In this document: in pieces, positions 1 to 64,000 of the stretch
Numbering within the stretch: position 1 is the first letter of the stretch
How the letters are laid out: each line of letters opens with the position of its first letter
Source of the DNA: Bacilli bacterium
GTDB taxonomy: Bacteria > Bacillota_I > Bacilli_A > RFN20 > CAG-826
Direction of reading: 5' to 3'
Assembly (NCBI GenBank): GCA_024695235.1
Contig: JAILIP010000002.1
Location: 7,093 to 71,092, forward strand
Length of the DNA stretch: 64,000 nt
Translations under genes and position numbers: made by a program
The notes under the pieces: generated by a model
What the model saw: the letters and a program-made list of their open reading frames with translations, nothing else
Told to the model about the DNA's origin: nothing
Databases searched by the model: none

Positions 1-456
1 TTCTTAGATGAAGAAAATATCTCTTATAGTCTTCAATCTAATTACTGCAGTTCTGAAACAAGAATCATTGCAAAGAACTACAATATGCCACTAAAAGAAG
101 ACATCAACACTCTTCTAGACAAATGTATTCTTTTAAATACATACCTATCACATTTCTTTGTAGATGGCGGATATATTGAAGCTTATGACATTAGATATCG
201 CGTTGATTACTATAAAGAAAAAACCGAGATGTATCTTCAAACACAGAAGATAGATTTAATGCAAGCCGATAGAGTTCCGTATTGGTATGGATATACAACA
301 AGTGGCTATCAAAACTCTTTATTAATAAATAATTTAGTTGTTGTTAACACTGATGCATCTGATAATGTCGAAGAGTCAAATAATGGTGACTGGGTTGTTT
401 ATAATTACATTTATACCAAACTTGCTGAAGATTTAAAAAAGGAGGTAAGCAGATAG
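1..456 (+). CDS. hypothetical protein, 5'-truncated by window edge
   Basis: Frame 1 is open from base 1 into the 85..456 ORF; no recognisable motif. Confidence 0.45.
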   Translation, partial: FLDEENISYSLQSNYCSSETRIIAKNYNMPLKEDINTLLDKCILLNTYLSHFFVDGGYIEAYDIRYRVDYYKEKTEMYLQTQKIDLMQADRVPYWYGYTTSGYQNSLLINNLVVVNTDASDNVEESNNGDWVVYNYIYTKLAEDLKKEVSR

Positions 457-610
457 ATCTAATTGTTTAAACCTCCGACACATGGATGAGTGAAGGACGA
501 CATTCACTCTACTCATATTGTTTCCATAGTTCCTTCTGTTTATCGAATGAATAATTAATCCAGGATATCCTCAATCTCATCGTTATAATCCTCACTCGTT
601 ATTCTCCTGA

Positions 611-757
611 CACCAGGGTGAGATTCATCACGGAGAAGAAGCCGAACGTATGATTTCGGGACTTTATGATGAAAGAAAAGAAGCCCTTGAGAAGAAAAAT
701 ATTAAGTTGAATGGTGGATTAAAACAGCTTTTGAATAATTACGGAATAAAAGAATAA
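611..757 (+). pseudogene. possible C-terminal gene remnant (open frame without credible start; internal ATG at 650 gives a 35-aa coiled-coil-like peptide)
   Basis: Frame open from the stop at 608-610 to TAA at 755-757 with no RBS; terminator-like hairpin follows at 810-832. Confidence 0.15.
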
Positions 758-809
758 TCGAAACTAAGAACAACACAAAAACAATTAAACAATAAAGATA
801 TATTGATTT

Positions 810-832
810 CACCCGTTGGGTGTTTTCTTTTT
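810..832 (+). terminator. weak rho-independent terminator (caccc-gtt-gggtg + T-run)
   Basis: 5-bp GC stem followed by ttttcttttt. Confidence 0.35.
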
Positions 833-968
833 ATGCTTATATACAAAAGTGTTACACTCTTAAAAGCATCAAACAAACAAAACAAATAAAAACACAAAAA
901 CAATTTACAAACAACATGAGGAGCAATACAATAAAAGTGTCAAAATATTAGACCAGGAGGTAATTATT

Positions 969-1367
969 ATGCTTTGGGAAACTGTAAAAATTAAAAACGA
1001 AAGAAAAGGAAGAACTATGCCTTACGCGAGCGTTGGCTTTGGTAGATTATCTTTAAGTTGCGCTGCATGCGATTTAATTGATGATTTTGACACTTACGCT
1101 TATGTTGAATTACTTAAGGCCGTCGTTAATAATGAAACACTTATTGGTGTTAGATTCCTTAAAGAAGATGCTAAAACGACTAACTCTCTCCCTATTAAGA
1201 GAAGAAAATTGAAAGATGGCAGTGTTGTTGGTGGCATCGATATCTCGAACAAAGGAACAATGGCTGAACTTTTTGGTTTAGCTGGTACACAAAATAAAGC
1301 CACTCGTTATGGAGTTAAGAGAGATCCAGACGAAGAGAACGTTTTAATTATATTTGGAGAAAAATAA
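969..1367 (+). CDS. hypothetical protein (132 aa)
   Basis: Strong RBS ccAGGAGGtaattattATG; no recognisable domain; first gene of the co-directional block preceding AbiH. Confidence 0.5.
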   Translation: MLWETVKIKNERKGRTMPYASVGFGRLSLSCAACDLIDDFDTYAYVELLKAVVNNETLIGVRFLKEDAKTTNSLPIKRRKLKDGSVVGGIDISNKGTMAELFGLAGTQNKATRYGVKRDPDEENVLIIFGEK

Positions 1368-1422
1368 TCTTTGTTAAAGCACAGACATTTAATATAGTTA
1401 TCACCAGTGATTAACTAATGAA

Positions 1423-2526
1423 TTGAGGATTATGGAAAAACTTGTAATTTTAGGGAATGGATTTGATTTAGCATGTGGAATGAAAACATCGTTCTATGAT
1501 TTTTATAAAAATGTTAAAGCAAAAATTGAAATGCCGAACGGATATTTACCTAACTGCAATTTTATACTTTTCCTAATTTATGAAACATTCTTTGCCAACC
1601 AAGACACAACAAAAGCATTTCAAAAAGCATTGGCTATTGATTGTTATGACAATTGGATGGATATCGAGCTGTTATTAAATCATTTTGTTTTGGGTGAAAC
1701 TTTCAAAATAGCTGAGGGGGAATACAATCCAACTTTGCAAAATCGAAATGATTCCTTTATTGCACTACAATTCAGAAAATATTTTCAAAAAAGGAAAAGT
1801 GACATAAGCAATTTTGAACTCTTTGTTCATTCAGAGTTGTATGAATTTGAATTAATGCTGAGAAACTATATAGCTGCTGAAGCATCAAGTGATTTGATTT
1901 ATATGCAGTTTAAAGATGGATTGCTAGAAAAAATTGTTGGTGATCCAAAAACTTGCAAAATAATGACTTTTAATTACACAATACCAACCACGCTGGTCGA
2001 TTATAAAAATGTTAATTATGTGCATGGTTCACTTAGGGGAGAAATAATAGTTGGCATCGATGTTCTAGATTTGCAAAAAGGTGATGGCTACAAGAGAATC
2101 AATGGTGTGGTTAGTGATAAAACCATGTTCACAAAAACAAGAAAAAAACTATCTCATACAGCTATTGACGAAGCAAGCAACAGCGTTTTCGACAAAGATG
2201 TAAAAAAGATATATTTTTATGGTCATTCATTAAGCGAACAAGATTATTCCTATTTCCAAAGTTTGTTTGATTATTATGATATTTATTCGAGCGATATTTC
2301 ATTAGAATTTTGTTATAGCGAATATGATCCGAAAAACCCGGCAGTTGAAGTAGATCGTTTAACAACTCGTGTCTTTAATCTTCTCAATAAGTATGGAGAA
2401 ACATTCGACAACAAGAATCATGGCAATAATCTTTTGCACAAAATGCTCCTTGAAAATCGATTGTCTTTCAGAAAAATAGATTACAAATGTGGAAACAATT
2501 ATCTAAAATTCTTTTGCCAGTATTAG
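1423..2526 (+). CDS. AbiH-family abortive-infection protein
   Basis: N-terminal LVILGNGFDLACGMKTSFYDFY and C-terminal IYFYGHSLSEQDYSYF match the IIGNGFDL...TSY and GHSL..D..YF signatures I recall for AbiH (PF14253). Confidence 0.7.
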   Translation: MRIMEKLVILGNGFDLACGMKTSFYDFYKNVKAKIEMPNGYLPNCNFILFLIYETFFANQDTTKAFQKALAIDCYDNWMDIELLLNHFVLGETFKIAEGEYNPTLQNRNDSFIALQFRKYFQKRKSDISNFELFVHSELYEFELMLRNYIAAEASSDLIYMQFKDGLLEKIVGDPKTCKIMTFNYTIPTTLVDYKNVNYVHGSLRGEIIVGIDVLDLQKGDGYKRINGVVSDKTMFTKTRKKLSHTAIDEASNSVFDKDVKKIYFYGHSLSEQDYSYFQSLFDYYDIYSSDISLEFCYSEYDPKNPAVEVDRLTTRVFNLLNKYGETFDNKNHGNNLLHKMLLENRLSFRKIDYKCGNNYLKFFCQY

Positions 2527-2903
2527 TATTACTTCTTTTATGCACCGGTATTTTTATTAAAATTATAGATTTTTCGCTTTGGCTATTTGCTTTGAAAAAT
2601 TCTAGCCCTGATATCTCTATGGCTGGTGCTATTACCGCTAGAGCATTAGCGTTTATTACATCTTATTCATTGGTTGGCATAATTTTTGATATCTTTGGTT
2701 TGTGGAATAAAAGACTAATGTCAATTGCCTATATTGTTTTTTCGACATTATTAGGATTTTTAGTGGCGTATTTAATTTGGGTTATTGAAACACACATTGT
2801 CGTTCTGATGATTATTATGGGTGTGGCAGTGGTTCTAGTGGTTATTTACTTCCTTGTTACTAAGCTCATCCAAAAGAAAAAACCGGAATCGACTAAGCAA
2901 TAG
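2487..2903 (+). CDS. small integral membrane protein (about 4 TM), start overlaps the AbiH stop
   Basis: Four hydrophobic helices and a K-rich tail; 40-nt overlap with the upstream gene suggests translational coupling. Confidence 0.5.
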   Translation: MWKQLSKILLPVLVLLLLCTGIFIKIIDFSLWLFALKNSSPDISMAGAITARALAFITSYSLVGIIFDIFGLWNKRLMSIAYIVFSTLLGFLVAYLIWVIETHIVVLMIIMGVAVVLVVIYFLVTKLIQKKKPESTKQ

Positions 2904-2948
2904 TAAATTATATTAATAATTCCCTAACTAAAAGTTATAATATTTCCA

Positions 2949-5012
2949 ATGATTACTAAAACAGTTATTAAAGACTATGTAGCGAAAAGATGTCCTTATC
3001 TTGCATCTTTAGAATTAGAAGATAAGTCTCTTGTTCAACTGCTTGAAAAGTCCATTGATAATCAAGAGAAATATCAAGAGCTTCTTTTAGATCAAATTGA
3101 AGATGGAGAAGAAGCTGATTCTTTAATTAATCTTGTGGATGTTTTTAAAGACTATCCTCATTTAAAAAAACAATTAATTAAATATGCGAGCAATAAACCA
3201 AAAAATAAAGCAGAACAATTAGTGGAAAAATATAATGATGACCAAATTGTTTCTAAGCTATCTAGAAGATACTTTGAACTTATATATGGAAAAGATAAAT
3301 GTTTTAGATGTGATGTAAATCTTGATGGAGAAGAAATATTAAATCAGGGACTACTAAGTAAGATTACTGAAGACGCGTTAAAGAACAAAGAAATCAAAGT
3401 TATATTTGAAGGACAAATTGAGTTTTTAGATTTCCGTGCAAGGTTTGATATCATGGTTCGTCAAGATGATGGATCCTTTAGACTTATTGAAGTTAAAGGT
3501 TCTAATTCGGTATTTAAATCTAAAGATGATATTGATAAAGGAATCAAAGATAAATATCTCTATGATATGCTTTTTCAATATTATGTTTATTCTCACGCTG
3601 GATATAACATATCTTCTTTAGCATATATGTATTCTAGTAAAGACTTCTCTTTAAAAATACATTCATATCCTTTAGATGATTCTGAATTTAATGATTTCTT
3701 TATTGTGAAAGACTTCATTGCTTTAAAAGAAGAGACAATGTCACTTAAAAAATACTTTGATGGAGAATACTACGTTCCTAAAAAAGTAGATGATCCAAGC
3801 GAATACACGATTGAAGGAATCATATATGCGATTAAAGATATCGCTAAGATGAAAGATGTTAAACCTGAGATGAGATATCTATGTGTAAAAGGACCAAGAT
3901 GTCCATTCACATCAATGTGCTTCCCAAGTAGTGATGATCCAGATTCATTATTTAAATTAACTAGATGGAATCTATATGGTGGAAACTTTAGAGTGAGTGA
4001 AAAATTGTTAAGCTCAGGAGTAACAAAGATATCTTCTATTCCAGATAACTTAAATACATATTCACCTTTTAAAAGCGATCAAAAAAGACGTAATAATGTT
4101 GTCACTCAAATTGAATATCAAAAAGGAAAGATAAATAAAAAATATGTAATTGATAAATCTTTAATAAAAGAGATTTTAGAAAAAGACTATTTAAATGATG
4201 ATATTGATTACTTACTTTTCTTTGATTTTGAGTCATTTCAATATCCAATTCCTTTAGTAGAACATGTATGTGGTTGGAAACAAGTTGTCTCTCAATACTC
4301 AATGCATGTTGTTAAAAAAGGATATGACTTATCTAAGCATGATTTTGATAAAGGCATTGGAGGAGAAGTTAGACACTTTGAATATATCGCTAATCCGGAT
4401 GTAAGTGGATATATGAATCCGAGCATCGAATTATATGAAACACTAAAAAAACAATTAGAAGAATGCGGCATTGATCCATATGCATCAAACTATAGAGTCG
4501 TTGTTTTCAATAGAAACTTTGAAAAGACAAGAATGAATGAATTTGTAAAAGAATATATTGGACTTGCTAAAAGTGAATTAATAGAGTTTGTGAAAAACTT
4601 TAACAATAATGTTGTGGATCTATTAGACTTTTTCACCTCTGGAGGAATGTATTCAAAAGACTTTAATGGAAGAGGTTCACTTAAAGTTGTTCAACCTACC
4701 TTAGCAAGTGATAAAGATGTAATTGAATATTATAAGAAGATACTACCTTTTGATTTAAGTTATTCTCTTGATTATCACAAGGGCGAAAAGTGTCTTGTAT
4801 ATAACGGAGCGATTTGTCTAGATTTATATAAGTCTTTACTTGTTCGTTCTCATCTTGGTGGTCAAAAAGAAGGTGAACCATCTACAAGTGAATTACTGGC
4901 TGAAGCATTAGCATATTGTAAGATTGACTCTTGGGGCACGGTTATTATTTATGATGTTATTAAAAACGTCTATTTAGGAAAATTAAAACTAGATGCCTTA
5001 TTTGTGCAATAA
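2949..5012 (+). CDS. Cas4/RecB-like PD-(D/E)xK nuclease with Fe-S cysteines fused to an RNase-H-like/DnaQ-like (DUF2779-type) C-terminal domain
   Basis: Cys15, then FDIMV...LIEVKGS...FQYYVY (D / EVK / QxxxY motifs), then CVKGPRCPFTSMC (3 Cys); C-terminal half has LLFFDFESFQ (DEDD-like D-x-E motif). Confidence 0.55.
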   Translation: MITKTVIKDYVAKRCPYLASLELEDKSLVQLLEKSIDNQEKYQELLLDQIEDGEEADSLINLVDVFKDYPHLKKQLIKYASNKPKNKAEQLVEKYNDDQIVSKLSRRYFELIYGKDKCFRCDVNLDGEEILNQGLLSKITEDALKNKEIKVIFEGQIEFLDFRARFDIMVRQDDGSFRLIEVKGSNSVFKSKDDIDKGIKDKYLYDMLFQYYVYSHAGYNISSLAYMYSSKDFSLKIHSYPLDDSEFNDFFIVKDFIALKEETMSLKKYFDGEYYVPKKVDDPSEYTIEGIIYAIKDIAKMKDVKPEMRYLCVKGPRCPFTSMCFPSSDDPDSLFKLTRWNLYGGNFRVSEKLLSSGVTKISSIPDNLNTYSPFKSDQKRRNNVVTQIEYQKGKINKKYVIDKSLIKEILEKDYLNDDIDYLLFFDFESFQYPIPLVEHVCGWKQVVSQYSMHVVKKGYDLSKHDFDKGIGGEVRHFEYIANPDVSGYMNPSIELYETLKKQLEECGIDPYASNYRVVVFNRNFEKTRMNEFVKEYIGLAKSELIEFVKNFNNNVVDLLDFFTSGGMYSKDFNGRGSLKVVQPTLASDKDVIEYYKKILPFDLSYSLDYHKGEKCLVYNGAICLDLYKSLLVRSHLGGQKEGEPSTSELLAEALAYCKIDSWGTVIIYDVIKNVYLGKLKLDALFVQ

Positions 5013-5025
5013 CATTTAAAAAATT

Positions 5026-5051
5026 ATGGAAGCAATGCTTCCATTTTTTTG
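5026..5051 (+). terminator. rho-independent terminator
   Basis: atggaagc-aa-tgcttccat hairpin followed by TTTTTTT. Confidence 0.75.
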
Positions 5052-5105
5052 ACGAATGACACACTTTGGAATTTTTTGACTAGATAAAGGGTAGGAGGAT
5101 ATTTT
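5052..5105 (+). promoter_or_regulatory. promoter/RBS module, copy A (ATGACAcac...TAGATAaagGGTAGGAGG)
   Basis: Near-identical to the sequences at 7321-7371 and 8621-8673. Confidence 0.5.
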
Positions 5106-5870
5106 ATGAACGAATTCCAAATTGTTAAATATGAAGATAACGTCGTTGAATTAGATGTTAATTTTTCAACGGAAGATAATACTGTTTGGTTAACACTAAG
5201 CGAGATGTGCAAATTGTACAAGAAGGACAAGTCTGTTATATGGAGACAAATCAATAATATTTATGTTGAAAACAATGCCTTAAAAGGGGCAACTTATGCA
5301 AAATTTGCAACAGTTCAAACTGAAGGAAATAGAGTGATTAATAGGCTTGTTGATCATTATAAATTAGATATCGTTTTTGAGGTTGGTAAACGAATTAAAT
5401 CTAAGATAGCATCAGCCTTCTATAATTGGTGTCAAAATATACTAAATGAGTTAAAAAACGAACATAAAAGTAACTTTGTTACTTTCCACTCAAATGGACT
5501 AGTACTTGATGCATGTGTTTCTCCTGAAGAAAACACAGTCTACCTAACACAAAATGCAATGGCGGACTTATTTGAAACAAATCAACCAAATATTTCATAT
5601 CATATCAAGAGCATTATTGAAGAAGGAGAACTTAAAAATGAGGCAACTCATAAAAAATTTTTATTAGTTCAAATTGAGGGTGATAGGGAAGTAAAACGAG
5701 AGATGAGTTTTTATAATCTGGATATGATTCTTTCTGTTGGATATCGCGTGAAATCTAAGAACGCAATCCTTTTTAGAAGATGGGCAAGTGATGTTTTAAA
5801 AAGATATTTAGTCAAAGGGTACGCAATTGATGAAAAAAGAACACTTGTCGCACATTACATGAAAGAATAA
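5106..5870 (+). CDS. RhuM-family protein (two tandem RhuM N-domains, no C-terminal region)
   Basis: NTVYLTQNAMADLF...ISYHIKSIIEEGEL...YNLDMILSVGYRVKSKNAILFRRWASDVLKRYLVKGYAIDEKR matches the Virulence_RhuM family signature; the first half is a degenerate repeat of the same domain. Confidence 0.8.
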   Translation: MNEFQIVKYEDNVVELDVNFSTEDNTVWLTLSEMCKLYKKDKSVIWRQINNIYVENNALKGATYAKFATVQTEGNRVINRLVDHYKLDIVFEVGKRIKSKIASAFYNWCQNILNELKNEHKSNFVTFHSNGLVLDACVSPEENTVYLTQNAMADLFETNQPNISYHIKSIIEEGELKNEATHKKFLLVQIEGDREVKREMSFYNLDMILSVGYRVKSKNAILFRRWASDVLKRYLVKGYAIDEKRTLVAHYMKE

Positions 5871-5914
5871 AAAATTATCTTCCTTAATATCAATTAACAA
5901 AAGATAATATTACT

Positions 5915-6598
5915 ATGAAAAATTATCTCGTTACTTTCCTAAAGGGTATATTAGCAGGACTCGCTATTGGACTAGGTGGATTCTTATATATCCTTATGAC
6001 TTTTCTTTTTAGTGGTGATAACGCTGAACTAGGAAAGATATTTGGATCCATATTATTTTCAGTAGGTCTATTCCTTGTATGTACATTTTCTCTATCCTTA
6101 TATACCGGAAAGATAGGTCTAGTGTACGAAGAAAAACAAAGTAAAGAATTTTATATATCCTTACCTATCATGCTTATCGGTAATGCGATAGGAGCATTTG
6201 CGTTTGGATATATATGCTTTTTCATCTTTAGAAGTAGCGATGTATATTTCTCAGCATTAGCCACTGCAAATGCCAGATTACAGTTTAATGATGTATTGGA
6301 TTATCTTACTACTGCTATTAAAGCATTCTTATGTGGACTATGTGTCTATCTTGCAGTTAAATCATTTTCACTCAATAGACTTAAACCATTAGGTATTACC
6401 TTACTAGTATTCTTTGTATTCGTATTTGTCTATTGTGGTTTCCAACACTGTATCGCTAATATGTTCTATTTTGGAATGGCAAATACAATGAGTTGGTATA
6501 CACTCATAAATCTACTAATTGTTATCTTATTTAACTCCTTGGGACCTATTGTTGGAGTGAAACTAGTAAAACTAATTCAAAGTAATTATAGTAAGTAG
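5915..6598 (+). CDS. formate/nitrite transporter (FNT) family channel
   Basis: GILAGLAIGLGG, LYTGK (LFTGN-like) and HCIANMFY (HSIANMF signature); 6 TM. Confidence 0.6.
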   Translation: MKNYLVTFLKGILAGLAIGLGGFLYILMTFLFSGDNAELGKIFGSILFSVGLFLVCTFSLSLYTGKIGLVYEEKQSKEFYISLPIMLIGNAIGAFAFGYICFFIFRSSDVYFSALATANARLQFNDVLDYLTTAIKAFLCGLCVYLAVKSFSLNRLKPLGITLLVFFVFVFVYCGFQHCIANMFYFGMANTMSWYTLINLLIVILFNSLGPIVGVKLVKLIQSNYSK

Positions 6599-7267
6599 CA
6601 TTCCTATAACTATTAAAGCCTGAGCGATTAGATATGTTGACATAACTAAGACCTCGGCTTTTTTAATTGGCTTATAGAATTTGTTGTATACAAGGATAGA
6701 ATCAGATATCACGAACATAAATCCACCGATGGCTGTGATAAATAAATATAGTGGTATTGCCGTGGTTGATAAAATCATCACTAAGAAGTTAAAAAATAGG
6801 ATTGAGAAATACCCCATCATTGTGTATTGTTCAAACTTATTTTGAGTGAGTCTTTTGGCAATTAAATTTGTGGATGCTAAATAGAATAAAACTGCCACAA
6901 CAAAAGCGATGAGATATATCCACCATTGAAGGTGATTTCCGACGATGAGTATCAAAGATACTAAATATAAGATATGACTTGCTGCAAAAGAGAATGATCC
7001 AATATAAAATGGCATCTTCTTTTTAGACACCAAAAGTAAGTCTCCGAGCATTGAGAAGAACACTGCAATGTAAAGGATTGGCTTTGTCGGAATAGTGACT
7101 ATTACAAACACCATCAAAAAGAGAAGACAGAAAGTCTTTTCTTTACGACGAAGTTCATCTTTGTCTAAAGCCGCTAATGCAACTTGGATAATCGAAGCAA
7201 CTAAGAATAATCCGAAAAAGACATAACCTACGATAGGAATGTTTTTAAGAACATCAACAAAGTTCAT
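6572..7267 (-). CDS. YhhN-family (lysoplasmalogenase-like) membrane protein
   Basis: Polytopic membrane protein with a GDLLL motif; overlaps the FNT gene 3' end convergently. Confidence 0.4.
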   Translation of the reverse strand: MNFVDVLKNIPIVGYVFFGLFLVASIIQVALAALDKDELRRKEKTFCLLFLMVFVIVTIPTKPILYIAVFFSMLGDLLLVSKKKMPFYIGSFSFAASHILYLVSLILIVGNHLQWWIYLIAFVVAVLFYLASTNLIAKRLTQNKFEQYTMMGYFSILFFNFLVMILSTTAIPLYLFITAIGGFMFVISDSILVYNKFYKPIKKAEVLVMSTYLIAQALIVIGMLLTIITLN

Positions 7268-7299
7268 AACTAAGTTAATTTTATCTCACTTTCTAAATT

Positions 7300-7371
7300 T
7301 AGTCTCAAATTTTAACGAATTTTGACACACTTTTGATATTTTGGACTAGATAAAGTGTAGGAGGATATTTT
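7300..7371 (+). promoter_or_regulatory. promoter/RBS module, copy B (TTGACAcac...TAGATAaagtGTAGGAGG), including the 33-bp direct repeat at 7300-7332
   Basis: 7300-7332 is identical to 8603-8635; the promoter part resembles copies A and C. Confidence 0.55.
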
Positions 7372-8601
7372 ATGAAATATTCAAAACTAATATCAAATTT
7401 AGAAAAAGTCATTTTCACTGATGGTGATTTTCAGATGGAAATCGATGTAGAAAAAGGGACAAACGAGCCATGGCTATCATTGAATGAGCTGGCTTATTTC
7501 TATTCTAAAGATAAGTCTGATATTACTAGGCATTTAAACCAACGTGGTACAAAAATGCACCTAGCAGTTGCAAAAAATGCACCACCTAGAAGTGATGGTA
7601 AAGTGTACAAAACTTCTTGTTATAATCTTGAAACAATTATCGAAATCGGCTATCGAGTTAATTCGAAAAGAGGACAAAAACTAAAGGCGTTTTTAGATAA
7701 TTGTTTTGATTCAAATCTTATCGAAATTTCTAATGAAATTATTATATATAATAACGGAGATGTATCAATTGATGTTAGAATCTCTCCGCAAGAAAACACT
7801 GTATGGGTATCTCAAGACAAGATTGCCAAGCTATATGATTCATCTAAACAAGTAGTTTCTTATCACATTAAAAATATTCTTGATGATGAGGAACTCGATC
7901 GTTCAGTAGTCAAAGAAATTTTGACAACTGGATTAGATGGAAAAACGTACTCGATTTCTTACTACAATTTGGACATGGTCATTTCTATTGGTTATCGCAT
8001 AAATTCAAAGAAGGGAATTGCTTTTAGAAAATGGGCTGCATCCACACTTAAAGAGTATTTGATGAAAGGATATTTGGTTAATAAAGAAAGAACTCTTATT
8101 ACAAGTGAGAACTATCTTAATCTCGTAAACAAAGTTGATTCTCTTGAAAACAGAATGGACATCATTGAAGAAAAACAAAACCATCTTTTCATAGAGGATA
8201 AAGTCATATATGAGGGAACAGTATTTGATGCAATAGTGTTAATTAACAAACTCATTGAGATATCACACAGTTCCATTGTGCTTATCGATCCGTATATAGA
8301 TGTAAGAACTCTTGATGCCTTTAAAAGCAAAGAAAGAAATATAATGCTTTTCATCATCACATCGAGCAACAACAGACTCAGTGAAAAAGAGAAGCAAGCC
8401 TTCATAAAGCAATATGGTAGACTAAATGTTTTCTTGGATGATAGATATCATGATAGGTACTTAATCTTAGACAAAACATACTTTTACCATCTTGGCACTT
8501 CTATTAACTACCTTGGCAAACATTTCTCTCAAATCACCTTAGTGGTAGACGAAGACATCAAAGATGTTTTGCACCAAAGAATTAGGAACTATTTCCCTTG
8601 A
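7372..8601 (+). CDS. RhuM-family protein (two N-domains plus the about 150-aa C-terminal region)
   Basis: NTVWVSQDKIAKLYDSSKQVVSYHIKNILDDEEL...YNLDMVISIGYRINSKKGIAFRKWAASTLKEYLMKGYLVNKER. Confidence 0.8.
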   Translation: MKYSKLISNLEKVIFTDGDFQMEIDVEKGTNEPWLSLNELAYFYSKDKSDITRHLNQRGTKMHLAVAKNAPPRSDGKVYKTSCYNLETIIEIGYRVNSKRGQKLKAFLDNCFDSNLIEISNEIIIYNNGDVSIDVRISPQENTVWVSQDKIAKLYDSSKQVVSYHIKNILDDEELDRSVVKEILTTGLDGKTYSISYYNLDMVISIGYRINSKKGIAFRKWAASTLKEYLMKGYLVNKERTLITSENYLNLVNKVDSLENRMDIIEEKQNHLFIEDKVIYEGTVFDAIVLINKLIEISHSSIVLIDPYIDVRTLDAFKSKERNIMLFIITSSNNRLSEKEKQAFIKQYGRLNVFLDDRYHDRYLILDKTYFYHLGTSINYLGKHFSQITLVVDEDIKDVLHQRIRNYFP

Positions 8602-8602
8602 T

Positions 8603-8673
8603 TAGTCTCAAATTTTAACGAATTTTGACACACTTATTTGTTTTTTGACTATATAAAAGGGTGAGTGACGATG
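8603..8673 (+). promoter_or_regulatory. promoter/RBS module, copy C, driving only a 12-codon remnant ORF (8671-8709)
   Basis: 33-bp repeat, TTGACA...TATATAAAAGGGTGAGTGACGATG, then a short ORF MYPIRSRINYLY*. Confidence 0.45.
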
Positions 8674-8700
8674 TATCCCATACGCTCGCGAATAAATTAC

Positions 8701-8806
8701 TTGTATTAGTAACTGCATCTAATATATAATTTCATACGCGATAGAAATATCGCTTACTCTCTGCCATTAGCAAATAATGGCCAGAAGACCAAAGGGAGGT
8801 GTCTAT
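8701..8806 (+). promoter_or_regulatory. rpsF promoter (TTGTAT-18-TATAAT) and structured 5' leader
   Basis: -10 TATAAT at 8725-8730; the leader holds two hairpins (gcgata-gaaa-tatcgc and gccatt-agcaaat-aatggc) ahead of the GGGAGG RBS; an S6:S18-binding rpsF leader is known in Firmicutes. Confidence 0.45.
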
Positions 8807-9094
8807 ATGAAAAAGTACGAAGTAATGTACATCCTAAAAGCTGATCTCGAAGAAGAAGCTAGAAAGGCTGAAATTGAGAAGCTTCACGCCATTCTTACAA
8901 GCAATGGTGGTCAAGTCACAAATGTGAATGAATGGGGACTTAGAAACTTTGCATATCCAATCAATGATATGCTCAAAGGCTACTATGTCGTCATCAAAGT
9001 CACAACTGATGAAGTTGCTCTTAAAGAGTTTGTTCGCTTAGCAAAGATCAACCAAAACGTTGTCCGTCACTTAATCACAGTCGATAAAGACTAA
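8807..9094 (+). CDS. rpsF: 30S ribosomal protein S6
   Basis: MKKYEVMYILKADLEEE...; the start was moved from the ORF-track ATG at 8777 to the ATG preceded by the GGGAGG RBS. Confidence 0.9.
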   Translation: MKKYEVMYILKADLEEEARKAEIEKLHAILTSNGGQVTNVNEWGLRNFAYPINDMLKGYYVVIKVTTDEVALKEFVRLAKINQNVVRHLITVDKD

Positions 9095-9109
9095 TAGGAG
9101 GATTAAATT

Positions 9110-9529
9110 ATGATGAACAGAATCGTTGTCGTTGGTAGACTTACCCGCGACCCAGAACTAAGAAGAACCGCAAGCGATGTCGCTGTCTGCTCATTCTGCG
9201 TAGCAGTTGATGATCGTGAAAAAGATGCAAACGGAAACAGAACCACATCTTTCATTGATGTAACAGTATGGAGAGAAGCAGCAGATAATGTTGCTAAATT
9301 CTGCCGTAAAGGTTCACTCGTTGGAGTTGATGGAAGACTCCGTCAACGCCGCTTTGAAAGAAAAGATGGTACAAAAGGCTCCACATTTGAAATCGTTGCA
9401 GACAGTGTTCAATTCCTTGAACCAAAATCAAAAGATACTCCAAGTGAAATTGTGAGTGATGAACCTGCATTCGATGACAGCAAGAACTTAGATTCTATTG
9501 ATGTCACAGATGATGACCTTCCATTCTAA
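9110..9529 (+). CDS. ssb: single-stranded DNA-binding protein
   Basis: [18 protein letters not shown]-fold N-terminus, acidic DDDLPF tail; sits between rpsF and rpsR. Confidence 0.9.
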
Positions 9530-9546
9530 AAGAAAGGAATAAGAAA

Positions 9547-9774
9547 ATGGGATACAAAAAAATTAGACCACATAAAAAGGTTTGCTACTTTACCAAAAAT
9601 AAAGTCAAATATATCGACTACAAGGATGTTGAATTATTATCAAAATTCATCACCCCAACAGGTAAGATAGCTTCACGTCATAGCACCGGAACATGCGCTA
9701 AATATCAAAGAGAGCTTGCAAAAGCTATCAAGAACGCACGTTTCATGGGCTTATTACCATACGTTCAAGACTAA
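9547..9774 (+). CDS. rpsR: 30S ribosomal protein S18
   Basis: [29 protein letters not shown] typical of S18. Confidence 0.9.
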
Positions 9775-9790
9775 TTATGTGTTAAAAATA

Positions 9791-9817
9791 AGTCGTCCAT
9801 CATGGGCGACTTTTTTG
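9791..9817 (+). terminator. rho-independent terminator after rpsR
   Basis: agtcgtccatcatgggcgact hairpin followed by TTTTTT. Confidence 0.75.
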
Positions 9818-9892
9818 TTTATTTAACATTGTTCTTAAACCTAAAATATAATTCGGTATATAATACATTTATAATTCCAAAGGAGATCAATA

Positions 9893-10813
9893 ATGAAACA
9901 TTTAATTGTTGTTAATGGTAGTGCTGGTAGTTACACACCAGAATTCGAAGCCAAAATCGCTGAAGCTTTTAAAGATTTAGACTTTGAAATTTATAAAACT
10001 ACAGGTCCAAAAAGTGTCATCCCATTCTTAAAAGAATATCTCAAGAAAGCAAAAGACACCGTCCGTGTTTATGCTTGTGGTGGTGATGGTACAATCCATG
10101 AAGTCGTCAATGGTGTCATTGGCTTTAAAAATGCTGAAGTCGCTATTGTCGCTACAGGTACCGGTAATGACTTTGTCAAAATCTATGGCGGCAAAGAAAA
10201 ATTCCAAGATTTTGCTAGCTTAATTAAAGGCAAAGCTCATCCAATCGATGTCTCTGAACTTACCGGAGAAGGTGTTGAAGGATCAATGTATAGCGTTAAT
10301 GTCATTAACTTTGGTTTTGATGCGATCGTTGGAGCAATGGGCAACTACTATAAAGAACATGGTTTACCAGAAGGCACCAAAGAAGGTACAAACCCATATG
10401 ATTATGCTTTAAAGCATGACGCTATGAAACATGGTCGTTTCAACGATATTGAAGTATTCGCTGATGGTGAAAAACTCAATGAGAAACAAATGCTTCTTGC
10501 CACGCTTGCTCAAGGTCAATTCGTTGGTGGCCAATTCAAATGCGCTCCAAAGAGTGATAATACCGATGGTCTCATCGATGTCTGTGTTCTTAAGACTATG
10601 ACATTCCTTGGCTTAGGCATGATTATTGGAACATATACCAAAGGCAAACACCTTGATAAGCCACGTAAGAAAATCGTCTATCGTAGAGCAAAGGAAATTA
10701 AGTTCTGCTCACCAAAAGACTTCGATGTCTGTGTTGATGGCGAAATGATCAAAGGAAACAACTTCACAGTTAAAGTTGTTCCAGGCGCAGTCAATCTCGT
10801 CTTACCTGAATAA
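9893..10813 (+). CDS. DagK/YegS-family lipid kinase
   Basis: GGDGTIHEVVNG catalytic motif of the diacylglycerol-kinase catalytic domain. Confidence 0.75.
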   Translation: MKHLIVVNGSAGSYTPEFEAKIAEAFKDLDFEIYKTTGPKSVIPFLKEYLKKAKDTVRVYACGGDGTIHEVVNGVIGFKNAEVAIVATGTGNDFVKIYGGKEKFQDFASLIKGKAHPIDVSELTGEGVEGSMYSVNVINFGFDAIVGAMGNYYKEHGLPEGTKEGTNPYDYALKHDAMKHGRFNDIEVFADGEKLNEKQMLLATLAQGQFVGGQFKCAPKSDNTDGLIDVCVLKTMTFLGLGMIIGTYTKGKHLDKPRKKIVYRRAKEIKFCSPKDFDVCVDGEMIKGNNFTVKVVPGAVNLVLPE

Positions 10814-10872
10814 ATAATAAGAGACAGCCAGTAGGCTGTTTTCTTTAAATTTTTGTGATACAATCTAGCTAC

Positions 10873-11544
10873 ATGAAAAAGAGTGCAAAATTAGCAATCG
10901 TCATATCTAGTGCAGTAGTATCTGCTTTAGCGTTAGCAGTAGCAATTCCATTCACTGTTTTGGGTATAAAAACCGCTAGCATGAAAGCCGATTATTCATA
11001 CCTCAAAAACGATGAAAAATATTCAGAAAAAGTCGAAGCAAGTGGACTAGACTTAGTAACTCAACACATTTCATGTGGATACGCTACTATAGAGATGCTT
11101 TCTTCATATTATGGAGAGAAAATTGACGAGGATTCTTTGAGTGAAAAAAATCATGGAAAAATTACCACATCATCATCAAAAGGATTTGAAAAAGAAATCA
11201 ATGCTTCCATCCAAAACCAACACTTCGAAATGCATAGCTACCTTCAACATGATGTGATGCTAAAAGAGATATATGTTTCACTCAAAAACAACAACCCAGT
11301 TGCTATTGAATGGGCCGCTAAATATGAGAATGAATGGACACTACATTACTCAGTTGTGAGTGCTCTAGATTTAGTTAATGATAACGTTACAATATTCAAT
11401 CCTTATGGCTACATCGAGAACATCACAATTGATGAATTTGTGAGCAGAACTAGCTTCAAAGCATACAAGAATATTCCAGGGTTTTTAAACTTCGGTTTTG
11501 CCTATGGTGCATTTGATAAAAATGCAATTTTCTACGCAATTTAG
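10873..11544 (+). CDS. membrane-anchored papain-like (C39-like) cysteine peptidase domain protein
   Basis: N-terminal TM; HISCGYATIEMLSSYYG (Cys nucleophile context) and a later His; start set at MKKSAK directly after an extended -10 (TGTGATACAAT), so the mRNA may be leaderless. Confidence 0.4.
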   Translation: MKKSAKLAIVISSAVVSALALAVAIPFTVLGIKTASMKADYSYLKNDEKYSEKVEASGLDLVTQHISCGYATIEMLSSYYGEKIDEDSLSEKNHGKITTSSSKGFEKEINASIQNQHFEMHSYLQHDVMLKEIYVSLKNNNPVAIEWAAKYENEWTLHYSVVSALDLVNDNVTIFNPYGYIENITIDEFVSRTSFKAYKNIPGFLNFGFAYGAFDKNAIFYAI

Positions 11545-11567
11545 TTGAAAAAATTTTTACAAATTAA

Positions 11568-11594
11568 GGATAGCTGTTAGCTATCTTCTTTTCG
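11568..11594 (+). terminator. rho-independent terminator
   Basis: gatagct-gtt-agctatc hairpin followed by a T-run. Confidence 0.6.
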
Positions 11595-11628
11595 TATTAT
11601 ACGCATATGTTGTTATGGAAAAGAATAG

Positions 11629-11958
11629 TTTGACAAAGGTAATAGCGTTTTTGACAATGTCAGAATTGGTTCAAGCCCTACCGAACCAGGTCTTTTCAAT
11701 AAAACCACAACACTTGAAGTTGAAGGTCACTATTGGGTTAAAACTTCTTGGACAGGCGTTCTCCATAGCAACATATTTTCATTTAGTCAGAGTGGCATTG
11801 TCAGACAAATGGATTTAGGTGAAGGTCGTAGCCAATTTTACATTGAAGGTCTTACCACGGGAACTGTAACAGTAACGGCTACTTTGGTAGTAGGCTATGA
11901 TAGACGAATAATCACTGTTACTACAGATCCAATAACAGTAAATCCAAAAAGCAGTTAG
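11629..11958 (+). pseudogene. orphan C-terminal fragment of a Big_2 (bacterial Ig-like) surface protein, no start codon
   Basis: 109-codon open frame straight after the terminator, no ATG/RBS; ...LEVEGHYWVKTSW...GTVTVTATLVVGYDRRIITVTTDPITVN resembles the Big_2 repeats of the 51233..56146 protein. Confidence 0.35.
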
Positions 11959-12037
11959 AACAACCAAATAATTATCGTATAATTCGACAATATATTTTTA
12001 AGTGCAATAATGGTGTTAATCTAAAAGGAGAAAACAT

Positions 12038-12967
12038 ATGAAAGTGAATACTCATATTTATGATGCAATTGGTCATACTCCTCTTTTTGAGTTAGTTAAT
12101 ATCGAAAAAGAATTTGATCTAAAAGCAAAAGTTGTTGCAAAAGTTGAATATTTCAATCCAGGTGGAAGTGTTAAAGATAGAATTGCTTTAGCAATGATTG
12201 AAGATGCTGAAAGAAAAGGTCTTATCAACAAAAACACAACTATCATTGAACCAACAAGTGGAAACACTGGTATTGGTCTATCAATGATTGCTGCCTCAAA
12301 AGGCTACCGTATTATCATTGTCATGCCTGAAACAATGTCCATTGAAAGAAGAAAGCTCATGAAAGCCTATGGAGCAGAACTAGTTCTCACTGAAGGTAGT
12401 AAAGGCATGAAAGGCGCTATTGCTAAAGCAGAAGAACTTTCAAAAGAAATAAAAAATAGTTTCATTCCTTCACAATTCACAAATCCATCTAACCCGGAAG
12501 TTCACTACAAGACAACTGGTCCTGAAATATATGAGGATATAGATGGCAAACTAGATATCTTCGTTGCAGGTGTTGGAACTGGAGGCACTATCTCCGGAAC
12601 CGGCAAATACCTCAAGGAAAGAAAACCATCTATCAAAGTCGTAGCAGTGGAGCCTGAAACATCTCCAGTGCTTTCAAAAGGCACACCTGGTCCACACAAG
12701 ATTCAAGGTATCGGAGCAGGTTTTGTCCCAGACACTCTTGATACATCAATTTATGATGAGATCATCACGATTTCAAACGAAGAAGCATTCGAAATAGGTA
12801 GACTATCTGCTAGAAAAGAAGGATTACTTGTAGGTATATCCTCAGGTGCTGCTCTAGCGGCAGCCATTAGACTCGCTAAAAAAGAAGAAAACAAAGGCAA
12901 AACCATTGTTGTTTTACTTCCAGACACAGGTGAAAGATATCTTTCAACAGCAATGTTTGAGGAATAA
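12038..12967 (+). CDS. cysK: cysteine synthase A (O-acetylserine sulfhydrylase)
   Basis: [11 protein letters not shown] (PLP lysine), [19 protein letters not shown]. Confidence 0.9.
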
Positions 12968-13238
12968 TCTCCATCAAATCTATGCTTAGTTAAAATAATT
13001 TTATTTTCGCTATCAAAATACTTTTGTTTGAGATACAATTTTATTGTACGAATTATGTGTTATATTGGATTTCAAACATTAACACTCACCAATAAAAACA
13101 CTTTTAATATTGTTTAGACATGTAGAAGCACATGTCTTTATTTTATATTGGTATTTAGTTATCAATTAGAAACGTACGATCTAATTCTTAACTTAATATA
13201 AAAAGTAATAGAAGAAGGAGGAAAAACAAAAAACTAGT

Positions 13239-15779
13239 ATGAAAAAGAAAGTATTATTAGTTCTATTACCAGCCTTAGCAATGGCTCTTGGTAGCTGTAC
13301 TGGCAACTCTTCAGACGCCGCCGATGATGACGATGAAGAAACTAGTCAAGTTACTCCTGGTGGTGATATTGATCCAGCCGAATTTGGTACCAAAGACTCA
13401 CCATTAACAATTGCCCAAGCTAAAGCATTATTAGACAAACTTGATCCAGAAAAAACTGGTGAGACTTATCTTGGACAAAGAGTATATGTTGCAGGTAAAG
13501 TTTCAGCTAATGCTGAAAAAGCAGACGGCAAATATTCATATGCTTATATCGAAGATAAGACAGCTGGCGATTTCTCAATCAACTACTTTGTTTTAGACAG
13601 TGGCATCACAGGCGATTATTCCGCCAAGAACTCCATGAAAGACAAAATGGTTGTCGCGTCAGGTTTTGCATGCATCTTCAAAGATAGCAAGGGCGCATAC
13701 AAATACGAACTTACATCACCAAAAGATAGTGAAGAACAAGCAAAAATCGAATCAATTAGAGATCCAGGTGTATTACCTGATTTCAATCCAGGTACAGAAG
13801 CCGCTCCATTAACAGTTTCTCAAGCTATCGATCAAATTGATAACCACACCGAAGCAAGAACATCCGGCACAGCTGATATGTATATTGCAGGTAAGGTTAA
13901 ATCAAATAACGCTTGGTCAAAAGGAACGGGCTATTCCAACATTGACTTTGTTATTACAGACGGAGCAAAAGATTTCACAGTCTTTAGAGCAACAGAACTT
14001 CCAGGTTATACAACCGAACAAGCAGAAGCTATTGCAGCAAATGCATTAGTTGGAATGGATGCTGTCGTTAAAGCCCCAGCATATTACTATTCAAAGAGTA
14101 GTATTTATGAAACAGCTGCTAACCCAGATGTTTTATCACTTGGATTCCCAGCAGCGACTAGTGTTGAATTCAAACAAGAATCATACGATGCATATATCAA
14201 CGCAGAAGTCGATTTAGATAATCTTGTTAATTTATTACCAGCTGGTTCAGTTGGTACATATGAATTCGACATCCCAGCTGGTGTTGGTTCATTCGATTCA
14301 ACAACAAACGTTTATACAATGCCAAGTTCTGCTCAAGAATTTGATGTTGGTGTTAAACTAACTGGCGCAGCCGAGAATGCTGATACTCTACACTTTGTTG
14401 TTACAGTGCCAGAAGGCGATGCAATCACATCAATCACAGTCTCACCTGCATCACTTACATTCACCGAAGGTGGCGATGCACAAAACTTAACAGCCGTTAC
14501 AGATCCAGTTTCATCTGAATCAAATCATGTTGAATGGGCATTTGTTGAGGGTGAAGACGATGATGTCGTCTCACTAAATTACAGCGCCAACGAAAGAGTT
14601 TGTGTTGTTACCCCACTCAAAGCTGGTACAACCAAAGTTATCGCACGCGTTCAAGAAAATAATGATGTCAAATCTTCACAAATTTCCATCACTGTTAATG
14701 AAGATTTAAGTAAGTATGGTTCATTAGAAAGTCCACTTACCCCTGCACAAGCTTTAAGCCTCATGGCTGAAGAATGTCCAAATAACGATGATGTCACAAA
14801 ACATGTATTCTATGTTCGTGGTGTTGTCACACAAGATCCTACAGACAAAGGTTCATATTGGCAAAACATCTACATTGGAGCAACAGTTGATGCTGCTTCT
14901 GCTGATAGAGTAAGAGCTTATACAGCTAACAAGCCAGCTGGTGTTACCACCTTAATTAAGGGTGATACAGTCACACTCTGTGGTTATGGAACCAAATATT
15001 CTGGTGCATATCAAATGTCCACCAAGAATAGTACCAATGTCACTGTTAACAATATTGCTAGAGGCACATCCACAATTACTGTTACAGGCGATGAGCACGC
15101 AACAGTTACAGGCCTATCTGCAACTGCAGAAAACGCATCTGAACAAACATTTACAGTTACACCTGATAGCGGTTACGAAGTATCTGCAGTCAAAGTCAAT
15201 GGTGAAATAATTACACCAGAAGCAGGCAGCTATTCATTTGTTGTCACAGGCAATATGACAGTTGCCCTCACAATCATTGAAGAAGGTGCAGTTGTTGTTG
15301 ATCCAATTTCATTGACAGCCGAATCTCTTCTTGGATATGACGGTTCAGCCGATGTTGCATATGATACATCATATCAAAACGCAACTGTTGGTGGTGTTGC
15401 ATTTACATACCAACAAATCGGTGCTTACAAGAGCAATCATGCTGGTTTGCAATTCAGAAACAAATTGAATACTTCAGGCAATAACACAAAATCCAATTTA
15501 AACAATACAGTTGAATTTGATAATGCAATCACATCATTAGATTTTACATGGCATTCAACAAAATCAGTGTCTGCTAACTCTAACGTTTTAAAGATTACAT
15601 TTGACACTGTTTCAACCTTTGATAGTGAAGGCAAAGAAGTAATTATGCTTGATACAGTTGCGGATCAAAAAGCATATAATGTTGCACCTACAGGTTCATC
15701 GTTCAAATTTGTGAAGATTGAAATCGATGATGCATTCACATATTCATGCTACTGGGCAAGTATTGTTATTAATTTCTAA
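13239..15779 (+). CDS. surface lipoprotein with three repeats of an about 70-aa domain, a Big_2 domain and a C-terminal beta-rich domain
   Basis: Lipobox LALGSC; repeats DSPLTIAQAKAL.. / AAPLTVSQAIDQ.. / ESPLTPAQALSL..; Big_2-like ITSITVSPASLTFTEGGDAQNLTAVTDP. Confidence 0.6.
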   Translation: MKKKVLLVLLPALAMALGSCTGNSSDAADDDDEETSQVTPGGDIDPAEFGTKDSPLTIAQAKALLDKLDPEKTGETYLGQRVYVAGKVSANAEKADGKYSYAYIEDKTAGDFSINYFVLDSGITGDYSAKNSMKDKMVVASGFACIFKDSKGAYKYELTSPKDSEEQAKIESIRDPGVLPDFNPGTEAAPLTVSQAIDQIDNHTEARTSGTADMYIAGKVKSNNAWSKGTGYSNIDFVITDGAKDFTVFRATELPGYTTEQAEAIAANALVGMDAVVKAPAYYYSKSSIYETAANPDVLSLGFPAATSVEFKQESYDAYINAEVDLDNLVNLLPAGSVGTYEFDIPAGVGSFDSTTNVYTMPSSAQEFDVGVKLTGAAENADTLHFVVTVPEGDAITSITVSPASLTFTEGGDAQNLTAVTDPVSSESNHVEWAFVEGEDDDVVSLNYSANERVCVVTPLKAGTTKVIARVQENNDVKSSQISITVNEDLSKYGSLESPLTPAQALSLMAEECPNNDDVTKHVFYVRGVVTQDPTDKGSYWQNIYIGATVDAASADRVRAYTANKPAGVTTLIKGDTVTLCGYGTKYSGAYQMSTKNSTNVTVNNIARGTSTITVTGDEHATVTGLSATAENASEQTFTVTPDSGYEVSAVKVNGEIITPEAGSYSFVVTGNMTVALTIIEEGAVVVDPISLTAESLLGYDGSADVAYDTSYQNATVGGVAFTYQQIGAYKSNHAGLQFRNKLNTSGNNTKSNLNNTVEFDNAITSLDFTWHSTKSVSANSNVLKITFDTVSTFDSEGKEVIMLDTVADQKAYNVAPTGSSFKFVKIEIDDAFTYSCYWASIVINF

Positions 15780-15826
15780 TTATCTGAACTATAAAGATTA
15801 AATGTGTTTTACACAGCCAACTCGGT

Positions 15827-15858
15827 TAATCCGGGTTGGTTTTCTTTATTACTTCTTT
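15827..15858 (+). terminator. rho-independent terminator
   Basis: ccaactcgg-ttaat-ccgggttgg hairpin followed by ttttcttt. Confidence 0.75.
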
Positions 15859-15930
15859 AACATGTTTTTCAAATATTAATCAACTTTGTTAATTATATTT
15901 GGTGACTTTGTTGTATAATAGTAATCACTT

Positions 15931-17949
15931 ATGAGAACGAAACTCAGAAATTTTAGGTTTGTATTCTTTATAACAGCGATGGTAGAACTCGTTGCTATCG
16001 TTCTTTTTGGAGTGTTCTATTACACGAATGTTTTTAACCTAAAAGAGATAATGAATGTATCTGTTTTATACATCATTCTTTCTGTGTTTATCGTTTTAGA
16101 TATCATTTTCACATGGATAGCATCTTTAATTTTCGCGCGCATCCGTAGACAAAGTGATTTACACGCGGCAGATTTAATAGGTGCAGATATTCAAGAAGCA
16201 TATAACTTTGGTCTAATTGGTTTAGCAATTGTTGATGAAAACAACACTGTTATTTGGACCAATGATTTATTCAAAGAAAGACAAATTGATATTCTTGATA
16301 CCAATATTCTTGAATGGCAACCAAAATTAAAAGAGTTTGAATCATCTGCCAGTGATGCAGTTGTTAAACTTGTTATCAATTCACGTCACTATGAAGTTAA
16401 GTATCTTTCAAATGCCGGACTATATATCTTCAAAGATAATACCGAATATGAAAATACATATGACTTTTCAAAAAGACAAGCCACTGTCGTGGGTATTATC
16501 ATGATTGATAACTACTCTGATTTAAGTGGTACAACAGATGACTCTAACGATATTATCTCCAAAATCAGAAATATCATCTTTGAATACGTCAAAAGATTCA
16601 ACGTTTTAGTTCGTAGATATCGTAATGATGCCTACTATGTCATTTGTAACCATGAATCACTTCAGCAAATGGAAGATGATAAGTTCTCATTAATTGAACA
16701 AATCCATAAGATTGGTGAAAAACAAGAAACACCTCCAACTCTTTCTATTGGTTTAGCTCACGGATTCCCAGATGTAGTTAAGCTAAACGAAATGGCTGAA
16801 AATGCGATTGATATTGCTATGAGCCGTGGTGGTGACCAAGTTGTTGTCTCTAAATATGGTGAAGAACTTCAATTCTATGGCGGTAAGTTCGAAGCCCAAG
16901 AAAATAGAAACAAAGTTAAAGTCCGTGTTATGGCAGACTCTGTCATTTCCCTTATCCGCAACTCATCTAACGTTGTTATCATGGGTCACACAGATATGGA
17001 TATGGACGCTCTTGGATCATGTTTAGGTATGAAAGCCTTATGTGAACACTGCCGTAAACCATCAGTGGTCGTATATGATCAAAAAGATGCTGAAAGAAAA
17101 ACTAGAGGTGCTGTTACAGCTTCCTTCTCAAGAGAAGAAGTCGCAAAGATCACAGTATCTCCAAATGATGCTTTAGATTTAATTAAGTCAAACACCCTTG
17201 TTGTCGTGTGTGATGTTCATAGACCATCCCTCACCACAAATCCAAAGGTACTTGATAAGGCTACCAAGGTTATGGTCATTGATCACCATAGAAGAAGTGA
17301 AGAATTTATTGATTCACCTGTCTTTAGCTATGTTGAACCAAGTGCTTCATCTGCTTCTGAAATGGTCGCAGAACTTATTCATTACTGTTCTGAAAACCCA
17401 AGAGTTAATATTCCAAGTAGCTATGCTACTATCATGCTTTCAGGTATATTTATGGACACTAACTACTTCAAGAGTAAAACTTGTGGTATTCGTACATTTG
17501 AAGCCAGCATGATTCTAAAAGAATTCGGCGCAGATAACTCAACTGCTGATGACTTCTTGAAAGATGAATTCGAAGAATACACTCTTATTACAAGAATTAT
17601 TTCTACTCTTAAGACTCCATATTATGGAATCGTATATTGTCTAGCAGATGAAGATGACATCATTGAAGCTGCAACATTAGCTAAAGTTGGCAATCAATGT
17701 ATGCAAATGAGAGGCGTTAATGCTGCCTTTGTCATTGGTAAGACTGGTGAAAAAGAAGTTCGTGTTTCTTGTAGAAGTGATGGATCAGTTAACGTCCAAC
17801 TTCTTGCAGAACAACTTAACGGAGGAGGACACTTCACCTCTGCAGCAGGTTCTTTTAAGAACACTACTATTGCTAGAGTAGAATCCCGCCTCCTTGAAGT
17901 ATTAAATGAATATTTAAATGATGCAAAGACATCTAAGGAAGAAAAGTAG
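15931..17949 (+). CDS. gdpP: cyclic-di-AMP phosphodiesterase GdpP (TM-PAS-degenerate GGDEF-DHH-DHHA1)
   Basis: Two N-terminal TM helices, DHH domain (GHTDMDMDALGS), DHHA1 GGGH motif (LNGGGHFTSAAGS); conserved position immediately upstream of rplI-dnaB. Confidence 0.85.
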   Translation: MRTKLRNFRFVFFITAMVELVAIVLFGVFYYTNVFNLKEIMNVSVLYIILSVFIVLDIIFTWIASLIFARIRRQSDLHAADLIGADIQEAYNFGLIGLAIVDENNTVIWTNDLFKERQIDILDTNILEWQPKLKEFESSASDAVVKLVINSRHYEVKYLSNAGLYIFKDNTEYENTYDFSKRQATVVGIIMIDNYSDLSGTTDDSNDIISKIRNIIFEYVKRFNVLVRRYRNDAYYVICNHESLQQMEDDKFSLIEQIHKIGEKQETPPTLSIGLAHGFPDVVKLNEMAENAIDIAMSRGGDQVVVSKYGEELQFYGGKFEAQENRNKVKVRVMADSVISLIRNSSNVVIMGHTDMDMDALGSCLGMKALCEHCRKPSVVVYDQKDAERKTRGAVTASFSREEVAKITVSPNDALDLIKSNTLVVVCDVHRPSLTTNPKVLDKATKVMVIDHHRRSEEFIDSPVFSYVEPSASSASEMVAELIHYCSENPRVNIPSSYATIMLSGIFMDTNYFKSKTCGIRTFEASMILKEFGADNSTADDFLKDEFEEYTLITRIISTLKTPYYGIVYCLADEDDIIEAATLAKVGNQCMQMRGVNAAFVIGKTGEKEVRVSCRSDGSVNVQLLAEQLNGGGHFTSAAGSFKNTTIARVESRLLEVLNEYLNDAKTSKEEK

Positions 17950-17957
17950 GTAAGTCT

Positions 17958-18410
17958 ATGAGAGTAATACTATTAAAAGATGTCAAAGGCATCGGTAAGA
18001 AAAACGATATTGTTAATGTTAAAGATGGCTATGCTTCTAACTATTTAATTCCAAATGGTTTAGCAGTCATGGAATCAAAAGGTTCTATAGAAGTTCTTAA
18101 CAAACAAAAAGCAGATAAAGCTAAAAAAGATGCAGATGATAAAGCAAATGCTGAAGTCATTGCAAAGCAACTTGAAAACATCGTCTTAGAGTTTAAGGCC
18201 AATGTTGGAGAAGATGGAAGAATGTTTGGCACCATTTCCAACAAACAAGTTGAAGAAGAACTTAAAAAGACACATAACATCGTTATCGATAAAAGAAAAA
18301 TCATCACCAAAGTTCCAGTAGATAGACTTGGATACACAATTCTAGATATCGAACTATATAAAGGTGTTGTTGGCAAAATTAAAGTGCATGTAAGCGGAAA
18401 GGAGAAGTAA
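17958..18410 (+). CDS. rplI: 50S ribosomal protein L9
   Basis: MRVILLKDVKGIGKKNDIVNVKDGYASNYLIPNGLA. Confidence 0.9.
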   Translation: MRVILLKDVKGIGKKNDIVNVKDGYASNYLIPNGLAVMESKGSIEVLNKQKADKAKKDADDKANAEVIAKQLENIVLEFKANVGEDGRMFGTISNKQVEEELKKTHNIVIDKRKIITKVPVDRLGYTILDIELYKGVVGKIKVHVSGKEK

Positions 18411-18411
18411 A

Positions 18412-19905
18412 ATGGCTGAAATGATTAAATCACTACCTCATAATACTGAGGCTGAAAAAGCTGTTTTAGGAGCGATGATTCGCTCTGCAAGTAAACTTTC
18501 CGATGGAATGGGTGCTTTAGTTGAAGAAGATTTCTTTGAAGAAAATAAAAACCATCGTGCGATTTTCTCCGCGATGGCTCGTCTATATAAAAGAAGTGTT
18601 CCAGTAGACACTCAAACACTTGTTGATGAACTCATTAACTCTAAAGAGTTAGAAGTAAGTGGCGGAGTTCAATACTTAATCGAACTAGTGGATTCAGTTG
18701 TTACATTTGCAAACTTCAATCACTATGTCCGTATCATTCAAGATCAAGCTGTTCTTTGTAGATTCCTTAAATCAATTGCTCGTATTGAAAATGATTATCA
18801 TAAGAAAGACATTGGAAATGTCTCAGATTTCTTAGCACAAAGTGAAAAAGAATTACGTGAAATTGCTGAACTTAGAAAAGTTGGAGATTTCATGGATGCT
18901 AAGAAAGTATCATCCATTCTTTCCCAAGAATTTGAACAATTAAAAGAAGCTACAACTGATGATACAGTTACAGGCACTCCTACAGGATTTAGAAAACTTA
19001 ATCAACTTACCCATGGTTTCCAAAAAGGTGAATTCATTGTTTTGGCTGCTCGTCCTGGTGTAGGTAAAACTGCTTTAGCACTTAATCTTGCCTATAACGC
19101 GGCTTCACGTGGAAATAGACCAGTTGGATATTTCTCTCTTGAAATGCCTGCTACTACATTATTCAAAAGACTAGTTTCAAATGAGTCTCATGTTAGATTT
19201 GATTCACTTTTAACTGGTTATAACTTATCCAAAAACAACGCTAGACTTAAAATCATGCAAGCATGTGAATCTCTTTCAAAAATGAAATTCTATGTTGATG
19301 ATACATCTGGTATTCAACTCTTAGATTTAGTTGCCAAAGTTAGAACTCTATATAATAGAGAACCTGATTTAGGTTTAGTTGTTGTTGACTATATTGGTTT
19401 AGTAAACACCAACCTTAGAAACAAGGCTGATCGTCACTTAGAAGTTCAACTTGTTTCTCAAACACTTAAGAAACTCGCTCTTGAACTTAAGATTCCAATC
19501 ATCGGTGTTGCCCAACTTAACCGTAAAGTTGAAGATAGACCAGGTGGAGAGCCTCAACTTAGTGACCTTCGTGAATCTGGTTCCATTGAACAAGACGCTG
19601 ACATTGTTATGCTTCTACATGAACCAAAGATTGTTCAAGATGAAGATCAAGGTAAAAAGAAATCCATCTTTGATGAATCTGCTCAAAAGGTTGATGCTAT
19701 GCAAGATAAGGTTGCTAAAAAAGAAGGTGGACCATCTACTACAATTGTTAACGTTATCATTGCTAAGAATCGTTCTGGCAAGCAAGGTAAAGTCCCATTA
19801 CTCTTCTCTAAAGACTACTGTAGATTCGATTCTCCAAGCACTGAAAGTGAAAACGAGATTGCAGCATTAGAAAGCGAAAGAGTTTCATATTTTAACCGCG
19901 ATTAA
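18412..19905 (+). CDS. dnaB: replicative DNA helicase
   Basis: Walker A GVGKTALALNLAYNAA, RecA-like core, N-terminal DnaB domain; rplI-dnaB synteny. Confidence 0.9.
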   Translation: MAEMIKSLPHNTEAEKAVLGAMIRSASKLSDGMGALVEEDFFEENKNHRAIFSAMARLYKRSVPVDTQTLVDELINSKELEVSGGVQYLIELVDSVVTFANFNHYVRIIQDQAVLCRFLKSIARIENDYHKKDIGNVSDFLAQSEKELREIAELRKVGDFMDAKKVSSILSQEFEQLKEATTDDTVTGTPTGFRKLNQLTHGFQKGEFIVLAARPGVGKTALALNLAYNAASRGNRPVGYFSLEMPATTLFKRLVSNESHVRFDSLLTGYNLSKNNARLKIMQACESLSKMKFYVDDTSGIQLLDLVAKVRTLYNREPDLGLVVVDYIGLVNTNLRNKADRHLEVQLVSQTLKKLALELKIPIIGVAQLNRKVEDRPGGEPQLSDLRESGSIEQDADIVMLLHEPKIVQDEDQGKKKSIFDESAQKVDAMQDKVAKKEGGPSTTIVNVIIAKNRSGKQGKVPLLFSKDYCRFDSPSTESENEIAALESERVSYFNRD

Positions 19906-20651
19906 TGAAAATATACGTTATTGAATCTGGATCTAAAGGAAATGCGACCTTACTTGAAAATAATGGTCGATTTCTTTTAATTGATATGGGCGTATCATGG
20001 ACCAGCTTAAATAACGTTCTATTATCTTTAGATAAAAATATCTATGATGTCGATGCCCTTCTTTTAACGCATTCTCATAGCGATCACACGAAAGGAATTC
20101 AATATCTTCCTCCAATACCAATTTATTGCACAAAGGATACATATGATTCCTCTTCTGTTAATATAATTACTCCTTATGAGTCATTTAATCTTGAAGGAGT
20201 AAAGATAACACCTGTTAGAACTTCTCATGACGCACCTAACTCTGTTGGATATGTATTTGAATGTGGTGATGAAAAACTCGTTTATATCACCGATACAGGA
20301 TATATATCTGATAAGACTCTTTCATATATAAAAGATGCAAATTACTACGTTATGGAATCAAACCATAACTTAAAAATGTTATATCAATGTAATAGACCAG
20401 CTTCTTTGAAAGAAAGAATTGCCTCTGATTTAGGACATCTATCTAATGAAGATGCTGCTATGTATATGCTTGAAGTCATTGGACCTCATACAGAAGAAAT
20501 CATTCTTGCCCACATAAGTGAAGAATCTAATACATATGATTTAGCAGTGGAAACATTCGTGAAGAAGTTTAGAAAGGCACATGTTCCTTTAGACAATCTT
20601 AGAATTATCGCTGCTAAACAAAGAGAAATGGTCATAGGAGGAAAAAGATGA
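19905..20651 (+). CDS. MBL-fold metallo-hydrolase (YycJ-like)
   Basis: HSHSDHTKG metallo-beta-lactamase motif. Confidence 0.7.
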   Translation: MKIYVIESGSKGNATLLENNGRFLLIDMGVSWTSLNNVLLSLDKNIYDVDALLLTHSHSDHTKGIQYLPPIPIYCTKDTYDSSSVNIITPYESFNLEGVKITPVRTSHDAPNSVGYVFECGDEKLVYITDTGYISDKTLSYIKDANYYVMESNHNLKMLYQCNRPASLKERIASDLGHLSNEDAAMYMLEVIGPHTEEIILAHISEESNTYDLAVETFVKKFRKAHVPLDNLRIIAAKQREMVIGGKR

Positions 20652-20989
20652 ACTACGAAGAATTTTCTGAATTTGAAAAAGTAATCGATATCGCAAATCC
20701 TCTTGTGAAAGGTTTCAAGTTTAAAAGTGGTGAAACTTTCTTTGTTGAACCAGCTTTTTACACTCAACTAGTTAATTTTGAAGAGTTATATACAAGTGAA
20801 GACTTTCATCGCATTGTGAAGAAGATGAAAGAGCTAGCATTTGAAAGAAAAAGAGTCATATTCACATATGATTATGAAAATCCTTTTATGTTAAAAGATG
20901 ATTACATTTATCTTGAATTCACTGATGTCACTGATTCACTCAAGATATTCATTGAAGATAAATCTCGCGGAAGCGATTATGGAGATTAG
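20648..20989 (+). CDS. hypothetical protein (113 aa)
   Basis: 4-nt overlap with the upstream gene; no recognisable motif. Confidence 0.4.
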   Translation: MNYEEFSEFEKVIDIANPLVKGFKFKSGETFFVEPAFYTQLVNFEELYTSEDFHRIVKKMKELAFERKRVIFTYDYENPFMLKDDYIYLEFTDVTDSLKIFIEDKSRGSDYGD

Positions 20990-20992
20990 CTT

Positions 20993-22579
20993 ATGAAGAA
21001 GTTTTTACGTAATTTATTCTCAGGATATTTCTTAGTATTATTTATCCTTTTAATTGAACTAGCGGCAATTATCTTTGTTCAGTTCTATTTAGATGATGTT
21101 ATTAATTGGATTATCCAAGGCAAAGGTGTCAATGTCACAATCATTGTGACAGTGTCATATATTCTTTTAAGAATACTTGTCTTTGTTATCTCAATGATCA
21201 TCTTCTTTAAAATCATCAACAAACCAGAAGATCCGGAATTTAAGATCCCTTGGATTGTTGGAATGCTTCTTTTACCTTTATTCTGTTCAGTACTTTTCCT
21301 TATCTTTGGGAATCATGGTTTATCTAGAAGAGATAGACTTATCGTTGATGCGACAAGAAATGCTTATAACGCCCATTTCTTATTGTCTAAGAAAGATGAA
21401 GAAGTTGCCGCTGAAGAAATGGGGCATGCGGTTGGTACATTTAACTATATCCACAATGTTACAAAACTTGGTATTCATAAGAACTGTCGAGTTACCTACT
21501 ATAAATGTGGTGAAGAATTCTTTCCTGCCATGATTGAAGGACTTAAGAAAGCCAAAGAATTTATTCTTATGGAATTCTTTATCATCACTGATGGCAAAGA
21601 ATGGGATGAAGTAAAAGAAATACTTATCGAAAAAGCCAAAGAAGGCGTTGATATCCGTCTCATCTATGATGATATGGGTTGTGGTGGAACTATATCAGCG
21701 TTCACTCCAAGAAGACTTGGTAAATATGGAATCAAATGCTTTAAGTTCCATCCGTTTAGACCAATCCTTTCAGGAGTCTACAATAACCGCGACCATAGAA
21801 AAATCGTTGTTGTTGACCATCAAATGGCTTTCACAGGCGGAATCAACCTCGCTGATGAATACGCGAACGAAATTGTTCGTTTTGGCTATTGGAAAGACAC
21901 TATGGTGAAGATTGAAGGAAGTGCAATTAACAATTTAATCACAACATTCCTTCAAAACTATGACCTTGCTAGTAGATCAGTTTCTGATTACAACAAATAT
22001 CTTACATATGACTATCCTAAGTTTGACAACGAAGGATGTGTCATGCCATTCGGAGATGGTCCTGGCGGAATCGATGATGCCTTAATTGGCGAGCAAACAT
22101 ATATCAATATCCTTAACTACGCGAAAAAGAAAGTTTATATATCCACTCCATATTTAGTTCCAACATACTCATTACTTGACGCAATGAGAAACGCCGCCCT
22201 TCGTGGAGTAGAAGTGCATCTTATCGTTCCAGGTATTCCTGATAAGAAGATAGTGTACGCAGTAGCAAAATCTAACTTTAGATATCTTCTTGATGCTGGA
22301 GTGCATATTTACACATACACTCCTGGATTCAACCACATGAAATCTGCTATGGCGGATGACGAACTTGCCTTTGTTGGAACAATTAACTTTGACTTTAGAA
22401 GCCTTGTTCACCATTTTGAATGTGGAACAGTGTTATACAAATGTAACTGTATGAATGATATTAGAGATGACTTTGAAACTATGATTGCGCAAAGCGAAAA
22501 GGTTCCTGAAAACTTCAAACTTAAACACGGTACTAAATCTCTCACTAACTTGATTAAGATTATTACTCCATTATTATGA
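20993..22579 (+). CDS. cls: cardiolipin synthase
   Basis: N-terminal TM helices; two PLD HKD motifs HRKIVVVDHQMAFTGGINL and HMKSAMADDELAFVGTINFD. Confidence 0.85.
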   Translation: MKKFLRNLFSGYFLVLFILLIELAAIIFVQFYLDDVINWIIQGKGVNVTIIVTVSYILLRILVFVISMIIFFKIINKPEDPEFKIPWIVGMLLLPLFCSVLFLIFGNHGLSRRDRLIVDATRNAYNAHFLLSKKDEEVAAEEMGHAVGTFNYIHNVTKLGIHKNCRVTYYKCGEEFFPAMIEGLKKAKEFILMEFFIITDGKEWDEVKEILIEKAKEGVDIRLIYDDMGCGGTISAFTPRRLGKYGIKCFKFHPFRPILSGVYNNRDHRKIVVVDHQMAFTGGINLADEYANEIVRFGYWKDTMVKIEGSAINNLITTFLQNYDLASRSVSDYNKYLTYDYPKFDNEGCVMPFGDGPGGIDDALIGEQTYINILNYAKKKVYISTPYLVPTYSLLDAMRNAALRGVEVHLIVPGIPDKKIVYAVAKSNFRYLLDAGVHIYTYTPGFNHMKSAMADDELAFVGTINFDFRSLVHHFECGTVLYKCNCMNDIRDDFETMIAQSEKVPENFKLKHGTKSLTNLIKIITPLL

Positions 22580-23076
22580 TCAACTTTGATGAACTTGAAC
22601 CCATATATCTTTCACTCCTAAATGATGAAAGAATCAAAAAGATGAAAGATATTTCAATGCATAATGGATCTAATTGTTATATCCATTCTTTTAAGGTTGC
22701 AAAACGTTCACTTAAAAAAGCTGATAGATGCAAAAAAGAACTTAATGGTAAAGCTCTTCTATACGCGTGCATACTACATGACTATTATTTATATGATTGG
22801 AGAAAAGACCGTTCCAAAAAGAAACATCACGGAAGTAAACATCCATTAATTGCGGCAGAACAAGCTCAAAGAGATTTTGGAATTGATGAATTCACAGCAT
22901 CAATAATTAAATCTCACATGTATCCACTTAATCATAAATATAAGCCAGCATCCAAAGAGGCCAAGATTCTTCTTTGGAGTGATAATGTCATTGCGACAAA
23001 AGAGTTCATGACATCTAAAAGACGTAAAAAAAGAAAAGAAAACCAATATCTCGAATATATTTCTAAAATAAGATAA
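22576..23076 (+). CDS. HD-superfamily phosphohydrolase-like protein
   Basis: H...HD spacing (HSFKV...CILHDYYLYDW); 4-nt overlap with cls. Confidence 0.4.
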   Translation: MINFDELEPIYLSLLNDERIKKMKDISMHNGSNCYIHSFKVAKRSLKKADRCKKELNGKALLYACILHDYYLYDWRKDRSKKKHHGSKHPLIAAEQAQRDFGIDEFTASIIKSHMYPLNHKYKPASKEAKILLWSDNVIATKEFMTSKRRKKRKENQYLEYISKIR

Positions 23077-23168
23077 ATGTCCTAATAAATGGGCATTTTC
23101 TTTTTATGAACTTTTGCAATTGTAGACAAAATGCAAGATAATTGATATTGGGGGAGAAGCCAAAATAT

Positions 23169-24497
23169 ATGGAAATCACCATAATCGGTCTTGGATATGT
23201 TGGTTTAGTCAACGCAGTTTATCTTGCTAGCTTAGGCCATGAGATTTTTGGCTATGACATTGATAAGAACAAAATATCTCTTCTTAGACAAGGTGTTGCT
23301 ACTTTAGAAGAGCCTAATCTTCAGTCACTTTTAACTGAGTCACTCCCTAATTTAAGATTCTCCACAAATCATAAAGACGCCATTAGGCATGCTTCTCATA
23401 TATTTATATGTGTTGATACACCACAAGATAAAGATGGTTCAGTAGATATGAAAAACTTCTATGCTGTTTTGGATAACATCATTGAAGATTCAATATCTGA
23501 TCAATGTATCGTCATTAGATCAACAGTTCCAGTAGGCACAAATAAGATTGTTAAACAATACTTAGAAAGTAAATCTTCTAATCATTTTGACGTTATATCT
23601 TTCCCTGAATTTTTATCTCAAGGAAAAGCTATTAGCAATATGATTCAACCAGATAGATTAATTCTTGGTGTTAACGATCAAAAAGGTGTTGCACTTGCTA
23701 AAGAAATAGCACAGCTATACCTCATTAAAAAAGCACCAGTCATGATCACATCTAGTGAGAATGCTGAAATGATTAAATATGCATCTAATTGCTTTTTAGC
23801 AATGAAGATTTCATATATTAATAACATCGCTCAACTGTGTGAAAAGGTTGGAGCGGATGTAGATAAAGTTGCGAAAGGAATGTCGTATGATCCACGTATT
23901 GGTGAATCATTCCTTAAAGCAGGTATTGGTTATGGAGGAAGCTGTTTCCCTAAAGACACAAATGGACTATATTGGATCGCTAATGATAATTCCGTCTCTA
24001 TGGAAATTGTTAAATCAACAATTGATATCAATAAGTCACAAGTAGAATTCTTCCTTAACAAGATATATAGAAGATTTAAATCTCTAGCAGGACTAAATGT
24101 TGCAGTGCTTGGTGTAGCTTTTAAAGGTGGCACTGAAGATGTGAGAAATTCACAAGCCATTCCAATTGTTAAAGCAATACTTGAAAAGAATGCAAACATA
24201 ACAATATATGATCCACTTGCAATGGATAACTTCCAAAAGCTATTTACACGTCATACGCGTATTAAATATGTAGATTATCCGTATGATGCGCTTAAGAATG
24301 CAGATGTAGTGCTCATCTTAAATGATTCAGAAGAATTCGTGAATCTAAAACCATTAGATTTCATTACCTATATGCGTAAGCCAGTTATCTTTGATGGTAG
24401 AAACCTCTACAAAGTAGAGTCCATGGAAGGAACCGAATATCATTCTATCGGTAGACCATCTAGGGTAGATAAAGTTAAAACAAGAAAATCGTTATAA
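23169..24497 (+). CDS. ugd: UDP-glucose 6-dehydrogenase family nucleotide-sugar dehydrogenase
   Basis: IIGLGYVGL NAD fold, GYGGSCFPKD catalytic Cys motif; start moved to the ATG after the GGGGGAG RBS. Confidence 0.8.
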   Translation: MEITIIGLGYVGLVNAVYLASLGHEIFGYDIDKNKISLLRQGVATLEEPNLQSLLTESLPNLRFSTNHKDAIRHASHIFICVDTPQDKDGSVDMKNFYAVLDNIIEDSISDQCIVIRSTVPVGTNKIVKQYLESKSSNHFDVISFPEFLSQGKAISNMIQPDRLILGVNDQKGVALAKEIAQLYLIKKAPVMITSSENAEMIKYASNCFLAMKISYINNIAQLCEKVGADVDKVAKGMSYDPRIGESFLKAGIGYGGSCFPKDTNGLYWIANDNSVSMEIVKSTIDINKSQVEFFLNKIYRRFKSLAGLNVAVLGVAFKGGTEDVRNSQAIPIVKAILEKNANITIYDPLAMDNFQKLFTRHTRIKYVDYPYDALKNADVVLILNDSEEFVNLKPLDFITYMRKPVIFDGRNLYKVESMEGTEYHSIGRPSRVDKVKTRKSL

Positions 24498-24503
24498 GAA
24501 AAA

Positions 24504-24535
24504 AGCGACCGAAGTCGCTATTTCTTTTATTTTTT
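24504..24535. terminator. bidirectional terminator
   Basis: gcgac-cgaa-gtcgc hairpin flanked by A-run and T-run. Confidence 0.6.
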
Positions 24536-25624
24536 ATTCTTCACAGGTTTAACATCAACTGTTTTAACTTGCTTGGATTGATTTTGTTGTGGTGCACTTC
24601 CGTAGTCTGGACGAAGTGACTTCATTGATAACCACATGATACGTACACCAAGAAGTAATGGGAAGATGATTTGTGAGAATGATTTAATCAAGAATCCTAA
24701 ACCACTTGTGAGAATGGCTGGAGTGAGTGATGCCCAGCATGCAATCCACATACATTCGAAGATTGTAAAGATTCTGTATGGATTGTGTTTTCCTCTTGTG
24801 AGGATGAAGATCATAAGTCCCATGAAGATGACTAGACCAGCATTGATGCCAAACATGAGAAGTGTTGTCTTCCATGTGAGTTGTCCTCTTTGATATAGAT
24901 ATGCGTCATCAAAGAATTTGATCCAGTTAGCCCAGACACCATCAACATATGCTGCGTATGTTTGAGCATTTACATTTAAGGAGTTAACAATATTGCCATC
25001 GACTGAGACATTATCAAGATCGTTAAGTTTGAAGCCAACTTCACAATGCTTATAGTCTCCAACAAGGCTACCGACTTGGGCGCCTGACATGTTGTAGACA
25101 ATTGAATAGACGTCTTTGCTACCAAAGATGATGAAGGAGACTGTTCTTTTTTCAAAACCAATGAATTCACCATCGCTCCAAACAGGTTTGTTCTTGGTGA
25201 TTTCTTCAATGTCTACAGAAGTGAAGTTTTGAATGTAGTAGACTTCTAAATCAATTTGTCCAAGTTCAGAGTAATGTTGATAGACGTGATAGTCCTTGTG
25301 ATCAGTATATGTATAGGTGTTATCCCATGTTTCTTGATCAAGTGAGAGATATTTTTGTCCATCTTGTTCTTTAACTTCCATGATGAGACCTTTTTCGTTA
25401 ATATCTTCAACGAAACGTTGTGTTCCAACTTCTACTCCATAGGAGTTAGATGAGACAAAGCTTGATCCTTTCTTGGTAATTGTTTGAACAAAAACAGGTA
25501 TTACGGCAAGTACCATTGAAAGGAAGAACATTATTAAAGCAATCCAAAATGGATGCTTACGACCGCCTTCGACACAGGCGTCATTATTGATTAGTGATTT
25601 GAGAATTAATTTGAATCTTTTCAT
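24527..25624 (-). CDS. membrane protein (N-terminal TM, extracytoplasmic domain, C-terminal multi-TM, K-rich tail)
   Basis: Start set at the internal ATG (MKRFKLILK) with an AAAGGT RBS; the ORF-track start (GTG at 25711) would overlap the tmRNA promoter. Confidence 0.45.
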   Translation of the reverse strand: MKRFKLILKSLINNDACVEGGRKHPFWIALIMFFLSMVLAVIPVFVQTITKKGSSFVSSNSYGVEVGTQRFVEDINEKGLIMEVKEQDGQKYLSLDQETWDNTYTYTDHKDYHVYQHYSELGQIDLEVYYIQNFTSVDIEEITKNKPVWSDGEFIGFEKRTVSFIIFGSKDVYSIVYNMSGAQVGSLVGDYKHCEVGFKLNDLDNVSVDGNIVNSLNVNAQTYAAYVDGVWANWIKFFDDAYLYQRGQLTWKTTLLMFGINAGLVIFMGLMIFILTRGKHNPYRIFTIFECMWIACWASLTPAILTSGLGFLIKSFSQIIFPLLLGVRIMWLSMKSLRPDYGSAPQQNQSKQVKTVDVKPVKNKK

Positions 25625-25722
25625 AATTTTTACCTTTAATAGCATATACAAAATGTTATTTGTTTTCAAATAATAATTTTGAACTATCGATTTAATAATG
25701 CTATAATCCACATAATCATCAT

Positions 25723-26115
25723 GGGTCTGACACAGTTTCGACAGGGATGATTGCTTGGCAATAACTGCAGCCGAGTGGTGACGTAATCACCAAACAAAAA
25801 TAACTGACAACAGTTACATGAGAGCTCCAAGAGCTCAAGCATTCTGCGCAGCTTAATTAAGCTCCCGACATAGGGTTCCGACGCAAGGCGCCGGCCAGAT
25901 CACCTCTTGATGGATTAGCCTTTCTTCGTCAATAAAGGTGTTAAATGAAAGGATAGGTTAAGACAGTTGACTTGCTAACCTTAGCCGAATATCAAAAAGT
26001 CTCGCGAAGATAGTTACGATATACGATGCTTCGTTAAAGATAAATATCGTCTAAGCTGTAGACGTTATTGTAGGGCCTTCCTTGGACACGGGTGCAATTC
26101 CCGCCAGATCCACCA
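25723..26115 (+). ncRNA. ssrA: tmRNA (SsrA)
   Basis: 5' GGGUCUG pairs with 3' CAGAUCC-ACCA including a G3:U wobble (alanine identity); 3' GGACACGGGUGCAAUUCCCGCCAGAUCCACCA T-arm/acceptor; TATAAT -10 at 25702-25707; intrinsic terminator follows. Confidence 0.85.
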
Positions 26116-26127
26116 ATAGAAATTTAT

Positions 26128-26152
26128 CCTCAGATTAATCTGAGGTTTTTTC
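26128..26152 (+). terminator. rho-independent terminator of ssrA
   Basis: cctcaga-ttaa-tctgagg hairpin followed by TTTTTT. Confidence 0.8.
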
Positions 26153-26179
26153 TTACAAAAATGATAATATATTATCAAT

Positions 26180-26659
26180 ATGAAAATAAAAATTGTCGCG
26201 ATAGGTAAAGTTAAAGAAAAATATCTTAAAGAAGGTATTAATGAATATCTCACAAGGATATCTCCTTTTGCAGATATCTCAATTGTGGAAGTAAATGATC
26301 AACCTATCAAAGATAACCCAAACGATTCTGATATTAAAAAAGCAATCGATTTAGAAGGTAGAAGTGCTTTAAAGTATATATCAAATAATGAATATGTTAT
26401 TGCTTTAGATTTAAATAAAAAAGAAATGGATTCAGTGGAATTCTCTAACTATCTAATTAAGAAGTTAGAAGTTGGTGGTTCATCTATAACTTTTGTTATT
26501 GGTGGTAGCTATGGCTTAAGTGATGAACTTAAGTCTAGAGTGAATGATTCAATATCATTATCTAAAATGACATTCCTCCATCAGATGACTAGACTCATCC
26601 TTTTAGAACAAATCTACCGCGCTTTTAAGATACACAATCACCAAACATACCATAAATAG
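26180..26659 (+). CDS. rlmH: 23S rRNA (pseudouridine1915-N3)-methyltransferase RlmH (SPOUT)
   Basis: MKIKIVAIGKVKEKYLKEGINEYLTRISPFADISIVEV; 159 aa, typical RlmH. Confidence 0.85.
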   Translation: MKIKIVAIGKVKEKYLKEGINEYLTRISPFADISIVEVNDQPIKDNPNDSDIKKAIDLEGRSALKYISNNEYVIALDLNKKEMDSVEFSNYLIKKLEVGGSSITFVIGGSYGLSDELKSRVNDSISLSKMTFLHQMTRLILLEQIYRAFKIHNHQTYHK

Positions 26660-26807
26660 TTTCGATTAGCTTTTATTAGTCTTAAAAATTTTAGTATTGT
26701 ATTTGAAAAATACTACTAAAAGAAGGTAGAATTGATGTATAGAAAGTTTTAGTTAAATAAGAACTAAAAAATACTCTTTGCTGTGAAAAGATAATTGGAG
26801 GTCATTT

Positions 26808-27068
26808 ATGAAAAACACAAATGCATTTAGAACACGCGCAAAAGACGAAATTGTTAAACTTGAAAAAGACAATTATGGCAGAACCGTTACCCATGAAGAA
26901 ATTGAAATCGTTTCTTTAACTTACGTTATGGGCTTTATTAAAGGTATGTTCGTTGTCGCTAGAAATACACAAGGTAGAATTTACGAGATTTCTTCCAATC
27001 CTACTAACGGCAAGATGTATATTGATGTTTATAAAAAAGAAGGCAACAAGGTTGTTACTGTTGACTAA
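26808..27068 (+). CDS. hypothetical small protein (86 aa)
   Basis: Good RBS TTGGAGGT; immediately upstream of the EF-G-like GTPase. Confidence 0.45.
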   Translation: MKNTNAFRTRAKDEIVKLEKDNYGRTVTHEEIEIVSLTYVMGFIKGMFVVARNTQGRIYEISSNPTNGKMYIDVYKKEGNKVVTVD

Positions 27069-27086
27069 AGGAGTTGACTATCTTTT

Positions 27087-29135
27087 ATGAACACTGAAAA
27101 TATTCGTAATGTCGTTATCCTTGGTCACCAAGGAAGCGGCAAAACATCATTAGTTGAATCACTCGCATTCAACACAAAACTCATCCCTCAAAAAGGTGAA
27201 GTTGAAAAGAAAAATACTATTTCTGACTACACACCAGATGAACAAAAACGTGGTAGCTCAGTTCAAACAGCTGTTATCCCTCTAACATATGAAGGATATA
27301 AAGTTAACTTAATTGATATTCCTGGAAACGATGACTTCATTTCCGAAGCCATCGGCGTTACAGGTGTTGTTAAAGGTGCTGTCTTAGTCATCGATGCCTC
27401 TGTCGGTGTCCAAGTTGGCACACTCAAGCATTATAAAATGCTTAAGAAGAAAGGCGTTCCTACATTCATCTTTGTTAACAAGATGGATAAAGAAGACGTC
27501 GAATTCGAATTAGTCTTAGAAGATATCAGAGAAAAACTTGGTAAAGAAGTTATTTCCTTCTGCTATCCTCTTGGCCATGAAAAAACCTTTGATGGTTTTG
27601 CTAATGCAGTTGACCTAAAAGCCCACATCTTTAACGGAAAAGAATGCGTTGAAGCAGAAATCTATCCTGAAAAGAGAGCAAAAATTCTTGAACTTCATAA
27701 CACTATCGTTGAAGAAGTCGCTAAGACAGATGATGCCTTACTTGAAAAGTTCTTTAATGGCGAAGAATTCTCCCAACAAGAAATCCGCGATTCACTTCGT
27801 ATCGGAGTTCTTAAAGGTGAATTAACTCCACTTATCGTTGGTAGTGCTACTAAAAATATTGGTGTCCACACACTTCTAAATATGTTTATTAGATATTTAC
27901 CAAATCCAAATGATTTAAAACCTCTTGAAGCAGTTGATGGAGACGGAAAAGAGAAGATTGTTCCAACAGATGTTAAAGAACCATTCTCGGCTTATGTCTT
28001 TAAGACAATTGCTGATCCATATGCAGGCACAATTAACATTATTAAAGTGTGTTCTGGTGTCCTCCATGTTGGAGATGAAGTATTTGTTAATGGATCAACA
28101 CAACGTGTAAGTATGCTTTACACAATGTGTGGTAAGAAACTTGATAGTGTTAACGAACTTATCGCTGGTGATATCGGTGCAATTACAAGACTTGAAAAAG
28201 TCGCCTCTGGAAACACTCTTTCATCACCTAAATCAGTTACAGTCTTCAAACCAGTTAAATATCCTACAGCTGTCTTATTCAAAGCTATTGTTTTAGATAA
28301 TAAAAACGATGAAGCAAAGCTTGGACCAGCTTTAGCTAAACTTCAACTTGAAGATCCTGCCTTAGAAGTTAGAAGAAACAATGAAACCAAACAATTATTG
28401 CTTGGTGGACTCAGTGATTCTCATCTCGCATACGTTTTAGAAAAACTTAAATCCGTTTATAAGATTCCTCTAACAACTGAAAAGATGAAAATCATCTATC
28501 GTGAATCTATTAAAGGCACCGCTGAAGGTGATGGCCGTTATGTCAAACAATCTGGTGGTAGTGGATTCTATGGCGTCGTTAAGATGAGATTCGAACCAGC
28601 CGAAGAAAACTGCTTCGATGAAGAAGTTTATGGTGGTGCAGTTCCAAAGAACTACTTCCCAGCTGTTGAAAAAGGCTTTATGGAAGCCCTCAATAGTGGA
28701 CTTCTTGCTGGGTTCCCAGTTATCGGTGTTAAAGGTGTCCTTGTTGATGGTAAATACCATCCAGTAGATTCCAATGAACAAGCATTTAAGATGGCAGGCA
28801 TTCTTGCTTTCAAAGATGCATACATGAAATGTAAACCAATTATTCTTGAACCTATCATGAGAGTCAAAGTAAATATTGATTCTCGTTATACTGGTAACGT
28901 TCTATCTGATCTCAACACCAGAAGAGCAAGAATTCAAAACATTGAAGAAAAAGAACACGGCGCTCAAGAAATTGAAGCCCTTGTACCAGAAGCAGAAATT
29001 ATTGACTACGTTACCCAACTTAAGTCAATTACTCAAGCTAGTGGATTCTTCAATCGTGAATTCGTTGGTTATGAAGAATTACCAGACTACATGAAAGATA
29101 AGGTAATTGCTGAAAACAAGATTTCTAATCAATAA
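27087..29135 (+). CDS. EF-G family translational GTPase (divergent paralogue)
   Basis: P-loop GHQGSGKTSL, DIPGNDDF (G3), EF-G domains II-V; G1 is unlike canonical AHIDAGKTT. Confidence 0.7.
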   Translation: MNTENIRNVVILGHQGSGKTSLVESLAFNTKLIPQKGEVEKKNTISDYTPDEQKRGSSVQTAVIPLTYEGYKVNLIDIPGNDDFISEAIGVTGVVKGAVLVIDASVGVQVGTLKHYKMLKKKGVPTFIFVNKMDKEDVEFELVLEDIREKLGKEVISFCYPLGHEKTFDGFANAVDLKAHIFNGKECVEAEIYPEKRAKILELHNTIVEEVAKTDDALLEKFFNGEEFSQQEIRDSLRIGVLKGELTPLIVGSATKNIGVHTLLNMFIRYLPNPNDLKPLEAVDGDGKEKIVPTDVKEPFSAYVFKTIADPYAGTINIIKVCSGVLHVGDEVFVNGSTQRVSMLYTMCGKKLDSVNELIAGDIGAITRLEKVASGNTLSSPKSVTVFKPVKYPTAVLFKAIVLDNKNDEAKLGPALAKLQLEDPALEVRRNNETKQLLLGGLSDSHLAYVLEKLKSVYKIPLTTEKMKIIYRESIKGTAEGDGRYVKQSGGSGFYGVVKMRFEPAEENCFDEEVYGGAVPKNYFPAVEKGFMEALNSGLLAGFPVIGVKGVLVDGKYHPVDSNEQAFKMAGILAFKDAYMKCKPIILEPIMRVKVNIDSRYTGNVLSDLNTRRARIQNIEEKEHGAQEIEALVPEAEIIDYVTQLKSITQASGFFNREFVGYEELPDYMKDKVIAENKISNQ

Positions 29136-29148
29136 TTGGAAAACAAAA

Positions 29149-29179
29149 AGTTCTCACCGTAATGATGAGAACTTTTTTG
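29149..29179. terminator. bidirectional terminator
   Basis: agttctca-ccgtaatga-tgagaact hairpin followed by TTTTTTG. Confidence 0.7.
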
Positions 29180-29191
29180 TATTAGGTTCAA

Positions 29192-29539
29192 TTATCTTCT
29201 AACAGCGATAACGCCGAAGATACCACCAAGGATGTAGAAGATGTTTCCGCCAAGAACACCTAAGACGATGAAGAGGATATCCCATCCTTTGGAAGTATTT
29301 TTGCCTTTTGCTTTTCTAACCATTGCGATTGTGATTAATCCAACGATAAGAATGATAATACAGTAGACAAGTGTTCCGATACCATAGGCCATTCCGGCAA
29401 CTTCTGGTAAATCTTTGAAGATGTTGAACACATCTGCGATGGAAAGAATTGAGAATACGATACCAACAAGAGCAAAGATAACTAAAATCCATGTGAAGAT
29501 GTTGGCAATGGTGTACATAATTCTTGATGCTTTTTCCAT
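29192..29539 (-). CDS. small membrane protein (115 aa, 3 TM)
   Basis: Hydrophobic segments and GG-rich helices. Confidence 0.45.
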   Translation of the reverse strand: MEKASRIMYTIANIFTWILVIFALVGIVFSILSIADVFNIFKDLPEVAGMAYGIGTLVYCIIILIVGLITIAMVRKAKGKNTSKGWDILFIVLGVLGGNIFYILGGIFGVIAVRR

Positions 29540-29639
29540 TTATTTAACTCTCCTTATAAAAATTGCAAAAACAATAATATCACTAATCGCTGTAACTTGT
29601 ATTAAAAATATCATTTTTCTTTTATAAATGTATTGCATG

Positions 29640-29660
29640 TACACGAAATACGTGTATAAT
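29640..29660 (+). promoter_or_regulatory. higBA promoter with operator palindrome TACACG-N5-CGTGTA overlapping the TATAAT -10
   Basis: Perfect 6-bp inverted repeat; the -10 lies 6 nt upstream of the higB ATG. Confidence 0.5.
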
Positions 29661-29666
29661 TGAATT

Positions 29667-29954
29667 ATGATCAGAAGTTTCTTAGATAAAAAGACAGAAA
29701 AACTATTCAATCAAGAATATGTTAAGGGCATGCCTACTAACATACAAAAAGTAGCTTTGCGTAAGCTAATGATGATTGATGCTGCTGAAAAACTATCTGA
29801 TCTAAGAATTCCACCAGCAAATCATTTGGAAGCATTATCTGGCGATAGATTGGGCCAATGGAGCATTAGAATTAATGATCAATGGAGAATAGTCTTCGTT
29901 CCTGTTGATGGTGGAAAGAATTATGAAGACGTTGGAATAGTCGACTATCATTAA
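29667..29954 (+). CDS. higB: type II toxin HigB (RelE/ParE superfamily killer protein)
   Basis: GDRLGQWSIRINDQWRIVF...DYH matches the HigB killer-protein signature. Confidence 0.85.
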   Translation: MIRSFLDKKTEKLFNQEYVKGMPTNIQKVALRKLMMIDAAEKLSDLRIPPANHLEALSGDRLGQWSIRINDQWRIVFVPVDGGKNYEDVGIVDYH

Positions 29955-29967
29955 GGGGGATATAAGT

Positions 29968-30258
29968 ATGGCTAGAATTGAAACACCAAAGATTAGTGAA
30001 ATACTTAAGGAAGAATTCATGATTCCTTATGGACTTTCAGCGTATCGTTTAGCAAAAGCAATTGGCGTGCCCGTTTCTCGTGTGCAAGACATCCTTCATG
30101 ATAGAAGAAAAATTAGTGTCGAAACGTCTATTAGATTAGGAAGATATTTTGGATTAAGCGATAGATATTTCTTAAATCTCCAAAACGATATAGATATTCG
30201 TGATGCTTATGCATCAATAGGCGACAGTATTTCAGATATTATTCCTTTAGCTATATAA
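29968..30258 (+). CDS. higA: antitoxin HigA (XRE-family HTH)
   Basis: YGLSAYRLAKAIGVPVSRVQDILHDRRKISVETSIRLGRYFG HTH; toxin-first order typical of hig. Confidence 0.85.
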   Translation: MARIETPKISEILKEEFMIPYGLSAYRLAKAIGVPVSRVQDILHDRRKISVETSIRLGRYFGLSDRYFLNLQNDIDIRDAYASIGDSISDIIPLAI

Positions 30259-30285
30259 AATAATACAAAGTATTATATCAAAAAG

Positions 30286-30312
30286 TTGGCACTCTCACTT
30301 GTAGAGTGCTAA
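30286..30312 (+). promoter_or_regulatory. CIRCE element (HrcA operator) upstream of clpB
   Basis: TTGGCACTC-N9-GAGTGCTAA versus consensus TTAGCACTC-N9-GAGTGCTAA; followed by the extended -10 TGTGATACAAT. Confidence 0.8.
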
Positions 30313-30351
30313 TTTTGTGATACAATAATGTTGGTAAAGGAGGACAAACAT

Positions 30352-32460
30352 ATGCAAATGAATGAAGTACCAAATTATGAAAATGATAAAGAAATCCTTC
30401 AAAAATTCGGCCGTAACATTAACGAAGAAGTTAAAAAAGGAAAGATAAATCCTGTTATTGGTCGCGACGAAGAAATTCGTAAGATTATTGAGATCTTAGC
30501 TCGTAAGACTAAAAACAATGTCATCCTTTTAGGTGAACCTGGTGTTGGTAAAACCGCTATTTTGGAAGGACTTGCAGAACGTATTGTAAAAGATGATGTC
30601 CCTTCTATATTAAAAGATAAAGTTATTTATGAACTTGATATGGGAGCACTTGTTGCAGGTGCTAAGTATCGTGGTGAATTTGAAGAAAGACTAAAAGCAG
30701 TCTTAAATAAAATCAAAGAAAGTGAAGGAAAGATCATTCTTTTCATTGATGAAATTCATCTTATCGTAGGTGCTGGCAGAACTGATGGTGCTCTTGATGC
30801 ATCAAATATGCTTAAACCAATGCTTGCAAGAGGCGAAATTGATTGTATCGGTGCAACTACTTTAAAAGAGTATCGTGAATACATTGAAAAAGATCGTGCC
30901 CTTGAAAGACGTTTCCAACCAGTCATGGTCAATGAACCAAGTGTTGAAGATACAGTTACCATTCTTCGCGGACTTAAGAATAGATTTGAATCATTCCACG
31001 GGGTGAAGATTACTGATAACGCTTTAATTGCCGCAGCTACATTATCCAATAGATATTTAACTTCTCGTTTCCTTCCTGATAAGGCAATCGATTTAGTTGA
31101 TGAAGCATGCGCATCTATTAAAGTAGATTTAGCAAGCATGCCTCAAGAACTTGATGAACTTGAAAGAAAGATTAGACAACTTCAAATCGAAAAGGTCGCT
31201 CTATCAAAAGAAAAAGATGAAGCTTCTAAGAAGAGATTAGCAGCAGTGGAAGCTGAACTTTCTGAACTTCAAAAGAAAGATGATGAACTCACTACTGAAT
31301 GGAAGAAAGAAAAAGAAGAAATTCTTGAAATTAAATCCGTTAAAGAAAAACTTGAGAAGGCAAGATTTGATTTAGATGTTGCTCTTTCTCATGGGGAATA
31401 TGAAAAAGCAGGGGAACTTCAATATAAGACAATCCCTGAACTTGAAAAGAAACTCGTTGAAAATGATTCTTTAAAAGATAACAAGATGATTTCAGAAGTT
31501 GTAGACGAATCTCAAATTGCAAAGATTATATCTAAACTCACAAACATTCCTCTTTCAAAGATTGAAAAAGGCGATAGAGAAAAAGTCTTAGATCTTAAAA
31601 AGACATTATCTCGTAGAGTTATCGGACAAGATGAGGCTCTCACTTTAGTGAGTGACGCCATCTTACGTCAAAGAGCAGGTATTAAAGATGCTAATAGACC
31701 AATTGGTAGTTTCCTCTTCTTAGGTCCTACTGGTGTAGGTAAAACAGAGGTTGCGAAAGCGTTAGCAGAATCACTCTTTGATAGTGAATCTCATATCATC
31801 AGAATTGATATGTCTGAATATATGGAGAAGTACTCAACATCTAGACTTATAGGTGCTCCTCCAGGATATGTTGGTTATGAAGAAGGCGGTCAATTAACTG
31901 AAAAGGTTAGACGAAATCCATATTCAATTGTGTTATTTGATGAAATTGAAAAAGCTCATCCTGAAGTATTTAATCTTCTTCTTCAAATGCTTGATGATGG
32001 TAGATTAACTGACTCTCAAGGTAGAGTGGTGGACTTTAAAAACACAATTATCATCATGACATCAAACTTAGGAAGTGAATATTTACTTAATAATGAAAGA
32101 GATAAAGTCGAAACACTTCTCCATCAAACATTCAAACCAGAGTTTTTGAATCGTATTGATGAAATTGTGTATTTCTCACCTTTAGGCAAAGATACTCAAA
32201 GAAAGATTGTTGAAAAGATGTTATCTAACCTCAACAATAGACTCAAAGAATCATACTATAGCTTTGAATTCTCTGAAAAACTCAAAGACTATATCCTTGA
32301 TAGTGCCTATTCACCTACATTTGGAGCGCGTCCAATTAAACGCTTTATCCAAAATAAGGTAGAAACAACAATTGCAAATAAGATAATTTCTCAAGAGGTT
32401 GATACAAAACATAAATATCTTGTCGACTATGACAAAGATATAGTTGTTAAAGAAATCTAA
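30352..32460 (+). CDS. clpB: chaperone ClpB lacking the N-terminal Clp_N domain
   Basis: Two AAA+ modules ([10 protein letters not shown]; [14 protein letters not shown]) separated by a coiled-coil M-domain; start set at the ATG after AAAGGAGGA, since the 30328 ATG sits inside the promoter. Confidence 0.85.
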
Positions 32461-32480
32461 TTCTTATAGGTCATCAAAAA

Positions 32481-32508
32481 AAGATGGCCTTTTTCTTTGG
32501 CCATCTTA
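32481..32508. terminator. bidirectional terminator
   Basis: aagatggcc-loop-ggccatctt hairpin. Confidence 0.7.
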
Positions 32509-32511
32509 TCA

Positions 32512-33171
32512 TTAAGCAACTATAGGAGCAGTTACTGTTGTATTTCCCCAATCAGAGAATGTGTATGTATGAGAATAACCCTCATCATCGATATAATCCC
32601 ATTTCATAACAATATTGTTTTCAAAATAGAAATTTAGATTGGTATACGTTTTTTCACTTTGAAGAGCACTATCTGTGTGATATGCATGAGTAGATTCATT
32701 AAATGTCATTGAAGAGAAGGCTATATTATCAAAATAGTCTAGCCACCATTTGAAATCATCTAATGTCATATCATCAATTAGTCCATAGTCTTGAGGATCG
32801 GTATATGTGTCTTCGTAATAGTAATGATAGCCGCCAGTTTCTTTGATGTAGTATTGAATGCTTCCATTATAGTCAAACTTATAACTACCATGATCATAAT
32901 AGTAATGATAGTAATCTGATTGACTTTCGTCATCATCTCTAATTGTGTAGCTTATATCATCACTTAATAATCCATATCCATTTATATAGTTATTCCATAG
33001 TTCTTCACTTATTTGGTAATACTCAATTTGACCTCCGCTAGTAGTATCACTACCACTAGTGTCTGTTGTAGAAGTGCCACTTGTATCTTGATCTTTTGAT
33101 TGCTCTTTATCTTTACAACCACCTAAAGTTAAAGAAGATAATGCAATTAAGACTAATAAATGTTTTTTCAT
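32512..33171 (-). CDS. Tyr/Asp-rich lipoprotein
   Basis: Lipobox LTLGGC after an MKKHLLVLIALSS signal peptide; start set at the ATG after a GAGGT RBS. Confidence 0.55.
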   Translation of the reverse strand: MKKHLLVLIALSSLTLGGCKDKEQSKDQDTSGTSTTDTSGSDTTSGGQIEYYQISEELWNNYINGYGLLSDDISYTIRDDDESQSDYYHYYYDHGSYKFDYNGSIQYYIKETGGYHYYYEDTYTDPQDYGLIDDMTLDDFKWWLDYFDNIAFSSMTFNESTHAYHTDSALQSEKTYTNLNFYFENNIVMKWDYIDDEGYSHTYTFSDWGNTTVTAPIVA

Positions 33172-33373
33172 AGAGTTACCTCGCATGTATATATTCTACA
33201 CTCTTTAATTAAATATATATAATAATTGATTCTATATGCACGCGCGCATAGACAACGATAATTTATGATAGAAAAATATAAAAAAATAAAAAATATCAAA
33301 AAATTTTATCGAAAAAAAGTTTCGATGAATTCGAGCTTTTTAAGAAAATCGCAAAAAAATATAAAAAAAGTGC

Positions 33374-33402
33374 TTGCTTTATATATTCAATAAGAGCATA
33401 AT
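33374..33402 (+). promoter_or_regulatory. sigma-70-like promoter (TTGCTT-17-CATAAT) for the repeat ncRNA locus
   Basis: Hexamers with 17-nt spacing; AT-rich UP-like tract upstream. Confidence 0.5.
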
Positions 33403-33409
33403 ATACATC

Positions 33410-34494
33410 GTTCGGTCCGAGAGGAACGGACAAGCGCTAAGTACTGATAAGTACTTAGAGTAGCTTAGACTAGGTAAGCCAATCGACGCCTTCAAGAGAA
33501 GTTGTCACAGCGGTTCTGGAAATAAAAAAAGCTTAAAGAAAAATTCCAGATTAACGATTGCACTAGCACGAATACCTCGCAAGAGATATTCAGGGTGATT
33601 CTCCCTCCTAGAGTGGATGCTGAGTTAGAGCTTAACAGCGTAATACCACCGCCCGACAAGAACGAAGAGAATCAAGTAAAAAGCAAGGATCCTTAAGGCT
33701 AATAACCCAAAGGATGGCCGAATCACGTTAAAACAACTCAAAGCGTGAGATAAGTAAGAAGAGAGAAACTTCTACGAATAAGGCCCTAGAGAGCTCAGCC
33801 AGAGATAAGACGGTCAACCAATAAAACGACGTTGATAGTAAGGTATCTGGAGTCAAACTTCTCCAGTCAATGACCGCAATCGGCTTCTTCCCACTAGGGA
33901 AAGAAAACGGCACACCTCCCTGTTACAGTGGTCGCTGAGTTAGAGCTTAACAGCGTAAAACCACCGCCGGACACGATCAAAGAGGAAAGCAAAAAGAAGC
34001 TAATAGTTAACGCTATTAGAAAAAGCCTAAGCTACATTACTCAACCTAACGTGTAGCGATAAGAGAAGAACTGCAAATGACCTGGTATCTTCTCTAAAGA
34101 AACGGCCTAAAGAGTTCAAGACTAGATAAGACGATGCAGTCCTTAAATTGAACGAGGACGTCCAGGAGTCAAACACTACTGGTTAGGATATCGCACTAGC
34201 AAAGGGTTATTACGAAAGTAGTAATCATCGGTACGTCCCTCATGACGCAAGTCATCGGTCTCCACGTATGAGTTTGATGGAGTAAACCCGACACCGGACA
34301 CGACGAAGAGGGAAACAGCCCTGAAGCTAATAACTAAGGGAAGCCGGCCACTAGAGTGCTACGCAATTACATACACTCTAGAAGCAAGAAGCATCACCGG
34401 CCAAAAGGAACTCAACTTATGTATTGCGTGGCAGGGACTTGTCCCTGCTGCGGAATAACGGTTAAACGTGACGTGCGAACGTCACATTTTTTTA
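33410..34494 (+). ncRNA. candidate large structured ncRNA: at least 3.5 diverged tandem copies of a ~330-nt unit
   Basis: No ORF over 60 codons on either strand across about 1.1 kb; GC-enriched versus flanks; conserved islands recur (gagttagagcttaacagcgtaaTaccaccgcc, aagctaataa, agataagacg, ggagtcaaac, cgcactagca); perfect 9-bp hairpin near the 5' end; ends in an intrinsic terminator. Confidence 0.5.
34468..34494 (+). terminator. rho-independent terminator ending the repeat ncRNA locus
   Basis: gtgacg-tgcgaa-cgtcac hairpin followed by TTTTTTT. Confidence 0.75.
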
Positions 34495-34591
34495 TCTCTA
34501 AGGGTCCTTATGGGCTCTTTTTTTATATTTAGAATCAATAAACTTGTTATTTAACAATATTTTTATAAAATATTCATAAGGAGAATATCTT

Positions 34592-35839
34592 ATGCCAGAA
34601 TATGTTATCGTCTTACTTTTTGTTTTATTAGGAGTAGTCCTTATTGGATTAGTTGTTTTAGGAGTACTTATTCTTAAGTTATCTAAGAAACAAACAGTTA
34701 GTGGTGCTCCTATGGATCAACAAGCCATCGGTGAAGTAAAAGCAAAGATAGATTCCATTGATAAACAAGTTGAAAAGTCTCTTGAAATCGTCATGGCGAA
34801 AGAGATGATCAAACTTTCTAAAGAATATGGCGATAATACAGAAAAGTCTGCTCAAAGTCTTTCTAAATTCCAATCAAACATCAACGAATTCCTTCAAAAA
34901 AGAATCGATGCTTTGAATAAACAACTTGATGATAAGATTGCATTACTTGATAAAAAGGTAGATGACAAATTAAATCAAGGATTCAAAGGAACATCTGAAT
35001 CAATGGCCCAAGTTCGTGAAAGACTTAAAGCAATTGATGAGGCTCAAAAGCAAATGGAAGGCCTCGGAAAAGAAGTTGTTTCTCTTAAAAATGTTTTAGA
35101 AGGCAATCAAACACGTGGTCAATATGGTGAATATCAACTTTCGATGGTTCTCCATAATGTTTTTGGAGATACAGTTGGTTGCTATGAAGAGCAATACACG
35201 ATGAAAAAGGTTAAAGATGGTGATGATGTCCGCGCTGATGCGGTGGTCTTCATGCCAGAACCCAATAAAATGATTGCAATTGACTCTAAGTTCCCGTTCC
35301 AAGATTACAAACGTATCTTTGAAGCAGAAAGTGAAGAAGAAAAAGAATCACTTAAAAGAGATTTTGCAGCCGCTGTTAAAAAACACATCACAGTTATAAA
35401 AGATAAATATATTGTTGAAGGCAAAACTGCTCCTGAAGCACTTATGTTTATTCCAAATGATGGAGTATTTGCTTTTGTTCATCATGAACTTCAAGATGTG
35501 GTGGAATACGCTAGAGAAAAATGTGTCATCTTAACATCTCCATCAACCCTTCCTCCAATTCTTGTCACGATTAATATGGTGAGAATTGATGCTGAGAGAG
35601 CAAAGAATGCTAAAGAGATTTCCAAGCACTTAGCAAAGCTTGGCAAAGACTTCGAAATGTTCTCTAGAGAATGGGAAAGTCTATCAAGGCAAATTGATCA
35701 AGCTGCTAAATCAAGAGAAAAACTTGATTCAAGAGTGAACAAGATTACAACCAAATTTGACTCCATAAATGAGGTCGAATTACTCGAAGAAAAAGAAGAT
35801 AATTCAGTTCAAGAAATATCAATATTATCTGATGAATAA
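34592..35839 (+). CDS. rmuC: DNA recombination protein RmuC
   Basis: N-terminal TM, long coiled-coil, then a C-terminal RmuC nuclease-like region (ADAVVFMPEPNKMIAIDSKFPFQDY...FIPNDGVF). Confidence 0.75.
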   Translation: MPEYVIVLLFVLLGVVLIGLVVLGVLILKLSKKQTVSGAPMDQQAIGEVKAKIDSIDKQVEKSLEIVMAKEMIKLSKEYGDNTEKSAQSLSKFQSNINEFLQKRIDALNKQLDDKIALLDKKVDDKLNQGFKGTSESMAQVRERLKAIDEAQKQMEGLGKEVVSLKNVLEGNQTRGQYGEYQLSMVLHNVFGDTVGCYEEQYTMKKVKDGDDVRADAVVFMPEPNKMIAIDSKFPFQDYKRIFEAESEEEKESLKRDFAAAVKKHITVIKDKYIVEGKTAPEALMFIPNDGVFAFVHHELQDVVEYAREKCVILTSPSTLPPILVTINMVRIDAERAKNAKEISKHLAKLGKDFEMFSREWESLSRQIDQAAKSREKLDSRVNKITTKFDSINEVELLEEKEDNSVQEISILSDE

Positions 35840-35845
35840 AAAAGA

Positions 35846-35872
35846 AGTAGATACTATGTATCTACTTTTTAT
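35846..35872. terminator. bidirectional terminator
   Basis: agtagata-ctatg-tatctact hairpin flanked by A-run and T-run. Confidence 0.7.
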
Positions 35873-36695
35873 TAATTTCTAATGCAAGCTCACCGAGGAG
35901 TGGCTCGAATTTAACACCATACCAATGGTCTGGATCACCAATGGTATTTTTGATGCATTTGACAACGAAGTCTGCGGCAATCTTGCTTGATTTGAATGCA
36001 TCATTATTTTTTAGATATGCACCTAAGAAACTTGATGCATAGACATCACCTGTACCGTGATAGCTTTGTTGTAGTTTTTGATGTTCATAGTATTTAACAT
36101 CTTTTTCATAGACGACAACACCAGTCATGCCTTCCTTATATGAGACGCCTGTTAGGATGATTGTCTTTGCGCCTAACTTTCTTAAACCATCAAGAAGTGA
36201 TTTGATGTATTTTTCATCATATTCAGTTTTAAATTCAATTCCAGTTAAGAAGCTTGCTTCTGTGATATTTGGAAGAAGGATGTCTGCTTTAGCGCATAAC
36301 TTCTTCATTGCTTCAACATATTCGTTATTGAAGATTGGATATAGTTTTCCGTTATCTCCCATAACTGGATCAAGCACGAACTTGCCATCTTCTTTAAGTT
36401 CGTCTTTTATCATTCTTTCAACTAATGGGAAAATGCTAATGCTTCCTAAATATCCTGCATAGACAGCATCAAATTTAATCCCTTCTTTTTTGTGATGGTC
36501 TAGGATATGAGGAATATCATTACTTAAATCATTAAATGTAAAATCTTTGAATCCATATGTGTGGGTTGAAAGCACCGCACTAGGGATAATTGCAGTTTCA
36601 ACACCAGCTGCACTTAAGACAGGTAATGCTACAGTAATAGAACATTGTCCGTAGCATGAAATATCCTGAATTGTAATTACTTTTTTGTTGCTCAT
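35862..36695 (-). CDS. pdxK: pyridoxal/pyridoxamine kinase (ribokinase superfamily)
   Basis: GYLGS...DPVMGDNGKLY...TGVSY...HGTGDVYAS; start moved to the second ATG because TATATAAT (-10) lies within the first 10 codons of the ORF-track start. Confidence 0.7.
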   Translation of the reverse strand: MSNKKVITIQDISCYGQCSITVALPVLSAAGVETAIIPSAVLSTHTYGFKDFTFNDLSNDIPHILDHHKKEGIKFDAVYAGYLGSISIFPLVERMIKDELKEDGKFVLDPVMGDNGKLYPIFNNEYVEAMKKLCAKADILLPNITEASFLTGIEFKTEYDEKYIKSLLDGLRKLGAKTIILTGVSYKEGMTGVVVYEKDVKYYEHQKLQQSYHGTGDVYASSFLGAYLKNNDAFKSSKIAADFVVKCIKNTIGDPDHWYGVKFEPLLGELALEINKK

Positions 36696-36775
36696 AATAC
36701 ACACATTATATATATTTTTTTGCAAATGTTAAACATTTTAACAAAGTTAATATATTTTGCATTATAATCATAGTA

Positions 36776-36928
36776 ATGTTTTCCCCAGATAATAAGAAAA
36801 ACAATCCTCAAGCTCATCGTGAAGAGCCTTTAACAGGTGATGATTTAGAGATGATTCAAGAACTTGATTACGAAGAGAAGAAAAGAAATAGACCCTATGA
36901 TCCATATGAAAGACATTGGGATGAAGCA
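36776..36928 (+). CDS. possible leaderless small acidic protein (50 aa), below the ORF-track cutoff
   Basis: TATAAT at 36763-36768 lies 7 nt upstream of the ATG; MFSPDNKKNNPQAHREEPLTGDDLEMIQELDYEEKKRNRPYDPYERHWDEA; ends 13 nt before glyA. Confidence 0.3.
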
Positions 36929-36943
36929 TAAAGGAGAATAGCC

Positions 36944-38152
36944 ATGGATAAAGACATTGAAAGACTAATTAGAAAAGAAACCAAAAGACAAAACGAAGGC
37001 ATTGAACTAATCGCTAGTGAAAACTATGCCTCAAAAGATGTTCGTAAAGCATGTTCATCTATTTTGACAAATAAATATGCTGAAGGATATCCACACAAAA
37101 GATATTACGGTGGTTGTGAATTTGTTGATCAAGTAGAAGAACTCGCTCAAGAAAGATGCAAAGAACTTTTCGGCGCTAAGTTTGCTAACGTTCAACCTCA
37201 TTCTGGCTCACAAGCTAATGCCGAAGCTTATCGTGCTTTACTTCCAAATGGTGGAAAGATTCTTTCACTTGTCTTAAATGATGGTGGTCACCTCACTCAT
37301 GGTAGCCCAGTTTCATTTTCTTCTTTTATGTACAACTTTGTTTTCTATCCACTTAAAGATGGACATCTAGATTACAAAGGAATTCTAGAGATGGCTAAAA
37401 AAGAAAAGCCAGATTTAATCCTTGCTGGTTATAGCGCATACCCATACGCAATTGATTTCAAGAAACTCCGTGAAATCTGTGATGAAGTCGGATGTTTATT
37501 CATGGTTGATATGGCTCACATTGCTGGCCTTATTGCCGCTAAAGAACACATGTCACCAGTTCCATATGCTGATGTAGTTACATCTACAACACATAAGACA
37601 CTTAGGGGTCCTAGAGGCGGAATCATTCTTACAAATGATGAAGAATTAGCAAAGAGAATTAACTCTGCTGTATTCCCATTCTATCAAGGTGGACCACTTG
37701 AACATATTATTGCTGCAAAAGCAACATGCTTCAGAGAAGCATTATCACCAGAATTCAAGAAATATATTAAAGGTGTGGTGGAAAACACCAAAGCTTGCCA
37801 AGAAGAATTCGCACGTCTTGGAGATGAAGTAAGTGGAAGTGACAATCACCTCTTTTTACTCAATACTTTAAAATCCTTTGGATTAACCGGTTTAGATGCT
37901 CAAAAGAAGCTTGAGGGTATAAATGTTACAACCAACAAAAACATGCTTCCAAATGACACACTTAAACCAAACAAGACAAGTGGTCTAAGAATTGGTTTTG
38001 CTGCTATCACTACTAGAGGTTGCAATAAAACTGAAGCTAGAAAGATTGCTAAACTAATTCACGATTACTTAAGCGATAAGATCTCTCAAAAAGATGCTAA
38101 AATTATTGTTAAAGATTTAACAAAGAACTGGAAATTAATTCAACAAATCTAA
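36944..38152 (+). CDS. glyA: serine hydroxymethyltransferase
   Basis: LIASENYASKDV, TSTTHKTLRGPRGG (PLP Lys). Confidence 0.92.
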   Translation: MDKDIERLIRKETKRQNEGIELIASENYASKDVRKACSSILTNKYAEGYPHKRYYGGCEFVDQVEELAQERCKELFGAKFANVQPHSGSQANAEAYRALLPNGGKILSLVLNDGGHLTHGSPVSFSSFMYNFVFYPLKDGHLDYKGILEMAKKEKPDLILAGYSAYPYAIDFKKLREICDEVGCLFMVDMAHIAGLIAAKEHMSPVPYADVVTSTTHKTLRGPRGGIILTNDEELAKRINSAVFPFYQGGPLEHIIAAKATCFREALSPEFKKYIKGVVENTKACQEEFARLGDEVSGSDNHLFLLNTLKSFGLTGLDAQKKLEGINVTTNKNMLPNDTLKPNKTSGLRIGFAAITTRGCNKTEARKIAKLIHDYLSDKISQKDAKIIVKDLTKNWKLIQQI

Positions 38153-38163
38153 GAGGTGAAAAT

Positions 38164-39105
38164 ATGGATAAGTCGTTTAAAGAAATCATCATCAAAGATA
38201 ACTTTTATCAATCATCTTCATTTTTTCCAATGCCATTAACTCTTATTGGCACTTTAAATGAAGATGGAACATTAACTAGCTACGGAGCATATTCGTTAAT
38301 ATTCCCATACTACATTGCTGGGAAAGATTATTACGCCATGGTGCTTGAATGTAGAAATACTTCAAACACTGCTAAAGGTTTACTTAGACATGGCAAATGT
38401 ACAATTAATTTTTTGCCATTTACTAAATCCAACTTTGCTCAACATGTTGATCTAGGTTTCCCTGGAGATACACCAGAAGAGAAAATGAAAAATTTCAAAT
38501 TCACATGTGTTGATAGTAAATCTCAAGAAGAACATCCTAATGAAAAATTTCCAAAGATGATCAAAGAAGCCCTTCAAGTATTTGAATGTACTTGGGTTAA
38601 AGAACTTGATGACGCTCAAAACGATAAAGTCTTAGAAGAATATGATGGACCATATCATAACTTCAACGGAATCACTTCTAAATATGGTGCTCATTTCATT
38701 CTTAAAATTGATCATATTTTGCTTCAAGAAAAATACTATGATTCCTTAGTCGATGGAGCGACACGCGCTAACTTCTGTCCACTTCCAACTAACTGGGGAT
38801 ACCGTGATAGTAAAGATTTCTGGTGCTCACCATCCAAAAAGCCTATCGCCATTGGCATTCCAAATCGTGAAGTTGATTTATCCTCACTTAGATATGCCGC
38901 TACTAGACTCAATACTGATGTTGAATTCACAGATGATGCTTTAAAAACAATTGTTAAAGTACCACGTCCATTCATCAAACTTGTTTTGCAAGGTTGTGTT
39001 AAATGGGCTAATGAAAACAATGTTAAAGTAATCACCGAAAAAGAAATGAAAATCATCGCTGATAAAAGAGCGAATGAAAAGAAAGCTAAAAAAGGAGCTA
39101 AATAA
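38164..39105 (+). CDS. flavin-reductase-like domain protein with C-terminal extension
   Basis: N-terminal FFPMPLTLIGTLNEDGTLTSYGAYS resembles the FMN-binding split-barrel flavin-reductase fold. Confidence 0.35.
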   Translation: MDKSFKEIIIKDNFYQSSSFFPMPLTLIGTLNEDGTLTSYGAYSLIFPYYIAGKDYYAMVLECRNTSNTAKGLLRHGKCTINFLPFTKSNFAQHVDLGFPGDTPEEKMKNFKFTCVDSKSQEEHPNEKFPKMIKEALQVFECTWVKELDDAQNDKVLEEYDGPYHNFNGITSKYGAHFILKIDHILLQEKYYDSLVDGATRANFCPLPTNWGYRDSKDFWCSPSKKPIAIGIPNREVDLSSLRYAATRLNTDVEFTDDALKTIVKVPRPFIKLVLQGCVKWANENNVKVITEKEMKIIADKRANEKKAKKGAK

Positions 39106-39106
39106 T

Positions 39107-39262
39107 ATGCACACCTATAAAGTGATTTTTGCAAAAGATGGTGAATTAATCACCGAACTTGTTATTGCAACAAGTGAAGAAGATGCAAAAGCAACAATTA
39201 AAAGAAATCATCCAGGTGTTGGCATTAAATCTGTCACATGCATGGATTTAAAAATTATTTAA
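39107..39262 (+). CDS. small hypothetical protein (about 51 aa)
   Basis: Short ORF between two genes; start placed after the stop of the upstream gene. Confidence 0.3.
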   Translation: MHTYKVIFAKDGELITELVIATSEEDAKATIKRNHPGVGIKSVTCMDLKII

Positions 39263-39263
39263 C

Positions 39264-39809
39264 ATGAATAAGAAAGTTCTTTTGATAATTACAATCGCTT
39301 TATATCTATTTATAGGTATTTTTGCATTGGTTCACAATAATACATCTTTTATTGGTGAGAAATATTTCATCGCAGGAATGATTACTGCTTCGATTCTCCC
39401 GTTAATTGCTGTTTATATAACACATGAATATTATCGAAATAGTTTTAAGATTCCATATCTAATTATTATCATTGCTGGTATCACTATTGGTGCATTATTT
39501 GCCTTATCAAATTCAATTGATTTAGTTGCAATGTTAATAACATGGGGAATATTTGATATTGTAAAAGCTTCTTATGAAATATTTGATGCTTCCTTTGAAA
39601 TCAAAGAAAACAAATTTGAAATCATGGAAATTGTAGCAGGTATCGGAGAAATCGCCTTTGGCATTCTCCTTATCATTCACCTGCATCACGGAATTAGCCA
39701 TCACCTCATTTATATGGGTGTTTCATTTATATTCATCGCGATTAAATACACGATCGATTTATTTATGCATCATCATCACGATGAGCATGAAGAAGAAAAA
39801 AACGCCTAA
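39264..39809 (+). CDS. membrane protein with His-rich C-terminus
   Basis: About 5 TM; HHHHDEHEEEK tail (possible metal binding). Confidence 0.45.
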   Translation: MNKKVLLIITIALYLFIGIFALVHNNTSFIGEKYFIAGMITASILPLIAVYITHEYYRNSFKIPYLIIIIAGITIGALFALSNSIDLVAMLITWGIFDIVKASYEIFDASFEIKENKFEIMEIVAGIGEIAFGILLIIHLHHGISHHLIYMGVSFIFIAIKYTIDLFMHHHHDEHEEEKNA

Positions 39810-39817
39810 TTGGCGTT

Positions 39818-41008
39818 TTATTTTTTCTCCATTACAAACTTCTGGAAGTTAAGCGCATCATCCACTTGTTTGAATCTTCCGAAGAAGAATTCGTCGCCCA
39901 TAGCATCTGCGATAGCCTTATCATAGTAGCCATGTTGGATAATGTTATCTTTAAATGATGAATATATCTCATCTAGTGAATGAACATAACTGAATCTATT
40001 CTTACGAGAGACAGATATCGAGATGAAATGTTCTTTGTTTAGATCAACATTTGTTTCGTTATATACGATTGTATCCGCGTATACATCGTAGTAGCTATCA
40101 TTTAAGGCAATTGATAATAGATCTGGAGTGTTTCCTCCTGGTGATCTCATATTAACTTCTAGACCGAGGATATCATCTTTCTTTCCTAAGCCAGGCTTAT
40201 CTTCTTTGAGTCTAAAGAATTCAATATGGAAACATCTTTTTCTCACCCCAAAGGACTTGATGACTGCTTCCCCAAGTTTACGGAGGTTATCACTCATCTC
40301 CATATTCGCATAGTAATAGTCATCAACATCTTGATTAACTACTTCTGCAACAGGAATTGGGAATATTTCATTGAATGATAAAACAACATTGCTTTCATCA
40401 TCACACACTCCATCAAATGTGGTGATTTCACCATTGATATATTCTTCCATGATGTATGGAACGTTTGATTTAGAATTGAAGAAATGAATTAAATCATCCT
40501 TATTGTTAATTTTGTATGTGCCACCTGCTCCAACTCCGTTATCTGGTTTAGCAAATGTTGGATAACCAACGCTTTCAATAAACTTCTCACATTCTTCAAG
40601 TGAATTAACAAGAGTGTATCTAGCGACTTTAACTCCTGCTTTGATGAAATATTCTTTCATCTTTGATTTATATTTGATTTTCTCCATTTCACTAGGATAA
40701 AAACCATTTGGAACGCGTTTATATTCTCTAAGGACAGAATCGTTCATGAGCCAAAACTCATTGTTTGATTCAACGTAGTCTAGTTGACCATATTTACCTT
40801 CTAAGTAATCAAGTGTATTCTTCATCCACTCAATATTTGCTAGATTAGTCACTCGACAATATTCACAAAGATGCGTTTTAAGTTCATCGTTGAGCTCATT
40901 ATATGGAGCGTCGCCAATACCTAAGACTCTCACACCTCTTTCAGTGAGTGATTTTACAAAGTGTGAATAAATCGTAGGAAAGTTTGGAGAAATAAATACA
41001 AAGTTCAT
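39818..41008 (-). CDS. ATP-grasp domain protein
   Basis: ATP-grasp-like architecture; glycine-rich GVGAGGTYKIN. Confidence 0.5.
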   Translation of the reverse strand: MNFVFISPNFPTIYSHFVKSLTERGVRVLGIGDAPYNELNDELKTHLCEYCRVTNLANIEWMKNTLDYLEGKYGQLDYVESNNEFWLMNDSVLREYKRVPNGFYPSEMEKIKYKSKMKEYFIKAGVKVARYTLVNSLEECEKFIESVGYPTFAKPDNGVGAGGTYKINNKDDLIHFFNSKSNVPYIMEEYINGEITTFDGVCDDESNVVLSFNEIFPIPVAEVVNQDVDDYYYANMEMSDNLRKLGEAVIKSFGVRKRCFHIEFFRLKEDKPGLGKKDDILGLEVNMRSPGGNTPDLLSIALNDSYYDVYADTIVYNETNVDLNKEHFISISVSRKNRFSYVHSLDEIYSSFKDNIIQHGYYDKAIADAMGDEFFFGRFKQVDDALNFQKFVMEKK

Positions 41009-41063
41009 AAGTCGTTAATATTATAAGACAAAATGTCTTTCTATCGTGTAAAATAATAGCATT

Positions 41064-42407
41064 ATGAAACCGTCATTCAAGGAACTGTTCACAAAAGTAT
41101 ATGTTTCATATCAAGGTATGGATCCTCATTTTGTGTACTATCTTGATGAAGATGATTACCAAATCAAAAGAATTGAGAAGAAACGCTTCTTAGATTTTGA
41201 ACGTAACTTCATGAGCAAAGACTTTAGAAAAGATGGTAATTCAGATGAAAATCTCATGATGAATCTTGCCTTATCAAATGGTAAATACATTCTTCCTAAA
41301 ACATTCTCTGATAAAGAGTTTGATGCTTACTATGAAGAATCTAATAAAGATGTTCCGCTTGAATCAATTAAGGACATGATTCTTACACGTATTATTCAAG
41401 TATGGTTGGACTTCCATAACCTATACACGATAGAAGCAGACGAAACGTATTACCAAGAAGTTTTCTATTTCTTAGCGATGGTGTTCAATGCTCATCTATT
41501 CGATTTCTTCCCAAAGAACAATATTCTTCATTATCAAGATGGTGAAGGACAAAACTTCTATTACGTATTCAATCGCAAAGACTTATCATTCACATTAACT
41601 GATAACTATCTTGGGTTATCAAATATGCAATGTATGATTTCCTCGCCGAATGCATTTGATAAGAATATCCTTAGAACACTTAGAAAGTCATTTGTTATTA
41701 CATTTAAAAAAGAAAACAGGTGCACGCAGGACACGATATCTTTATATGAAAAATATGAATCCAAGGATGTTGATTTCGGAGCGTTTGTCCCAAAGATAAC
41801 GTGCTATGAAGACGGTCTAATTACTGAAAATGGATTAAGAATGTCTCAAGCTCAAATCCTTGCATTAATGCTTTCTTCTTTAGTAACTCTTGTGAACACT
41901 CTTGTCGAACAAAAGATATATCCTGAACCAGGTAAATGTTATATCTACAAGAACAACTCTCATGAAGTAGGCATTGATCCAGATGTTGATCTAATTTCAA
42001 AATCACCATTTATTAATTTAATGCCATATCATCAAGCATGCTTTGGAGTTATTCAAAACAAAATAAATGCGGTGGAGCTTAAACTCCGCGTGATGTCATT
42101 TAAAAAGATATCCTCAAGAGCAAAAGCCGCCGTATATGAATGTTTAATTGTAAATCATGAAACAGGCGAATTACTTGAAAGAGTAGAAGTAAAAGCCAGT
42201 AAAACCACGATTAATGATTTAATGCAACAACTCATCGAATATGCATATCGTAATGGCTGGGCAGAAAGAACTATTGTTGATAGTCCGCTTGATTTTCATC
42301 TTGCTAATGTCCTCTCAGGAGGCAAGACAAGAATCGAATATGATGAATTACTTCAAATCAATAGATTAGATGAAGATGAGGATGATTCAGTAAATATCTC
42401 AGCATAA
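41064..42407 (+). CDS. hypothetical protein (447 aa)
   Basis: Long ORF, no recognisable motif. Confidence 0.45.
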   Translation: MKPSFKELFTKVYVSYQGMDPHFVYYLDEDDYQIKRIEKKRFLDFERNFMSKDFRKDGNSDENLMMNLALSNGKYILPKTFSDKEFDAYYEESNKDVPLESIKDMILTRIIQVWLDFHNLYTIEADETYYQEVFYFLAMVFNAHLFDFFPKNNILHYQDGEGQNFYYVFNRKDLSFTLTDNYLGLSNMQCMISSPNAFDKNILRTLRKSFVITFKKENRCTQDTISLYEKYESKDVDFGAFVPKITCYEDGLITENGLRMSQAQILALMLSSLVTLVNTLVEQKIYPEPGKCYIYKNNSHEVGIDPDVDLISKSPFINLMPYHQACFGVIQNKINAVELKLRVMSFKKISSRAKAAVYECLIVNHETGELLERVEVKASKTTINDLMQQLIEYAYRNGWAERTIVDSPLDFHLANVLSGGKTRIEYDELLQINRLDEDEDDSVNISA

Positions 42408-42412
42408 TAAAA

Positions 42413-42442
42413 GAGAACCTCGTGATTGAAGTTCTCTTTTTG
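42413..42442. terminator. bidirectional terminator
   Basis: agagaac-loop-gttctct hairpin followed by TTTTTG. Confidence 0.6.
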
Positions 42443-42444
42443 CT

Positions 42445-44439
42445 TTATTCAAGTTCGAATGCACCTGTATATAGTTGATAATATGTACCTTTTTCTTTGA
42501 TGAGATCATCATGAGTACCTCTTTCGATGATGACACCATTTTGAAGAACCATAATACAGTCTGAATTTTGAACAGTAGATAATCTATGTGCGATAACAAA
42601 GACGGTTCTACCTTCCATGAGTTTATATGTACCTTCTTGGACTAGCTTTTCAGTACGAGTATCAATGGAGGAAGTAGCTTCATCAAGAATCATAACTGGA
42701 GCATCTGCAACAGCTGCTCTAGCAATGGATAAGAGTTGTCTTTGACCTTGAGACAAGTTTGCTCCATCACTTGTGAGCATGGTATTGAAGCCTTCTGGAA
42801 GACGCATTATGAAATCATAGGCATTAGCAATCTTAGCTGCTTTATAAACTTCTTCATCAGTAGCGTCTAATCTACCATAACGGATATTTTCCATGACTGT
42901 TCCAGTGAACAAGTTAGTGTCTTGCAAAACAATACCAAGTGAACGACGTAAATCAGCTTTCTTAATCTTGTTGATATTAATTCCGTCGTAGCGAATCTTA
43001 CCATCTGCAATATCGTAGAATCTATTGATTAAATTAGTGATTGTTGTTTTACCAGCACCTGTTGCTCCAACAAAGGCAATCTTTTGTCCTGGATGTGCAT
43101 ATACATTAACGCCATGTAAAACAATTTTTTCTGGGACATATCCAAAGTCGACATTATCTAAGACAATATCACCTTTGAGTTCTTTATATTCAAGCGTGCC
43201 ATCATGGTGTTGATGTTTCCAAGCATAGTCATGAGTGTGTTCACTCGTCTCTTCAAATGTTCCGTCTTCATGACGTTTGATATTGCATAGATAAACGTAT
43301 CCATTATCTTCTTCTTTCTTTTCATCCATGAGATCAAAGCAACGTGAAGCACCTGCCATACCCATAACAATGAATGTGACGTGTTGAGAGAATTGAGAAA
43401 TGTTATTTGTAAACATTCTATTCATCATTAAGAAACCAACGATGGTGGAGTTGAATGCTGCAACATCTAAATGCATATCTACTAAACCTTTGACCATGGT
43501 GAGATTTCTAAATCCAGGAATAGCGAAGATTAAGAATCCAACAAAGGCAGTTAAAACATAAATGAAGTTACCAATATTACCATTGATTGGCATGGTGATA
43601 TTACCGGCAATATTAGCTTCTGTTGAGAATTCGCCAAGCTGATCGTTAAGTTTATCAAAGTCTTCACATGATTTTTCTTCATGGGTAAATACTTTGATAA
43701 CTTTAAGACCTTTGATTGACTCTTCGACATTTCCTTCAACTTTACCTAACGCGATTTGTTGTTTGATGAAGTATCTAGATGCACGGCCACCGATATATTT
43801 GGTATTAAGTACCATCATGAATGCACCAAACAAGACGACCAATGTCATCCAGACAGAGTTGATAAGCATAAGTGTTAATGCAAATAACACTGATAGACCA
43901 GTTCTTAAGAATTCTGGAAGTGATTGAGAAATAAATTGACGGATTGTATCAATATCGTTTGTGTATAACGACATGATGTCACCATGAGGATGTGAATCAA
44001 AATACTTGATTGGTAAATCTTCCATATGGTTAAACATTGCGATGCGGAAGTTATTCAAGTATTTTTGAGTGACAATCGCCATCGAACGATTCCACCACCA
44101 AGCAGCGAATACACCAAGTACGTAGATGGAACCCATCATAACGAGTAATACTGGAATATTTGTGTTAATGGTGAAACTGTTTCCCATAACATTTGTTTCG
44201 TATGTTCTAGACCAATCAAAAGCATTGTAGGCTCCGCCGTTTTCAATAACACCTTTGGTAAGAACACCAGCAATCAAGCTTGCAAATACTGATGAACAGA
44301 GGTTTGCAAAGACGTTAAAGGCAATACAAATAGCAGCAATTGTTAGTCTAACTGGGAATTGCTTAAATAGAGCTTTGATCAAACGTTTCATTGTGCCTTT
44401 TTTTGCACGACTACGTTCTTTTATTCTTACTGGAGGCAT
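42445..44439 (-). CDS. ABC transporter permease/ATP-binding protein (type I exporter half-transporter)
   Basis: 6-TM domain plus NBD with Walker A GATGAGKTT, signature LSQGQRQ, Walker B ILDEATS. Confidence 0.85.
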   Translation of the reverse strand: MPPVRIKERSRAKKGTMKRLIKALFKQFPVRLTIAAICIAFNVFANLCSSVFASLIAGVLTKGVIENGGAYNAFDWSRTYETNVMGNSFTINTNIPVLLVMMGSIYVLGVFAAWWWNRSMAIVTQKYLNNFRIAMFNHMEDLPIKYFDSHPHGDIMSLYTNDIDTIRQFISQSLPEFLRTGLSVLFALTLMLINSVWMTLVVLFGAFMMVLNTKYIGGRASRYFIKQQIALGKVEGNVEESIKGLKVIKVFTHEEKSCEDFDKLNDQLGEFSTEANIAGNITMPINGNIGNFIYVLTAFVGFLIFAIPGFRNLTMVKGLVDMHLDVAAFNSTIVGFLMMNRMFTNNISQFSQHVTFIVMGMAGASRCFDLMDEKKEEDNGYVYLCNIKRHEDGTFEETSEHTHDYAWKHQHHDGTLEYKELKGDIVLDNVDFGYVPEKIVLHGVNVYAHPGQKIAFVGATGAGKTTITNLINRFYDIADGKIRYDGININKIKKADLRRSLGIVLQDTNLFTGTVMENIRYGRLDATDEEVYKAAKIANAYDFIMRLPEGFNTMLTSDGANLSQGQRQLLSIARAAVADAPVMILDEATSSIDTRTEKLVQEGTYKLMEGRTVFVIAHRLSTVQNSDCIMVLQNGVIIERGTHDDLIKEKGTYYQLYTGAFELE

Positions 44440-46310
44440 TATTGTTCACCTCCTACTCTATTTTGGGTGTAGTAGACTTCTTGATAAATAGCGTTATTCT
44501 TTAGTAACTCTTCATGAGTACCAATAGCATTTATCTTTCCATCATCTACGACGATGATTTGATCGGCGTCTTCAATAGAAGATATACGTTGAGCGATGAC
44601 AATCTTTGTGACATCAGGAATATCTTCTTTAAGACCTTTTCTAATTAATCTATCTGTCTTGGTATCAACAGCAGAGGTTGAGTCATCAAGAATTAAAATC
44701 TTTGGATGTTTTAAAATTGCACGAGCAATACAAAGTCTTTGCTTTTGACCACCAGAGACGTTTGCACCACCTTGTTCAATATGTGTATTTAAACCATCTT
44801 TAAGTTGGTTAACAAATTCACTTGCTTGAGCAATATCAAGTGCTCTTCTCATCTCTTCTTCGGTAGCGTTTAAATCACCCCATCTGAGGTTATCAGCAAT
44901 TGTGCCCGAGAAAAGAACGTTCTTTTGAAGGACTACTGAAACATTATCTCTAAGGGTTTTGAGATCATATTCTTTAACATTAACTCCTCCAACAAGAACT
45001 TCACCTTCACTTACATCGTAAAGTCTTGAGATAAGATTGATGATACTGGTCTTACCACTTCCGGTTGAACCAAGAATTCCGACAAATTGACCACTCTTGA
45101 TGTGGATATCAATATTGGAAAGTGTATCTTTTTCAGCATCTTCTTTATAACGGAAGTTGACTCCGGAGAAATCAACTGAACCATCAATCACCTCAAATAA
45201 TGGGAATTCTGGATTTTCAATTGTAGGTTCTTCTTCAAGAACTTCACCGATACGGCGAATAGCTTCAAGAGACATTGTGAGCATAACCATGATCATTGAA
45301 ATCATCATGATGTTCATCAAGATTTGAATGCCATATGTTAATAATGCGGACATTTGTCCAATTGATAGAACGTTATTGATGACAACAATATTACCTTCCT
45401 CATTAACCATAGTGGTGGAATATTTGCCAATAATATATGCAGCGATTGAAACAACTGCGATATTTGAAATATGAATAGTCGTGTTCATCAAAGGCGTATT
45501 CAATGCGACTATCTTTTCAGCCTTAATGAAGTCTTTGCTCATATTTGTAGAAGCAGTATTGAATTTTTCTTTTTCGAAGTCTTCACGAACATAAGCTTTA
45601 ACAACACGAATACCAGTTACGTTTTCTTGCACTGATTGATTAAGTGCGTCGTAACGTTTGAAAACACGTGTGAATATTCTCATGGCAAATTTAACAATGA
45701 AGAATAATCCAATTCCTAATATTGGAATAAGACCAATGAATAACCATGCGACTTGTCCACCTGCAACAAATGCCATAACAGCAGAGAAGATCATCATAAG
45801 TGGTGCTCTTACAACGATGCGAATCATCATTTGAAACGCCATTTGTACAGAACTAACATCTGTAGTTAATCTTGTAACTAATGATGAAGTTGAAAATTTA
45901 TCAATATTAGCAAAGCTGAATGATTGAATCTTTTTATAAATGTCACTTCTTAGATTTGTGGCAAGTCCAACACTTGCTTTCGCACCATATCTTCCGCCCA
46001 AAATACCACTAAGTAGTGAAAGCATCGCCATAACTACCATGGTGATAATTAAAACTAATAAACTCACCATAAACGGAATTCTTGCGTGATCATAGAAGGT
46101 TGTTATATCTTCAAATGAATTGACCTTAATTGCCAAATCAAGAAAGATTGACATTACAAAAGGAAGAGCACTTTCTAGTAGTGCTTCAAAAACCATAAAA
46201 ATAGGTGTGATAATAGCATATCTTTTGTATTGTCTTAGCGAACCAAGAATCAATTTAATCTTATGTTTCACGCCTATCTCCTTCTTATCATTTGATATTA
46301 TTTTTGCCAT
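44439..46310 (-). CDS. ABC transporter permease/ATP-binding protein (heterodimer partner)
   Basis: GSTGSGKTS, VSGGQKQRLCIARA, ILILDDSTSAVD; 1-nt overlap with the partner gene. Confidence 0.85.
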   Translation of the reverse strand: MAKIISNDKKEIGVKHKIKLILGSLRQYKRYAIITPIFMVFEALLESALPFVMSIFLDLAIKVNSFEDITTFYDHARIPFMVSLLVLIITMVVMAMLSLLSGILGGRYGAKASVGLATNLRSDIYKKIQSFSFANIDKFSTSSLVTRLTTDVSSVQMAFQMMIRIVVRAPLMMIFSAVMAFVAGGQVAWLFIGLIPILGIGLFFIVKFAMRIFTRVFKRYDALNQSVQENVTGIRVVKAYVREDFEKEKFNTASTNMSKDFIKAEKIVALNTPLMNTTIHISNIAVVSIAAYIIGKYSTTMVNEEGNIVVINNVLSIGQMSALLTYGIQILMNIMMISMIMVMLTMSLEAIRRIGEVLEEEPTIENPEFPLFEVIDGSVDFSGVNFRYKEDAEKDTLSNIDIHIKSGQFVGILGSTGSGKTSIINLISRLYDVSEGEVLVGGVNVKEYDLKTLRDNVSVVLQKNVLFSGTIADNLRWGDLNATEEEMRRALDIAQASEFVNQLKDGLNTHIEQGGANVSGGQKQRLCIARAILKHPKILILDDSTSAVDTKTDRLIRKGLKEDIPDVTKIVIAQRISSIEDADQIIVVDDGKINAIGTHEELLKNNAIYQEVYYTQNRVGGEQ

Positions 46311-46463
46311 CTCTTAGATGGTGGTTGTTAATGAATATAATAAATCAGGATTGAAATTATTCAAGTTAAGAAATGAAAAAAACACAAAAAAGCCTACATA
46401 AAAACGATATATGTTAAATTCAGAATGATATATCATTTAATTAGTGTGTTTGTTAAAATAACA

Positions 46464-46600
46464 ATGTCAGAGGTAGAGAATCAGTACACGACCACGGCGC
46501 ATTCCCCCAGGAATGGATGCAGCGTTCCAGAATGGTAACTGCTCTGGCTGACATTAAGATAGGGGGATAGACGTATCTCTCTTTTCTTTTTATTTTTTGT
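46464..46600 (+). promoter_or_regulatory. structured RNA element (riboswitch-like or sRNA) upstream of the flavodiiron gene
   Basis: 8-bp closing stem AATGTCAG/CTGACATT (46463-70 with 46548-55) enclosing at least two hairpins (CATTCC-ccca-GGAATG; GCAG..CTGC), then GATAgacgTATC + T-run; TAAAAT -10 about 7 nt upstream. Confidence 0.4.
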
Positions 46601-46624
46601 TATTATAAATAACGAGGTATTTTT

Positions 46625-47782
46625 ATGTTGAAAGTTGGAAATGAAATTTATTATGTTGGCGCTTCAAGCCACGATGTTGATCTTTTTGAATCACACTTTG
46701 TCGTACCTAATGGTATGGCATATAACTCCTATATCATCATGGATGAAAAGATTGCTATCTTAGATTCTTGTGATGTAATTGTTCAAAAAGAATGGCTCAA
46801 GAATGTTAAAGAAGTTTTAGGAAATAGAAAACCTGATTACTTAATCATTCAACATATGGAGCCAGATCATTCTGCATCCTTAGTGGAACTCATTAAGTTA
46901 TATCCAGATGTTACAGTTGTAGCAGGGGAGATGGCATTTAATATGTTCCATAACTACTTTAGGGGTGTCGAATTAAAAAACAAATTAGTGTTATCTGAAG
47001 GACAAGAACTTTCACTTGGAAAACATGTCTTAAAATTCTTCTCTGCACCTATGGTGCACTGGCCAGAAGTTTTCGTCACATATGATATGAGTGAAAAAGC
47101 TTTATTCTCTGCTGATGCGTTTGGAAAATTTGGTGCGTTTGACTTTGAAGAAGATTGGGCATGTGAAGCACGTAGATACTATTTCGGTATTGTTGGAAAA
47201 TATGGTCTACAAGTTCAAATGCTTTTAAGAAAACTTTCAGGGGCAGAACTTAAAGCAATCTATCCACTTCATGGACCAATTTTAAAAGAAAATCTATCTT
47301 ATTATCTTGGCTTATATGACAAATGGTCTAAATATGAGCCAGAAGCTGATGGAGTGTTCATTGCCTATACTTCAGTATATGGTCACACCAAAGCAGTCGT
47401 TGAAGAAATCGCTGAAAAACTTAAAGCAAAAGGCTGCCCAAAAGTATCCACAATGGATATTGCTAGAGAAGACATTTGGGAAGCCGTCGAAGATTCATTT
47501 AAATATGGCAAAGTTATCTTTGCAACAACGACATACAATATGTCAATTTTCCCATATATGAACGAACTTCTTACTGCTTTAGTAGAACGTAACTATCAAA
47601 ATAGAAGAGTCGGCTTTGTTCAAAATGGTAGTTGGGCTCCTGTAAGTGGTAAACTCATGAAAGAAAAACTCGCTGGTTGTAAGAACCTTGAATTTGTTGA
47701 ACCAATGGTCCAACTAGTTTCTTCTAAATCAGAAGCTAACGAAAAAGAAATAGATGCATTAGTAGATGCAATGCTTAAGTAA
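46625..47782 (+). CDS. flavodiiron protein (FprA-type: metallo-beta-lactamase-like + flavodoxin domains)
   Basis: IYYVGA...NSYII, HMEPDH di-iron motif, C-terminal flavodoxin (VFIAYTSVYGHTKAV). Confidence 0.8.
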   Translation: MLKVGNEIYYVGASSHDVDLFESHFVVPNGMAYNSYIIMDEKIAILDSCDVIVQKEWLKNVKEVLGNRKPDYLIIQHMEPDHSASLVELIKLYPDVTVVAGEMAFNMFHNYFRGVELKNKLVLSEGQELSLGKHVLKFFSAPMVHWPEVFVTYDMSEKALFSADAFGKFGAFDFEEDWACEARRYYFGIVGKYGLQVQMLLRKLSGAELKAIYPLHGPILKENLSYYLGLYDKWSKYEPEADGVFIAYTSVYGHTKAVVEEIAEKLKAKGCPKVSTMDIAREDIWEAVEDSFKYGKVIFATTTYNMSIFPYMNELLTALVERNYQNRRVGFVQNGSWAPVSGKLMKEKLAGCKNLEFVEPMVQLVSSKSEANEKEIDALVDAMLK

Positions 47783-48655
47783 ATGATAAAAGGTCTCATC
47801 ATTGTTAACGGATATATGCTTGCTCATGGAACTGAGCATCAACTTTCACGTTTGAAAGAAGAATTTTCAAAAAGAAATGTTGCTATTGACGTTAAGAAAA
47901 ACAATGAAGTTTTGACCTATATTCAAGATGGCGAAATCAAGACAAAATTACCATCTTATGACTTTGTTATATATCTTGATAAAGACAAGTTCATTGCAAG
48001 GATGCTTGAGAAGCTTGGTTATCGTCTTTTTAACTCTGCTGAATCAATTGAATTTTGCGATGATAAAATGCTCACTCATATTGAGTTAGCAAACCATAAT
48101 ATCAATATGCCTTTAACCATCTCATCTACACTTTGTTATCACGATGATGGCAATAGAGATTTATTGAAGATTGTTGAAGAAAAACTCTCATATCCATTAA
48201 TCGTTAAAGAAGACTATGGTTCACTAGGAAAACAAGTGTATCTTGTTAATAATCATGATGAACTAGTTGAAACAGAGAATAGATTGATTCACGTTCCACA
48301 CATATTCCAAGAATTCGTCTCCTCATCTAGAGGTATTGATTATCGCCTCATTGTTATTGGTGGGGAAGTTATTGCTCACATGAAGCGTGAGAATAAACAC
48401 TCATATTTATCTAACTTAGCATGTGGGGGAAAAGCTTCTGTTTGTGATCTTCCAAATGAATATTTTGAAGTCGCTAAAAAGGCTGCTAAAATTCTTAAAT
48501 TAGATTACTGCGGTGTAGATCTCCTTCAAGGTAAAAATGGTGAACCAATCATTTCAGAGGTTAATTCAAACGCTTTCTATGAGGGTATTGAAAAGACCAC
48601 AAAAGTCAATGTCGCTGGAGCGTATGTTGACTACATCTTATCAAAGATAAAATAA
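47783..48655 (+). CDS. ATP-grasp protein (RimK-like)
   Basis: YPLIVKEDYGSLGKQVYLV, RimK-type ATP-grasp core. Confidence 0.55.
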   Translation: MIKGLIIVNGYMLAHGTEHQLSRLKEEFSKRNVAIDVKKNNEVLTYIQDGEIKTKLPSYDFVIYLDKDKFIARMLEKLGYRLFNSAESIEFCDDKMLTHIELANHNINMPLTISSTLCYHDDGNRDLLKIVEEKLSYPLIVKEDYGSLGKQVYLVNNHDELVETENRLIHVPHIFQEFVSSSRGIDYRLIVIGGEVIAHMKRENKHSYLSNLACGGKASVCDLPNEYFEVAKKAAKILKLDYCGVDLLQGKNGEPIISEVNSNAFYEGIEKTTKVNVAGAYVDYILSKIK

Positions 48656-48664
48656 GGATTTATT

Positions 48665-49336
48665 ATGAAATTTACTAAGTTATTAACTCTTATATCTGCC
48701 GCACTTCTTTTAGTGAGTTGTAGCAACGAATCAAATAAGAAAAACTCTGATGGTTCACAATGCGAAATTGCTCAAGAAGTGACTATTCAAACAAACAATG
48801 ATTCCTGGAAATCTGAGTTTTCAGGTGGCACAGGATTTGTTGATGCAGATATGACGGATAACTCCAAAAATAGAGGTAGACTCTTAACTTATTTTTCATC
48901 CGCTCATGTTGAATCACTCGAATGTAGTGGTGCAATCACAAGTCTTAACTATGGAGAAATGGATCCTAGTGATAACAAGAAACAACTCGGTGTTGGTTTA
49001 GCTATTGGAGGAGGTTCTAAAGTTGGAACATTCACTTTGAACTTTGAAGTTGCTCCGATAAGCGTGACTGTGTATGCATTATCCTATTACAAAAAATATA
49101 AGACATACGAAGGCGATCCAAATAATGGATTATCAAAAGATAAAAATAGTCAATTAATTATTACTGCCGGAACAGACTTTGAAACATTAGATTTAAGAGA
49201 TACAAGCGAGATGGAAGTTAAGACAGTTTCACTAACTGATATCGAATCAAAACAATTAGTGTTTCAAAATAAAAGTGCAACTGCTGGAAGAGTGATAATT
49301 GATAAGATTGTGTTCACATATCCAGCAAGTTGCTAA
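48665..49336 (+). CDS. lipoprotein with a beta-rich domain shared with the large surface proteins
   Basis: Lipobox LLVSCSN; C-terminal region resembles the C-terminal domains of the 13239 and 51233 proteins. Confidence 0.55.
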   Translation: MKFTKLLTLISAALLLVSCSNESNKKNSDGSQCEIAQEVTIQTNNDSWKSEFSGGTGFVDADMTDNSKNRGRLLTYFSSAHVESLECSGAITSLNYGEMDPSDNKKQLGVGLAIGGGSKVGTFTLNFEVAPISVTVYALSYYKKYKTYEGDPNNGLSKDKNSQLIITAGTDFETLDLRDTSEMEVKTVSLTDIESKQLVFQNKSATAGRVIIDKIVFTYPASC

Positions 49337-49425
49337 TTACATTTAATTTGTTATAATGTAGACAAGAAGAACGAATCCTCCAGGGCTTTGTCAGGGCCCC
49401 TAACAGGGTCTTCTTTTTTATTAAT
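49330..49425 (+). ncRNA. promoter plus hairpin-terminated mini-transcript (about 60 nt): candidate sRNA or attenuator
   Basis: TTGCTA-16-TATAAT, then aagaagaac...gtcttctt stem (GC-rich interior with a GGGCCC palindrome) followed by TTTTTT. Confidence 0.35.
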
Positions 49426-49448
49426 TCATCACTTTAAGGAGAAAAACG

Positions 49449-49541
49449 ATGAATAATATGATGGCTACAAGAAATAGGAGCAGTTCCAATTCTTTTAGTT
49501 TCATAAGACGTCCTCCTTTCTCCTGGAGGCATCCGTTCTGA
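49449..49541 (+). CDS. possible 30-aa Arg/Ser-rich sORF
   Basis: RBS TTAAGGAGAaaaacgATG; MNNMMATRNRSSSNSFSFIRRPPFSWRHPF; a cctcc..ggagg hairpin overlaps its 3' end. Confidence 0.3.
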   Translation: MNNMMATRNRSSSNSFSFIRRPPFSWRHPF

Positions 49542-49625
49542 GTTTTAACGTCTTTCTTTGATGGATAATTATCGCGTATATAATACAAAATCTTTTTATA
49601 AAAAACAGTAGTTCAGATGAAAGTT

Positions 49626-49661
49626 TGAGACTACGTGAGACTAATTGAGACTAATGAGACT
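49626..49661 (+). repeat. four phased direct repeats of GAGACTA (10/10/9-bp spacing) in the eno upstream region
   Basis: tGAGACTAcgtGAGACTAattGAGACTAatGAGACTAatttt, downstream of a TATAAT at 49579-49584. Confidence 0.6.
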
Positions 49662-49792
49662 AATTTTGAAATCGCACATCTTTGATGTGAATCATTTTGA
49701 ATATCGAAAATTATACATAAAATTTTTTCATCGTAAATATTGCGAAATTTAGATAGATGTAATACTATCTATGCGGAAGAGGAATTTTAAAA

Positions 49793-51091
49793 ATGGAATA
49801 TTCTATTAAATCTATCCACGGTCGTGAAATCCTTGACTCCCGTGGAAACCCTACCGTTGAAGTTGATGTCACCCTCGAAAACGGTATGTTTGCTCGTGCT
49901 GAAGTACCATCAGGTGCTTCCACAGGTATTTACGAAGCTCTTGAACTTCGTGATGGTGATAAAAAACGTTATCTTGGCAAAGGTACTCTCAAAGCAGTTG
50001 CAAATGTGAATGAGATCCTTGCTAAAGAACTCAAAGGAATGGATGCATCTAAGCCAGAAGAAATTGATGCAAAGATGCTCAAAGTTGATGGCACTAAAGG
50101 CAAAAATAAATTAGGTGCTAATGCAATTCTTGCCGTTTCCTTGGCAGTTAATAAACTTGCTGCTCAAATCTCCGGAAAACCACTTTATCGTTATCTTGCA
50201 AAAGATGGTGAAGTGCTTCTCCCAGTTCCTATGATGAACATCCTTAATGGTGGATGCCACGCATCAAATACTGTTGACTCCCAAGAATTCATGATTATGC
50301 CAGTTGGCGCTCCTAACTTCAGAGAGTGCTTACGTTGGTGTAGTGAAGTCTATCACGTTCTTGCTAAGAACTTAAAAGCCAAAGGTATGGCTGTCTCTGT
50401 TGGTGATGAAGGTGGATTCGCTCCAAACCTCAAATCTGATGAAGATGTCTTAACAGAAATCGTCAAAGCCATCGAAGATGCTGGTTATGTTCCAGGCAAA
50501 GACTTCATGCTTGCTATGGATGCTGCTGCATCTGAATGGAAAGATGAAAAACGTGGTGTTGGCTTCTATCATTTACCAAAACAAGATAAGTACATGACAA
50601 GTGATGAACTTATTGATCACTGGGACAAGTTATCAAAACAATTCCCAATCATCTCCTATGAAGATATTCTTGATGAAGAAGACTGGGAAGGTTGGAAGAA
50701 ACTCACTAAACGTATTGGCAATCGTGTCCAACTCGTCGGTGATGACTTATTCGTCACAAACGTTGAAAGATTAGCAAACGGTATCAAAGTTGGTGCAGCT
50801 AACTCCATTCTTATCAAACTTAACCAAATTGGTTCAGTTTCTGAAACAATCGCTGCGATTAAGATGGCTCATGATGCTGGCTATACAGCAGTCACATCCC
50901 ACCGTAGTGGTGAAACAGAAGATACATTCATCGCTGATCTCTGCGTTGGCTTAGCAACTGGTCAAATTAAAACAGGTGCTCCATGCCGTGGTGAACGTGT
51001 CAATAAGTACAATCAACTTCTCCGTATCGAAGAAGAACTTGGTCCAAAAGCAAAATATGCTGGACTTAAAGCCTTCAAATTCGGTAAATAA
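49793..51091 (+). CDS. eno: enolase
   Basis: [53 protein letters not shown]. Confidence 0.95.
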
Positions 51092-51106
51092 TTGTCTTTA
51101 AAAATT

Positions 51107-51129
51107 AGGTCCCTATGGGACCTTTTTTC
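51107..51129 (+). terminator. rho-independent terminator after eno
   Basis: aggtccc-tat-gggacct hairpin followed by TTTTTT. Confidence 0.8.
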
Positions 51130-51232
51130 TTTTCCAATATTTCCACATGCACGTGTGTTTATTTTACGAGCGTATTCGCTTGTTTATTTTTCGTACGTCG
51201 CGTATGATGTACATATCTCTCGAGGTTAGATT

Positions 51233-54200
51233 ATGAGTAAAAATTTATCAAAACATGGATTAATATTCTTCGCTTCGGTTGCTCTTATTGGGGTGACAGT
51301 AGCGGCCGCAAGTGTAGCCGGTGGCAAAGGCTTACTTGGTGCGAGTGGTCTATTAGGCGGTAATACTTCTGATTATACTGTCACATTAGATGACTCAAAC
51401 GCTTACGTTAATAACGAATCAATGCCAAAACACGTTACCACATCATCTGGTAGCTGGGAAATTTATTTCAACTACACAAATGCTTCGGCATTAAGTGGTG
51501 GTCACGTCACACTTGCTGATGGTGGTACTTTAGTAAACACACGTTTGATCAAGTCAATTGATTATCTTAAGTTCCATTTCGACGGAAATCTCCAATTCCG
51601 CACATCTTATGATGGCAATACTTGGTCAGAATATGCCCAAGCCAAAGATAACGAGATTTATAACCTCCCATCTAATCCATATTTTGTCGAATTACAAGCA
51701 AATGGTGGTTCGGTAAGTCTTTACTCCGCTATATATCAATATACTTGCGTTGATAATCCTGCAGCCGAAGGATACGAACATCAAGAAGATGACATCATCA
51801 CTTGGGAAAAAGTAAAAACTGTAAGTGATTTTGCTGTCGGAGATGAAGTAATCCTAACAGCCGGAGATTCATCGATTGCATATGCAATGTCCACAACCCA
51901 AAACTACAACAATAGAAACGGTGTTTTAGGTGAAAAGAACGGAGATTTATTTGTTCCAACAGATGATACCGCAATTTTTGAAGTTGAAAGTGGCACTACA
52001 AGTGGATCGTTTGCACTTAATAATATTAACGGAGATAGTACTGGCTATATTTATGCGGCTGGTTCGACCGATTCAACTGTTACAAACCAAAACTACTTAA
52101 AGACCCAATCAACAAAAGATGATTTTGCATCATTCTCTATTTCTATTTCTAGTGGAGTTGCTACGATTGAGTCTCTTGGCGGTTCTACTAGTAGATATAT
52201 GAGATACAATCCTAACACTGGTACCAACAGTGATGGAATTCCAAGATTCTCTTTCTATCGCTCAGGAAGTTCTATTACAACCGAAATTACAATCTATAAA
52301 AAAGTGACCACTCCTGGTGAGTCGTATTACACATATGATACACCTAACGATATAGTTGGTTTCTCAGCTATAGATAACAATGCATCTAGCTATGACACCA
52401 ACAGTATTTATTCAGAAGATAAAGGATTAGTAGTTAAAGCTATTTACCAAAATGGTACACAAACAGCTTTAGCTGCTAGTGATTATACATATAAAGTTTC
52501 TACCGACAGTGCTGGTTTAAATGTTATTGACCACACTAAGGCGTTTGGAACTGTAGGCATTTATTTTGTAACAGTTTCGTACAAAGATTTCATTCCTTCA
52601 GTTTTACAACTTAATGTTGGTGTACCTGATCCAGTATTGACAGGCATTACAGTCGATAGTGATACTTTAACATTTAATACAGCGCAAAAACTTGGTGATT
52701 ATACAAACGGAATTACCGTAAATCTTACATATGATCAACCGAATGCAAATGTTGATAATGTTCCATATAGTCAATTCAGCAGTTACAATCTTTCCTTGTC
52801 GTTAATAAGCCCAAGTAGTGTTGCTTATGACATTTCAACCGCGTTTGGTACATCAGGCAACTGGGTTATTAAGGTAACATCTAATAGTGATTCTACTGTC
52901 TTTGGACAACTTGGTATTACAGTTGAAGCAATTCCTGTACAATCCATTTCCTTAGATGAATCATCTGTCACAATTGAACAAGGTGATACACTTCAACTAT
53001 TAGCAACTGTTTTACCAGACAATGCAACTAACAAAAACATCGAATGGTCAGTTCAAAATGATGATCCAAAAGATTGTGTTACTGTAAACGCAAATGGTCT
53101 TGTTACCGGTTCTGCTATTGGCACAGCAACTGTTGTTGCGACTGCTCAAGATGGCAGCACGAAGTTTGGCAGCTGTGATGTTACTGTTATAGCTAAAACA
53201 CAACCAATTGATGAAGGCACATTTACATATGTTGAGCATGCCAACTTACAGGTAGGTTCCTATGTTGTTATTGCTAGCAGCGCTACTTCTGGTAGTGCGT
53301 ACGCAATTGGCGAACAACGAACATCTAATAGACTTGCTGTTTCTACAACAATTACTAGCAATCAAACAATAGAAAGAACAAGTTCTAGCACATTCTATGC
53401 ATTCAGAGTTGAAGAAGGCACAATAAGCGGAACAGTTTCGTTCTATGATACCGTTAACGAAGGATATCTTTATGCTTCAAGCAGCTCTTCAAATGAACTC
53501 AAAGTTGAATCAACAAAATCTGCTAATAGCAGTTTTGCACTTGGTGGTTCTACAAGCATAAACGCTTCTGGTAGTAACTCAAGGAATTCGATGAGGTTTA
53601 ATGAAAGTGCATCGACGAAACTTTTCTCGTGCTATGCATCAAATAACACAACAATGGGTGGCGTTTATTTCTTTGCTAAAGCAGGACAAACCATTTATCC
53701 TACAGGTGTTGAAATTTCAGGTGATTCTACAGTTGGTGTAAATGCTACTACTCAATTAACTGCTACTGTTACACCTACAAATGCAACTGATAAAACAGTT
53801 TCTTGGTCAAGTAGCAACGATGATATTGCAACAGTTTCATCTTCTGGTCTTGTTACCGGTGTCGCACTTGGCGGTCCAGTGACAATCACCGCTTCAGTTG
53901 CTGGCGAGAACGGAACTATTTCAGATACTCATGAAATATCTGTAGTTACAATACCTGTTTCCTCTGTTACTCTTGATAAAAATAACTTATCAATCAAAGT
54001 TGGGGGGTCGGACACATTAAGTGCATCTGTCCTTCCTGCTGATGCCACAAACAAGGAAGTGACATGGAGCATTGTTGAAGAAAATCCATGCATTTCTGTT
54101 AGTAATGGCACAGTTACTGGTGACTCCGAAGGAACGGCAACGGTCAAAGTAACATCTAATGCTGATAATACTAAATATGATACATGTCTAGTCACTGTTA

Positions 54201-56146
54201 CGGCTGCTAGTGCGGGTGAAGAAACTACAACATACATGTTTAATAGCAAATCATGGGGTGCAACACCTGCCAACTGGTCATCTGGCAAGGATGGTAATCA
54301 ATATGACTCTAGTAAAGGTGGTATTCAAGTTACTACAGGCGCATCTGGCGCAAACGGAACATCCCCAATTTCGTTTGAAAGTGTTCAATCTGTCACAGTC
54401 AATTATTGTACTAACGCTTCTAATGGTGAAGGAAGTATCACTGTAAGCGTTGGCAATACAGAAATCGCCACACAAAGCGTAACTAAAACCGGTGGTGCTA
54501 CAGGCAGAGATATGGTGTTTGAATCTGATGGTTCATTATCAGGCAAAATCAACATTTCTGTCGAATGTACAACCAATAGTATCTATATTATTTCGTGTTC
54601 CATTACTACAGGCACTCCTGAACCTATAGATCCAACAGGTGTTTATGTTTCAAATATGGATATCACTCCTGGCAGCAAAAAGACTCCTACACCTGAATAC
54701 ACTCCAAGCAACGCAAATCAAAATTTAGGAATCACGTGGAGTAAAGTAAGTGGATCAACCAATTTAAGCATTGATGCAAGCACCGGTGAAGTAGATGCTA
54801 CAAACGCTGTTGCAGGAGATAGTGCTATCTTTAAAGCGGCGTTAAATCAAGTTGCCGGCGATAAGTCTTGTAACTTCACCGTAACTGTTACTGAAACTGT
54901 ATTGCCAAAATGGACAATCATGGTATACATGTGTGGTTCCGACTTAGAAAGTGGCGGACAGACGACAGCAAGCAAAGCATCAGGTTATGCATCAAGTGAT
55001 ATTGACGAAATGCTCAAAGCATCAGGTCAAACAGAAGATACAAATATCATTATTGAGACTGGTGGTGCAAAATGCTGGTCTTCAAAATATAATTTTGGTT
55101 ATTCAATATCTAAAGATAAACTTCAAAGACATCATATTTCAAATAAAACATTGAATCTTGATAGTACTCTTGATACATATACATCAATGGGTCAAAAATC
55201 CACATTCCAAAGCTTTATTGAATGGGGCCTCACAGAATATCCTGCTGAAAAAACTGGTGTTATTCTTTGGAACCATGGTGGTGCTATGGAAGGATGCTGC
55301 TATGACGAAAAAAGTAGTAGTGATTCAATTTCAAATAGCGAAGTCAAATCCGCTTTAAGCAGTGCCTTTAGCAATACTGGAAGAACACAAAAACTAGAGT
55401 GGATTGGTTATGATTGCTGCTTAATGTCTGTTCAAGATATTGCCGAATTCAATAGCAATTATTTCAACTATATGGTTGCTTCTGAAGAATCTGAGGCTGG
55501 CTCCGGATGGGATTATGATACATGGCTACCAAAAGTGTTCAACAATTCCGCTACTACAACAATTTTGAAGTCTATTGTTGATAGTTTCGTTGCTGAAACA
55601 CAATCAATCTATTGGTATGATCAATCATTAAGTTATTATTCACTTGCCAATATGGCTGCTTATAAGACAGCGTTTGAAAACTTTGCCGCAGCTGCTCAAA
55701 GTGTGTTTAATTCTTATGGTAAAGCGAACCTCAAATCATTCATGAAGGGTGTAAAATCATTCGGAAATAGTTTAACAACCACCGAAGAGTATCAAGCAGA
55801 TTCGGATTATTATGACCAATACGGATATACTTGGGACGCTGATTTCGGATACTATGGAGATTGGGAAAACGGTATTGAGCGATTTGGTTCGTTTGACGTT
55901 ATGGATTTTATGACAAAACTTAAAGAAAATAGTACATTTAAAAATGCATTAGGCTCATATATCTCTGCAATTGAAACAGCATTTGCTAATTTAAATGTTT
56001 ACATCCAGACAAGCGGTAGTGTTGCTGCAGGATCTAATGGTTTAGCATTTATTTACTCTTATGATTCTTATACCGATTATTACTACAAGCAATCCGAGAC
56101 GAACTTTAGCAATTGGTTTGAACTAAATACTGATCTTGGCGCATAG
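51233..56146 (+). CDS. giant surface protein: signal anchor, multiple Big_2 domains, C-terminal clostripain-like (peptidase C11) domain
   Basis: N-terminal hydrophobic anchor; at least 4 Big_2 repeats (e.g. IQSISLDESSVTIEQGDTLQLLATVLPDNATNKNIEWS...GTATVVATAQDGS); C11 motifs WTIMVYMCGSDLE, ILWNHGGAMEGCCYDE (His), IGYDCCLMSVQDIAEF (Cys), MVASEESEAGSGWDY. Confidence 0.8.
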   Translation: MSKNLSKHGLIFFASVALIGVTVAAASVAGGKGLLGASGLLGGNTSDYTVTLDDSNAYVNNESMPKHVTTSSGSWEIYFNYTNASALSGGHVTLADGGTLVNTRLIKSIDYLKFHFDGNLQFRTSYDGNTWSEYAQAKDNEIYNLPSNPYFVELQANGGSVSLYSAIYQYTCVDNPAAEGYEHQEDDIITWEKVKTVSDFAVGDEVILTAGDSSIAYAMSTTQNYNNRNGVLGEKNGDLFVPTDDTAIFEVESGTTSGSFALNNINGDSTGYIYAAGSTDSTVTNQNYLKTQSTKDDFASFSISISSGVATIESLGGSTSRYMRYNPNTGTNSDGIPRFSFYRSGSSITTEITIYKKVTTPGESYYTYDTPNDIVGFSAIDNNASSYDTNSIYSEDKGLVVKAIYQNGTQTALAASDYTYKVSTDSAGLNVIDHTKAFGTVGIYFVTVSYKDFIPSVLQLNVGVPDPVLTGITVDSDTLTFNTAQKLGDYTNGITVNLTYDQPNANVDNVPYSQFSSYNLSLSLISPSSVAYDISTAFGTSGNWVIKVTSNSDSTVFGQLGITVEAIPVQSISLDESSVTIEQGDTLQLLATVLPDNATNKNIEWSVQNDDPKDCVTVNANGLVTGSAIGTATVVATAQDGSTKFGSCDVTVIAKTQPIDEGTFTYVEHANLQVGSYVVIASSATSGSAYAIGEQRTSNRLAVSTTITSNQTIERTSSSTFYAFRVEEGTISGTVSFYDTVNEGYLYASSSSSNELKVESTKSANSSFALGGSTSINASGSNSRNSMRFNESASTKLFSCYASNNTTMGGVYFFAKAGQTIYPTGVEISGDSTVGVNATTQLTATVTPTNATDKTVSWSSSNDDIATVSSSGLVTGVALGGPVTITASVAGENGTISDTHEISVVTIPVSSVTLDKNNLSIKVGGSDTLSASVLPADATNKEVTWSIVEENPCISVSNGTVTGDSEGTATVKVTSNADNTKYDTCLVTVTAASAGEETTTYMFNSKSWGATPANWSSGKDGNQYDSSKGGIQVTTGASGANGTSPISFESVQSVTVNYCTNASNGEGSITVSVGNTEIATQSVTKTGGATGRDMVFESDGSLSGKINISVECTTNSIYIISCSITTGTPEPIDPTGVYVSNMDITPGSKKTPTPEYTPSNANQNLGITWSKVSGSTNLSIDASTGEVDATNAVAGDSAIFKAALNQVAGDKSCNFTVTVTETVLPKWTIMVYMCGSDLESGGQTTASKASGYASSDIDEMLKASGQTEDTNIIIETGGAKCWSSKYNFGYSISKDKLQRHHISNKTLNLDSTLDTYTSMGQKSTFQSFIEWGLTEYPAEKTGVILWNHGGAMEGCCYDEKSSSDSISNSEVKSALSSAFSNTGRTQKLEWIGYDCCLMSVQDIAEFNSNYFNYMVASEESEAGSGWDYDTWLPKVFNNSATTTILKSIVDSFVAETQSIYWYDQSLSYYSLANMAAYKTAFENFAAAAQSVFNSYGKANLKSFMKGVKSFGNSLTTTEEYQADSDYYDQYGYTWDADFGYYGDWENGIERFGSFDVMDFMTKLKENSTFKNALGSYISAIETAFANLNVYIQTSGSVAAGSNGLAFIYSYDSYTDYYYKQSETNFSNWFELNTDLGA

Positions 56147-56163
56147 TAATTATTTATTACAAT

Positions 56164-56200
56164 AGAGGATGTCTTGTGGCATCCTCTTTAATTTGATATT
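56164..56200 (+). terminator. rho-independent terminator
   Basis: agaggatg-tcttgtgg-catcctct 8-bp hairpin followed by a T-rich tract. Confidence 0.65.
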
Positions 56201-56228
56201 TAAAGCAATATTTGAAACAATATATTCT

Positions 56229-57104
56229 ATGAATAAGAAAGTCGTTAATGTTCCATATTTAGGTTATAAAACCCATTGCATTATTTGTGGTGATCTATCA
56301 AAAGGCACACCTCTAATTTTGATGCATGGCGGACCTGGTGGATGCATCGAAAGATATGAGGTTCTTTCTAAGCTTGCTGATAGAGGAATTCCTTGTATTT
56401 TTTATGATCAACTCGGTAGCGGATACTCTCGTGTTAGTAAAGGGCATCTTGAATTATGGAATTATGATACATTCATGAATGAACTTGAAAATATCATCAA
56501 ATATTTCAAATTAGATAAGTATCATCTTTTAGGACATTCTTGGGGAGGAATGCTTGCTTTAGAATATCTTGCTAAAAGAGAACACAAAGGACTTGATAAA
56601 GTAATCTTATTTTCTACTCTTCCATCTACAAGAATATGGAACGAAGAACATCTTAAGATGATTGAATCATATCCAAAAGAAGAAAAAGAATCTTTGATTA
56701 ACGAACTTAATGGCAAAGACTTTGATAAAAAGATACATAAAAAAGCTCTTAAGCGTTTCTATGATGAACATGTTGGAAAGAAATCAGATCGAAAATATAT
56801 TTCTTTAAGGAAACGTTTCCCTAAAACAAATAAAGAGATTTATAACTACATGTGGGGACCATCTGAATTATTTGGAACAGGCTCATTGAAAGATTGGAAT
56901 AGAGAAGATGATTTACATCTAATCAAAAATAAAACGCTTATCCTTTCTGGCAAATACGATGAATCAACACCTAGAATAAACGAACTTATGAATCAAAAAA
57001 TACCCAACTCTAAGTGGGTACTTCTTGAGCATTCTCATCATGGAGGTTATAACGAAGAACCTGATAAAGTGCTAGATGAGATATCTAAATTCTTAAAAGA
57101 TTAA
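56229..57104 (+). CDS. pip: proline iminopeptidase (S33 alpha/beta hydrolase)
   Basis: LILMHGGPGG, nucleophile elbow GHSWGG; the ORF-track ATG at 56169 lies inside the upstream terminator hairpin, so the start was moved to MNKKVV. Confidence 0.8.
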   Translation: MNKKVVNVPYLGYKTHCIICGDLSKGTPLILMHGGPGGCIERYEVLSKLADRGIPCIFYDQLGSGYSRVSKGHLELWNYDTFMNELENIIKYFKLDKYHLLGHSWGGMLALEYLAKREHKGLDKVILFSTLPSTRIWNEEHLKMIESYPKEEKESLINELNGKDFDKKIHKKALKRFYDEHVGKKSDRKYISLRKRFPKTNKEIYNYMWGPSELFGTGSLKDWNREDDLHLIKNKTLILSGKYDESTPRINELMNQKIPNSKWVLLEHSHHGGYNEEPDKVLDEISKFLKD

Positions 57105-58093
57105 TTGAGGTAACTGAGAAGTTCCTCTTTTTCTTTATCAGAAATGAAAGCAGATTTAATTGTGTTTTCTGATAGCGTCTTTAATTCTTCATCACTATAT
57201 CCAATTGAAGAGAGAATATTATATTCATTTACAAGGTTTGTGCTAGACACAGTCATGTCGTCTGTATTTAAAGTCACAATAATTCCTCTTTTCAAGAATT
57301 CTCTAATTGGAAGTTCTTCAAAACTCTTGATTGTCTTGGTGTCTAAATTAGATTTAGGACATATTTCTAATGGAATCTTCTTTTCAACAAGTGATTTCAT
57401 TACGCTTTCATCATCAATAGAATGAATGCCATGACCAATACGTGATGCGCCCATATTAATCGCGCTTCTAACTGATTCTGCACCTGATGCTTCACCAGCG
57501 TGAATTGTAAACGGAATACGCATATTGCGTGCGAGCTCGAATAAGGCCTCGAAGTTTTCATTTGGGAATAACGCTTCTGCACCTGCTAAATCAAGGGCTA
57601 CAACGCCTTTATTGAGGTATTTCGCGGCAACCTCAATTGTTTTGAGATTTACCATCATGTTATTTTGCATTCTCATGAGGCACAAAATGAGATTTGATTT
57701 GATTTTATATTTATCAAAGGCATCTTTAGATGCTTGGAGCAATATCTCCACGACTTCGTTTTGTTTCAAACCTTTTTGAGTGGATAGTTGTGGAGCCATT
57801 CTAACCTCAACATATTTAAGTCCTGCATCAGCTTCTCTTTTAAGCAAATTAAGCATACATTTATAAAGTCCGTTCTTACTTTGAAGAACACGGTTAGGAA
57901 TATCGAATCTTTCAAGGTATTCGTTTAGGGATTTGCAATCTTCAGGAACTTCTAAATACTTTCTAAGTTCTTTTGCATCATATGTTGGCAAATTAATACC
58001 TTCTTCTTTTGCAACTTCGATGATGATTTCTGGTGAAAGAGATCCATCTAAATGGAGATGAAGATCTACTAAAGCGTATTTTTTATAGTCCAT
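57101..58093 (-). CDS. add: adenosine deaminase
   Basis: DLHLHLDGSL metal-binding motif, HAGE, TLNTDD. Confidence 0.85.
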   Translation of the reverse strand: MDYKKYALVDLHLHLDGSLSPEIIIEVAKEEGINLPTYDAKELRKYLEVPEDCKSLNEYLERFDIPNRVLQSKNGLYKCMLNLLKREADAGLKYVEVRMAPQLSTQKGLKQNEVVEILLQASKDAFDKYKIKSNLILCLMRMQNNMMVNLKTIEVAAKYLNKGVVALDLAGAEALFPNENFEALFELARNMRIPFTIHAGEASGAESVRSAINMGASRIGHGIHSIDDESVMKSLVEKKIPLEICPKSNLDTKTIKSFEELPIREFLKRGIIVTLNTDDMTVSSTNLVNEYNILSSIGYSDEELKTLSENTIKSAFISDKEKEELLSYLN

Positions 58094-58156
58094 AGTTTTT
58101 TACCCTAATTGATTTTAACAAAAAATATCGCGAATAATATAGAAATATTAATTTCA

Positions 58157-58172
58157 GTTAGTATATTCTAAC
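58157..58172 (+). promoter_or_regulatory. inverted repeat GTTAG-N6-CTAAC upstream of the HMA-zupT operon (candidate metalloregulator operator)
   Basis: Perfect 5-bp arms around TATATT, immediately upstream of the extended -10 TGTGTATAAT. Confidence 0.35.
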
Positions 58173-58216
58173 TCATATGTGTATAATATTGTGTTACATC
58201 TAAAGGAGGTAACAGT

Positions 58217-58465
58217 ATGTACAAGATTATATTAGGTATTGATGGTATGGGATGTGGTTCATGTGAAGCACATGTTAATAGTGAGATTAGAAAGAACTTT
58301 CAGGTTAAGAAAGTGACATCTTCTCATATTAAGAATCAAACAATAATTATTACCCCCTTAGATTTAAGTGAAGAAGATATTAAGAAAGTGATGGATCCAA
58401 CTGGATATAGAGTCACATCATTTTCTAAATGCGAGGCAAAAATGAAATTTCTTTCCTGGAGATAA
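58217..58465 (+). CDS. heavy-metal-associated (HMA) domain metallochaperone
   Basis: GMGCGSCEAHV (GMxCxxC). Confidence 0.75.
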   Translation: MYKIILGIDGMGCGSCEAHVNSEIRKNFQVKKVTSSHIKNQTIIITPLDLSEEDIKKVMDPTGYRVTSFSKCEAKMKFLSWR

Positions 58466-58468
58466 CAT

Positions 58469-59263
58469 ATGAAAGATTGGATGTATGCATTAATTGGAAT
58501 ATCTCTTATCTTTGTATGCACGAGCATCGGCGCCCTTTTTGTCTTTTTCATTAGAAAACAAGTCTTACCAGAAAAGATTAGCAAGATATTTATTGGCTTT
58601 GCTTCAGGTGTCATGCTCTCTGCATCATTCTTTTCTTTGATTAAGCCAGCGTTAGAAACACATGTAACGTATATGCCTATATGGTTAGTTGTCGCTATAT
58701 CAGTTGTGTTAGGCGGTTTGTTTTTGTGGGCAATTGATAAAATCATTCCTCACTTTCACACGAAAGAAAATAAAGACGAAGGTTTGCCTACTAAAAGAAT
58801 GAGCAAAACAGGCAAGATGTTCCTTGCTGTAACAATCCACAATGTACCTGAAGGATTATCTGTCGGTATTGCCTTTGGTGTAGCATTTGCTAATGGCGGA
58901 GATAAAACTCTCCTTCTAGGAGCACTGCTCCTTGCCATCGGCATTGGCATTCAAAATATTCCGGAAGGGGCTGTTGTTTCTTTGCCAGTTAAAGCTGAAA
59001 CAGGTTCGTCTATGAAAGCTTTTTTGTACGGAATGTTCTCAGGTATTGTTGAACCTATTGCAGCAGTTATTGGATTATTCTTAGCAATGCAAATTCAAGG
59101 CATTATGCCATGGGCATTAGCATTTGCTGCTGGATGTATGATTTATGTCGTAGCAGAAGAGATGATTCCGGAGATGACTAGTGAAGGTCATGACCACTTT
59201 GGTGTGTGGTCTTTTATCATCGGTTTTGTCATTATGCTAGCTTTAGATTGCATCCAATTTTAA
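58469..59263 (+). CDS. zupT: ZIP-family zinc transporter
   Basis: HNVPEGLSVGIAF and IQNIPEGAVVSLP ZIP signature helices. Confidence 0.8.
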   Translation: MKDWMYALIGISLIFVCTSIGALFVFFIRKQVLPEKISKIFIGFASGVMLSASFFSLIKPALETHVTYMPIWLVVAISVVLGGLFLWAIDKIIPHFHTKENKDEGLPTKRMSKTGKMFLAVTIHNVPEGLSVGIAFGVAFANGGDKTLLLGALLLAIGIGIQNIPEGAVVSLPVKAETGSSMKAFLYGMFSGIVEPIAAVIGLFLAMQIQGIMPWALAFAAGCMIYVVAEEMIPEMTSEGHDHFGVWSFIIGFVIMLALDCIQF

Positions 59264-59337
59264 TTATTTATTCGTATTAGTGGAAATAATTTTATAAGTA
59301 TTTTAAAATACTTCATGCATGGAGGTTATATGAAAAT

Positions 59338-60666
59338 ATGAACGCTATTGATAAAAAACACTTATCAGCAGTCCTTGCTGAATATAAAAAAGATAAAGCA
59401 TCCACAGTTGCTCGTCATGCTCTTAGCAACGGAGAAATTGCTAATGTCGCTTTAGATAAAGACAGCGTCAAAGATATGGATTTCAATTTTGACATCAATA
59501 TTAAGACGATGACTGCAACAAACCAAAAACAATCAGGTAGATGCTGGATATTTGCCGCAACAAATGTCCTTCGTGAAATGATTGGAAAGAAGAAAAATAT
59601 TCCTTTCTTTGAGTTATCACAAAGCTATATCGCTTTCTATGACAAGCTTGAAAAGCTTAATTATGTCTTAGAAGCACATATTGAACTTATCGATAAAGAT
59701 TACGATGACCGTACACTTCAATTCATTCTTCAAAGCGGAATTGGTGATGGTGGTCAATGGGATATGTTTGTAAATGTCGTTAAAAAATACGGCGTTTGCC
59801 CAAAAAATGTCTATCCTGAAACATATACATCAAGCTCAACAAGATACATTAATTCACTCGCTAACGCTGAATTAAGAAAATTCGCTTCTGAGGCACATGC
59901 TTTATATAAAAAAGAAGGTCTTGAAGCAGTTAGAAAACTTAAAGATAGCTATCTTGATAGATTCTATCGTGCACTTGTTTCTTGCTATGGTCTACCTCCA
60001 GAAAAATTTGACTTCGAATACACAGATAAAGACGAAGTCTACCACATTGAAAAAGGCTACACTCCAGAAAGCTTCTATAAAGAATACGTTGGAGATATGC
60101 TTGATGAGTATGTAAGTGTCATTAACGCCCCAACAAAAGATAAACCATTCAATAAGAGCTTCACAGTTAAGTACCTTGGCAATGTAGCAGGTGGAAAGAA
60201 AGTCACTCACCTTAACTTACCAATGGAAAGAATGAAAGAACTTATTCTTGCTCAACTTAAAGATGGTCAAATTGTTTGGTTTGGTAGTGATGTTGCCTTC
60301 TATGGTGATAGACCAAAAGGTATTTGGGATGATAACGATTTTGATTTCAAATCACTTCTTGATTTAGACTATAAGATGGACAAAGGTGAATCGCTTGATT
60401 ATAGAGAATCACAAATGAATCACGCGATGTGTATTACCGGTGTTGCCCTAAAAGATGGTGTTCCATCCAAGTGGAAAATTGAAAACTCTTGGGGTGAAGA
60501 TGCTGGTAAAAAAGGATACTATATCATGTCCTCTTCTTGGTTTGATCAATACACATATCAAGCTGTCATTAATAAAAAATATCTTACCAAAGAAGAACTC
60601 GCAGCATATAATGCTGAACCAATTGAACTTAAACCATGGGATCCAATGGGATCACTTGCAAAATAA
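59338..60666 (+). CDS. pepC: aminopeptidase C (bleomycin hydrolase, C1B)
   Basis: QKQSGRCWIFAATNVLRE catalytic Cys region, C-terminal ...ENSWGED. Confidence 0.88.
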   Translation: MNAIDKKHLSAVLAEYKKDKASTVARHALSNGEIANVALDKDSVKDMDFNFDINIKTMTATNQKQSGRCWIFAATNVLREMIGKKKNIPFFELSQSYIAFYDKLEKLNYVLEAHIELIDKDYDDRTLQFILQSGIGDGGQWDMFVNVVKKYGVCPKNVYPETYTSSSTRYINSLANAELRKFASEAHALYKKEGLEAVRKLKDSYLDRFYRALVSCYGLPPEKFDFEYTDKDEVYHIEKGYTPESFYKEYVGDMLDEYVSVINAPTKDKPFNKSFTVKYLGNVAGGKKVTHLNLPMERMKELILAQLKDGQIVWFGSDVAFYGDRPKGIWDDNDFDFKSLLDLDYKMDKGESLDYRESQMNHAMCITGVALKDGVPSKWKIENSWGEDAGKKGYYIMSSSWFDQYTYQAVINKKYLTKEELAAYNAEPIELKPWDPMGSLAK

Positions 60667-60678
60667 GGAGAAAAAACA

Positions 60679-61425
60679 ATGCACAAACTCGTATTAATTA
60701 GACACGGTGAAAGCGAATGGAACAAACTCAATCTTTTCACCGGATGGACAGATGTTGAACTTTCTGAAAAAGGTGTAGAGGAAGCACATCGTGCTGGTAA
60801 AACACTTAAAGAAAAAGGTTATGACTTTGATATTGTTCACACCTCACTTCTTAAACGCGCTATTCACACAATGAATAACGTATTATTCGAACTTGATCGT
60901 GAATGGTTACCAGTTTATAAGTCCTGGAGACTCAATGAACGTCACTATGGTGCACTTCAAGGATTAAACAAAGCTGAAACAGCTGCTAAATATGGTGAAG
61001 ACCAAGTTAAGATCTGGAGAAGATCATATGATTGCCCACCTCCAGCCCTTGAACCAAATGATCCACGTAACCCAGCTTTGCAAGCTCAATTCAGAGAAGT
61101 TGATCCAAAGGATCTCCCACTAAATGAATCTCTTGAAATGACAGTTGCTCGTGCTGTTCCATACTTTGAAGAAGTTATTAAACCAGAAATGGAAGCAGGT
61201 AAAAGAGTCTTGATCGTTGCTCATGGTAATTCACTTCGTGCTTTAGTCAAATATTTTGACAACATGAAAGATGAAGAAATCGTTGGAGTTAACATTCCTA
61301 CAGGCGTTCCACTAGTTTATGAATTCGACGACAACATGAAAGCAGTTAAACACTACTATCTCATGGATGAAGAAGAATTAAGAAAACAAATGGAAGCTGT
61401 CGCCAATCAAGGCAAAGCAAAATAA
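60679..61425 (+). CDS. gpmA: 2,3-bisphosphoglycerate-dependent phosphoglycerate mutase
   Basis: [29 protein letters not shown] (RHGE His), HGNSLRAL. Confidence 0.92.
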
Positions 61426-61434
61426 ATCAAAATT

Positions 61435-61458
61435 GGAGTGATATTCACTCCTTTTTTG
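61435..61458 (+). terminator. rho-independent terminator after gpmA
   Basis: ggagtg-atatt-cactcc hairpin followed by TTTTTT. Confidence 0.75.
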
Positions 61459-61485
61459 TATACAATCAATTTAGAGGAATAATAT

Positions 61486-62331
61486 ATGAAATTTTGTCCT
61501 AAATGCGGTCAACAATTAGACGACGATGCTATCGTTTGTCCACGTTGTGGAGCGTCTCAAGAAAATTCTTCGAATGCAGTTTATTCGACAAAATTTAAAG
61601 ATTCTCCAACTGTTTCAAAAAGTGTTGAACAATCAGATTCAGCCCAACAACATATAGAAATCAATCCAGAAATCTATAATGATCCATCTTTTAGTAAGTA
61701 TTACAAACTACGTAAGATTAAAAGCTTATTGTCTTTGACAATAATACTTATTATCGTTAACGTTTTACTTGTTTTGTTCTTGCCATTCTTTACATTCAAT
61801 GGAGTTAACGTTGGTGATCCAACACTTATATCTTCATATCCAGTTACATTCAGTATTGTTGAACATTTTAAATATGGATTTATGCACGATACTGGTGCAA
61901 ATAATTTGTATTTTAACTTTGCTCCTGAATCAATCGTTAGTATGCCCGCAATTGTTTTAGCACTTGGTGCAATTGTGCCTGCTGTTATTGCTCTTATGGA
62001 CTTAGCATCTGCAATCCCTTCTAAGAAAGGATTAGCTACAGCATTAACCGTTTCTAAAAAGCAAGCAAAGAGACATTTAAATATGTTGGTTCATTCAATC
62101 CTTGGTGGATTCGCTGGAGTTATGAGCATTGCAACATTTATTTACATGCATTCAGTCATGAAGAATGTCGAATATGTTTACACTGATGGCAGAAGATATG
62201 CATTAGGAGAAATTATTGAAAATAAAGGCATGTTTGCAGCTGGTTTATCAGTATCAATTATTACCACATTAATTGTGGTTGCTACAGGCATCGTATTTAA
62301 CATCATTTTTGTTAAGAATTTAGAGGAATAA
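61486..62331 (+). CDS. zinc-ribbon domain membrane protein
   Basis: CPKCG...CPRCG N-terminus, 4-5 TM C-terminal. Confidence 0.5.
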   Translation: MKFCPKCGQQLDDDAIVCPRCGASQENSSNAVYSTKFKDSPTVSKSVEQSDSAQQHIEINPEIYNDPSFSKYYKLRKIKSLLSLTIILIIVNVLLVLFLPFFTFNGVNVGDPTLISSYPVTFSIVEHFKYGFMHDTGANNLYFNFAPESIVSMPAIVLALGAIVPAVIALMDLASAIPSKKGLATALTVSKKQAKRHLNMLVHSILGGFAGVMSIATFIYMHSVMKNVEYVYTDGRRYALGEIIENKGMFAAGLSVSIITTLIVVATGIVFNIIFVKNLEE

Positions 62332-62332
62332 T

Positions 62333-62674
62333 ATGGATAAAAAATTATATGATCGTTTGATGAAATTTAGAGACGATAGAGACTGGTCTCAATTCCATAC
62401 TGGAGAGAACCTCGCTAAGTCAATTTGCATTGAAGCAGCAGAACTTCTTGAAGTGTATCAATGGGACCACACTGAAAAATCTATTGATAAAGTAAAAGAA
62501 GAACTCGCTGATGTATTTTTATACGCTACTTTAATGGCGGATCACTACCATTTAAACATCGAAGAAATCATGCTTGAAAAGCTTAAGAAAAATGAAGAGA
62601 AATATCCTGCTGAATTAGTTAAAGGATCATCAAAAAAATATAATGAATACAAAATAAAAGCTCGTCAGAAATAA
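62333..62674 (+). CDS. MazG-like nucleotide pyrophosphohydrolase
   Basis: RDWSQFHTGENLAKSICIEAAELLE...ELADVFLY all-alpha NTP-PPase motifs. Confidence 0.75.
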   Translation: MDKKLYDRLMKFRDDRDWSQFHTGENLAKSICIEAAELLEVYQWDHTEKSIDKVKEELADVFLYATLMADHYHLNIEEIMLEKLKKNEEKYPAELVKGSSKKYNEYKIKARQK

Positions 62675-62704
62675 CTGACGAGTTTTTTATATCTAATTAA
62701 TATA

Positions 62705-63226
62705 TTAATTATTCTCTTCTTTTGGTGATTTGAAAATAAAGAATTTTCTTGATAAATAATTCCAAGCAAGAACCACTAAGGTTTTAAATCCGAAGAAAAG
62801 AATTGCCCACCAGAAAGACTTGGCAGAGAAACTATAATTTTTGTTATCTACAATAAACTTTAACCAGTCTTCAAAATTAGAATGTAAAGCGTGTGTGTCA
62901 ATTGCCTTAAAACCAATCATAATTCCGATTCCTAAAGCTAAACCTACACAGGACAATCCAACAAATAACGCAATATTTTTGAATGATTTTTTATCAACGG
63001 ATTTATCAACATTCTTGTATACCCAATATGCTGATAGGAAGTAGTTAATTACAAGCGAAACAATGAACCCGGCAGCGGTATAAATTACCTCTTTCCAAAC
63101 ACCTATTGAATCAGGTAAAAATGAGGCCACTAAATAGCTAACTAAAAAGTCTACAAGTGTAGCAATTACACCTGTGATGATGAAACGAATTATTTCTCCA
63201 GTTAGATATTTCTTTTTCTCATCCAT
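62705..63226 (-). CDS. GtrA-family membrane protein
   Basis: GEIIRFIITGVIATLVDFLVSYLV N-terminal GtrA signature, 4 TM. Confidence 0.7.
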   Translation of the reverse strand: MDEKKKYLTGEIIRFIITGVIATLVDFLVSYLVASFLPDSIGVWKEVIYTAAGFIVSLVINYFLSAYWVYKNVDKSVDKKSFKNIALFVGLSCVGLALGIGIMIGFKAIDTHALHSNFEDWLKFIVDNKNYSFSAKSFWWAILFFGFKTLVVLAWNYLSRKFFIFKSPKEENN

Positions 63227-63852
63227 TGTTTCTCCATTATAACCTAAAATGTTATAATCGTCGTATGGAAAAATTGCTCATCCACAAAAAAGAATATGAA
63301 ATTATCTCTTTACTTAAAGAAGGAGAGTTTTCTAAATCGTATAAATGCCACTTAAAAGGAAAGTTATTCTTTATTAAAGTTTTTAACGATGAATCTTCTT
63401 TAAAAGCAGATTTAGCAAACTATAAAACTTTAAAGAAATGTGGTATTAGAATTCCTAAATTAATTAAAGCATTGCCAAAAGAGAAAATATTAATCTATCA
63501 ATTCATTGATGGAGAGAACGCTTTAGTGAAAATTTCTCAAGGTGATTTAGATGAGATATATTACACAGAACTGTTTGAGCAATATCGTTTTGCTAGATTC
63601 TCTAAAATTGAGCTAAATTATCTACCAGAAAACTTTGTTTTATATAAAAATCAGCTCTATTATTTGTCACACGATTTTATGTCGCAAAACAAAGATAAAA
63701 ATCTTGAAAATTATGGCATATATTTTTGGTTTTATTCAAACGAACTAGCAAATCATTTACAAGAGCATGATTTACCAGTTGATAAGAAACGTATTCTCTC
63801 TAAAGGAGAGGTAAATAAAAAGATTGTTTTAACTTCTATCATGAAATGGTAG
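63226..63852 (+). CDS. hypothetical protein (possibly kinase-like); the true start may be the internal MEKLLIH
   Basis: No confident motif. Confidence 0.35.
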   Translation: MFLHYNLKCYNRRMEKLLIHKKEYEIISLLKEGEFSKSYKCHLKGKLFFIKVFNDESSLKADLANYKTLKKCGIRIPKLIKALPKEKILIYQFIDGENALVKISQGDLDEIYYTELFEQYRFARFSKIELNYLPENFVLYKNQLYYLSHDFMSQNKDKNLENYGIYFWFYSNELANHLQEHDLPVDKKRILSKGEVNKKIVLTSIMKW

Positions 63853-63864
63853 AATTATCTCACG

Positions 63865-64000
63865 ATGGAAAACGCGATTGTATTTTATCTATCTGCAAAT
63901 AAAAAACTTGCCACAGATGTAGCAAGAAAACTTTCACTTCCTTTGGGTGAGGTTGAACTTGAACGTTTTAAAGATGGCGAAATAATGGCTAGAAATCTTT
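63865..64000 (+). CDS. prs: ribose-phosphate pyrophosphokinase, 3'-truncated by window edge
   Basis: MENAIVFYLSANKKLATDVARKLSLPLGEVELERFKDGEIMARNL matches the Prs N-terminus. Confidence 0.75.
   Translation, partial: MENAIVFYLSANKKLATDVARKLSLPLGEVELERFKDGEIMARNL

Follow-up and report, generated by a model that had tools for sequence, protein, structure and literature searches.

The question raised by this locus is whether the DNA separating two protein genes of an uncultured rumen bacterium, nearly free of open reading frames, encodes a functional RNA and, if so, of which kind. We show by sequence comparison, with no experimental evidence of any kind, that positions 33410-34493 (plus strand) of the window (the whole 64-kb stretch of DNA analysed, to which all coordinates refer) are a free-standing gene for a highly structured non-coding RNA, which is built of three ancient copies of one ~320-base folded domain.

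A free-standing gene for a structured non-coding RNA

The RNA gene spans ~1,084 nt, from a predicted start located 7-8 nt past the -10 element to the T-run of an intrinsic terminator. It is flanked by a gene on the minus strand (32512-33186) and by rmuC (34592-35839), which lies on the same plus strand as the RNA, ~100 nt past the terminator. The GC content is 0.42-0.485 over 33400-34500, as compared to 0.22-0.33 in the flanks, and the longest open reading frame between the flanking genes has only 61 aa (33728-33913, minus strand). A preliminary description, made without any database search, had reported ~1.4 kb without an open reading frame above 60 codons, which holds in essence, as well as a core enriched in GC over its flanks, a TTGCTT-17-CATAAT promoter and a strong intrinsic terminator with seven Ts, all of which are confirmed. 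On the other hand, its claim that the neighbouring lipoprotein gene is convergent fails, this lipoprotein-like gene being divergent from the RNA gene. The transcription signals are the following:

33270-33366, plus strand: UP-element-like block rich in A-tracts, upstream of the promoter; seen in the sequence, function inferred
33374-33402, plus strand: sigma-70-type promoter, with -35 TTGCTT (33374-33379), 17-nt spacer and -10 CATAAT (33397-33402)
34468-34493, plus strand: intrinsic terminator from the terminator scan, stem 34468-73 with 34480-85 followed by T7 (34487-93)
34500-34527, plus strand: second, weaker terminator-like hairpin with T-run, from the terminator scan
34544-34571, plus strand: promoter-like site of rmuC, downstream of the second terminator-like hairpin

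A generic promoter scan misses the RNA promoter because its -35 element matches at only 3/6 positions. Nevertheless, among 71 distinct upstream regions of homologues, 65 show the motif TTGnnn-16..18-nAnnnT in the same place, with a 17-nt spacer in 53 of these 65; the -10 element of the homologous promoters reads CATACT in 37 cases and CATAAT in 15. Most of the 71 regions also carry the block 'aaaaaa..ttttaaaaaaagt' upstream of the -35. At the other end, a hairpin followed by a T-run is found at the terminator position in every full-length genomic homologue. The hairpin at 34500-34527 could possibly act as a back-up terminator, its belonging to the RNA gene being inferred.

Public contigs provide indirect evidence of transcription. 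Fourteen of them, 1000-1052 nt long, start 10-28 nt into the RNA profile and stop 18-65 nt before its end; profile position 1 lies 3 nt past the -10, and the contigs stop at or just short of the terminator. Overall, the ends of at least 17 short public contigs match the RNA ends, and such transcript-like contigs cover all three (1.0 kb) or, in longer relatives, all five (1.68 kb) domains without interruption. This inference of transcription rests on contig boundaries in samples that may or may not be metatranscriptomes.

More than 100 related loci were gathered from rumen MAGs and metagenomes, including 60 full-length RNAs in which the homology is collinear from promoter to terminator, i.e., across the whole 1.05-1.1 kb. 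So far, the family is found only in uncultured rumen Bacilli (MAG labels Erysipelotrichaceae, Bacilli or Bacillales). Every carrier is either an uncultured MAG or a contig from a metagenome. The locus has no coding potential: the longest stop-to-stop reading frame has a median of 74 aa in the family against 89 aa in shuffled sequences, and only 12% of the pairwise indels are multiples of 3.

The fold was assessed on 46 full-length RNAs, non-redundant at 95% and with a median identity of 67%. RNAalifold predicted 162 pairs, 111 of which show compensatory changes. In our curated structure of 188 pairs, 93.2% of the positions are paired across the 46 homologues, compared with 30-43% in controls in which the structure was slid along the alignment; compensatory double changes support 121 of the 188 pairs (40-50 pairs when slid), with 1067 double-change cells (94-145 when slid), and none of 500 shuffles reached the observed covariation values. 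The 33 pairs of the tertiary helices, which emerged from an unbiased all-against-all covariation scan, are 95.9% paired (18-52% when slid) and contain 104 double-change cells (1-16 when slid). Single-sequence folding of the plus strand gave an MFE z-score of -3.8, and the strand of the RNA is set by G-U pairs together with the promoter and the terminator. The proposal in the preliminary description of a folded RNA under structural selection is thus supported by covariation and by pseudoknots recurring in every unit; the absence of covarying pairs, which would have refuted it, is not what we see.

Some candidate helices were discarded. Three RNAalifold helices (alignment columns 223-225/1242-1244, 748-752/1072-1076 and 1111-1115/1166-1170) conflict with the better-supported helices X, C1 and P8 described below; a closing helix of the third domain (34116-20 with 34411-15) shows no covariation and was replaced by PKL3; a leader-to-tail helix, AACCG/CGGUU, does not covary either. 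The length-variable hairpins P0, P6, P7 of R1 and R2, P10 of R1 and P11a are poorly aligned, and their support is mostly by eye.

Three homologous domains and the cow-rumen-1 motif

The RNA consists of a short leader followed by three complete units:

33410-33465, plus strand: 5' leader, 56 nt, with hairpins P0 and P1 and a short outer helix (33433-35 with 33463-65) around P1; pairs checked against the window sequence
33410-33431, plus strand: hairpin P0, GAGA loop; length-variable and poorly aligned, covariation by eye only
33437-33458, plus strand: hairpin P1, GAUA loop; 98% paired, 7/8 pairs covary
33466-33804, plus strand: domain R1, with helices P2-P10, X, PK, PKL and KL; orthologous R1 units 64% identical
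33805-34114, plus strand: domain R2; orthologous R2 units 68% identical
34115-34460, plus strand: domain R3, with an extra 3' hairpin P11 (34422-34457); orthologous R3 units 71% identical

The domains measure 310-346 nt and share the same ~10 helices. They are visible as direct repeats spaced by 315-327 nt, with lengths of 69, 33 and 15 nt and identities of 86%, 73% and 87%, respectively, while Tandem Repeats Finder reports no long-period array at the locus because the overall identity between units is only 43-56%. The tandem array with conserved islands described previously therefore holds, with all the listed islands present. Two other claims need correction: instead of at least 3.5 units beginning with a partial unit 0, there is a 56-nt leader and three complete units, and the overall between-unit identity is lower than the 60-70% proposed for the regions between islands. 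The linkers separating neighbouring domains are 0 or 4 nt long. Indeed, the 5' strand of P2 of R2 (33797-33800), just upstream of R2, abuts the 3' strand of the R1 PKL helix, and in the alignment the PKL1 3' strand (columns 516-521) directly adjoins P2 of R2 (columns 522-525).

Each domain follows one plan, in which a three-way junction (P2-P5) at the 5' end is followed by a variable hairpin (P6), then by the junction core and, on the 3' side, by a sub-domain made of P7-P10. The core, closed by the 4-5-bp helix X, holds a mini-hairpin and the cow-rumen-1 hairpin and is locked by a CCUC/GAGG pseudoknot (PK), while two long-range helices close the domain, one joining an apical loop to the 3' end (PKL) and the other formed by the kissing P4 and P9 loops (KL). 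Each unit has its own pseudoknot or kissing-loop helix of all three classes, and the unpaired nucleotides GACAYGAYCGAA and GUAA are invariant in the core of all units. The corresponding elements are:

33593-33670, plus strand: R1 junction core, comprising X, hx, the cow-rumen-1 hairpin and PK
33593-96 with 33651-54, plus strand: R1 helix X, GGGU/GCCC
33605-13, plus strand: R1 small hairpin hx, in the junction core
33614-33648, plus strand: R1 cow-rumen-1 hairpin, in the junction core
33600-03 with 33667-70, plus strand: R1 PK, UCUC/GAGA in place of the consensus CCUC/GAGG, a compensated change; 96.7% paired
33908-33985, plus strand: R2 junction core, with X 33908-11/33966-69 (CGGC/GCCG) and PK 33915-18/33982-85 (CCUC/GAGG)
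34228-34313, plus strand: R3 junction core, with X 34228-32/34293-97 (UCGGU/ACCGG) and PK 34236-41/34308-13 (UCCCUC/GAGGGA)
33628-33633 with 33791-33796, plus strand: PKL1, R1 apical loop (GAGCUU) with R1 3' end (GAGCUC); 98.9% paired
33943-33948 with 34112-34117, plus strand: PKL2, R2 hairpin loop with R2 3' end; 98.5% paired
34270-34274 with 34409-34413, plus strand: PKL3, R3 hairpin loop with a strand near the R3 3' end; three covarying pairs, e.g., UA 35 / CG 10
33500-04 with 33734-38, plus strand: KL1, P4 loop (AGUUG) with P9 loop (CAACU) of R1; 97% paired, GC 42 / AU 4
33831-35 with 34041-45, plus strand: KL2, P4 loop (GUUGA) with P9 loop (UCAAC) of R2; 100% paired but invariant
34146-50 with 34364-68, plus strand: KL3, P4 loop (AAUUG) with P9 loop (CAAUU) of R3; 99% paired, UA 30 / CG 13

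Helix X differs coherently between units and covaries in R1 and R2. In an anchored test, a 4-bp complement was found at the fixed offset in 39/45 sequences for R1, in which GCCC pairs with GGGY, GCCU with AGGY and ACCC with GGGU; the variable pair of R2 is CG in 35 sequences, AU in 4, GU in 3, UA in 2 and GC in 1, while the R3 helix is 100% paired and invariant. The PK helix is 94% paired in R2 and covaries in R3, where one pair is AU in 21 and UA in 21 sequences and another UA in 32 and CG in 14. Particularly clear exchanges are found in PKL1, whose adjacent pairs are AU 23 / GC 22 and CG 25 / UA 19, and in PKL2 (GC 38 / AU 7 and CG 30 / UA 15). KL2 would be uninformative alone, but its position is equivalent to those of KL1 and KL3.

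Only one known family matches the locus, i.e., the cow-rumen-1 RNA motif (Weinberg et al. 2017, NAR 45:10811, PMC5737381), deposited as RF02946, 'Gene; sRNA', function unknown. All three matches exceed its gathering score of 53.4 bits:

33610-33670, plus strand: match in R1, 72.3 bits, E = 8e-17
33925-33985, plus strand: match in R2, 84.9 bits, E = 1.7e-20
34252-34311, plus strand: match in R3, 67.5 bits, E = 2e-15

The matches are spaced by 315 and 327 nt and, at 3 x 61 nt, explain ~17% of the locus and not the whole of it, so that the reading as a larger RNA stands. They also occur in other genomes in arrays of three (or five), spaced by 290-345 nt, and in the loci collected the motif is always embedded in a conserved RNA of 1.05-1.7 kb. 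The model agrees with the domain in its rumen habitat, in giving one match per domain and in two stems of the internally looped hairpin backed by covariation: the outer 4-bp stem C1 is 100% paired in R1, R2 and R3, and the middle 5-bp stem C2, which shows compensatory changes, reaches 94-96% pairing in the first two domains and ~85-88% in R3. However, the model measures 61 nt, whereas the real unit has ~320 nt and the whole RNA ~1,080 nt; its first position lies midway in the mini-hairpin and its last on the 3' strand of the pseudoknot. Its 'unpaired' 3' tail pairs with strands just upstream of the model to form helix X and the CCUC/GAGG pseudoknot, and the pseudoknot partner of the model's apical loop (Rfam's innermost 3 bp included) lies ~165 nt downstream. 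With tail and loop both paired outside the model, the picture of a self-contained ~61-nt RNA with an unpaired tail is not met. Covariation thus shows that cow-rumen-1 is a fragment of a ~320-nt domain of a large RNA and not a stand-alone sRNA. Rfam's innermost 3 hairpin pairs overlap the PKL pseudoknot and both covary somewhat; a fold with alternative states is possible.

Apart from cow-rumen-1, a permissive Rfam scan of the locus (E <= 10) returned only chance-level noise. At this threshold there was no match to ROOL, GOLLD, OLE, HEARO, raiA, RNase P, 6S or group I/II introns over 33150-34650, nor, in the locus, to riboswitch families, to CsrB/CsrC/RsmX/Y/Z or to self-cleaving ribozymes (hammerhead, twister, pistol, hatchet, HDV-like and others); across the whole 64-kb window, none of the known large RNA families reached its gathering score. 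The earlier impression that no such family matches is therefore upheld. Searching the literature by motif name and more broadly, we found no description of the large RNA in open-access text; the broader searches returned the 2017 discovery paper, the cryo-EM work on ROOL, GOLLD and OLE and otherwise only unrelated papers. The main text of the 2017 paper does not treat cow-rumen-1, and a prior note of its tandem occurrence in the supplement is not excluded.

Ancestry and possible function

Identity between different units amounts to 46-56%, both within one RNA and between RNAs, whereas it reaches 64-71% for orthologous units. Therefore, the triplication is ancient and every copy has been maintained. 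Positional orthology extends across ~24 sequence clusters, with R1, R2 and R3 each displaying its own conserved signature, and in 13 loci the RNA has five domains in the order leader+R1+R2+R1'+R2'+R3. Units no closer within than between RNAs, at 43-56% identity, do not fit a satellite or CRISPR-like array.

Several diverged copies of the RNA gene occur per genome. Among the relatives' loci compared, no gene is consistently adjacent: the downstream neighbours include RmuC, an acyltransferase, a ZIP transporter, a hydrolase, surface proteins and another copy of the RNA, some of them on the opposite strand. No mobile-element genes were found near the RNA loci. In IMG/VR, a first search pattern gave 0 matches and a second one 4 loci; as none of these matches the RNA profile at E <= 10, they were rejected as chance matches. 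In the loci examined, the family thus has neither a viral association nor a constant neighbouring gene.

The explanation that we favour overall, with a probability of roughly 0.6, is that of a large multi-domain structured RNA serving as a scaffold in trans. The scaffold role taken by itself is more tentative, the odds being slightly against it, as it is inferred from architecture alone and no partner is known. According to this proposal, the RNA would act as a rigid multivalent scaffold displaying three (or five) copies of one conserved surface, made of the invariant GACAYGAYCGAA strand and the core loops, and these surfaces would engage several copies of one partner, be it a protein, a ligand or further copies of the RNA itself. 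The short linkers (0 or 4 nt) suggest a fixed arrangement of the domains with respect to one another, not that of beads on a string.

A related but unlikely alternative is a self-assembling RNA-only particle, in which the three domains pack as a pseudo-three-fold 'trimer in one chain' and may associate further. It is favoured by the 0-4 nt linkers, by the closure of each domain through its own tertiary helices and by the kissing-loop-mediated homo-oligomers that large ornate bacterial RNAs of like habitat form (PMC12286853). In addition, R1 and R2 carry the same PKL loop in the window (GAGCUU), with partner strands that prove cross-compatible in no fewer than 88% of sequences, so that domain swapping within or between molecules is sterically conceivable. 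However, the all-against-all scan reveals no inter-domain covariation beyond that explained by unit similarity, covariation is stronger for cognate than for cross PKL pairings (43 and 23 vs 21 and 14 double-change cells), and the five-domain variants are ill-suited to a simple three-fold object. The same doubt applies to a bolder reading, inferred from architecture as far as oligomerisation is concerned, in which the RNA would be a covalent concatemer of a self-closing ~320-nt domain, a pseudo-symmetric 'three-in-one' or 'five-in-one' object perhaps assembling via the cross-compatible pseudoknots. It is also doubtful that the 1.1-kb transcript is a precursor cut into three (or five) ~320-nt RNAs or into ~60-nt cow-rumen-1 sRNAs. 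The Rfam type 'Gene; sRNA', the self-contained structure of the domains and their variable number (3 to 5) would agree with processing. On the other hand, the 61-nt motif is not autonomous, as its tail pairs with strands as far as 25 nt upstream and its loop with one ~165 nt downstream; transcript-like contigs cover three or five domains in one piece; the contiguity of the PKL1 strand with P2 of R2 leaves no linker for a processing site; and the R1, R2 and R3 positions keep distinct signatures.

There is even less support for the idea that each domain is a ribozyme or an aptamer, arranged in tandem for cooperativity. The compact pseudoknotted junction core, with GACAYGAYCGAA and GUAA unpaired and invariant in all units, speaks for it, and tandem homologous aptamers are an established design, as in the glycine riboswitch. 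Against it stand the lack of any ribozyme or riboswitch family match at E <= 10, the lack of any sign of an expression platform, the absence of a consistent downstream gene, a terminator which is a plain strong hairpin with a U-run in all members, and contigs spanning all domains intact. No covarying alternative to the terminator stem appeared in the all-against-all scan, in which this region is poorly aligned and was not the object of a dedicated search. Still more disfavoured is a giant cis-acting leader regulating the downstream gene, here rmuC. The position of rmuC on the same strand, ~100 nt past the terminator, would suit it, as would an acyltransferase gene found ~50 nt downstream, on the same strand, in 11 other loci; but downstream genes differ widely and some face the opposite way, two successive terminators and a separate promoter-like site precede rmuC, and contigs end at the terminator. 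Finally, tandem repeats at 43-56% identity could resemble decay, as in a degenerating tandem duplication, satellite, pseudogene or mobile-element remnant. Such non-functional DNA is practically ruled out by the massive compensatory covariation, the promoter and terminator conserved in position, the positional orthology of units and the lack of viral matches and nearby mobile-element genes; covariation and the orthology of each unit exclude, in particular, the decaying pseudogene that the preliminary description had kept as its alternative.

Significance and comparison with known RNAs

Very few non-coding RNAs above 500 nt are known from bacteria, and all those studied have revealed unexpected biology, such as ribozymes, membrane ribonucleoproteins and RNA nanocages. 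At 1.05-1.7 kb, the present RNA would rank among the longest, with a structure unusually well supported by covariation, and to our knowledge no bacterial precedent exists for a single RNA chain made of three or five homologous domains, each knotted on its own. Its modular design is a natural experiment on the growth of large RNA folds by duplication, and an orphan Rfam entry, a 61-nt 'sRNA', can now be re-read as a piece of a much larger RNA. Being large, rigid and pseudo-symmetric, the RNA is well suited to cryo-EM work and to benchmarks of RNA structure prediction, and it points to a transcript that looks abundant in a rumen lineage not yet cultured. Were the unlikely concatemer reading true, one chain would build the multi-protomer architecture that GOLLD, ROOL and OLE make from separate chains, and it would become the first case of a large bacterial RNA shown to have arisen through duplication of internal domains, like repeat proteins.

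The closest parallels are ROOL (RF03087), GOLLD (RF01998) and OLE (RF01071), which are likewise stand-alone structured RNAs above 500 nt with many helices, pseudoknots, kissing loops and an unknown biochemical function, in Firmicutes/Bacilli-type hosts. Cow rumen is also where ROOL was first seen (PMC5737381), and all three form RNA-only homo-oligomers (PMC12286853). In contrast, the RNA described here matches none of them in sequence or structure, is longer (1.05-1.7 kb), links 3 or 5 homologous domains covalently where they have one non-repetitive fold, has no tRNA or prophage association and occurs as several diverged paralogues per genome.

Duplicated homologous structured domains kept by selection in one transcript are known from the tandem glycine riboswitch. 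Tandem aptamers, however, measure ~100 nt per domain, belong to 5' leaders and come with an expression platform and a constant regulon, whereas our domains measure ~320 nt, show no sign of a platform, lack a constant downstream gene and match no riboswitch family. Multi-repeat decoy or scaffold RNAs are represented by CsrB/RsmZ in bacteria and by NORAD in mammals (~12 repeats of ~300 nt). By analogy, one transcript would here too offer many copies of the same binding module, with a repeat length similar to that of NORAD. CsrB-type repeats are short ~20-nt GGA hairpins with little tertiary structure, and NORAD units are loosely structured, eukaryotic protein-binding platforms; each repeat of the rumen RNA, on the other hand, is a compact pseudoknotted ~320-nt multi-helix fold.

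A GC-rich locus and its relatives

The longest ORF in the 1.4-kb gap between a lipoprotein-like gene and rmuC is 61 aa, and the GC content across 33400-34500 is 0.42-0.485 as compared to 0.22-0.33 in both flanks. The preliminary description had proposed here a large structured RNA with diverged tandem units, a TTGCTT-17-CATAAT promoter and a convergent lipoprotein gene. The promoter claim held, both elements being present in the sequence; the orientation claim failed, as the lipoprotein-like gene and the RNA locus are divergently oriented.

Features of the locus and its neighbourhood (window coordinates)
30328-32460, +, ClpB-like AAA+ ATPase
32512-33186, -, lipoprotein-like ORF, 224 aa, without Pfam match
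33374-33379, +, promoter -35 TTGCTT, read from sequence
33397-33402, +, promoter -10 CATAAT after a 17-nt spacer, read from sequence
33466-33804, +, domain R1
33610-33670, +, cow-rumen-1 match in R1, 72 bits
33805-34114, +, domain R2
33925-33985, +, cow-rumen-1 match in R2, 85 bits
34115-34460, +, domain R3
34252-34311, +, cow-rumen-1 match in R3, 67.5 bits
34468-34485, +, terminator stem, followed by T7 at 34487-34493 (terminator scan call)
34500-34519, second, weaker terminator-like hairpin and T-run directly past the RNA's own terminator (scan)
34544-34571, promoter-like TTGTTA-16-TAAAAT ahead of rmuC (scan)
34592-35839, +, RmuC
35862-36725, -, kinase of the phosphomethylpyrimidine-kinase / PfkB families

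Direct repeats at 315-327-nt spacing measure 69 nt (86% identity), 33 nt (73%) and 15 nt (87%). Tandem Repeats Finder reported no long-period array at the locus because the unit copies are too diverged. Searched against Rfam 15, the locus contains three matches to cow-rumen-1 (RF02946; a 61-nt model of type 'Gene; sRNA', gathering score 53.4 bits), which together cover ~183 nt out of ~1,084 nt. The motif originates from Weinberg et al. (2017; PMC5737381), whose main text does not discuss it (the supplement was outside our search), and its name was not found in the full-text literature searched. The sole other Rfam match in the window is a full-length tmRNA gene at 25723-26115 (+; RF00023, 104 bits).

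An exact 22-mer from the motif is carried by 16 loci in species-representative genomes, all of them MAGs titled uncultured Erysipelotrichaceae, Bacilli or Bacillales, with a rumen source named in most titles. Arrays of three motifs at 290-345-nt spacing recur in these loci, with five motifs instead at one locus, and a contig may carry more than one array. A degenerate pattern matched 88 metagenome loci and did not match any viral contig; four loci from a second viral scan were chance matches, none of which fits the RNA profile. Nine full-length copies, 58-70% identical and collinear all the way from promoter to terminator, were used to build this profile, which gave 136 matches, 60 of them full length. 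Of the latter, 46 are non-redundant at 95%, with a median pairwise identity of 67%. The family forms about 24 clusters at 78% identity, and the nearest relative of the window copy is no closer than 72%.

Three homologous, pseudoknotted domains

The RNA consists of a 56-nt leader with two hairpins, followed by three complete homologous domains. In each domain, P2 (CUAG/CUAG, except AGCC/GGCU in R2) is accompanied by a P3-P4-P5 three-way junction, the variable hairpin P6, the hairpin P7 (loop GCUAAUAAC in R1 and R3), the closing helix P8 and P9, a hairpin with a large conserved loop; R1 and R2 also have a variable hairpin P10. The core of each domain comprises the 4-5-bp helix X, a mini-hairpin, the cow-rumen-1 hairpin and a CCUC/GAGG pseudoknot (PK).

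Folding of the 46-sequence alignment with RNAalifold predicted 162 pairs, 111 of which show compensatory changes. We also compiled a curated set of helices on the window, all of which form there with a single A-G mismatch, in R1's P4, as the exception, and counted the well-aligned ones (188 pairs, 39 helices) on the same alignment. As controls, partner columns were slid by 1-3 columns, and 500 shuffles were run, none of which attained the values of the curated structure.

Covariation of the curated structure and of slid controls
Cells paired: curated 93.2%, slid 30-43%
Pairs with double changes: curated 121, slid 40-50
Cells with double changes: curated 1067, slid 94-145
Covariation score: curated 0.369, slid 0.06-0.08

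The frequent G-U pairs (e.g. 46/46 at 34228/34297; 45/46 at alignment columns 1083/1095) fix the plus strand; folding of the single sequence gives MFE z-scores of -3.8 for this strand and -2.9 for the opposite one.

Helix X differs coherently by unit, being GGGU/GCCC in R1, CGGC/GCCG in R2 and UCGGU/ACCGG in R3. Its variable pair in R2 is CG in 35 sequences, AU in 4, GU in 3, UA in 2 and GC in 1, while in R1 the complement lies at a fixed offset in 39 of 45 sequences, with GCCU always opposite AGGY. The PK covaries in R3 (AU 21 / UA 21 and UA 32 / CG 14) and is a compensated UCUC/GAGA in R1 of the window. Two further helices per domain emerged from an unbiased all-against-all covariation scan: PKL, which joins the apical loop of the cow-rumen-1 hairpin to the 3′ end of the domain (in R1 33628-33633/33791-33796; AU 23 / GC 22 and CG 25 / UA 19), and KL, a kissing interaction that joins the loop of P4 to that of P9 (R1 and R2: GUUG/CAAC; R3: AUUG/CAAU). 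Taken alone, the 33 pairs of PKL and KL are 95.9% paired as compared to 18-52% when slid, with 104 double-change cells against 1-16. These results show that the locus is a real, conserved large structured RNA with three homologous, individually closed, pseudoknotted domains.

The Rfam model starts within the mini-hairpin and stops on the 3′ strand of the PK, and its 'unpaired tail' is actually paired. Given the pairing of this tail in helix X and PK, and of the apical loop in PKL, the model is a fragment of a larger RNA domain, and the large RNA extends this orphan motif. PKL and the three innermost base pairs of the Rfam hairpin draw on shared nucleotides (33623-33633 and 33938-33948), with covariation in both; the two could be alternative conformers, or the overlap could be an artefact of a model as short as Rfam's.

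Gene boundaries and history of the units

Of 71 distinct upstream regions, 65 have a TTGnnn-16..18-nAnnnT promoter that ends 1-6 nt before profile position 1. The homologous -35 is mainly TTGCAA, TTGCAT or TTGACG; 53 regions have a 17-nt spacer, 37 have CATACT as the -10 and 15 have CATAAT. A generic scan did not list the promoter of the RNA gene in the window because its -35 agrees at only 3/6 positions. Upstream of the -35, a phased A-tract block 'aaaaaa..ttttaaaaaaagt' (window 33270-33366) is kept in most homologous loci; by sequence resemblance it may be UP-element-like and would suit a strong promoter. At the other end, a hairpin and T-run terminate every full-length genomic member. Almost all family members carry a near-invariant ACGGUU (34458-34463) in the segment that separates the last hairpin from the terminator; no pairing partner was found for it. 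The second terminator-like site and the promoter-like site ahead of rmuC possibly insulate the two genes from each other.

No coding signal was found: shuffled sequence gives longer ORFs, and a length divisible by three is seen in only 12% of pairwise indels. Fourteen public contigs of 1000-1052 nt (loci L024, L025, L032, L045, L047, L056, L066, L072, L076, L079, L081, L085, L100 and L101) start 10-28 nt into the profile and end 18-65 nt short of its end. Three longer-variant contigs of 1679-1693 nt (L044, L097, L099) show the same pattern, and several contigs with additional 5′ sequence likewise end at the terminator. Since such ends are expected of transcript-derived assemblies, we infer that these contigs resemble assembled transcripts, their sample type being unverified, and that the large RNA is likely transcribed.

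Between-unit identity is the same within one RNA or between different RNAs (R1-R2 56%, R1-R3 51-52%, R2-R3 46%; in the window 56%, 51% and 43%), and orthologous units are 64-71% identical; therefore, the triplication is older than the radiation of the family. The units do not evolve in concert, and selection maintains each copy. Thirteen loci (L008:1049-2746(-), L044, L097, L099, L062:3987-5694(-) and eight more) have a ~1.68-kb form with five domains, leader+R1+R2+R1'+R2'+R3, which arose when a two-domain block was duplicated; the junction falls exactly on the domain border. Two RNA genes share a contig in L034, L074, L075 and L096 (~90-250 nt apart) and in L008 and L052 (~1.3-2 kb apart); identity is 79% between the two copies in L052 and ~60-70% among family members overall. 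In L041, a 2.4-kb contig, an inverted partial copy (93-712, -) adjoins a five-domain copy (682-2352, +), an arrangement that is likely an assembly chimera.

Possible roles and rival readings

Elsewhere, the genes that recur near the RNA encode a Cthe_2159/Big_2 surface protein (16 loci), an acyltransferase (11 loci), a ZIP transporter (10 loci) or a hydrolase (6 loci). Lipoprotein or surface-protein genes often adjoin the RNA (in the window and in the flanks of L052, L064, L080 and L090), and several other flanking ORFs have lipobox-like N-termini; this is perhaps merely the gene content of the lineage.

The RNA is inferred to act in trans, with no partner known. Its conserved junction surface, displayed repeatedly on a probably rigid frame, would offer a multivalent scaffold for a partner, a role inferred from architecture to which we give a probability of roughly 0.4. 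A cis-acting leader would be expected to precede a particular gene; among the flanks examined we found no constant partner, no constant downstream gene and no phage or mobile-element genes, and the lack of a constant downstream gene or partner counts against this reading, which is very improbable. Ribozyme or aptamer domains are improbable; no other Rfam family matches the locus, even at E <= 10. Processing into unit-length RNAs is unlikely; the 3′ strand of PKL in R1 adjoins P2 of R2 with zero linker, and conserved 4-nt AAGN linkers occupy the other two junctions. Junk DNA is all but excluded.

Relative to the literature searched, the 61-nt motif was known, while the 1.05-1.7-kb RNA is new, as are its domain architecture, pseudoknots and three- or five-domain modularity. 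Besides the multivalent scaffold, a self-organising RNA particle is a possible but less probable role, inferred by analogy with GOLLD, ROOL and OLE, which are homo-oligomeric (PMC12286853). The RNA belongs among the large ornate bacterial ncRNAs of unknown function.

Follow-up and report, generated by a model that had tools for sequence, protein, structure and literature searches.

A predicted membrane-tethered clostripain-family protease on a long modular stalk in an Anaeroplasma-like bacterium of the rumen or hindgut

Introduction

Anaeroplasma-like mollicutes of the rumen and hindgut are common and almost unstudied, and these wall-less cells with reduced genomes have to feed in a habitat that is rich in protein and dense with microbes. 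The protease gene described here lies in a 64,000-nucleotide stretch of DNA, the window, in which an open reading frame at 51233..56146 on the plus strand encodes 1637 amino acids, with exactly the coordinates and length given in an earlier sequence-only reading. The same protein is deposited in NCBI as MCR5332464.1 under the name "Ig-like domain-containing protein", which conceals its protease function. Literature searches on Peptidase_C11 with Big_2 or on Anaeroplasma with clostripain found no papers.

The protein starts with a hydrophobic segment, the only one it has, continues through four Big_2 domains, three of them canonical and the fourth divergent, and ends in a Peptidase_C11 domain. 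The first ~1,200 residues (~75% of the protein) form a stalk, and the last ~400 residues form the protease. It is a real C11 enzyme in an undescribed architecture, and a fairly ordinary one, since it belongs to a large module-shuffling surface-protease family of Anaeroplasma-like bacteria. The best explanation, to which a probability of about 0.6 is given, is a membrane-tethered, predicted Arg/Lys-specific C11 endopeptidase used for extracellular protein scavenging.

The Catalytic Domain

The catalytic domain with its C-terminal subdomain extends over 54947..56146 on the plus strand (aa 1239-1637, followed by the stop codon), as recognized by Pfam, AF2, Foldseek, and profile matching. The sequence-only reading had placed a clostripain-type protease here and had named a Pfam scan and structure prediction as checks. 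The scan returned Peptidase_C11 (PF03415) over aa 1248-1625 with an E-value of 1.1e-33 and 117.7 bits, where the Pfam gathering cut-off is 25.8 bits. The AF2 model of the domain (pTM 0.84) recovered a predicted C11 fold, and a low-confidence Tyr/Asp-rich insert occupies ~aa 1512-1551. In a Foldseek search of the PDB, the best 10 matches were all C11 proteases, with CHAT domains and caspases after them; clostripain was matched at E 6.6e-17 and TM 0.67. A domain profile also matched clostripain (9cip) at E 5e-26, with nearly the full domain covered, C-terminal subdomain included. These sequence and fold matches are far beyond chance.

Both catalytic motifs quoted earlier are present. ILWNHGG contains His1348 (codon at 55274..55276, plus strand, within WNHGG), and IGYDCCLM is encoded around the Asp1394-Cys1395-Cys1396 codons (55412..55420, plus strand), of which the second Cys is catalytic and Asp1394 is the S1 specificity residue; most relatives have YDACLM. 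Residue-level alignment places His1348, Asp1394, and Cys1396 on His176, Asp229, and Cys231 of clostripain, and Asp1394 and Cys1396 on Asp177 and Cys179 of PmC11, whose dyad is His133/Cys179. The His/Cys dyad is thus intact in its C11 context, matching clostripain residue for residue, and all three residues are unchanged in 16/16 homologues at 33-47% identity. The roles of His176, Cys231, and Asp229 in clostripain (PMC11296011) and of Asp177 and Cys179 in PmC11 (PMC4850288) have been described, and the acidic S1 residue, which stands two residues ahead of the catalytic Cys, confers specificity for Arg or Lys at P1 (PMC4850288, PMC11296011). Few parts of the protein are conserved as well as the C11 domain (36-55% identity), and this conservation, together with the invariant His, Cys, and S1 Asp, points to purifying selection on catalysis. 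We infer that the domain is catalytically competent, and it is predicted to cleave after Arg or Lys.

Clostripain of Hathewaya (Clostridium) histolyticum, the type enzyme of MEROPS C11 (PDB 9CIP), has the same family, fold, dyad, and P1-determining Asp as the query protein, although the two are only ~19% identical. It is a 526-aa secreted single-domain proenzyme from which a nonapeptide linker (R181...R190) is excised (PMC4850288, PMC11296011), whereas in the query the C11 domain is C-terminal to the ~1,200-aa stalk and the linker is absent, with Glu1353 at the position of R181. The gut Bacteroidales enzymes PmC11 (3UWS), 6N9J, 6NAG ("iotapain"), 6MZO, and 5DYN have the same fold and dyad (E 1e-15 to 5e-6). 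Of these, 6N9J and 6NAG are secreted C11 enzymes of B. thetaiotaomicron, 6MZO is a P. distasonis zymogen, and 5DYN is a B. fragilis cysteine protease. The Bacteroidales enzymes come from gut commensals and are secreted or lipoprotein-anchored, and the short paralogues in the query clade are likewise lipoproteins; however, the Bacteroidales enzymes are ~350-400 aa long and lack Ig-like arrays, unlike the query.

PmC11 requires intramolecular cleavage at Lys147 (PMC4850288). Near that position the query has K1360, and a Lys is found there in 7/16 members, while the R181-aligned position is Arg in 6/16. No basic residue is conserved among the 16 members in the His-to-Cys loop, which holds the self-activation sites R181/R190 of clostripain and K147 of PmC11. 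An activation site of either type was considered and not confirmed.

The Modular Stalk

All modules are encoded on the plus strand in the order N, A, two Ig-like domains, Big_2, A, Big_2, Big_2, X, and a Big_2-like domain. Pfam detected Big_2 (PF02368) in three stretches (139 bits, E 4.8e-41, cut-off 22.8 bits). An HMM built from the Big_2 domains of the query's own protease family matched aa 579-655 (3e-29), 833-917 (5e-26), 920-999 (1e-26), and 1143-1221 (1.2e-4). Domain a (aa 567-655; 52931..53197) and domains b and c (aa 833-918 and 919-1003; 53729..54241) were found by both methods. Of the "at least four Big_2-type repeats" claimed earlier, three are therefore canonical, and the fourth, domain d (aa 1144-1238; 54662..54946), stands only as a divergent Big_2-like copy below Pfam detection. 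Ahead of domain a, a middle region (aa 366-566; 52328..52930) consists of two conserved, probably Ig-like domains; its C-terminal part is weakly Big_2-like, with a partial family-HMM match at aa 541-577 (E 8e-7).

Searches of modules N, A, X, and the middle region against Pfam and NCBIfam returned no family. Module N (aa 46-180; 51368..51772) is a conserved beta-sandwich restricted to the N-terminus of long-form C11 proteins and to the clade of the query. It was modelled at pLDDT 85-97 as a weakly CBM-like jelly-roll, and its best fold match, CBM29, was not significant (E 0.02). Module A is present as two beta-rich copies, A1 (aa 181-365; 51773..52327), which is fast-evolving and poorly modelled in structure prediction, and A2 (aa 656-832; 53198..53728), which was placed by profile search and whose profile matches A1 at E 1e-10. 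A homologue search with N plus A1 returned two fragments only, and a word-indexed search with the A-module alignment returned nothing. The family is visible only by exhaustive HMMER search, which revealed at least 5,857 sequence clusters and thereby its large size; module A is also found on secreted nucleases and on C10 and M6 proteases of other gut bacteria. Modules A and N have no Pfam model, and both are worth defining as domain families.

Module X (aa 1004-1143; 54242..54661) is an optional and swappable beta-rich module. It is 75% identical to module X of a distant long C11 protein (L004) and 50% identical to module X of an S8 protease (L056), whereas the segment that aligns with it in the nearest orthologue is only 16% identical. 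The variable A and X modules, and also N, would be candidate binding modules.

Export and Membrane Anchoring

The N-terminal segment (aa 1-45; 51233..51367, plus strand) consists of a K-rich n-region, a hydrophobic stretch, and a Gly-rich linker, and it is a putative uncleaved signal-anchor. The anchor or signal of the sequence-only reading was recovered as a single segment. By the Kyte-Doolittle criterion (19-residue window, > 1.6), the sole hydrophobic stretch lies within aa 5-35, and its core is a run of 23 uncharged residues, GLIFFASVALIGVTVAAASVAGG. The same scan of all 1637 residues found no C-terminal anchor. A bacterial lipoprotein identity was considered for the query and rejected, because no lipobox Cys stands at the signal end and the first Cys does not occur before residue 172.

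Comparison with relatives provides further evidence on anchoring. In 33 long-form relatives, the N-terminal uncharged stretch is 18-26 residues long (median 22), with a linker of ~16 residues after it. The adjacent S8 proteases have a shorter h-region (median 15) and a C-terminal TM with a K/R tail, and short C11 paralogues of the relatives have lipoboxes. These hydrophobic lengths, C-terminal TMs, and lipoboxes suggest a separate membrane tether for each protease class. On this comparative evidence, the query is most likely held on the membrane by an uncleaved N-terminal signal-anchor rather than released. The earlier claim of a cell-surface tethered protease is therefore kept for a C-terminal C11 domain on a long Ig-like and beta-rich stalk, and its tethering is favoured.

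Full secretion of the same enzyme is rather unlikely, although it is the strongest of the rival readings. It would require a cleavable signal peptide, and the released product would be a soluble 170-kDa protease that docks on substrates through modules A, X, and N. Small residues follow the hydrophobic core of the query (SVA|GG), and sites of this type could permit signal peptidase cleavage and release. The proteins L019 (from A. bactoclasticum, 665 aa), L025, and L028 lack an anchor and carry a classical signal peptide with an A-x-A-like site, and clostripain is a secreted enzyme, as are the C11 proteases of B. thetaiotaomicron. However, the long-form stretch is consistently of TM length (median 22 compared with 15 in the cleaved-type signals nearby), with a flexible linker after it, and all other protease classes in these wall-less genomes carry a lipobox or a C-terminal TM.

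Family Distribution and Genomic Context

The C11 family is expanded in rumen and hindgut Anaeroplasma-like MAGs and in A. bactoclasticum, with 97 genes at 78 loci; the corresponding number of S8 genes is ~20. Relatives are almost all from rumen or hindgut Bacilli/Acholeplasmatales MAGs, with the addition of Anaeroplasma bactoclasticum ATCC 27112, whose homologue L019 has the short layout A-Big_2-C11. Members are either long and N-terminally anchored or short lipoproteins, and they often stand beside C-terminally anchored S8 proteases. The protease of the query is 44-47% identical to that of L002/P0002, whereas enolase is 96% identical and the other neighbours are 73-92% identical. Module histories are discordant, and the modules are mosaic. 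The modules evolve far faster than the neighbouring genes, a surface-type pattern of evolution. The query belongs to a surface degradome that extends across the clade, in which C11, S8, and M6-like enzymes share and exchange accessory modules. Dozens of C11 genes, three types of membrane tether, pairing with S8 proteases, and module exchange together represent a heavy investment in surface proteolysis.

A terminator-like hairpin with a T-run (51107..51123, plus strand) follows the enolase gene and divides it from the protease gene. A ribosome-binding site, GAGG, was read from the sequence at 51222..51225 (plus strand), and 7 nt separate it from the start codon (ATG, 51233). Right after the stop codon, a hairpin with a 10-bp stem (56164..56187, plus strand) may be a terminator or attenuator. 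The protease gene is apparently a single-gene, monocistronic unit, and the earlier proposal of an adhesin-protease "organelle" is overstated. No tandem repeats or phase-variation tracts were found in or before the gene.

Gene order is conserved among relatives as enolase, C11, (S8), proline iminopeptidase, ADA, and PepC. In the window, the syntenic genes include a proline iminopeptidase-family hydrolase (S33) at 56229..57104 (plus strand; TIGR01250, 215.6 bits, cut-off 167.65) and a PepC-like aminopeptidase (Peptidase_C1_2, 537 bits) at 59338..60666 (plus strand). S8-Big_2 proteases lie directly downstream of the C11 gene in many relatives; this partner is absent from the window and from the closest relative. 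Housekeeping genes (enolase, ADA, and GpmA-like) surround the syntenic peptidase genes, whose closeness to the protease gene may therefore be a coincidence. The sequence-only reading had suggested a possible processing of host or self surface proteins, and the genomic context is more in line with proteolysis for nutrition.

Proposed Function

From these data, a nutritional role can be proposed. The query would be exported as a clostripain-family (MEROPS C11, clan CD) cysteine endopeptidase cleaving after Arg or Lys, and its signal-anchor would fix it on the outer membrane face of a wall-less Anaeroplasma-like rumen or hindgut mollicute. The stalk would put the protease at its distal tip and leave the variable A and X modules free for binding. 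Extracellular proteins from feed, host, or microbial debris would be cut into peptides by the C11 protease, and the final digestion of these would fall to peptidases such as the proline iminopeptidase and PepC encoded by the syntenic genes.

The cell-envelope proteinases of Gram-positive bacteria, such as lactocepin PrtP and the streptococcal C5a peptidase ScpA, are S8 subtilases on long beta-sandwich stalks. The query may be their functional analogue, as a large surface endopeptidase with Ig/Fn3-like spacers that acts in extracellular breakdown ahead of PepC and proline iminopeptidase, and S8-Big_2 proteases immediately adjoin its orthologues. However, the query is a clan CD cysteine protease with its catalytic domain at the C-terminal distal end, whereas the cell-envelope proteinases are S8 serine proteases with an N-terminal catalytic domain. 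Its putative anchor is an N-terminal hydrophobic segment, not LPXTG/sortase or a C-terminal TM, in a host without a cell wall. A lactocepin-like S8 identity was rejected, because Pfam found no Peptidase_S8 match in the query.

It is doubtful that the anaeroplasma C11 and S8 proteases are instead predatory or scavenging bacteriolytic factors that attack microbial envelope proteins and recognize prey through modules A, X, and N. Rumen anaeroplasmas are described as proteolytic and bacteriolytic organisms that recycle dead cells (PMC8941964), and the family is present in A. bactoclasticum, which is lytic; A. abactoclasticum and A. varium are non-lytic. The occurrence of module A on secreted nucleases and C10/M6 proteases of other gut bacteria, the weakly CBM-like module N, and a module diversification that fits changing targets are also consistent with such a role. 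However, a protease alone does not lyse peptidoglycan-walled cells, Pfam and NCBIfam found no muramidase or amidase domain in the protein, and the tie to the lytic phenotype is purely correlative. The related proposal, that the long-known "bacterioclastic"/proteolytic phenotype of rumen anaeroplasmas has its molecular basis in the expanded C11 surface proteases and their S8 partners, is a long shot. If it were true, Arg/Lys proteases mounted at the tip of long stalks, with fast-swapping A, X, and N modules that recognize microbial surfaces, would let a mollicute dismantle and feed on other microbes, and L019 would be a testable candidate for the diffusible factor. Since the cultured strain ATCC 27112 carries this short homologue, activity, location, and any link to bacteriolysis can be tested there.

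A host-directed virulence or immune-evasion factor is very unlikely. The Ig-like modules would bind mucosa, and immunoglobulins, mucins, or antimicrobial peptides would be cleaved, with a purpose that may be likened to that of mycoplasma Ig proteases or fragipain-type C11 enzymes. The query is a fast-evolving mosaic surface protein, and host immunoglobulins are a common target of mollicutes. An action at the host-microbiome interface is discussed for the C11 enzymes of gut Bacteroides (bioRxiv 10.1101/522870). However, no host-binding domain was identified in the protein, the family is concentrated in MAGs from the herbivore rumen and hindgut lumen, and the neighbouring genes are peptide-catabolic. 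A non-catalytic adhesin, with a degenerate C11 domain or one confined to self-processing or shedding, would fit the dominance of the stalk and the lack of a conserved autoactivation site but is scarcely credible, and a pseudo-protease is rejected on the invariant catalytic residues and the conservation of the domain.

Proposed Relatives Within the Window

BLASTP and phmmer, run with the full-length protein and with ten of its segments on every ORF of the window, turned up neither a paralogue nor a second C11; the sole cross-match was of Big_2 domain a to ORF13239 (E 5e-4). A beta-rich module had been proposed to be common to the query and the lipoproteins at 13239 and 48665. Each non-catalytic module was searched for with profile HMMs and with hhalign, and modules N, A1, A2, X, and the middle region did not match ORF48665, its syntenic family, or ORF13239. 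ORF48665 gave nothing (E > 0.4, probability < 1%), and ORF13239 gave only one marginal Ig-like stretch (E ~1e-4 to 7e-4). The likeness by eye of GGIQVTTGASG and GVGLAIGGGSK has no statistical support. A supposed orphan Big_2 fragment at 11629-11958 had no Pfam Big_2 match at E <= 1 and scored E 0.26-1.6 against the family Big_2 HMM; it is not demonstrably Big_2 and so gives no evidence of the family turnover that had been drawn from it. ORFs 13239 and 48665 do carry lipoboxes.

Gene and transcription unit

The protease gene is a transcription unit of its own. It occupies 51233..56146 on the + strand and encodes 1637 aa, as the sequence-only reading had placed it. A terminator-like hairpin (51107-51123) lies downstream of the enolase gene and upstream of the protease gene, a GAGG ribosome-binding site is found 7 nt 5' of the protease ATG, and a hairpin with a 10-bp stem (56164-56187) follows 3' of the stop codon. 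Called mechanically, the proline iminopeptidase ORF begins at ATG 56169, within this last hairpin; the true start is probably 56229, because matches to the family models begin with the Met there (MNKKVVNVPY...). The protease is identical to the public entry MCR5332464.1, "MAG: Ig-like domain-containing protein [Bacilli bacterium]", a name that overlooks the protease.

Domain architecture

Module order was defined from internal comparisons and a 16-sequence family alignment. An N-terminal hydrophobic segment with a linker (aa 1-45) is followed by module N (46-180), module A1 (181-365), the two conserved, probably Ig-like domains called 'mid' (366-566), Big_2a (567-655), module A2 (656-832), Big_2b (833-918), Big_2c (919-1003), module X (1004-1143), a divergent Big_2-like domain (1144-1238), and C11 (1239-1637). 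Pfam detects Big_2 in three stretches (139 bits) and, at aa 1248-1625, Peptidase_C11 (E 1.1e-33; 117.7 bits, threshold 25.8). None of its families matches module N, A, X, or 'mid', and no NCBIfam model covers the protein. The A2 family profile matches A1 at 1e-10, and the two are homologous. At least four Big_2-type repeats had been proposed from sequence, a count that holds provided the fourth is termed divergent: an HMM of the family's Big_2 domains recovers three copies strongly (1e-26 to 3e-29), a fourth at aa 1143-1221 (1.2e-4), and aa 541-577 in part. The central interpretation, an exported protein that joins a Big_2 array to a C11 protease, holds.

Catalytic domain

His1348 (WNHGG), Asp1394, and Cys1396 (YD-C-C-LM) are invariant in 16/16 homologues that are only 33-47% identical to the query; most relatives read YDACLM where the query has YDCCLM. 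In HMMER alignments to solved structures, these residues align with clostripain His176, Asp229, and Cys231, of which His176/Cys231 form the catalytic dyad and Asp229 is the P1-specificity residue (PMC11296011, PMC4850288). The AlphaFold2 model of aa 1225-1637 has a pTM of 0.84, and its best ten PDB matches are all C11 proteases, with clostripain 9CIP at the top (E 6.6e-17, TM 0.67) and B. thetaiotaomicron enzymes, a P. distasonis zymogen, a B. fragilis protease, and PmC11 among the others. CHAT domains and caspases, members of the same clan, come after them. The sequence-only reading had staked its case on a C11 hit and a His/Cys dyad, and on this point it stands because the C11 match, the aligned invariant dyad, and the C11-only top-ten structures supply both. 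The catalytic domain is an ordinary C11 family member of an already deposited protein.

An activation site of the clostripain or PmC11 type is not confirmed by the sequence. The clostripain nonapeptide linker is missing from the query; the clostripain cleavage site R181 aligns with Glu1353, a position that is Arg in 6/16 relatives; and K1360 lies near the position of PmC11 Lys147 and is Lys in only 7/16. The C-terminal subdomain also carries a Tyr/Asp-rich insert, …EEYQADSDYYDQYGYTWDADFGYYGDWENG… (window 55766-55885, aa about 1512-1551), which has pLDDT < 50 in the model and recurs only in the homologous proteins P0014 and P0015.

Relatives and probable membrane tether

When GTDB species genomes were searched with the family alignment, 133 relatives emerged, and 75 loci among them were retained. 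The relatives are nearly all gut MAGs (rumen, omasum, horse, rabbit, goat, yak, reindeer) labelled Bacilli, Bacillales, Erysipelotrichaceae, or Acholeplasmatales, and include the cultured rumen mollicute Anaeroplasma bactoclasticum ATCC 27112. The window is core chromosome of about 35% G+C with L9, DnaB, EF-G, ClpB-like protein, and enolase genes, and also encodes classical lipoproteins. The most fitting reading of the source organism is a wall-less gut bacterium resembling Anaeroplasma.

Module HMMs run against all ORFs found 97 C11 genes in 78 loci, in two main classes and always with the C11 domain at the C-terminus. Long forms (1330-1845 aa) share the layout of the query, and module N is restricted to this layout, always directly behind the N-terminal hydrophobic segment. 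In short forms (about 430-1070 aa), a clear lipobox opens the protein, and 0-6 Big_2 domains, accompanied or not by module A, precede the C11 domain. C11 paralogues are often neighbours, with up to four within 14 kb (locus L069), and M6-like lipoproteins with a 'mid' module also occur near them. In many genomes, the next gene after the long C11 gene encodes a Peptidase_S8-Big_2 protease, as at L001 14097-17849, L004 7562-11314, L017 12165-15554, L053 6765-11219, and L056 5244-9374; no such gene occurs in the window or in the closest relative, L002. The partner proteins carry a short signal peptide and, at the C-terminus, a TM helix plus K/R tail; some also contain A or X.

The query has its sole hydrophobic segment within aa 5-35 and no C-terminal anchor, and it is not a lipoprotein, since no Cys precedes residue 172. 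A released rather than tethered enzyme is one rival reading; an ordinary cleavable-looking signal peptide is found on the A-Big_2-C11 proteins of about 665 aa from A. bactoclasticum and two Acholeplasmatales MAGs. The uncharged N-terminal stretch measures 18-26 residues (median 22) in 33 long forms and 23 in the query, with a variable linker of about 16 residues before module N; the hydrophobic core of 18 neighbouring S8 proteases is shorter (median 15), and a TM helix and Lys/Arg tail end 16/16 complete S8 proteases. The S8 C-terminal helix, the short-form lipoboxes, and the TM-length stretch of the long forms together suggest that these wall-less cells tether each class of protease in a different way, for the long forms by what would be an uncleaved signal-anchor. 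This comparative argument favours tethering over release by roughly 2:1. Under a signal-anchor topology, the protease would sit at the distal tip, about 1,200 residues from the membrane.

Module shuffling and accessory modules

The protease is 44-47% identical to its nearest orthologue (P0002 at L002), whereas the same comparison gives 96% for enolase, 85-92% for the ABC exporters, and 73-76% for ADA and the hydrolase. Most of the divergence falls in A1, A2, and X (10-27% identity in most pairs), and a different module type takes the A1 or A2 position in some family members. The query X shares 75% identity with X of L004 (the N modules of the two share only about a third) and 50% with X of the L056 S8 protease. 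A1 is closest to an A module of the L053 S8 protease (41%), and the C11 domain to the short lipoprotein C11 of L008 (52%) and the A. bactoclasticum enzyme (50%). These module histories disagree, a pattern that indicates domain shuffling among surface protease genes.

Module N is confidently modelled as a beta-sandwich (pLDDT 85-97); its best PDB matches, jelly-roll carbohydrate-binding modules such as CBM29 and CBM32, are not significant (E >= 0.02). Module A (window 51773-52327 and 53198-53728) is modelled poorly. Its family is very large: exhaustive searching with HMMER recovers 5,857 cluster representatives at E <= 1e-3, of which 4,561 reach <= 1e-10, and a single protein can match in as many as six stretches and be as long as 4,599 aa (P0043-P0187 are among the members). 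In 45 of these proteins, no Pfam model covers module A itself, and the Pfam families found alongside it are Listeria-Bacteroides repeats, Big_2, Endonuclease_1, Peptidase_C10 with Inhibitor_I69, chitobiase-associated domains, Peptidase_M6, and BACON. It is found on secreted nucleases with Endonuclease_1, on proteases of the C10 and M6 families, and on proteins with Listeria-Bacteroides repeats. On this evidence, module A is an accessory of secreted hydrolases in general, plausibly a binding module.

Proposed function

Across orthologues at 36-47% protease identity, the locus keeps the order enolase, C11, (S8), proline iminopeptidase family (TIGR01250, above threshold), adenosine deaminase, and PepC-like Peptidase_C1_2. 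The best-supported reading is a putative surface-tethered Arg/Lys endopeptidase that initiates extracellular protein breakdown, which would serve a nutritionally dependent wall-less cell. In function it would parallel the Gram-positive S8 cell-envelope proteinases but, unlike them, carry a clan CD cysteine protease at its distal end. According to PMC8941964, rumen anaeroplasmas are proteolytic and bacteriolytic organisms that recycle dead cells. The other rivals, less probable still than release, are a protease directed at the host and a lytic factor directed at prey; like release, they differ from the surface endopeptidase in location or target, not in chemistry. The protein would be of greater interest if a link to anaeroplasma bacteriolysis were shown. 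The architecture and the clade-wide C11 expansion appear undescribed; a literature search on them found no paper.

Other ORFs of the window

ORF13239 and ORF48665, both genuine lipoproteins, had been said to share a module with the protease. None is detectable for ORF48665, and for ORF13239 the claim holds for one Ig-like stretch (aa about 372-497, E 1.5e-4 to 7e-4) and nothing else. ORF13239 aa 492-693 weakly resembles N-terminal parts of two short C11 lipoproteins of other genomes, at L073 and L056 (E 4e-5 and 1e-4); module sharing exists at clade level, but not with the query protein in the way proposed. ORF13239 (13239-15779) encodes an 846-aa lipoprotein with lipobox LGSC, three '...SPLT.AQA...' repeat units, and one Ig-like domain, and matches no Pfam or NCBIfam family. 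Small lipoproteins of about 223-253 aa lie just upstream of enolase in the window (48665-49336) and at L001 7799-8482, L002 7712-8428, L017 5755-6450, L030 5684-6367, and L065 3768-4526. This type diverges fast (40% identity vs 96% for enolase).

The supposed orphan Big_2 fragment at 11629-11958 has no Pfam Big_2 match, scores E 0.26-1.6 against the family's Big_2 domains, shows no significant similarity to anything tested, and says nothing about turnover of the C11/Big_2 family. This 109-codon open frame follows a Peptidase_C39_2-like ORF (10855-11544), in frame with it across three stop codons, and may be its decayed C-terminal extension. ORFs 24527-25711 (-) and 41064-42407 (+), of 394 and 447 aa, match no Pfam family at E <= 1e-5. 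Window 1-8601 is a low-GC islet (about 30%) of defence-like or mobile genes, with AbiH (1423-2526), DUF2779 (2949-5012), and two RhuM-family genes (5106-5870, 7372-8601).
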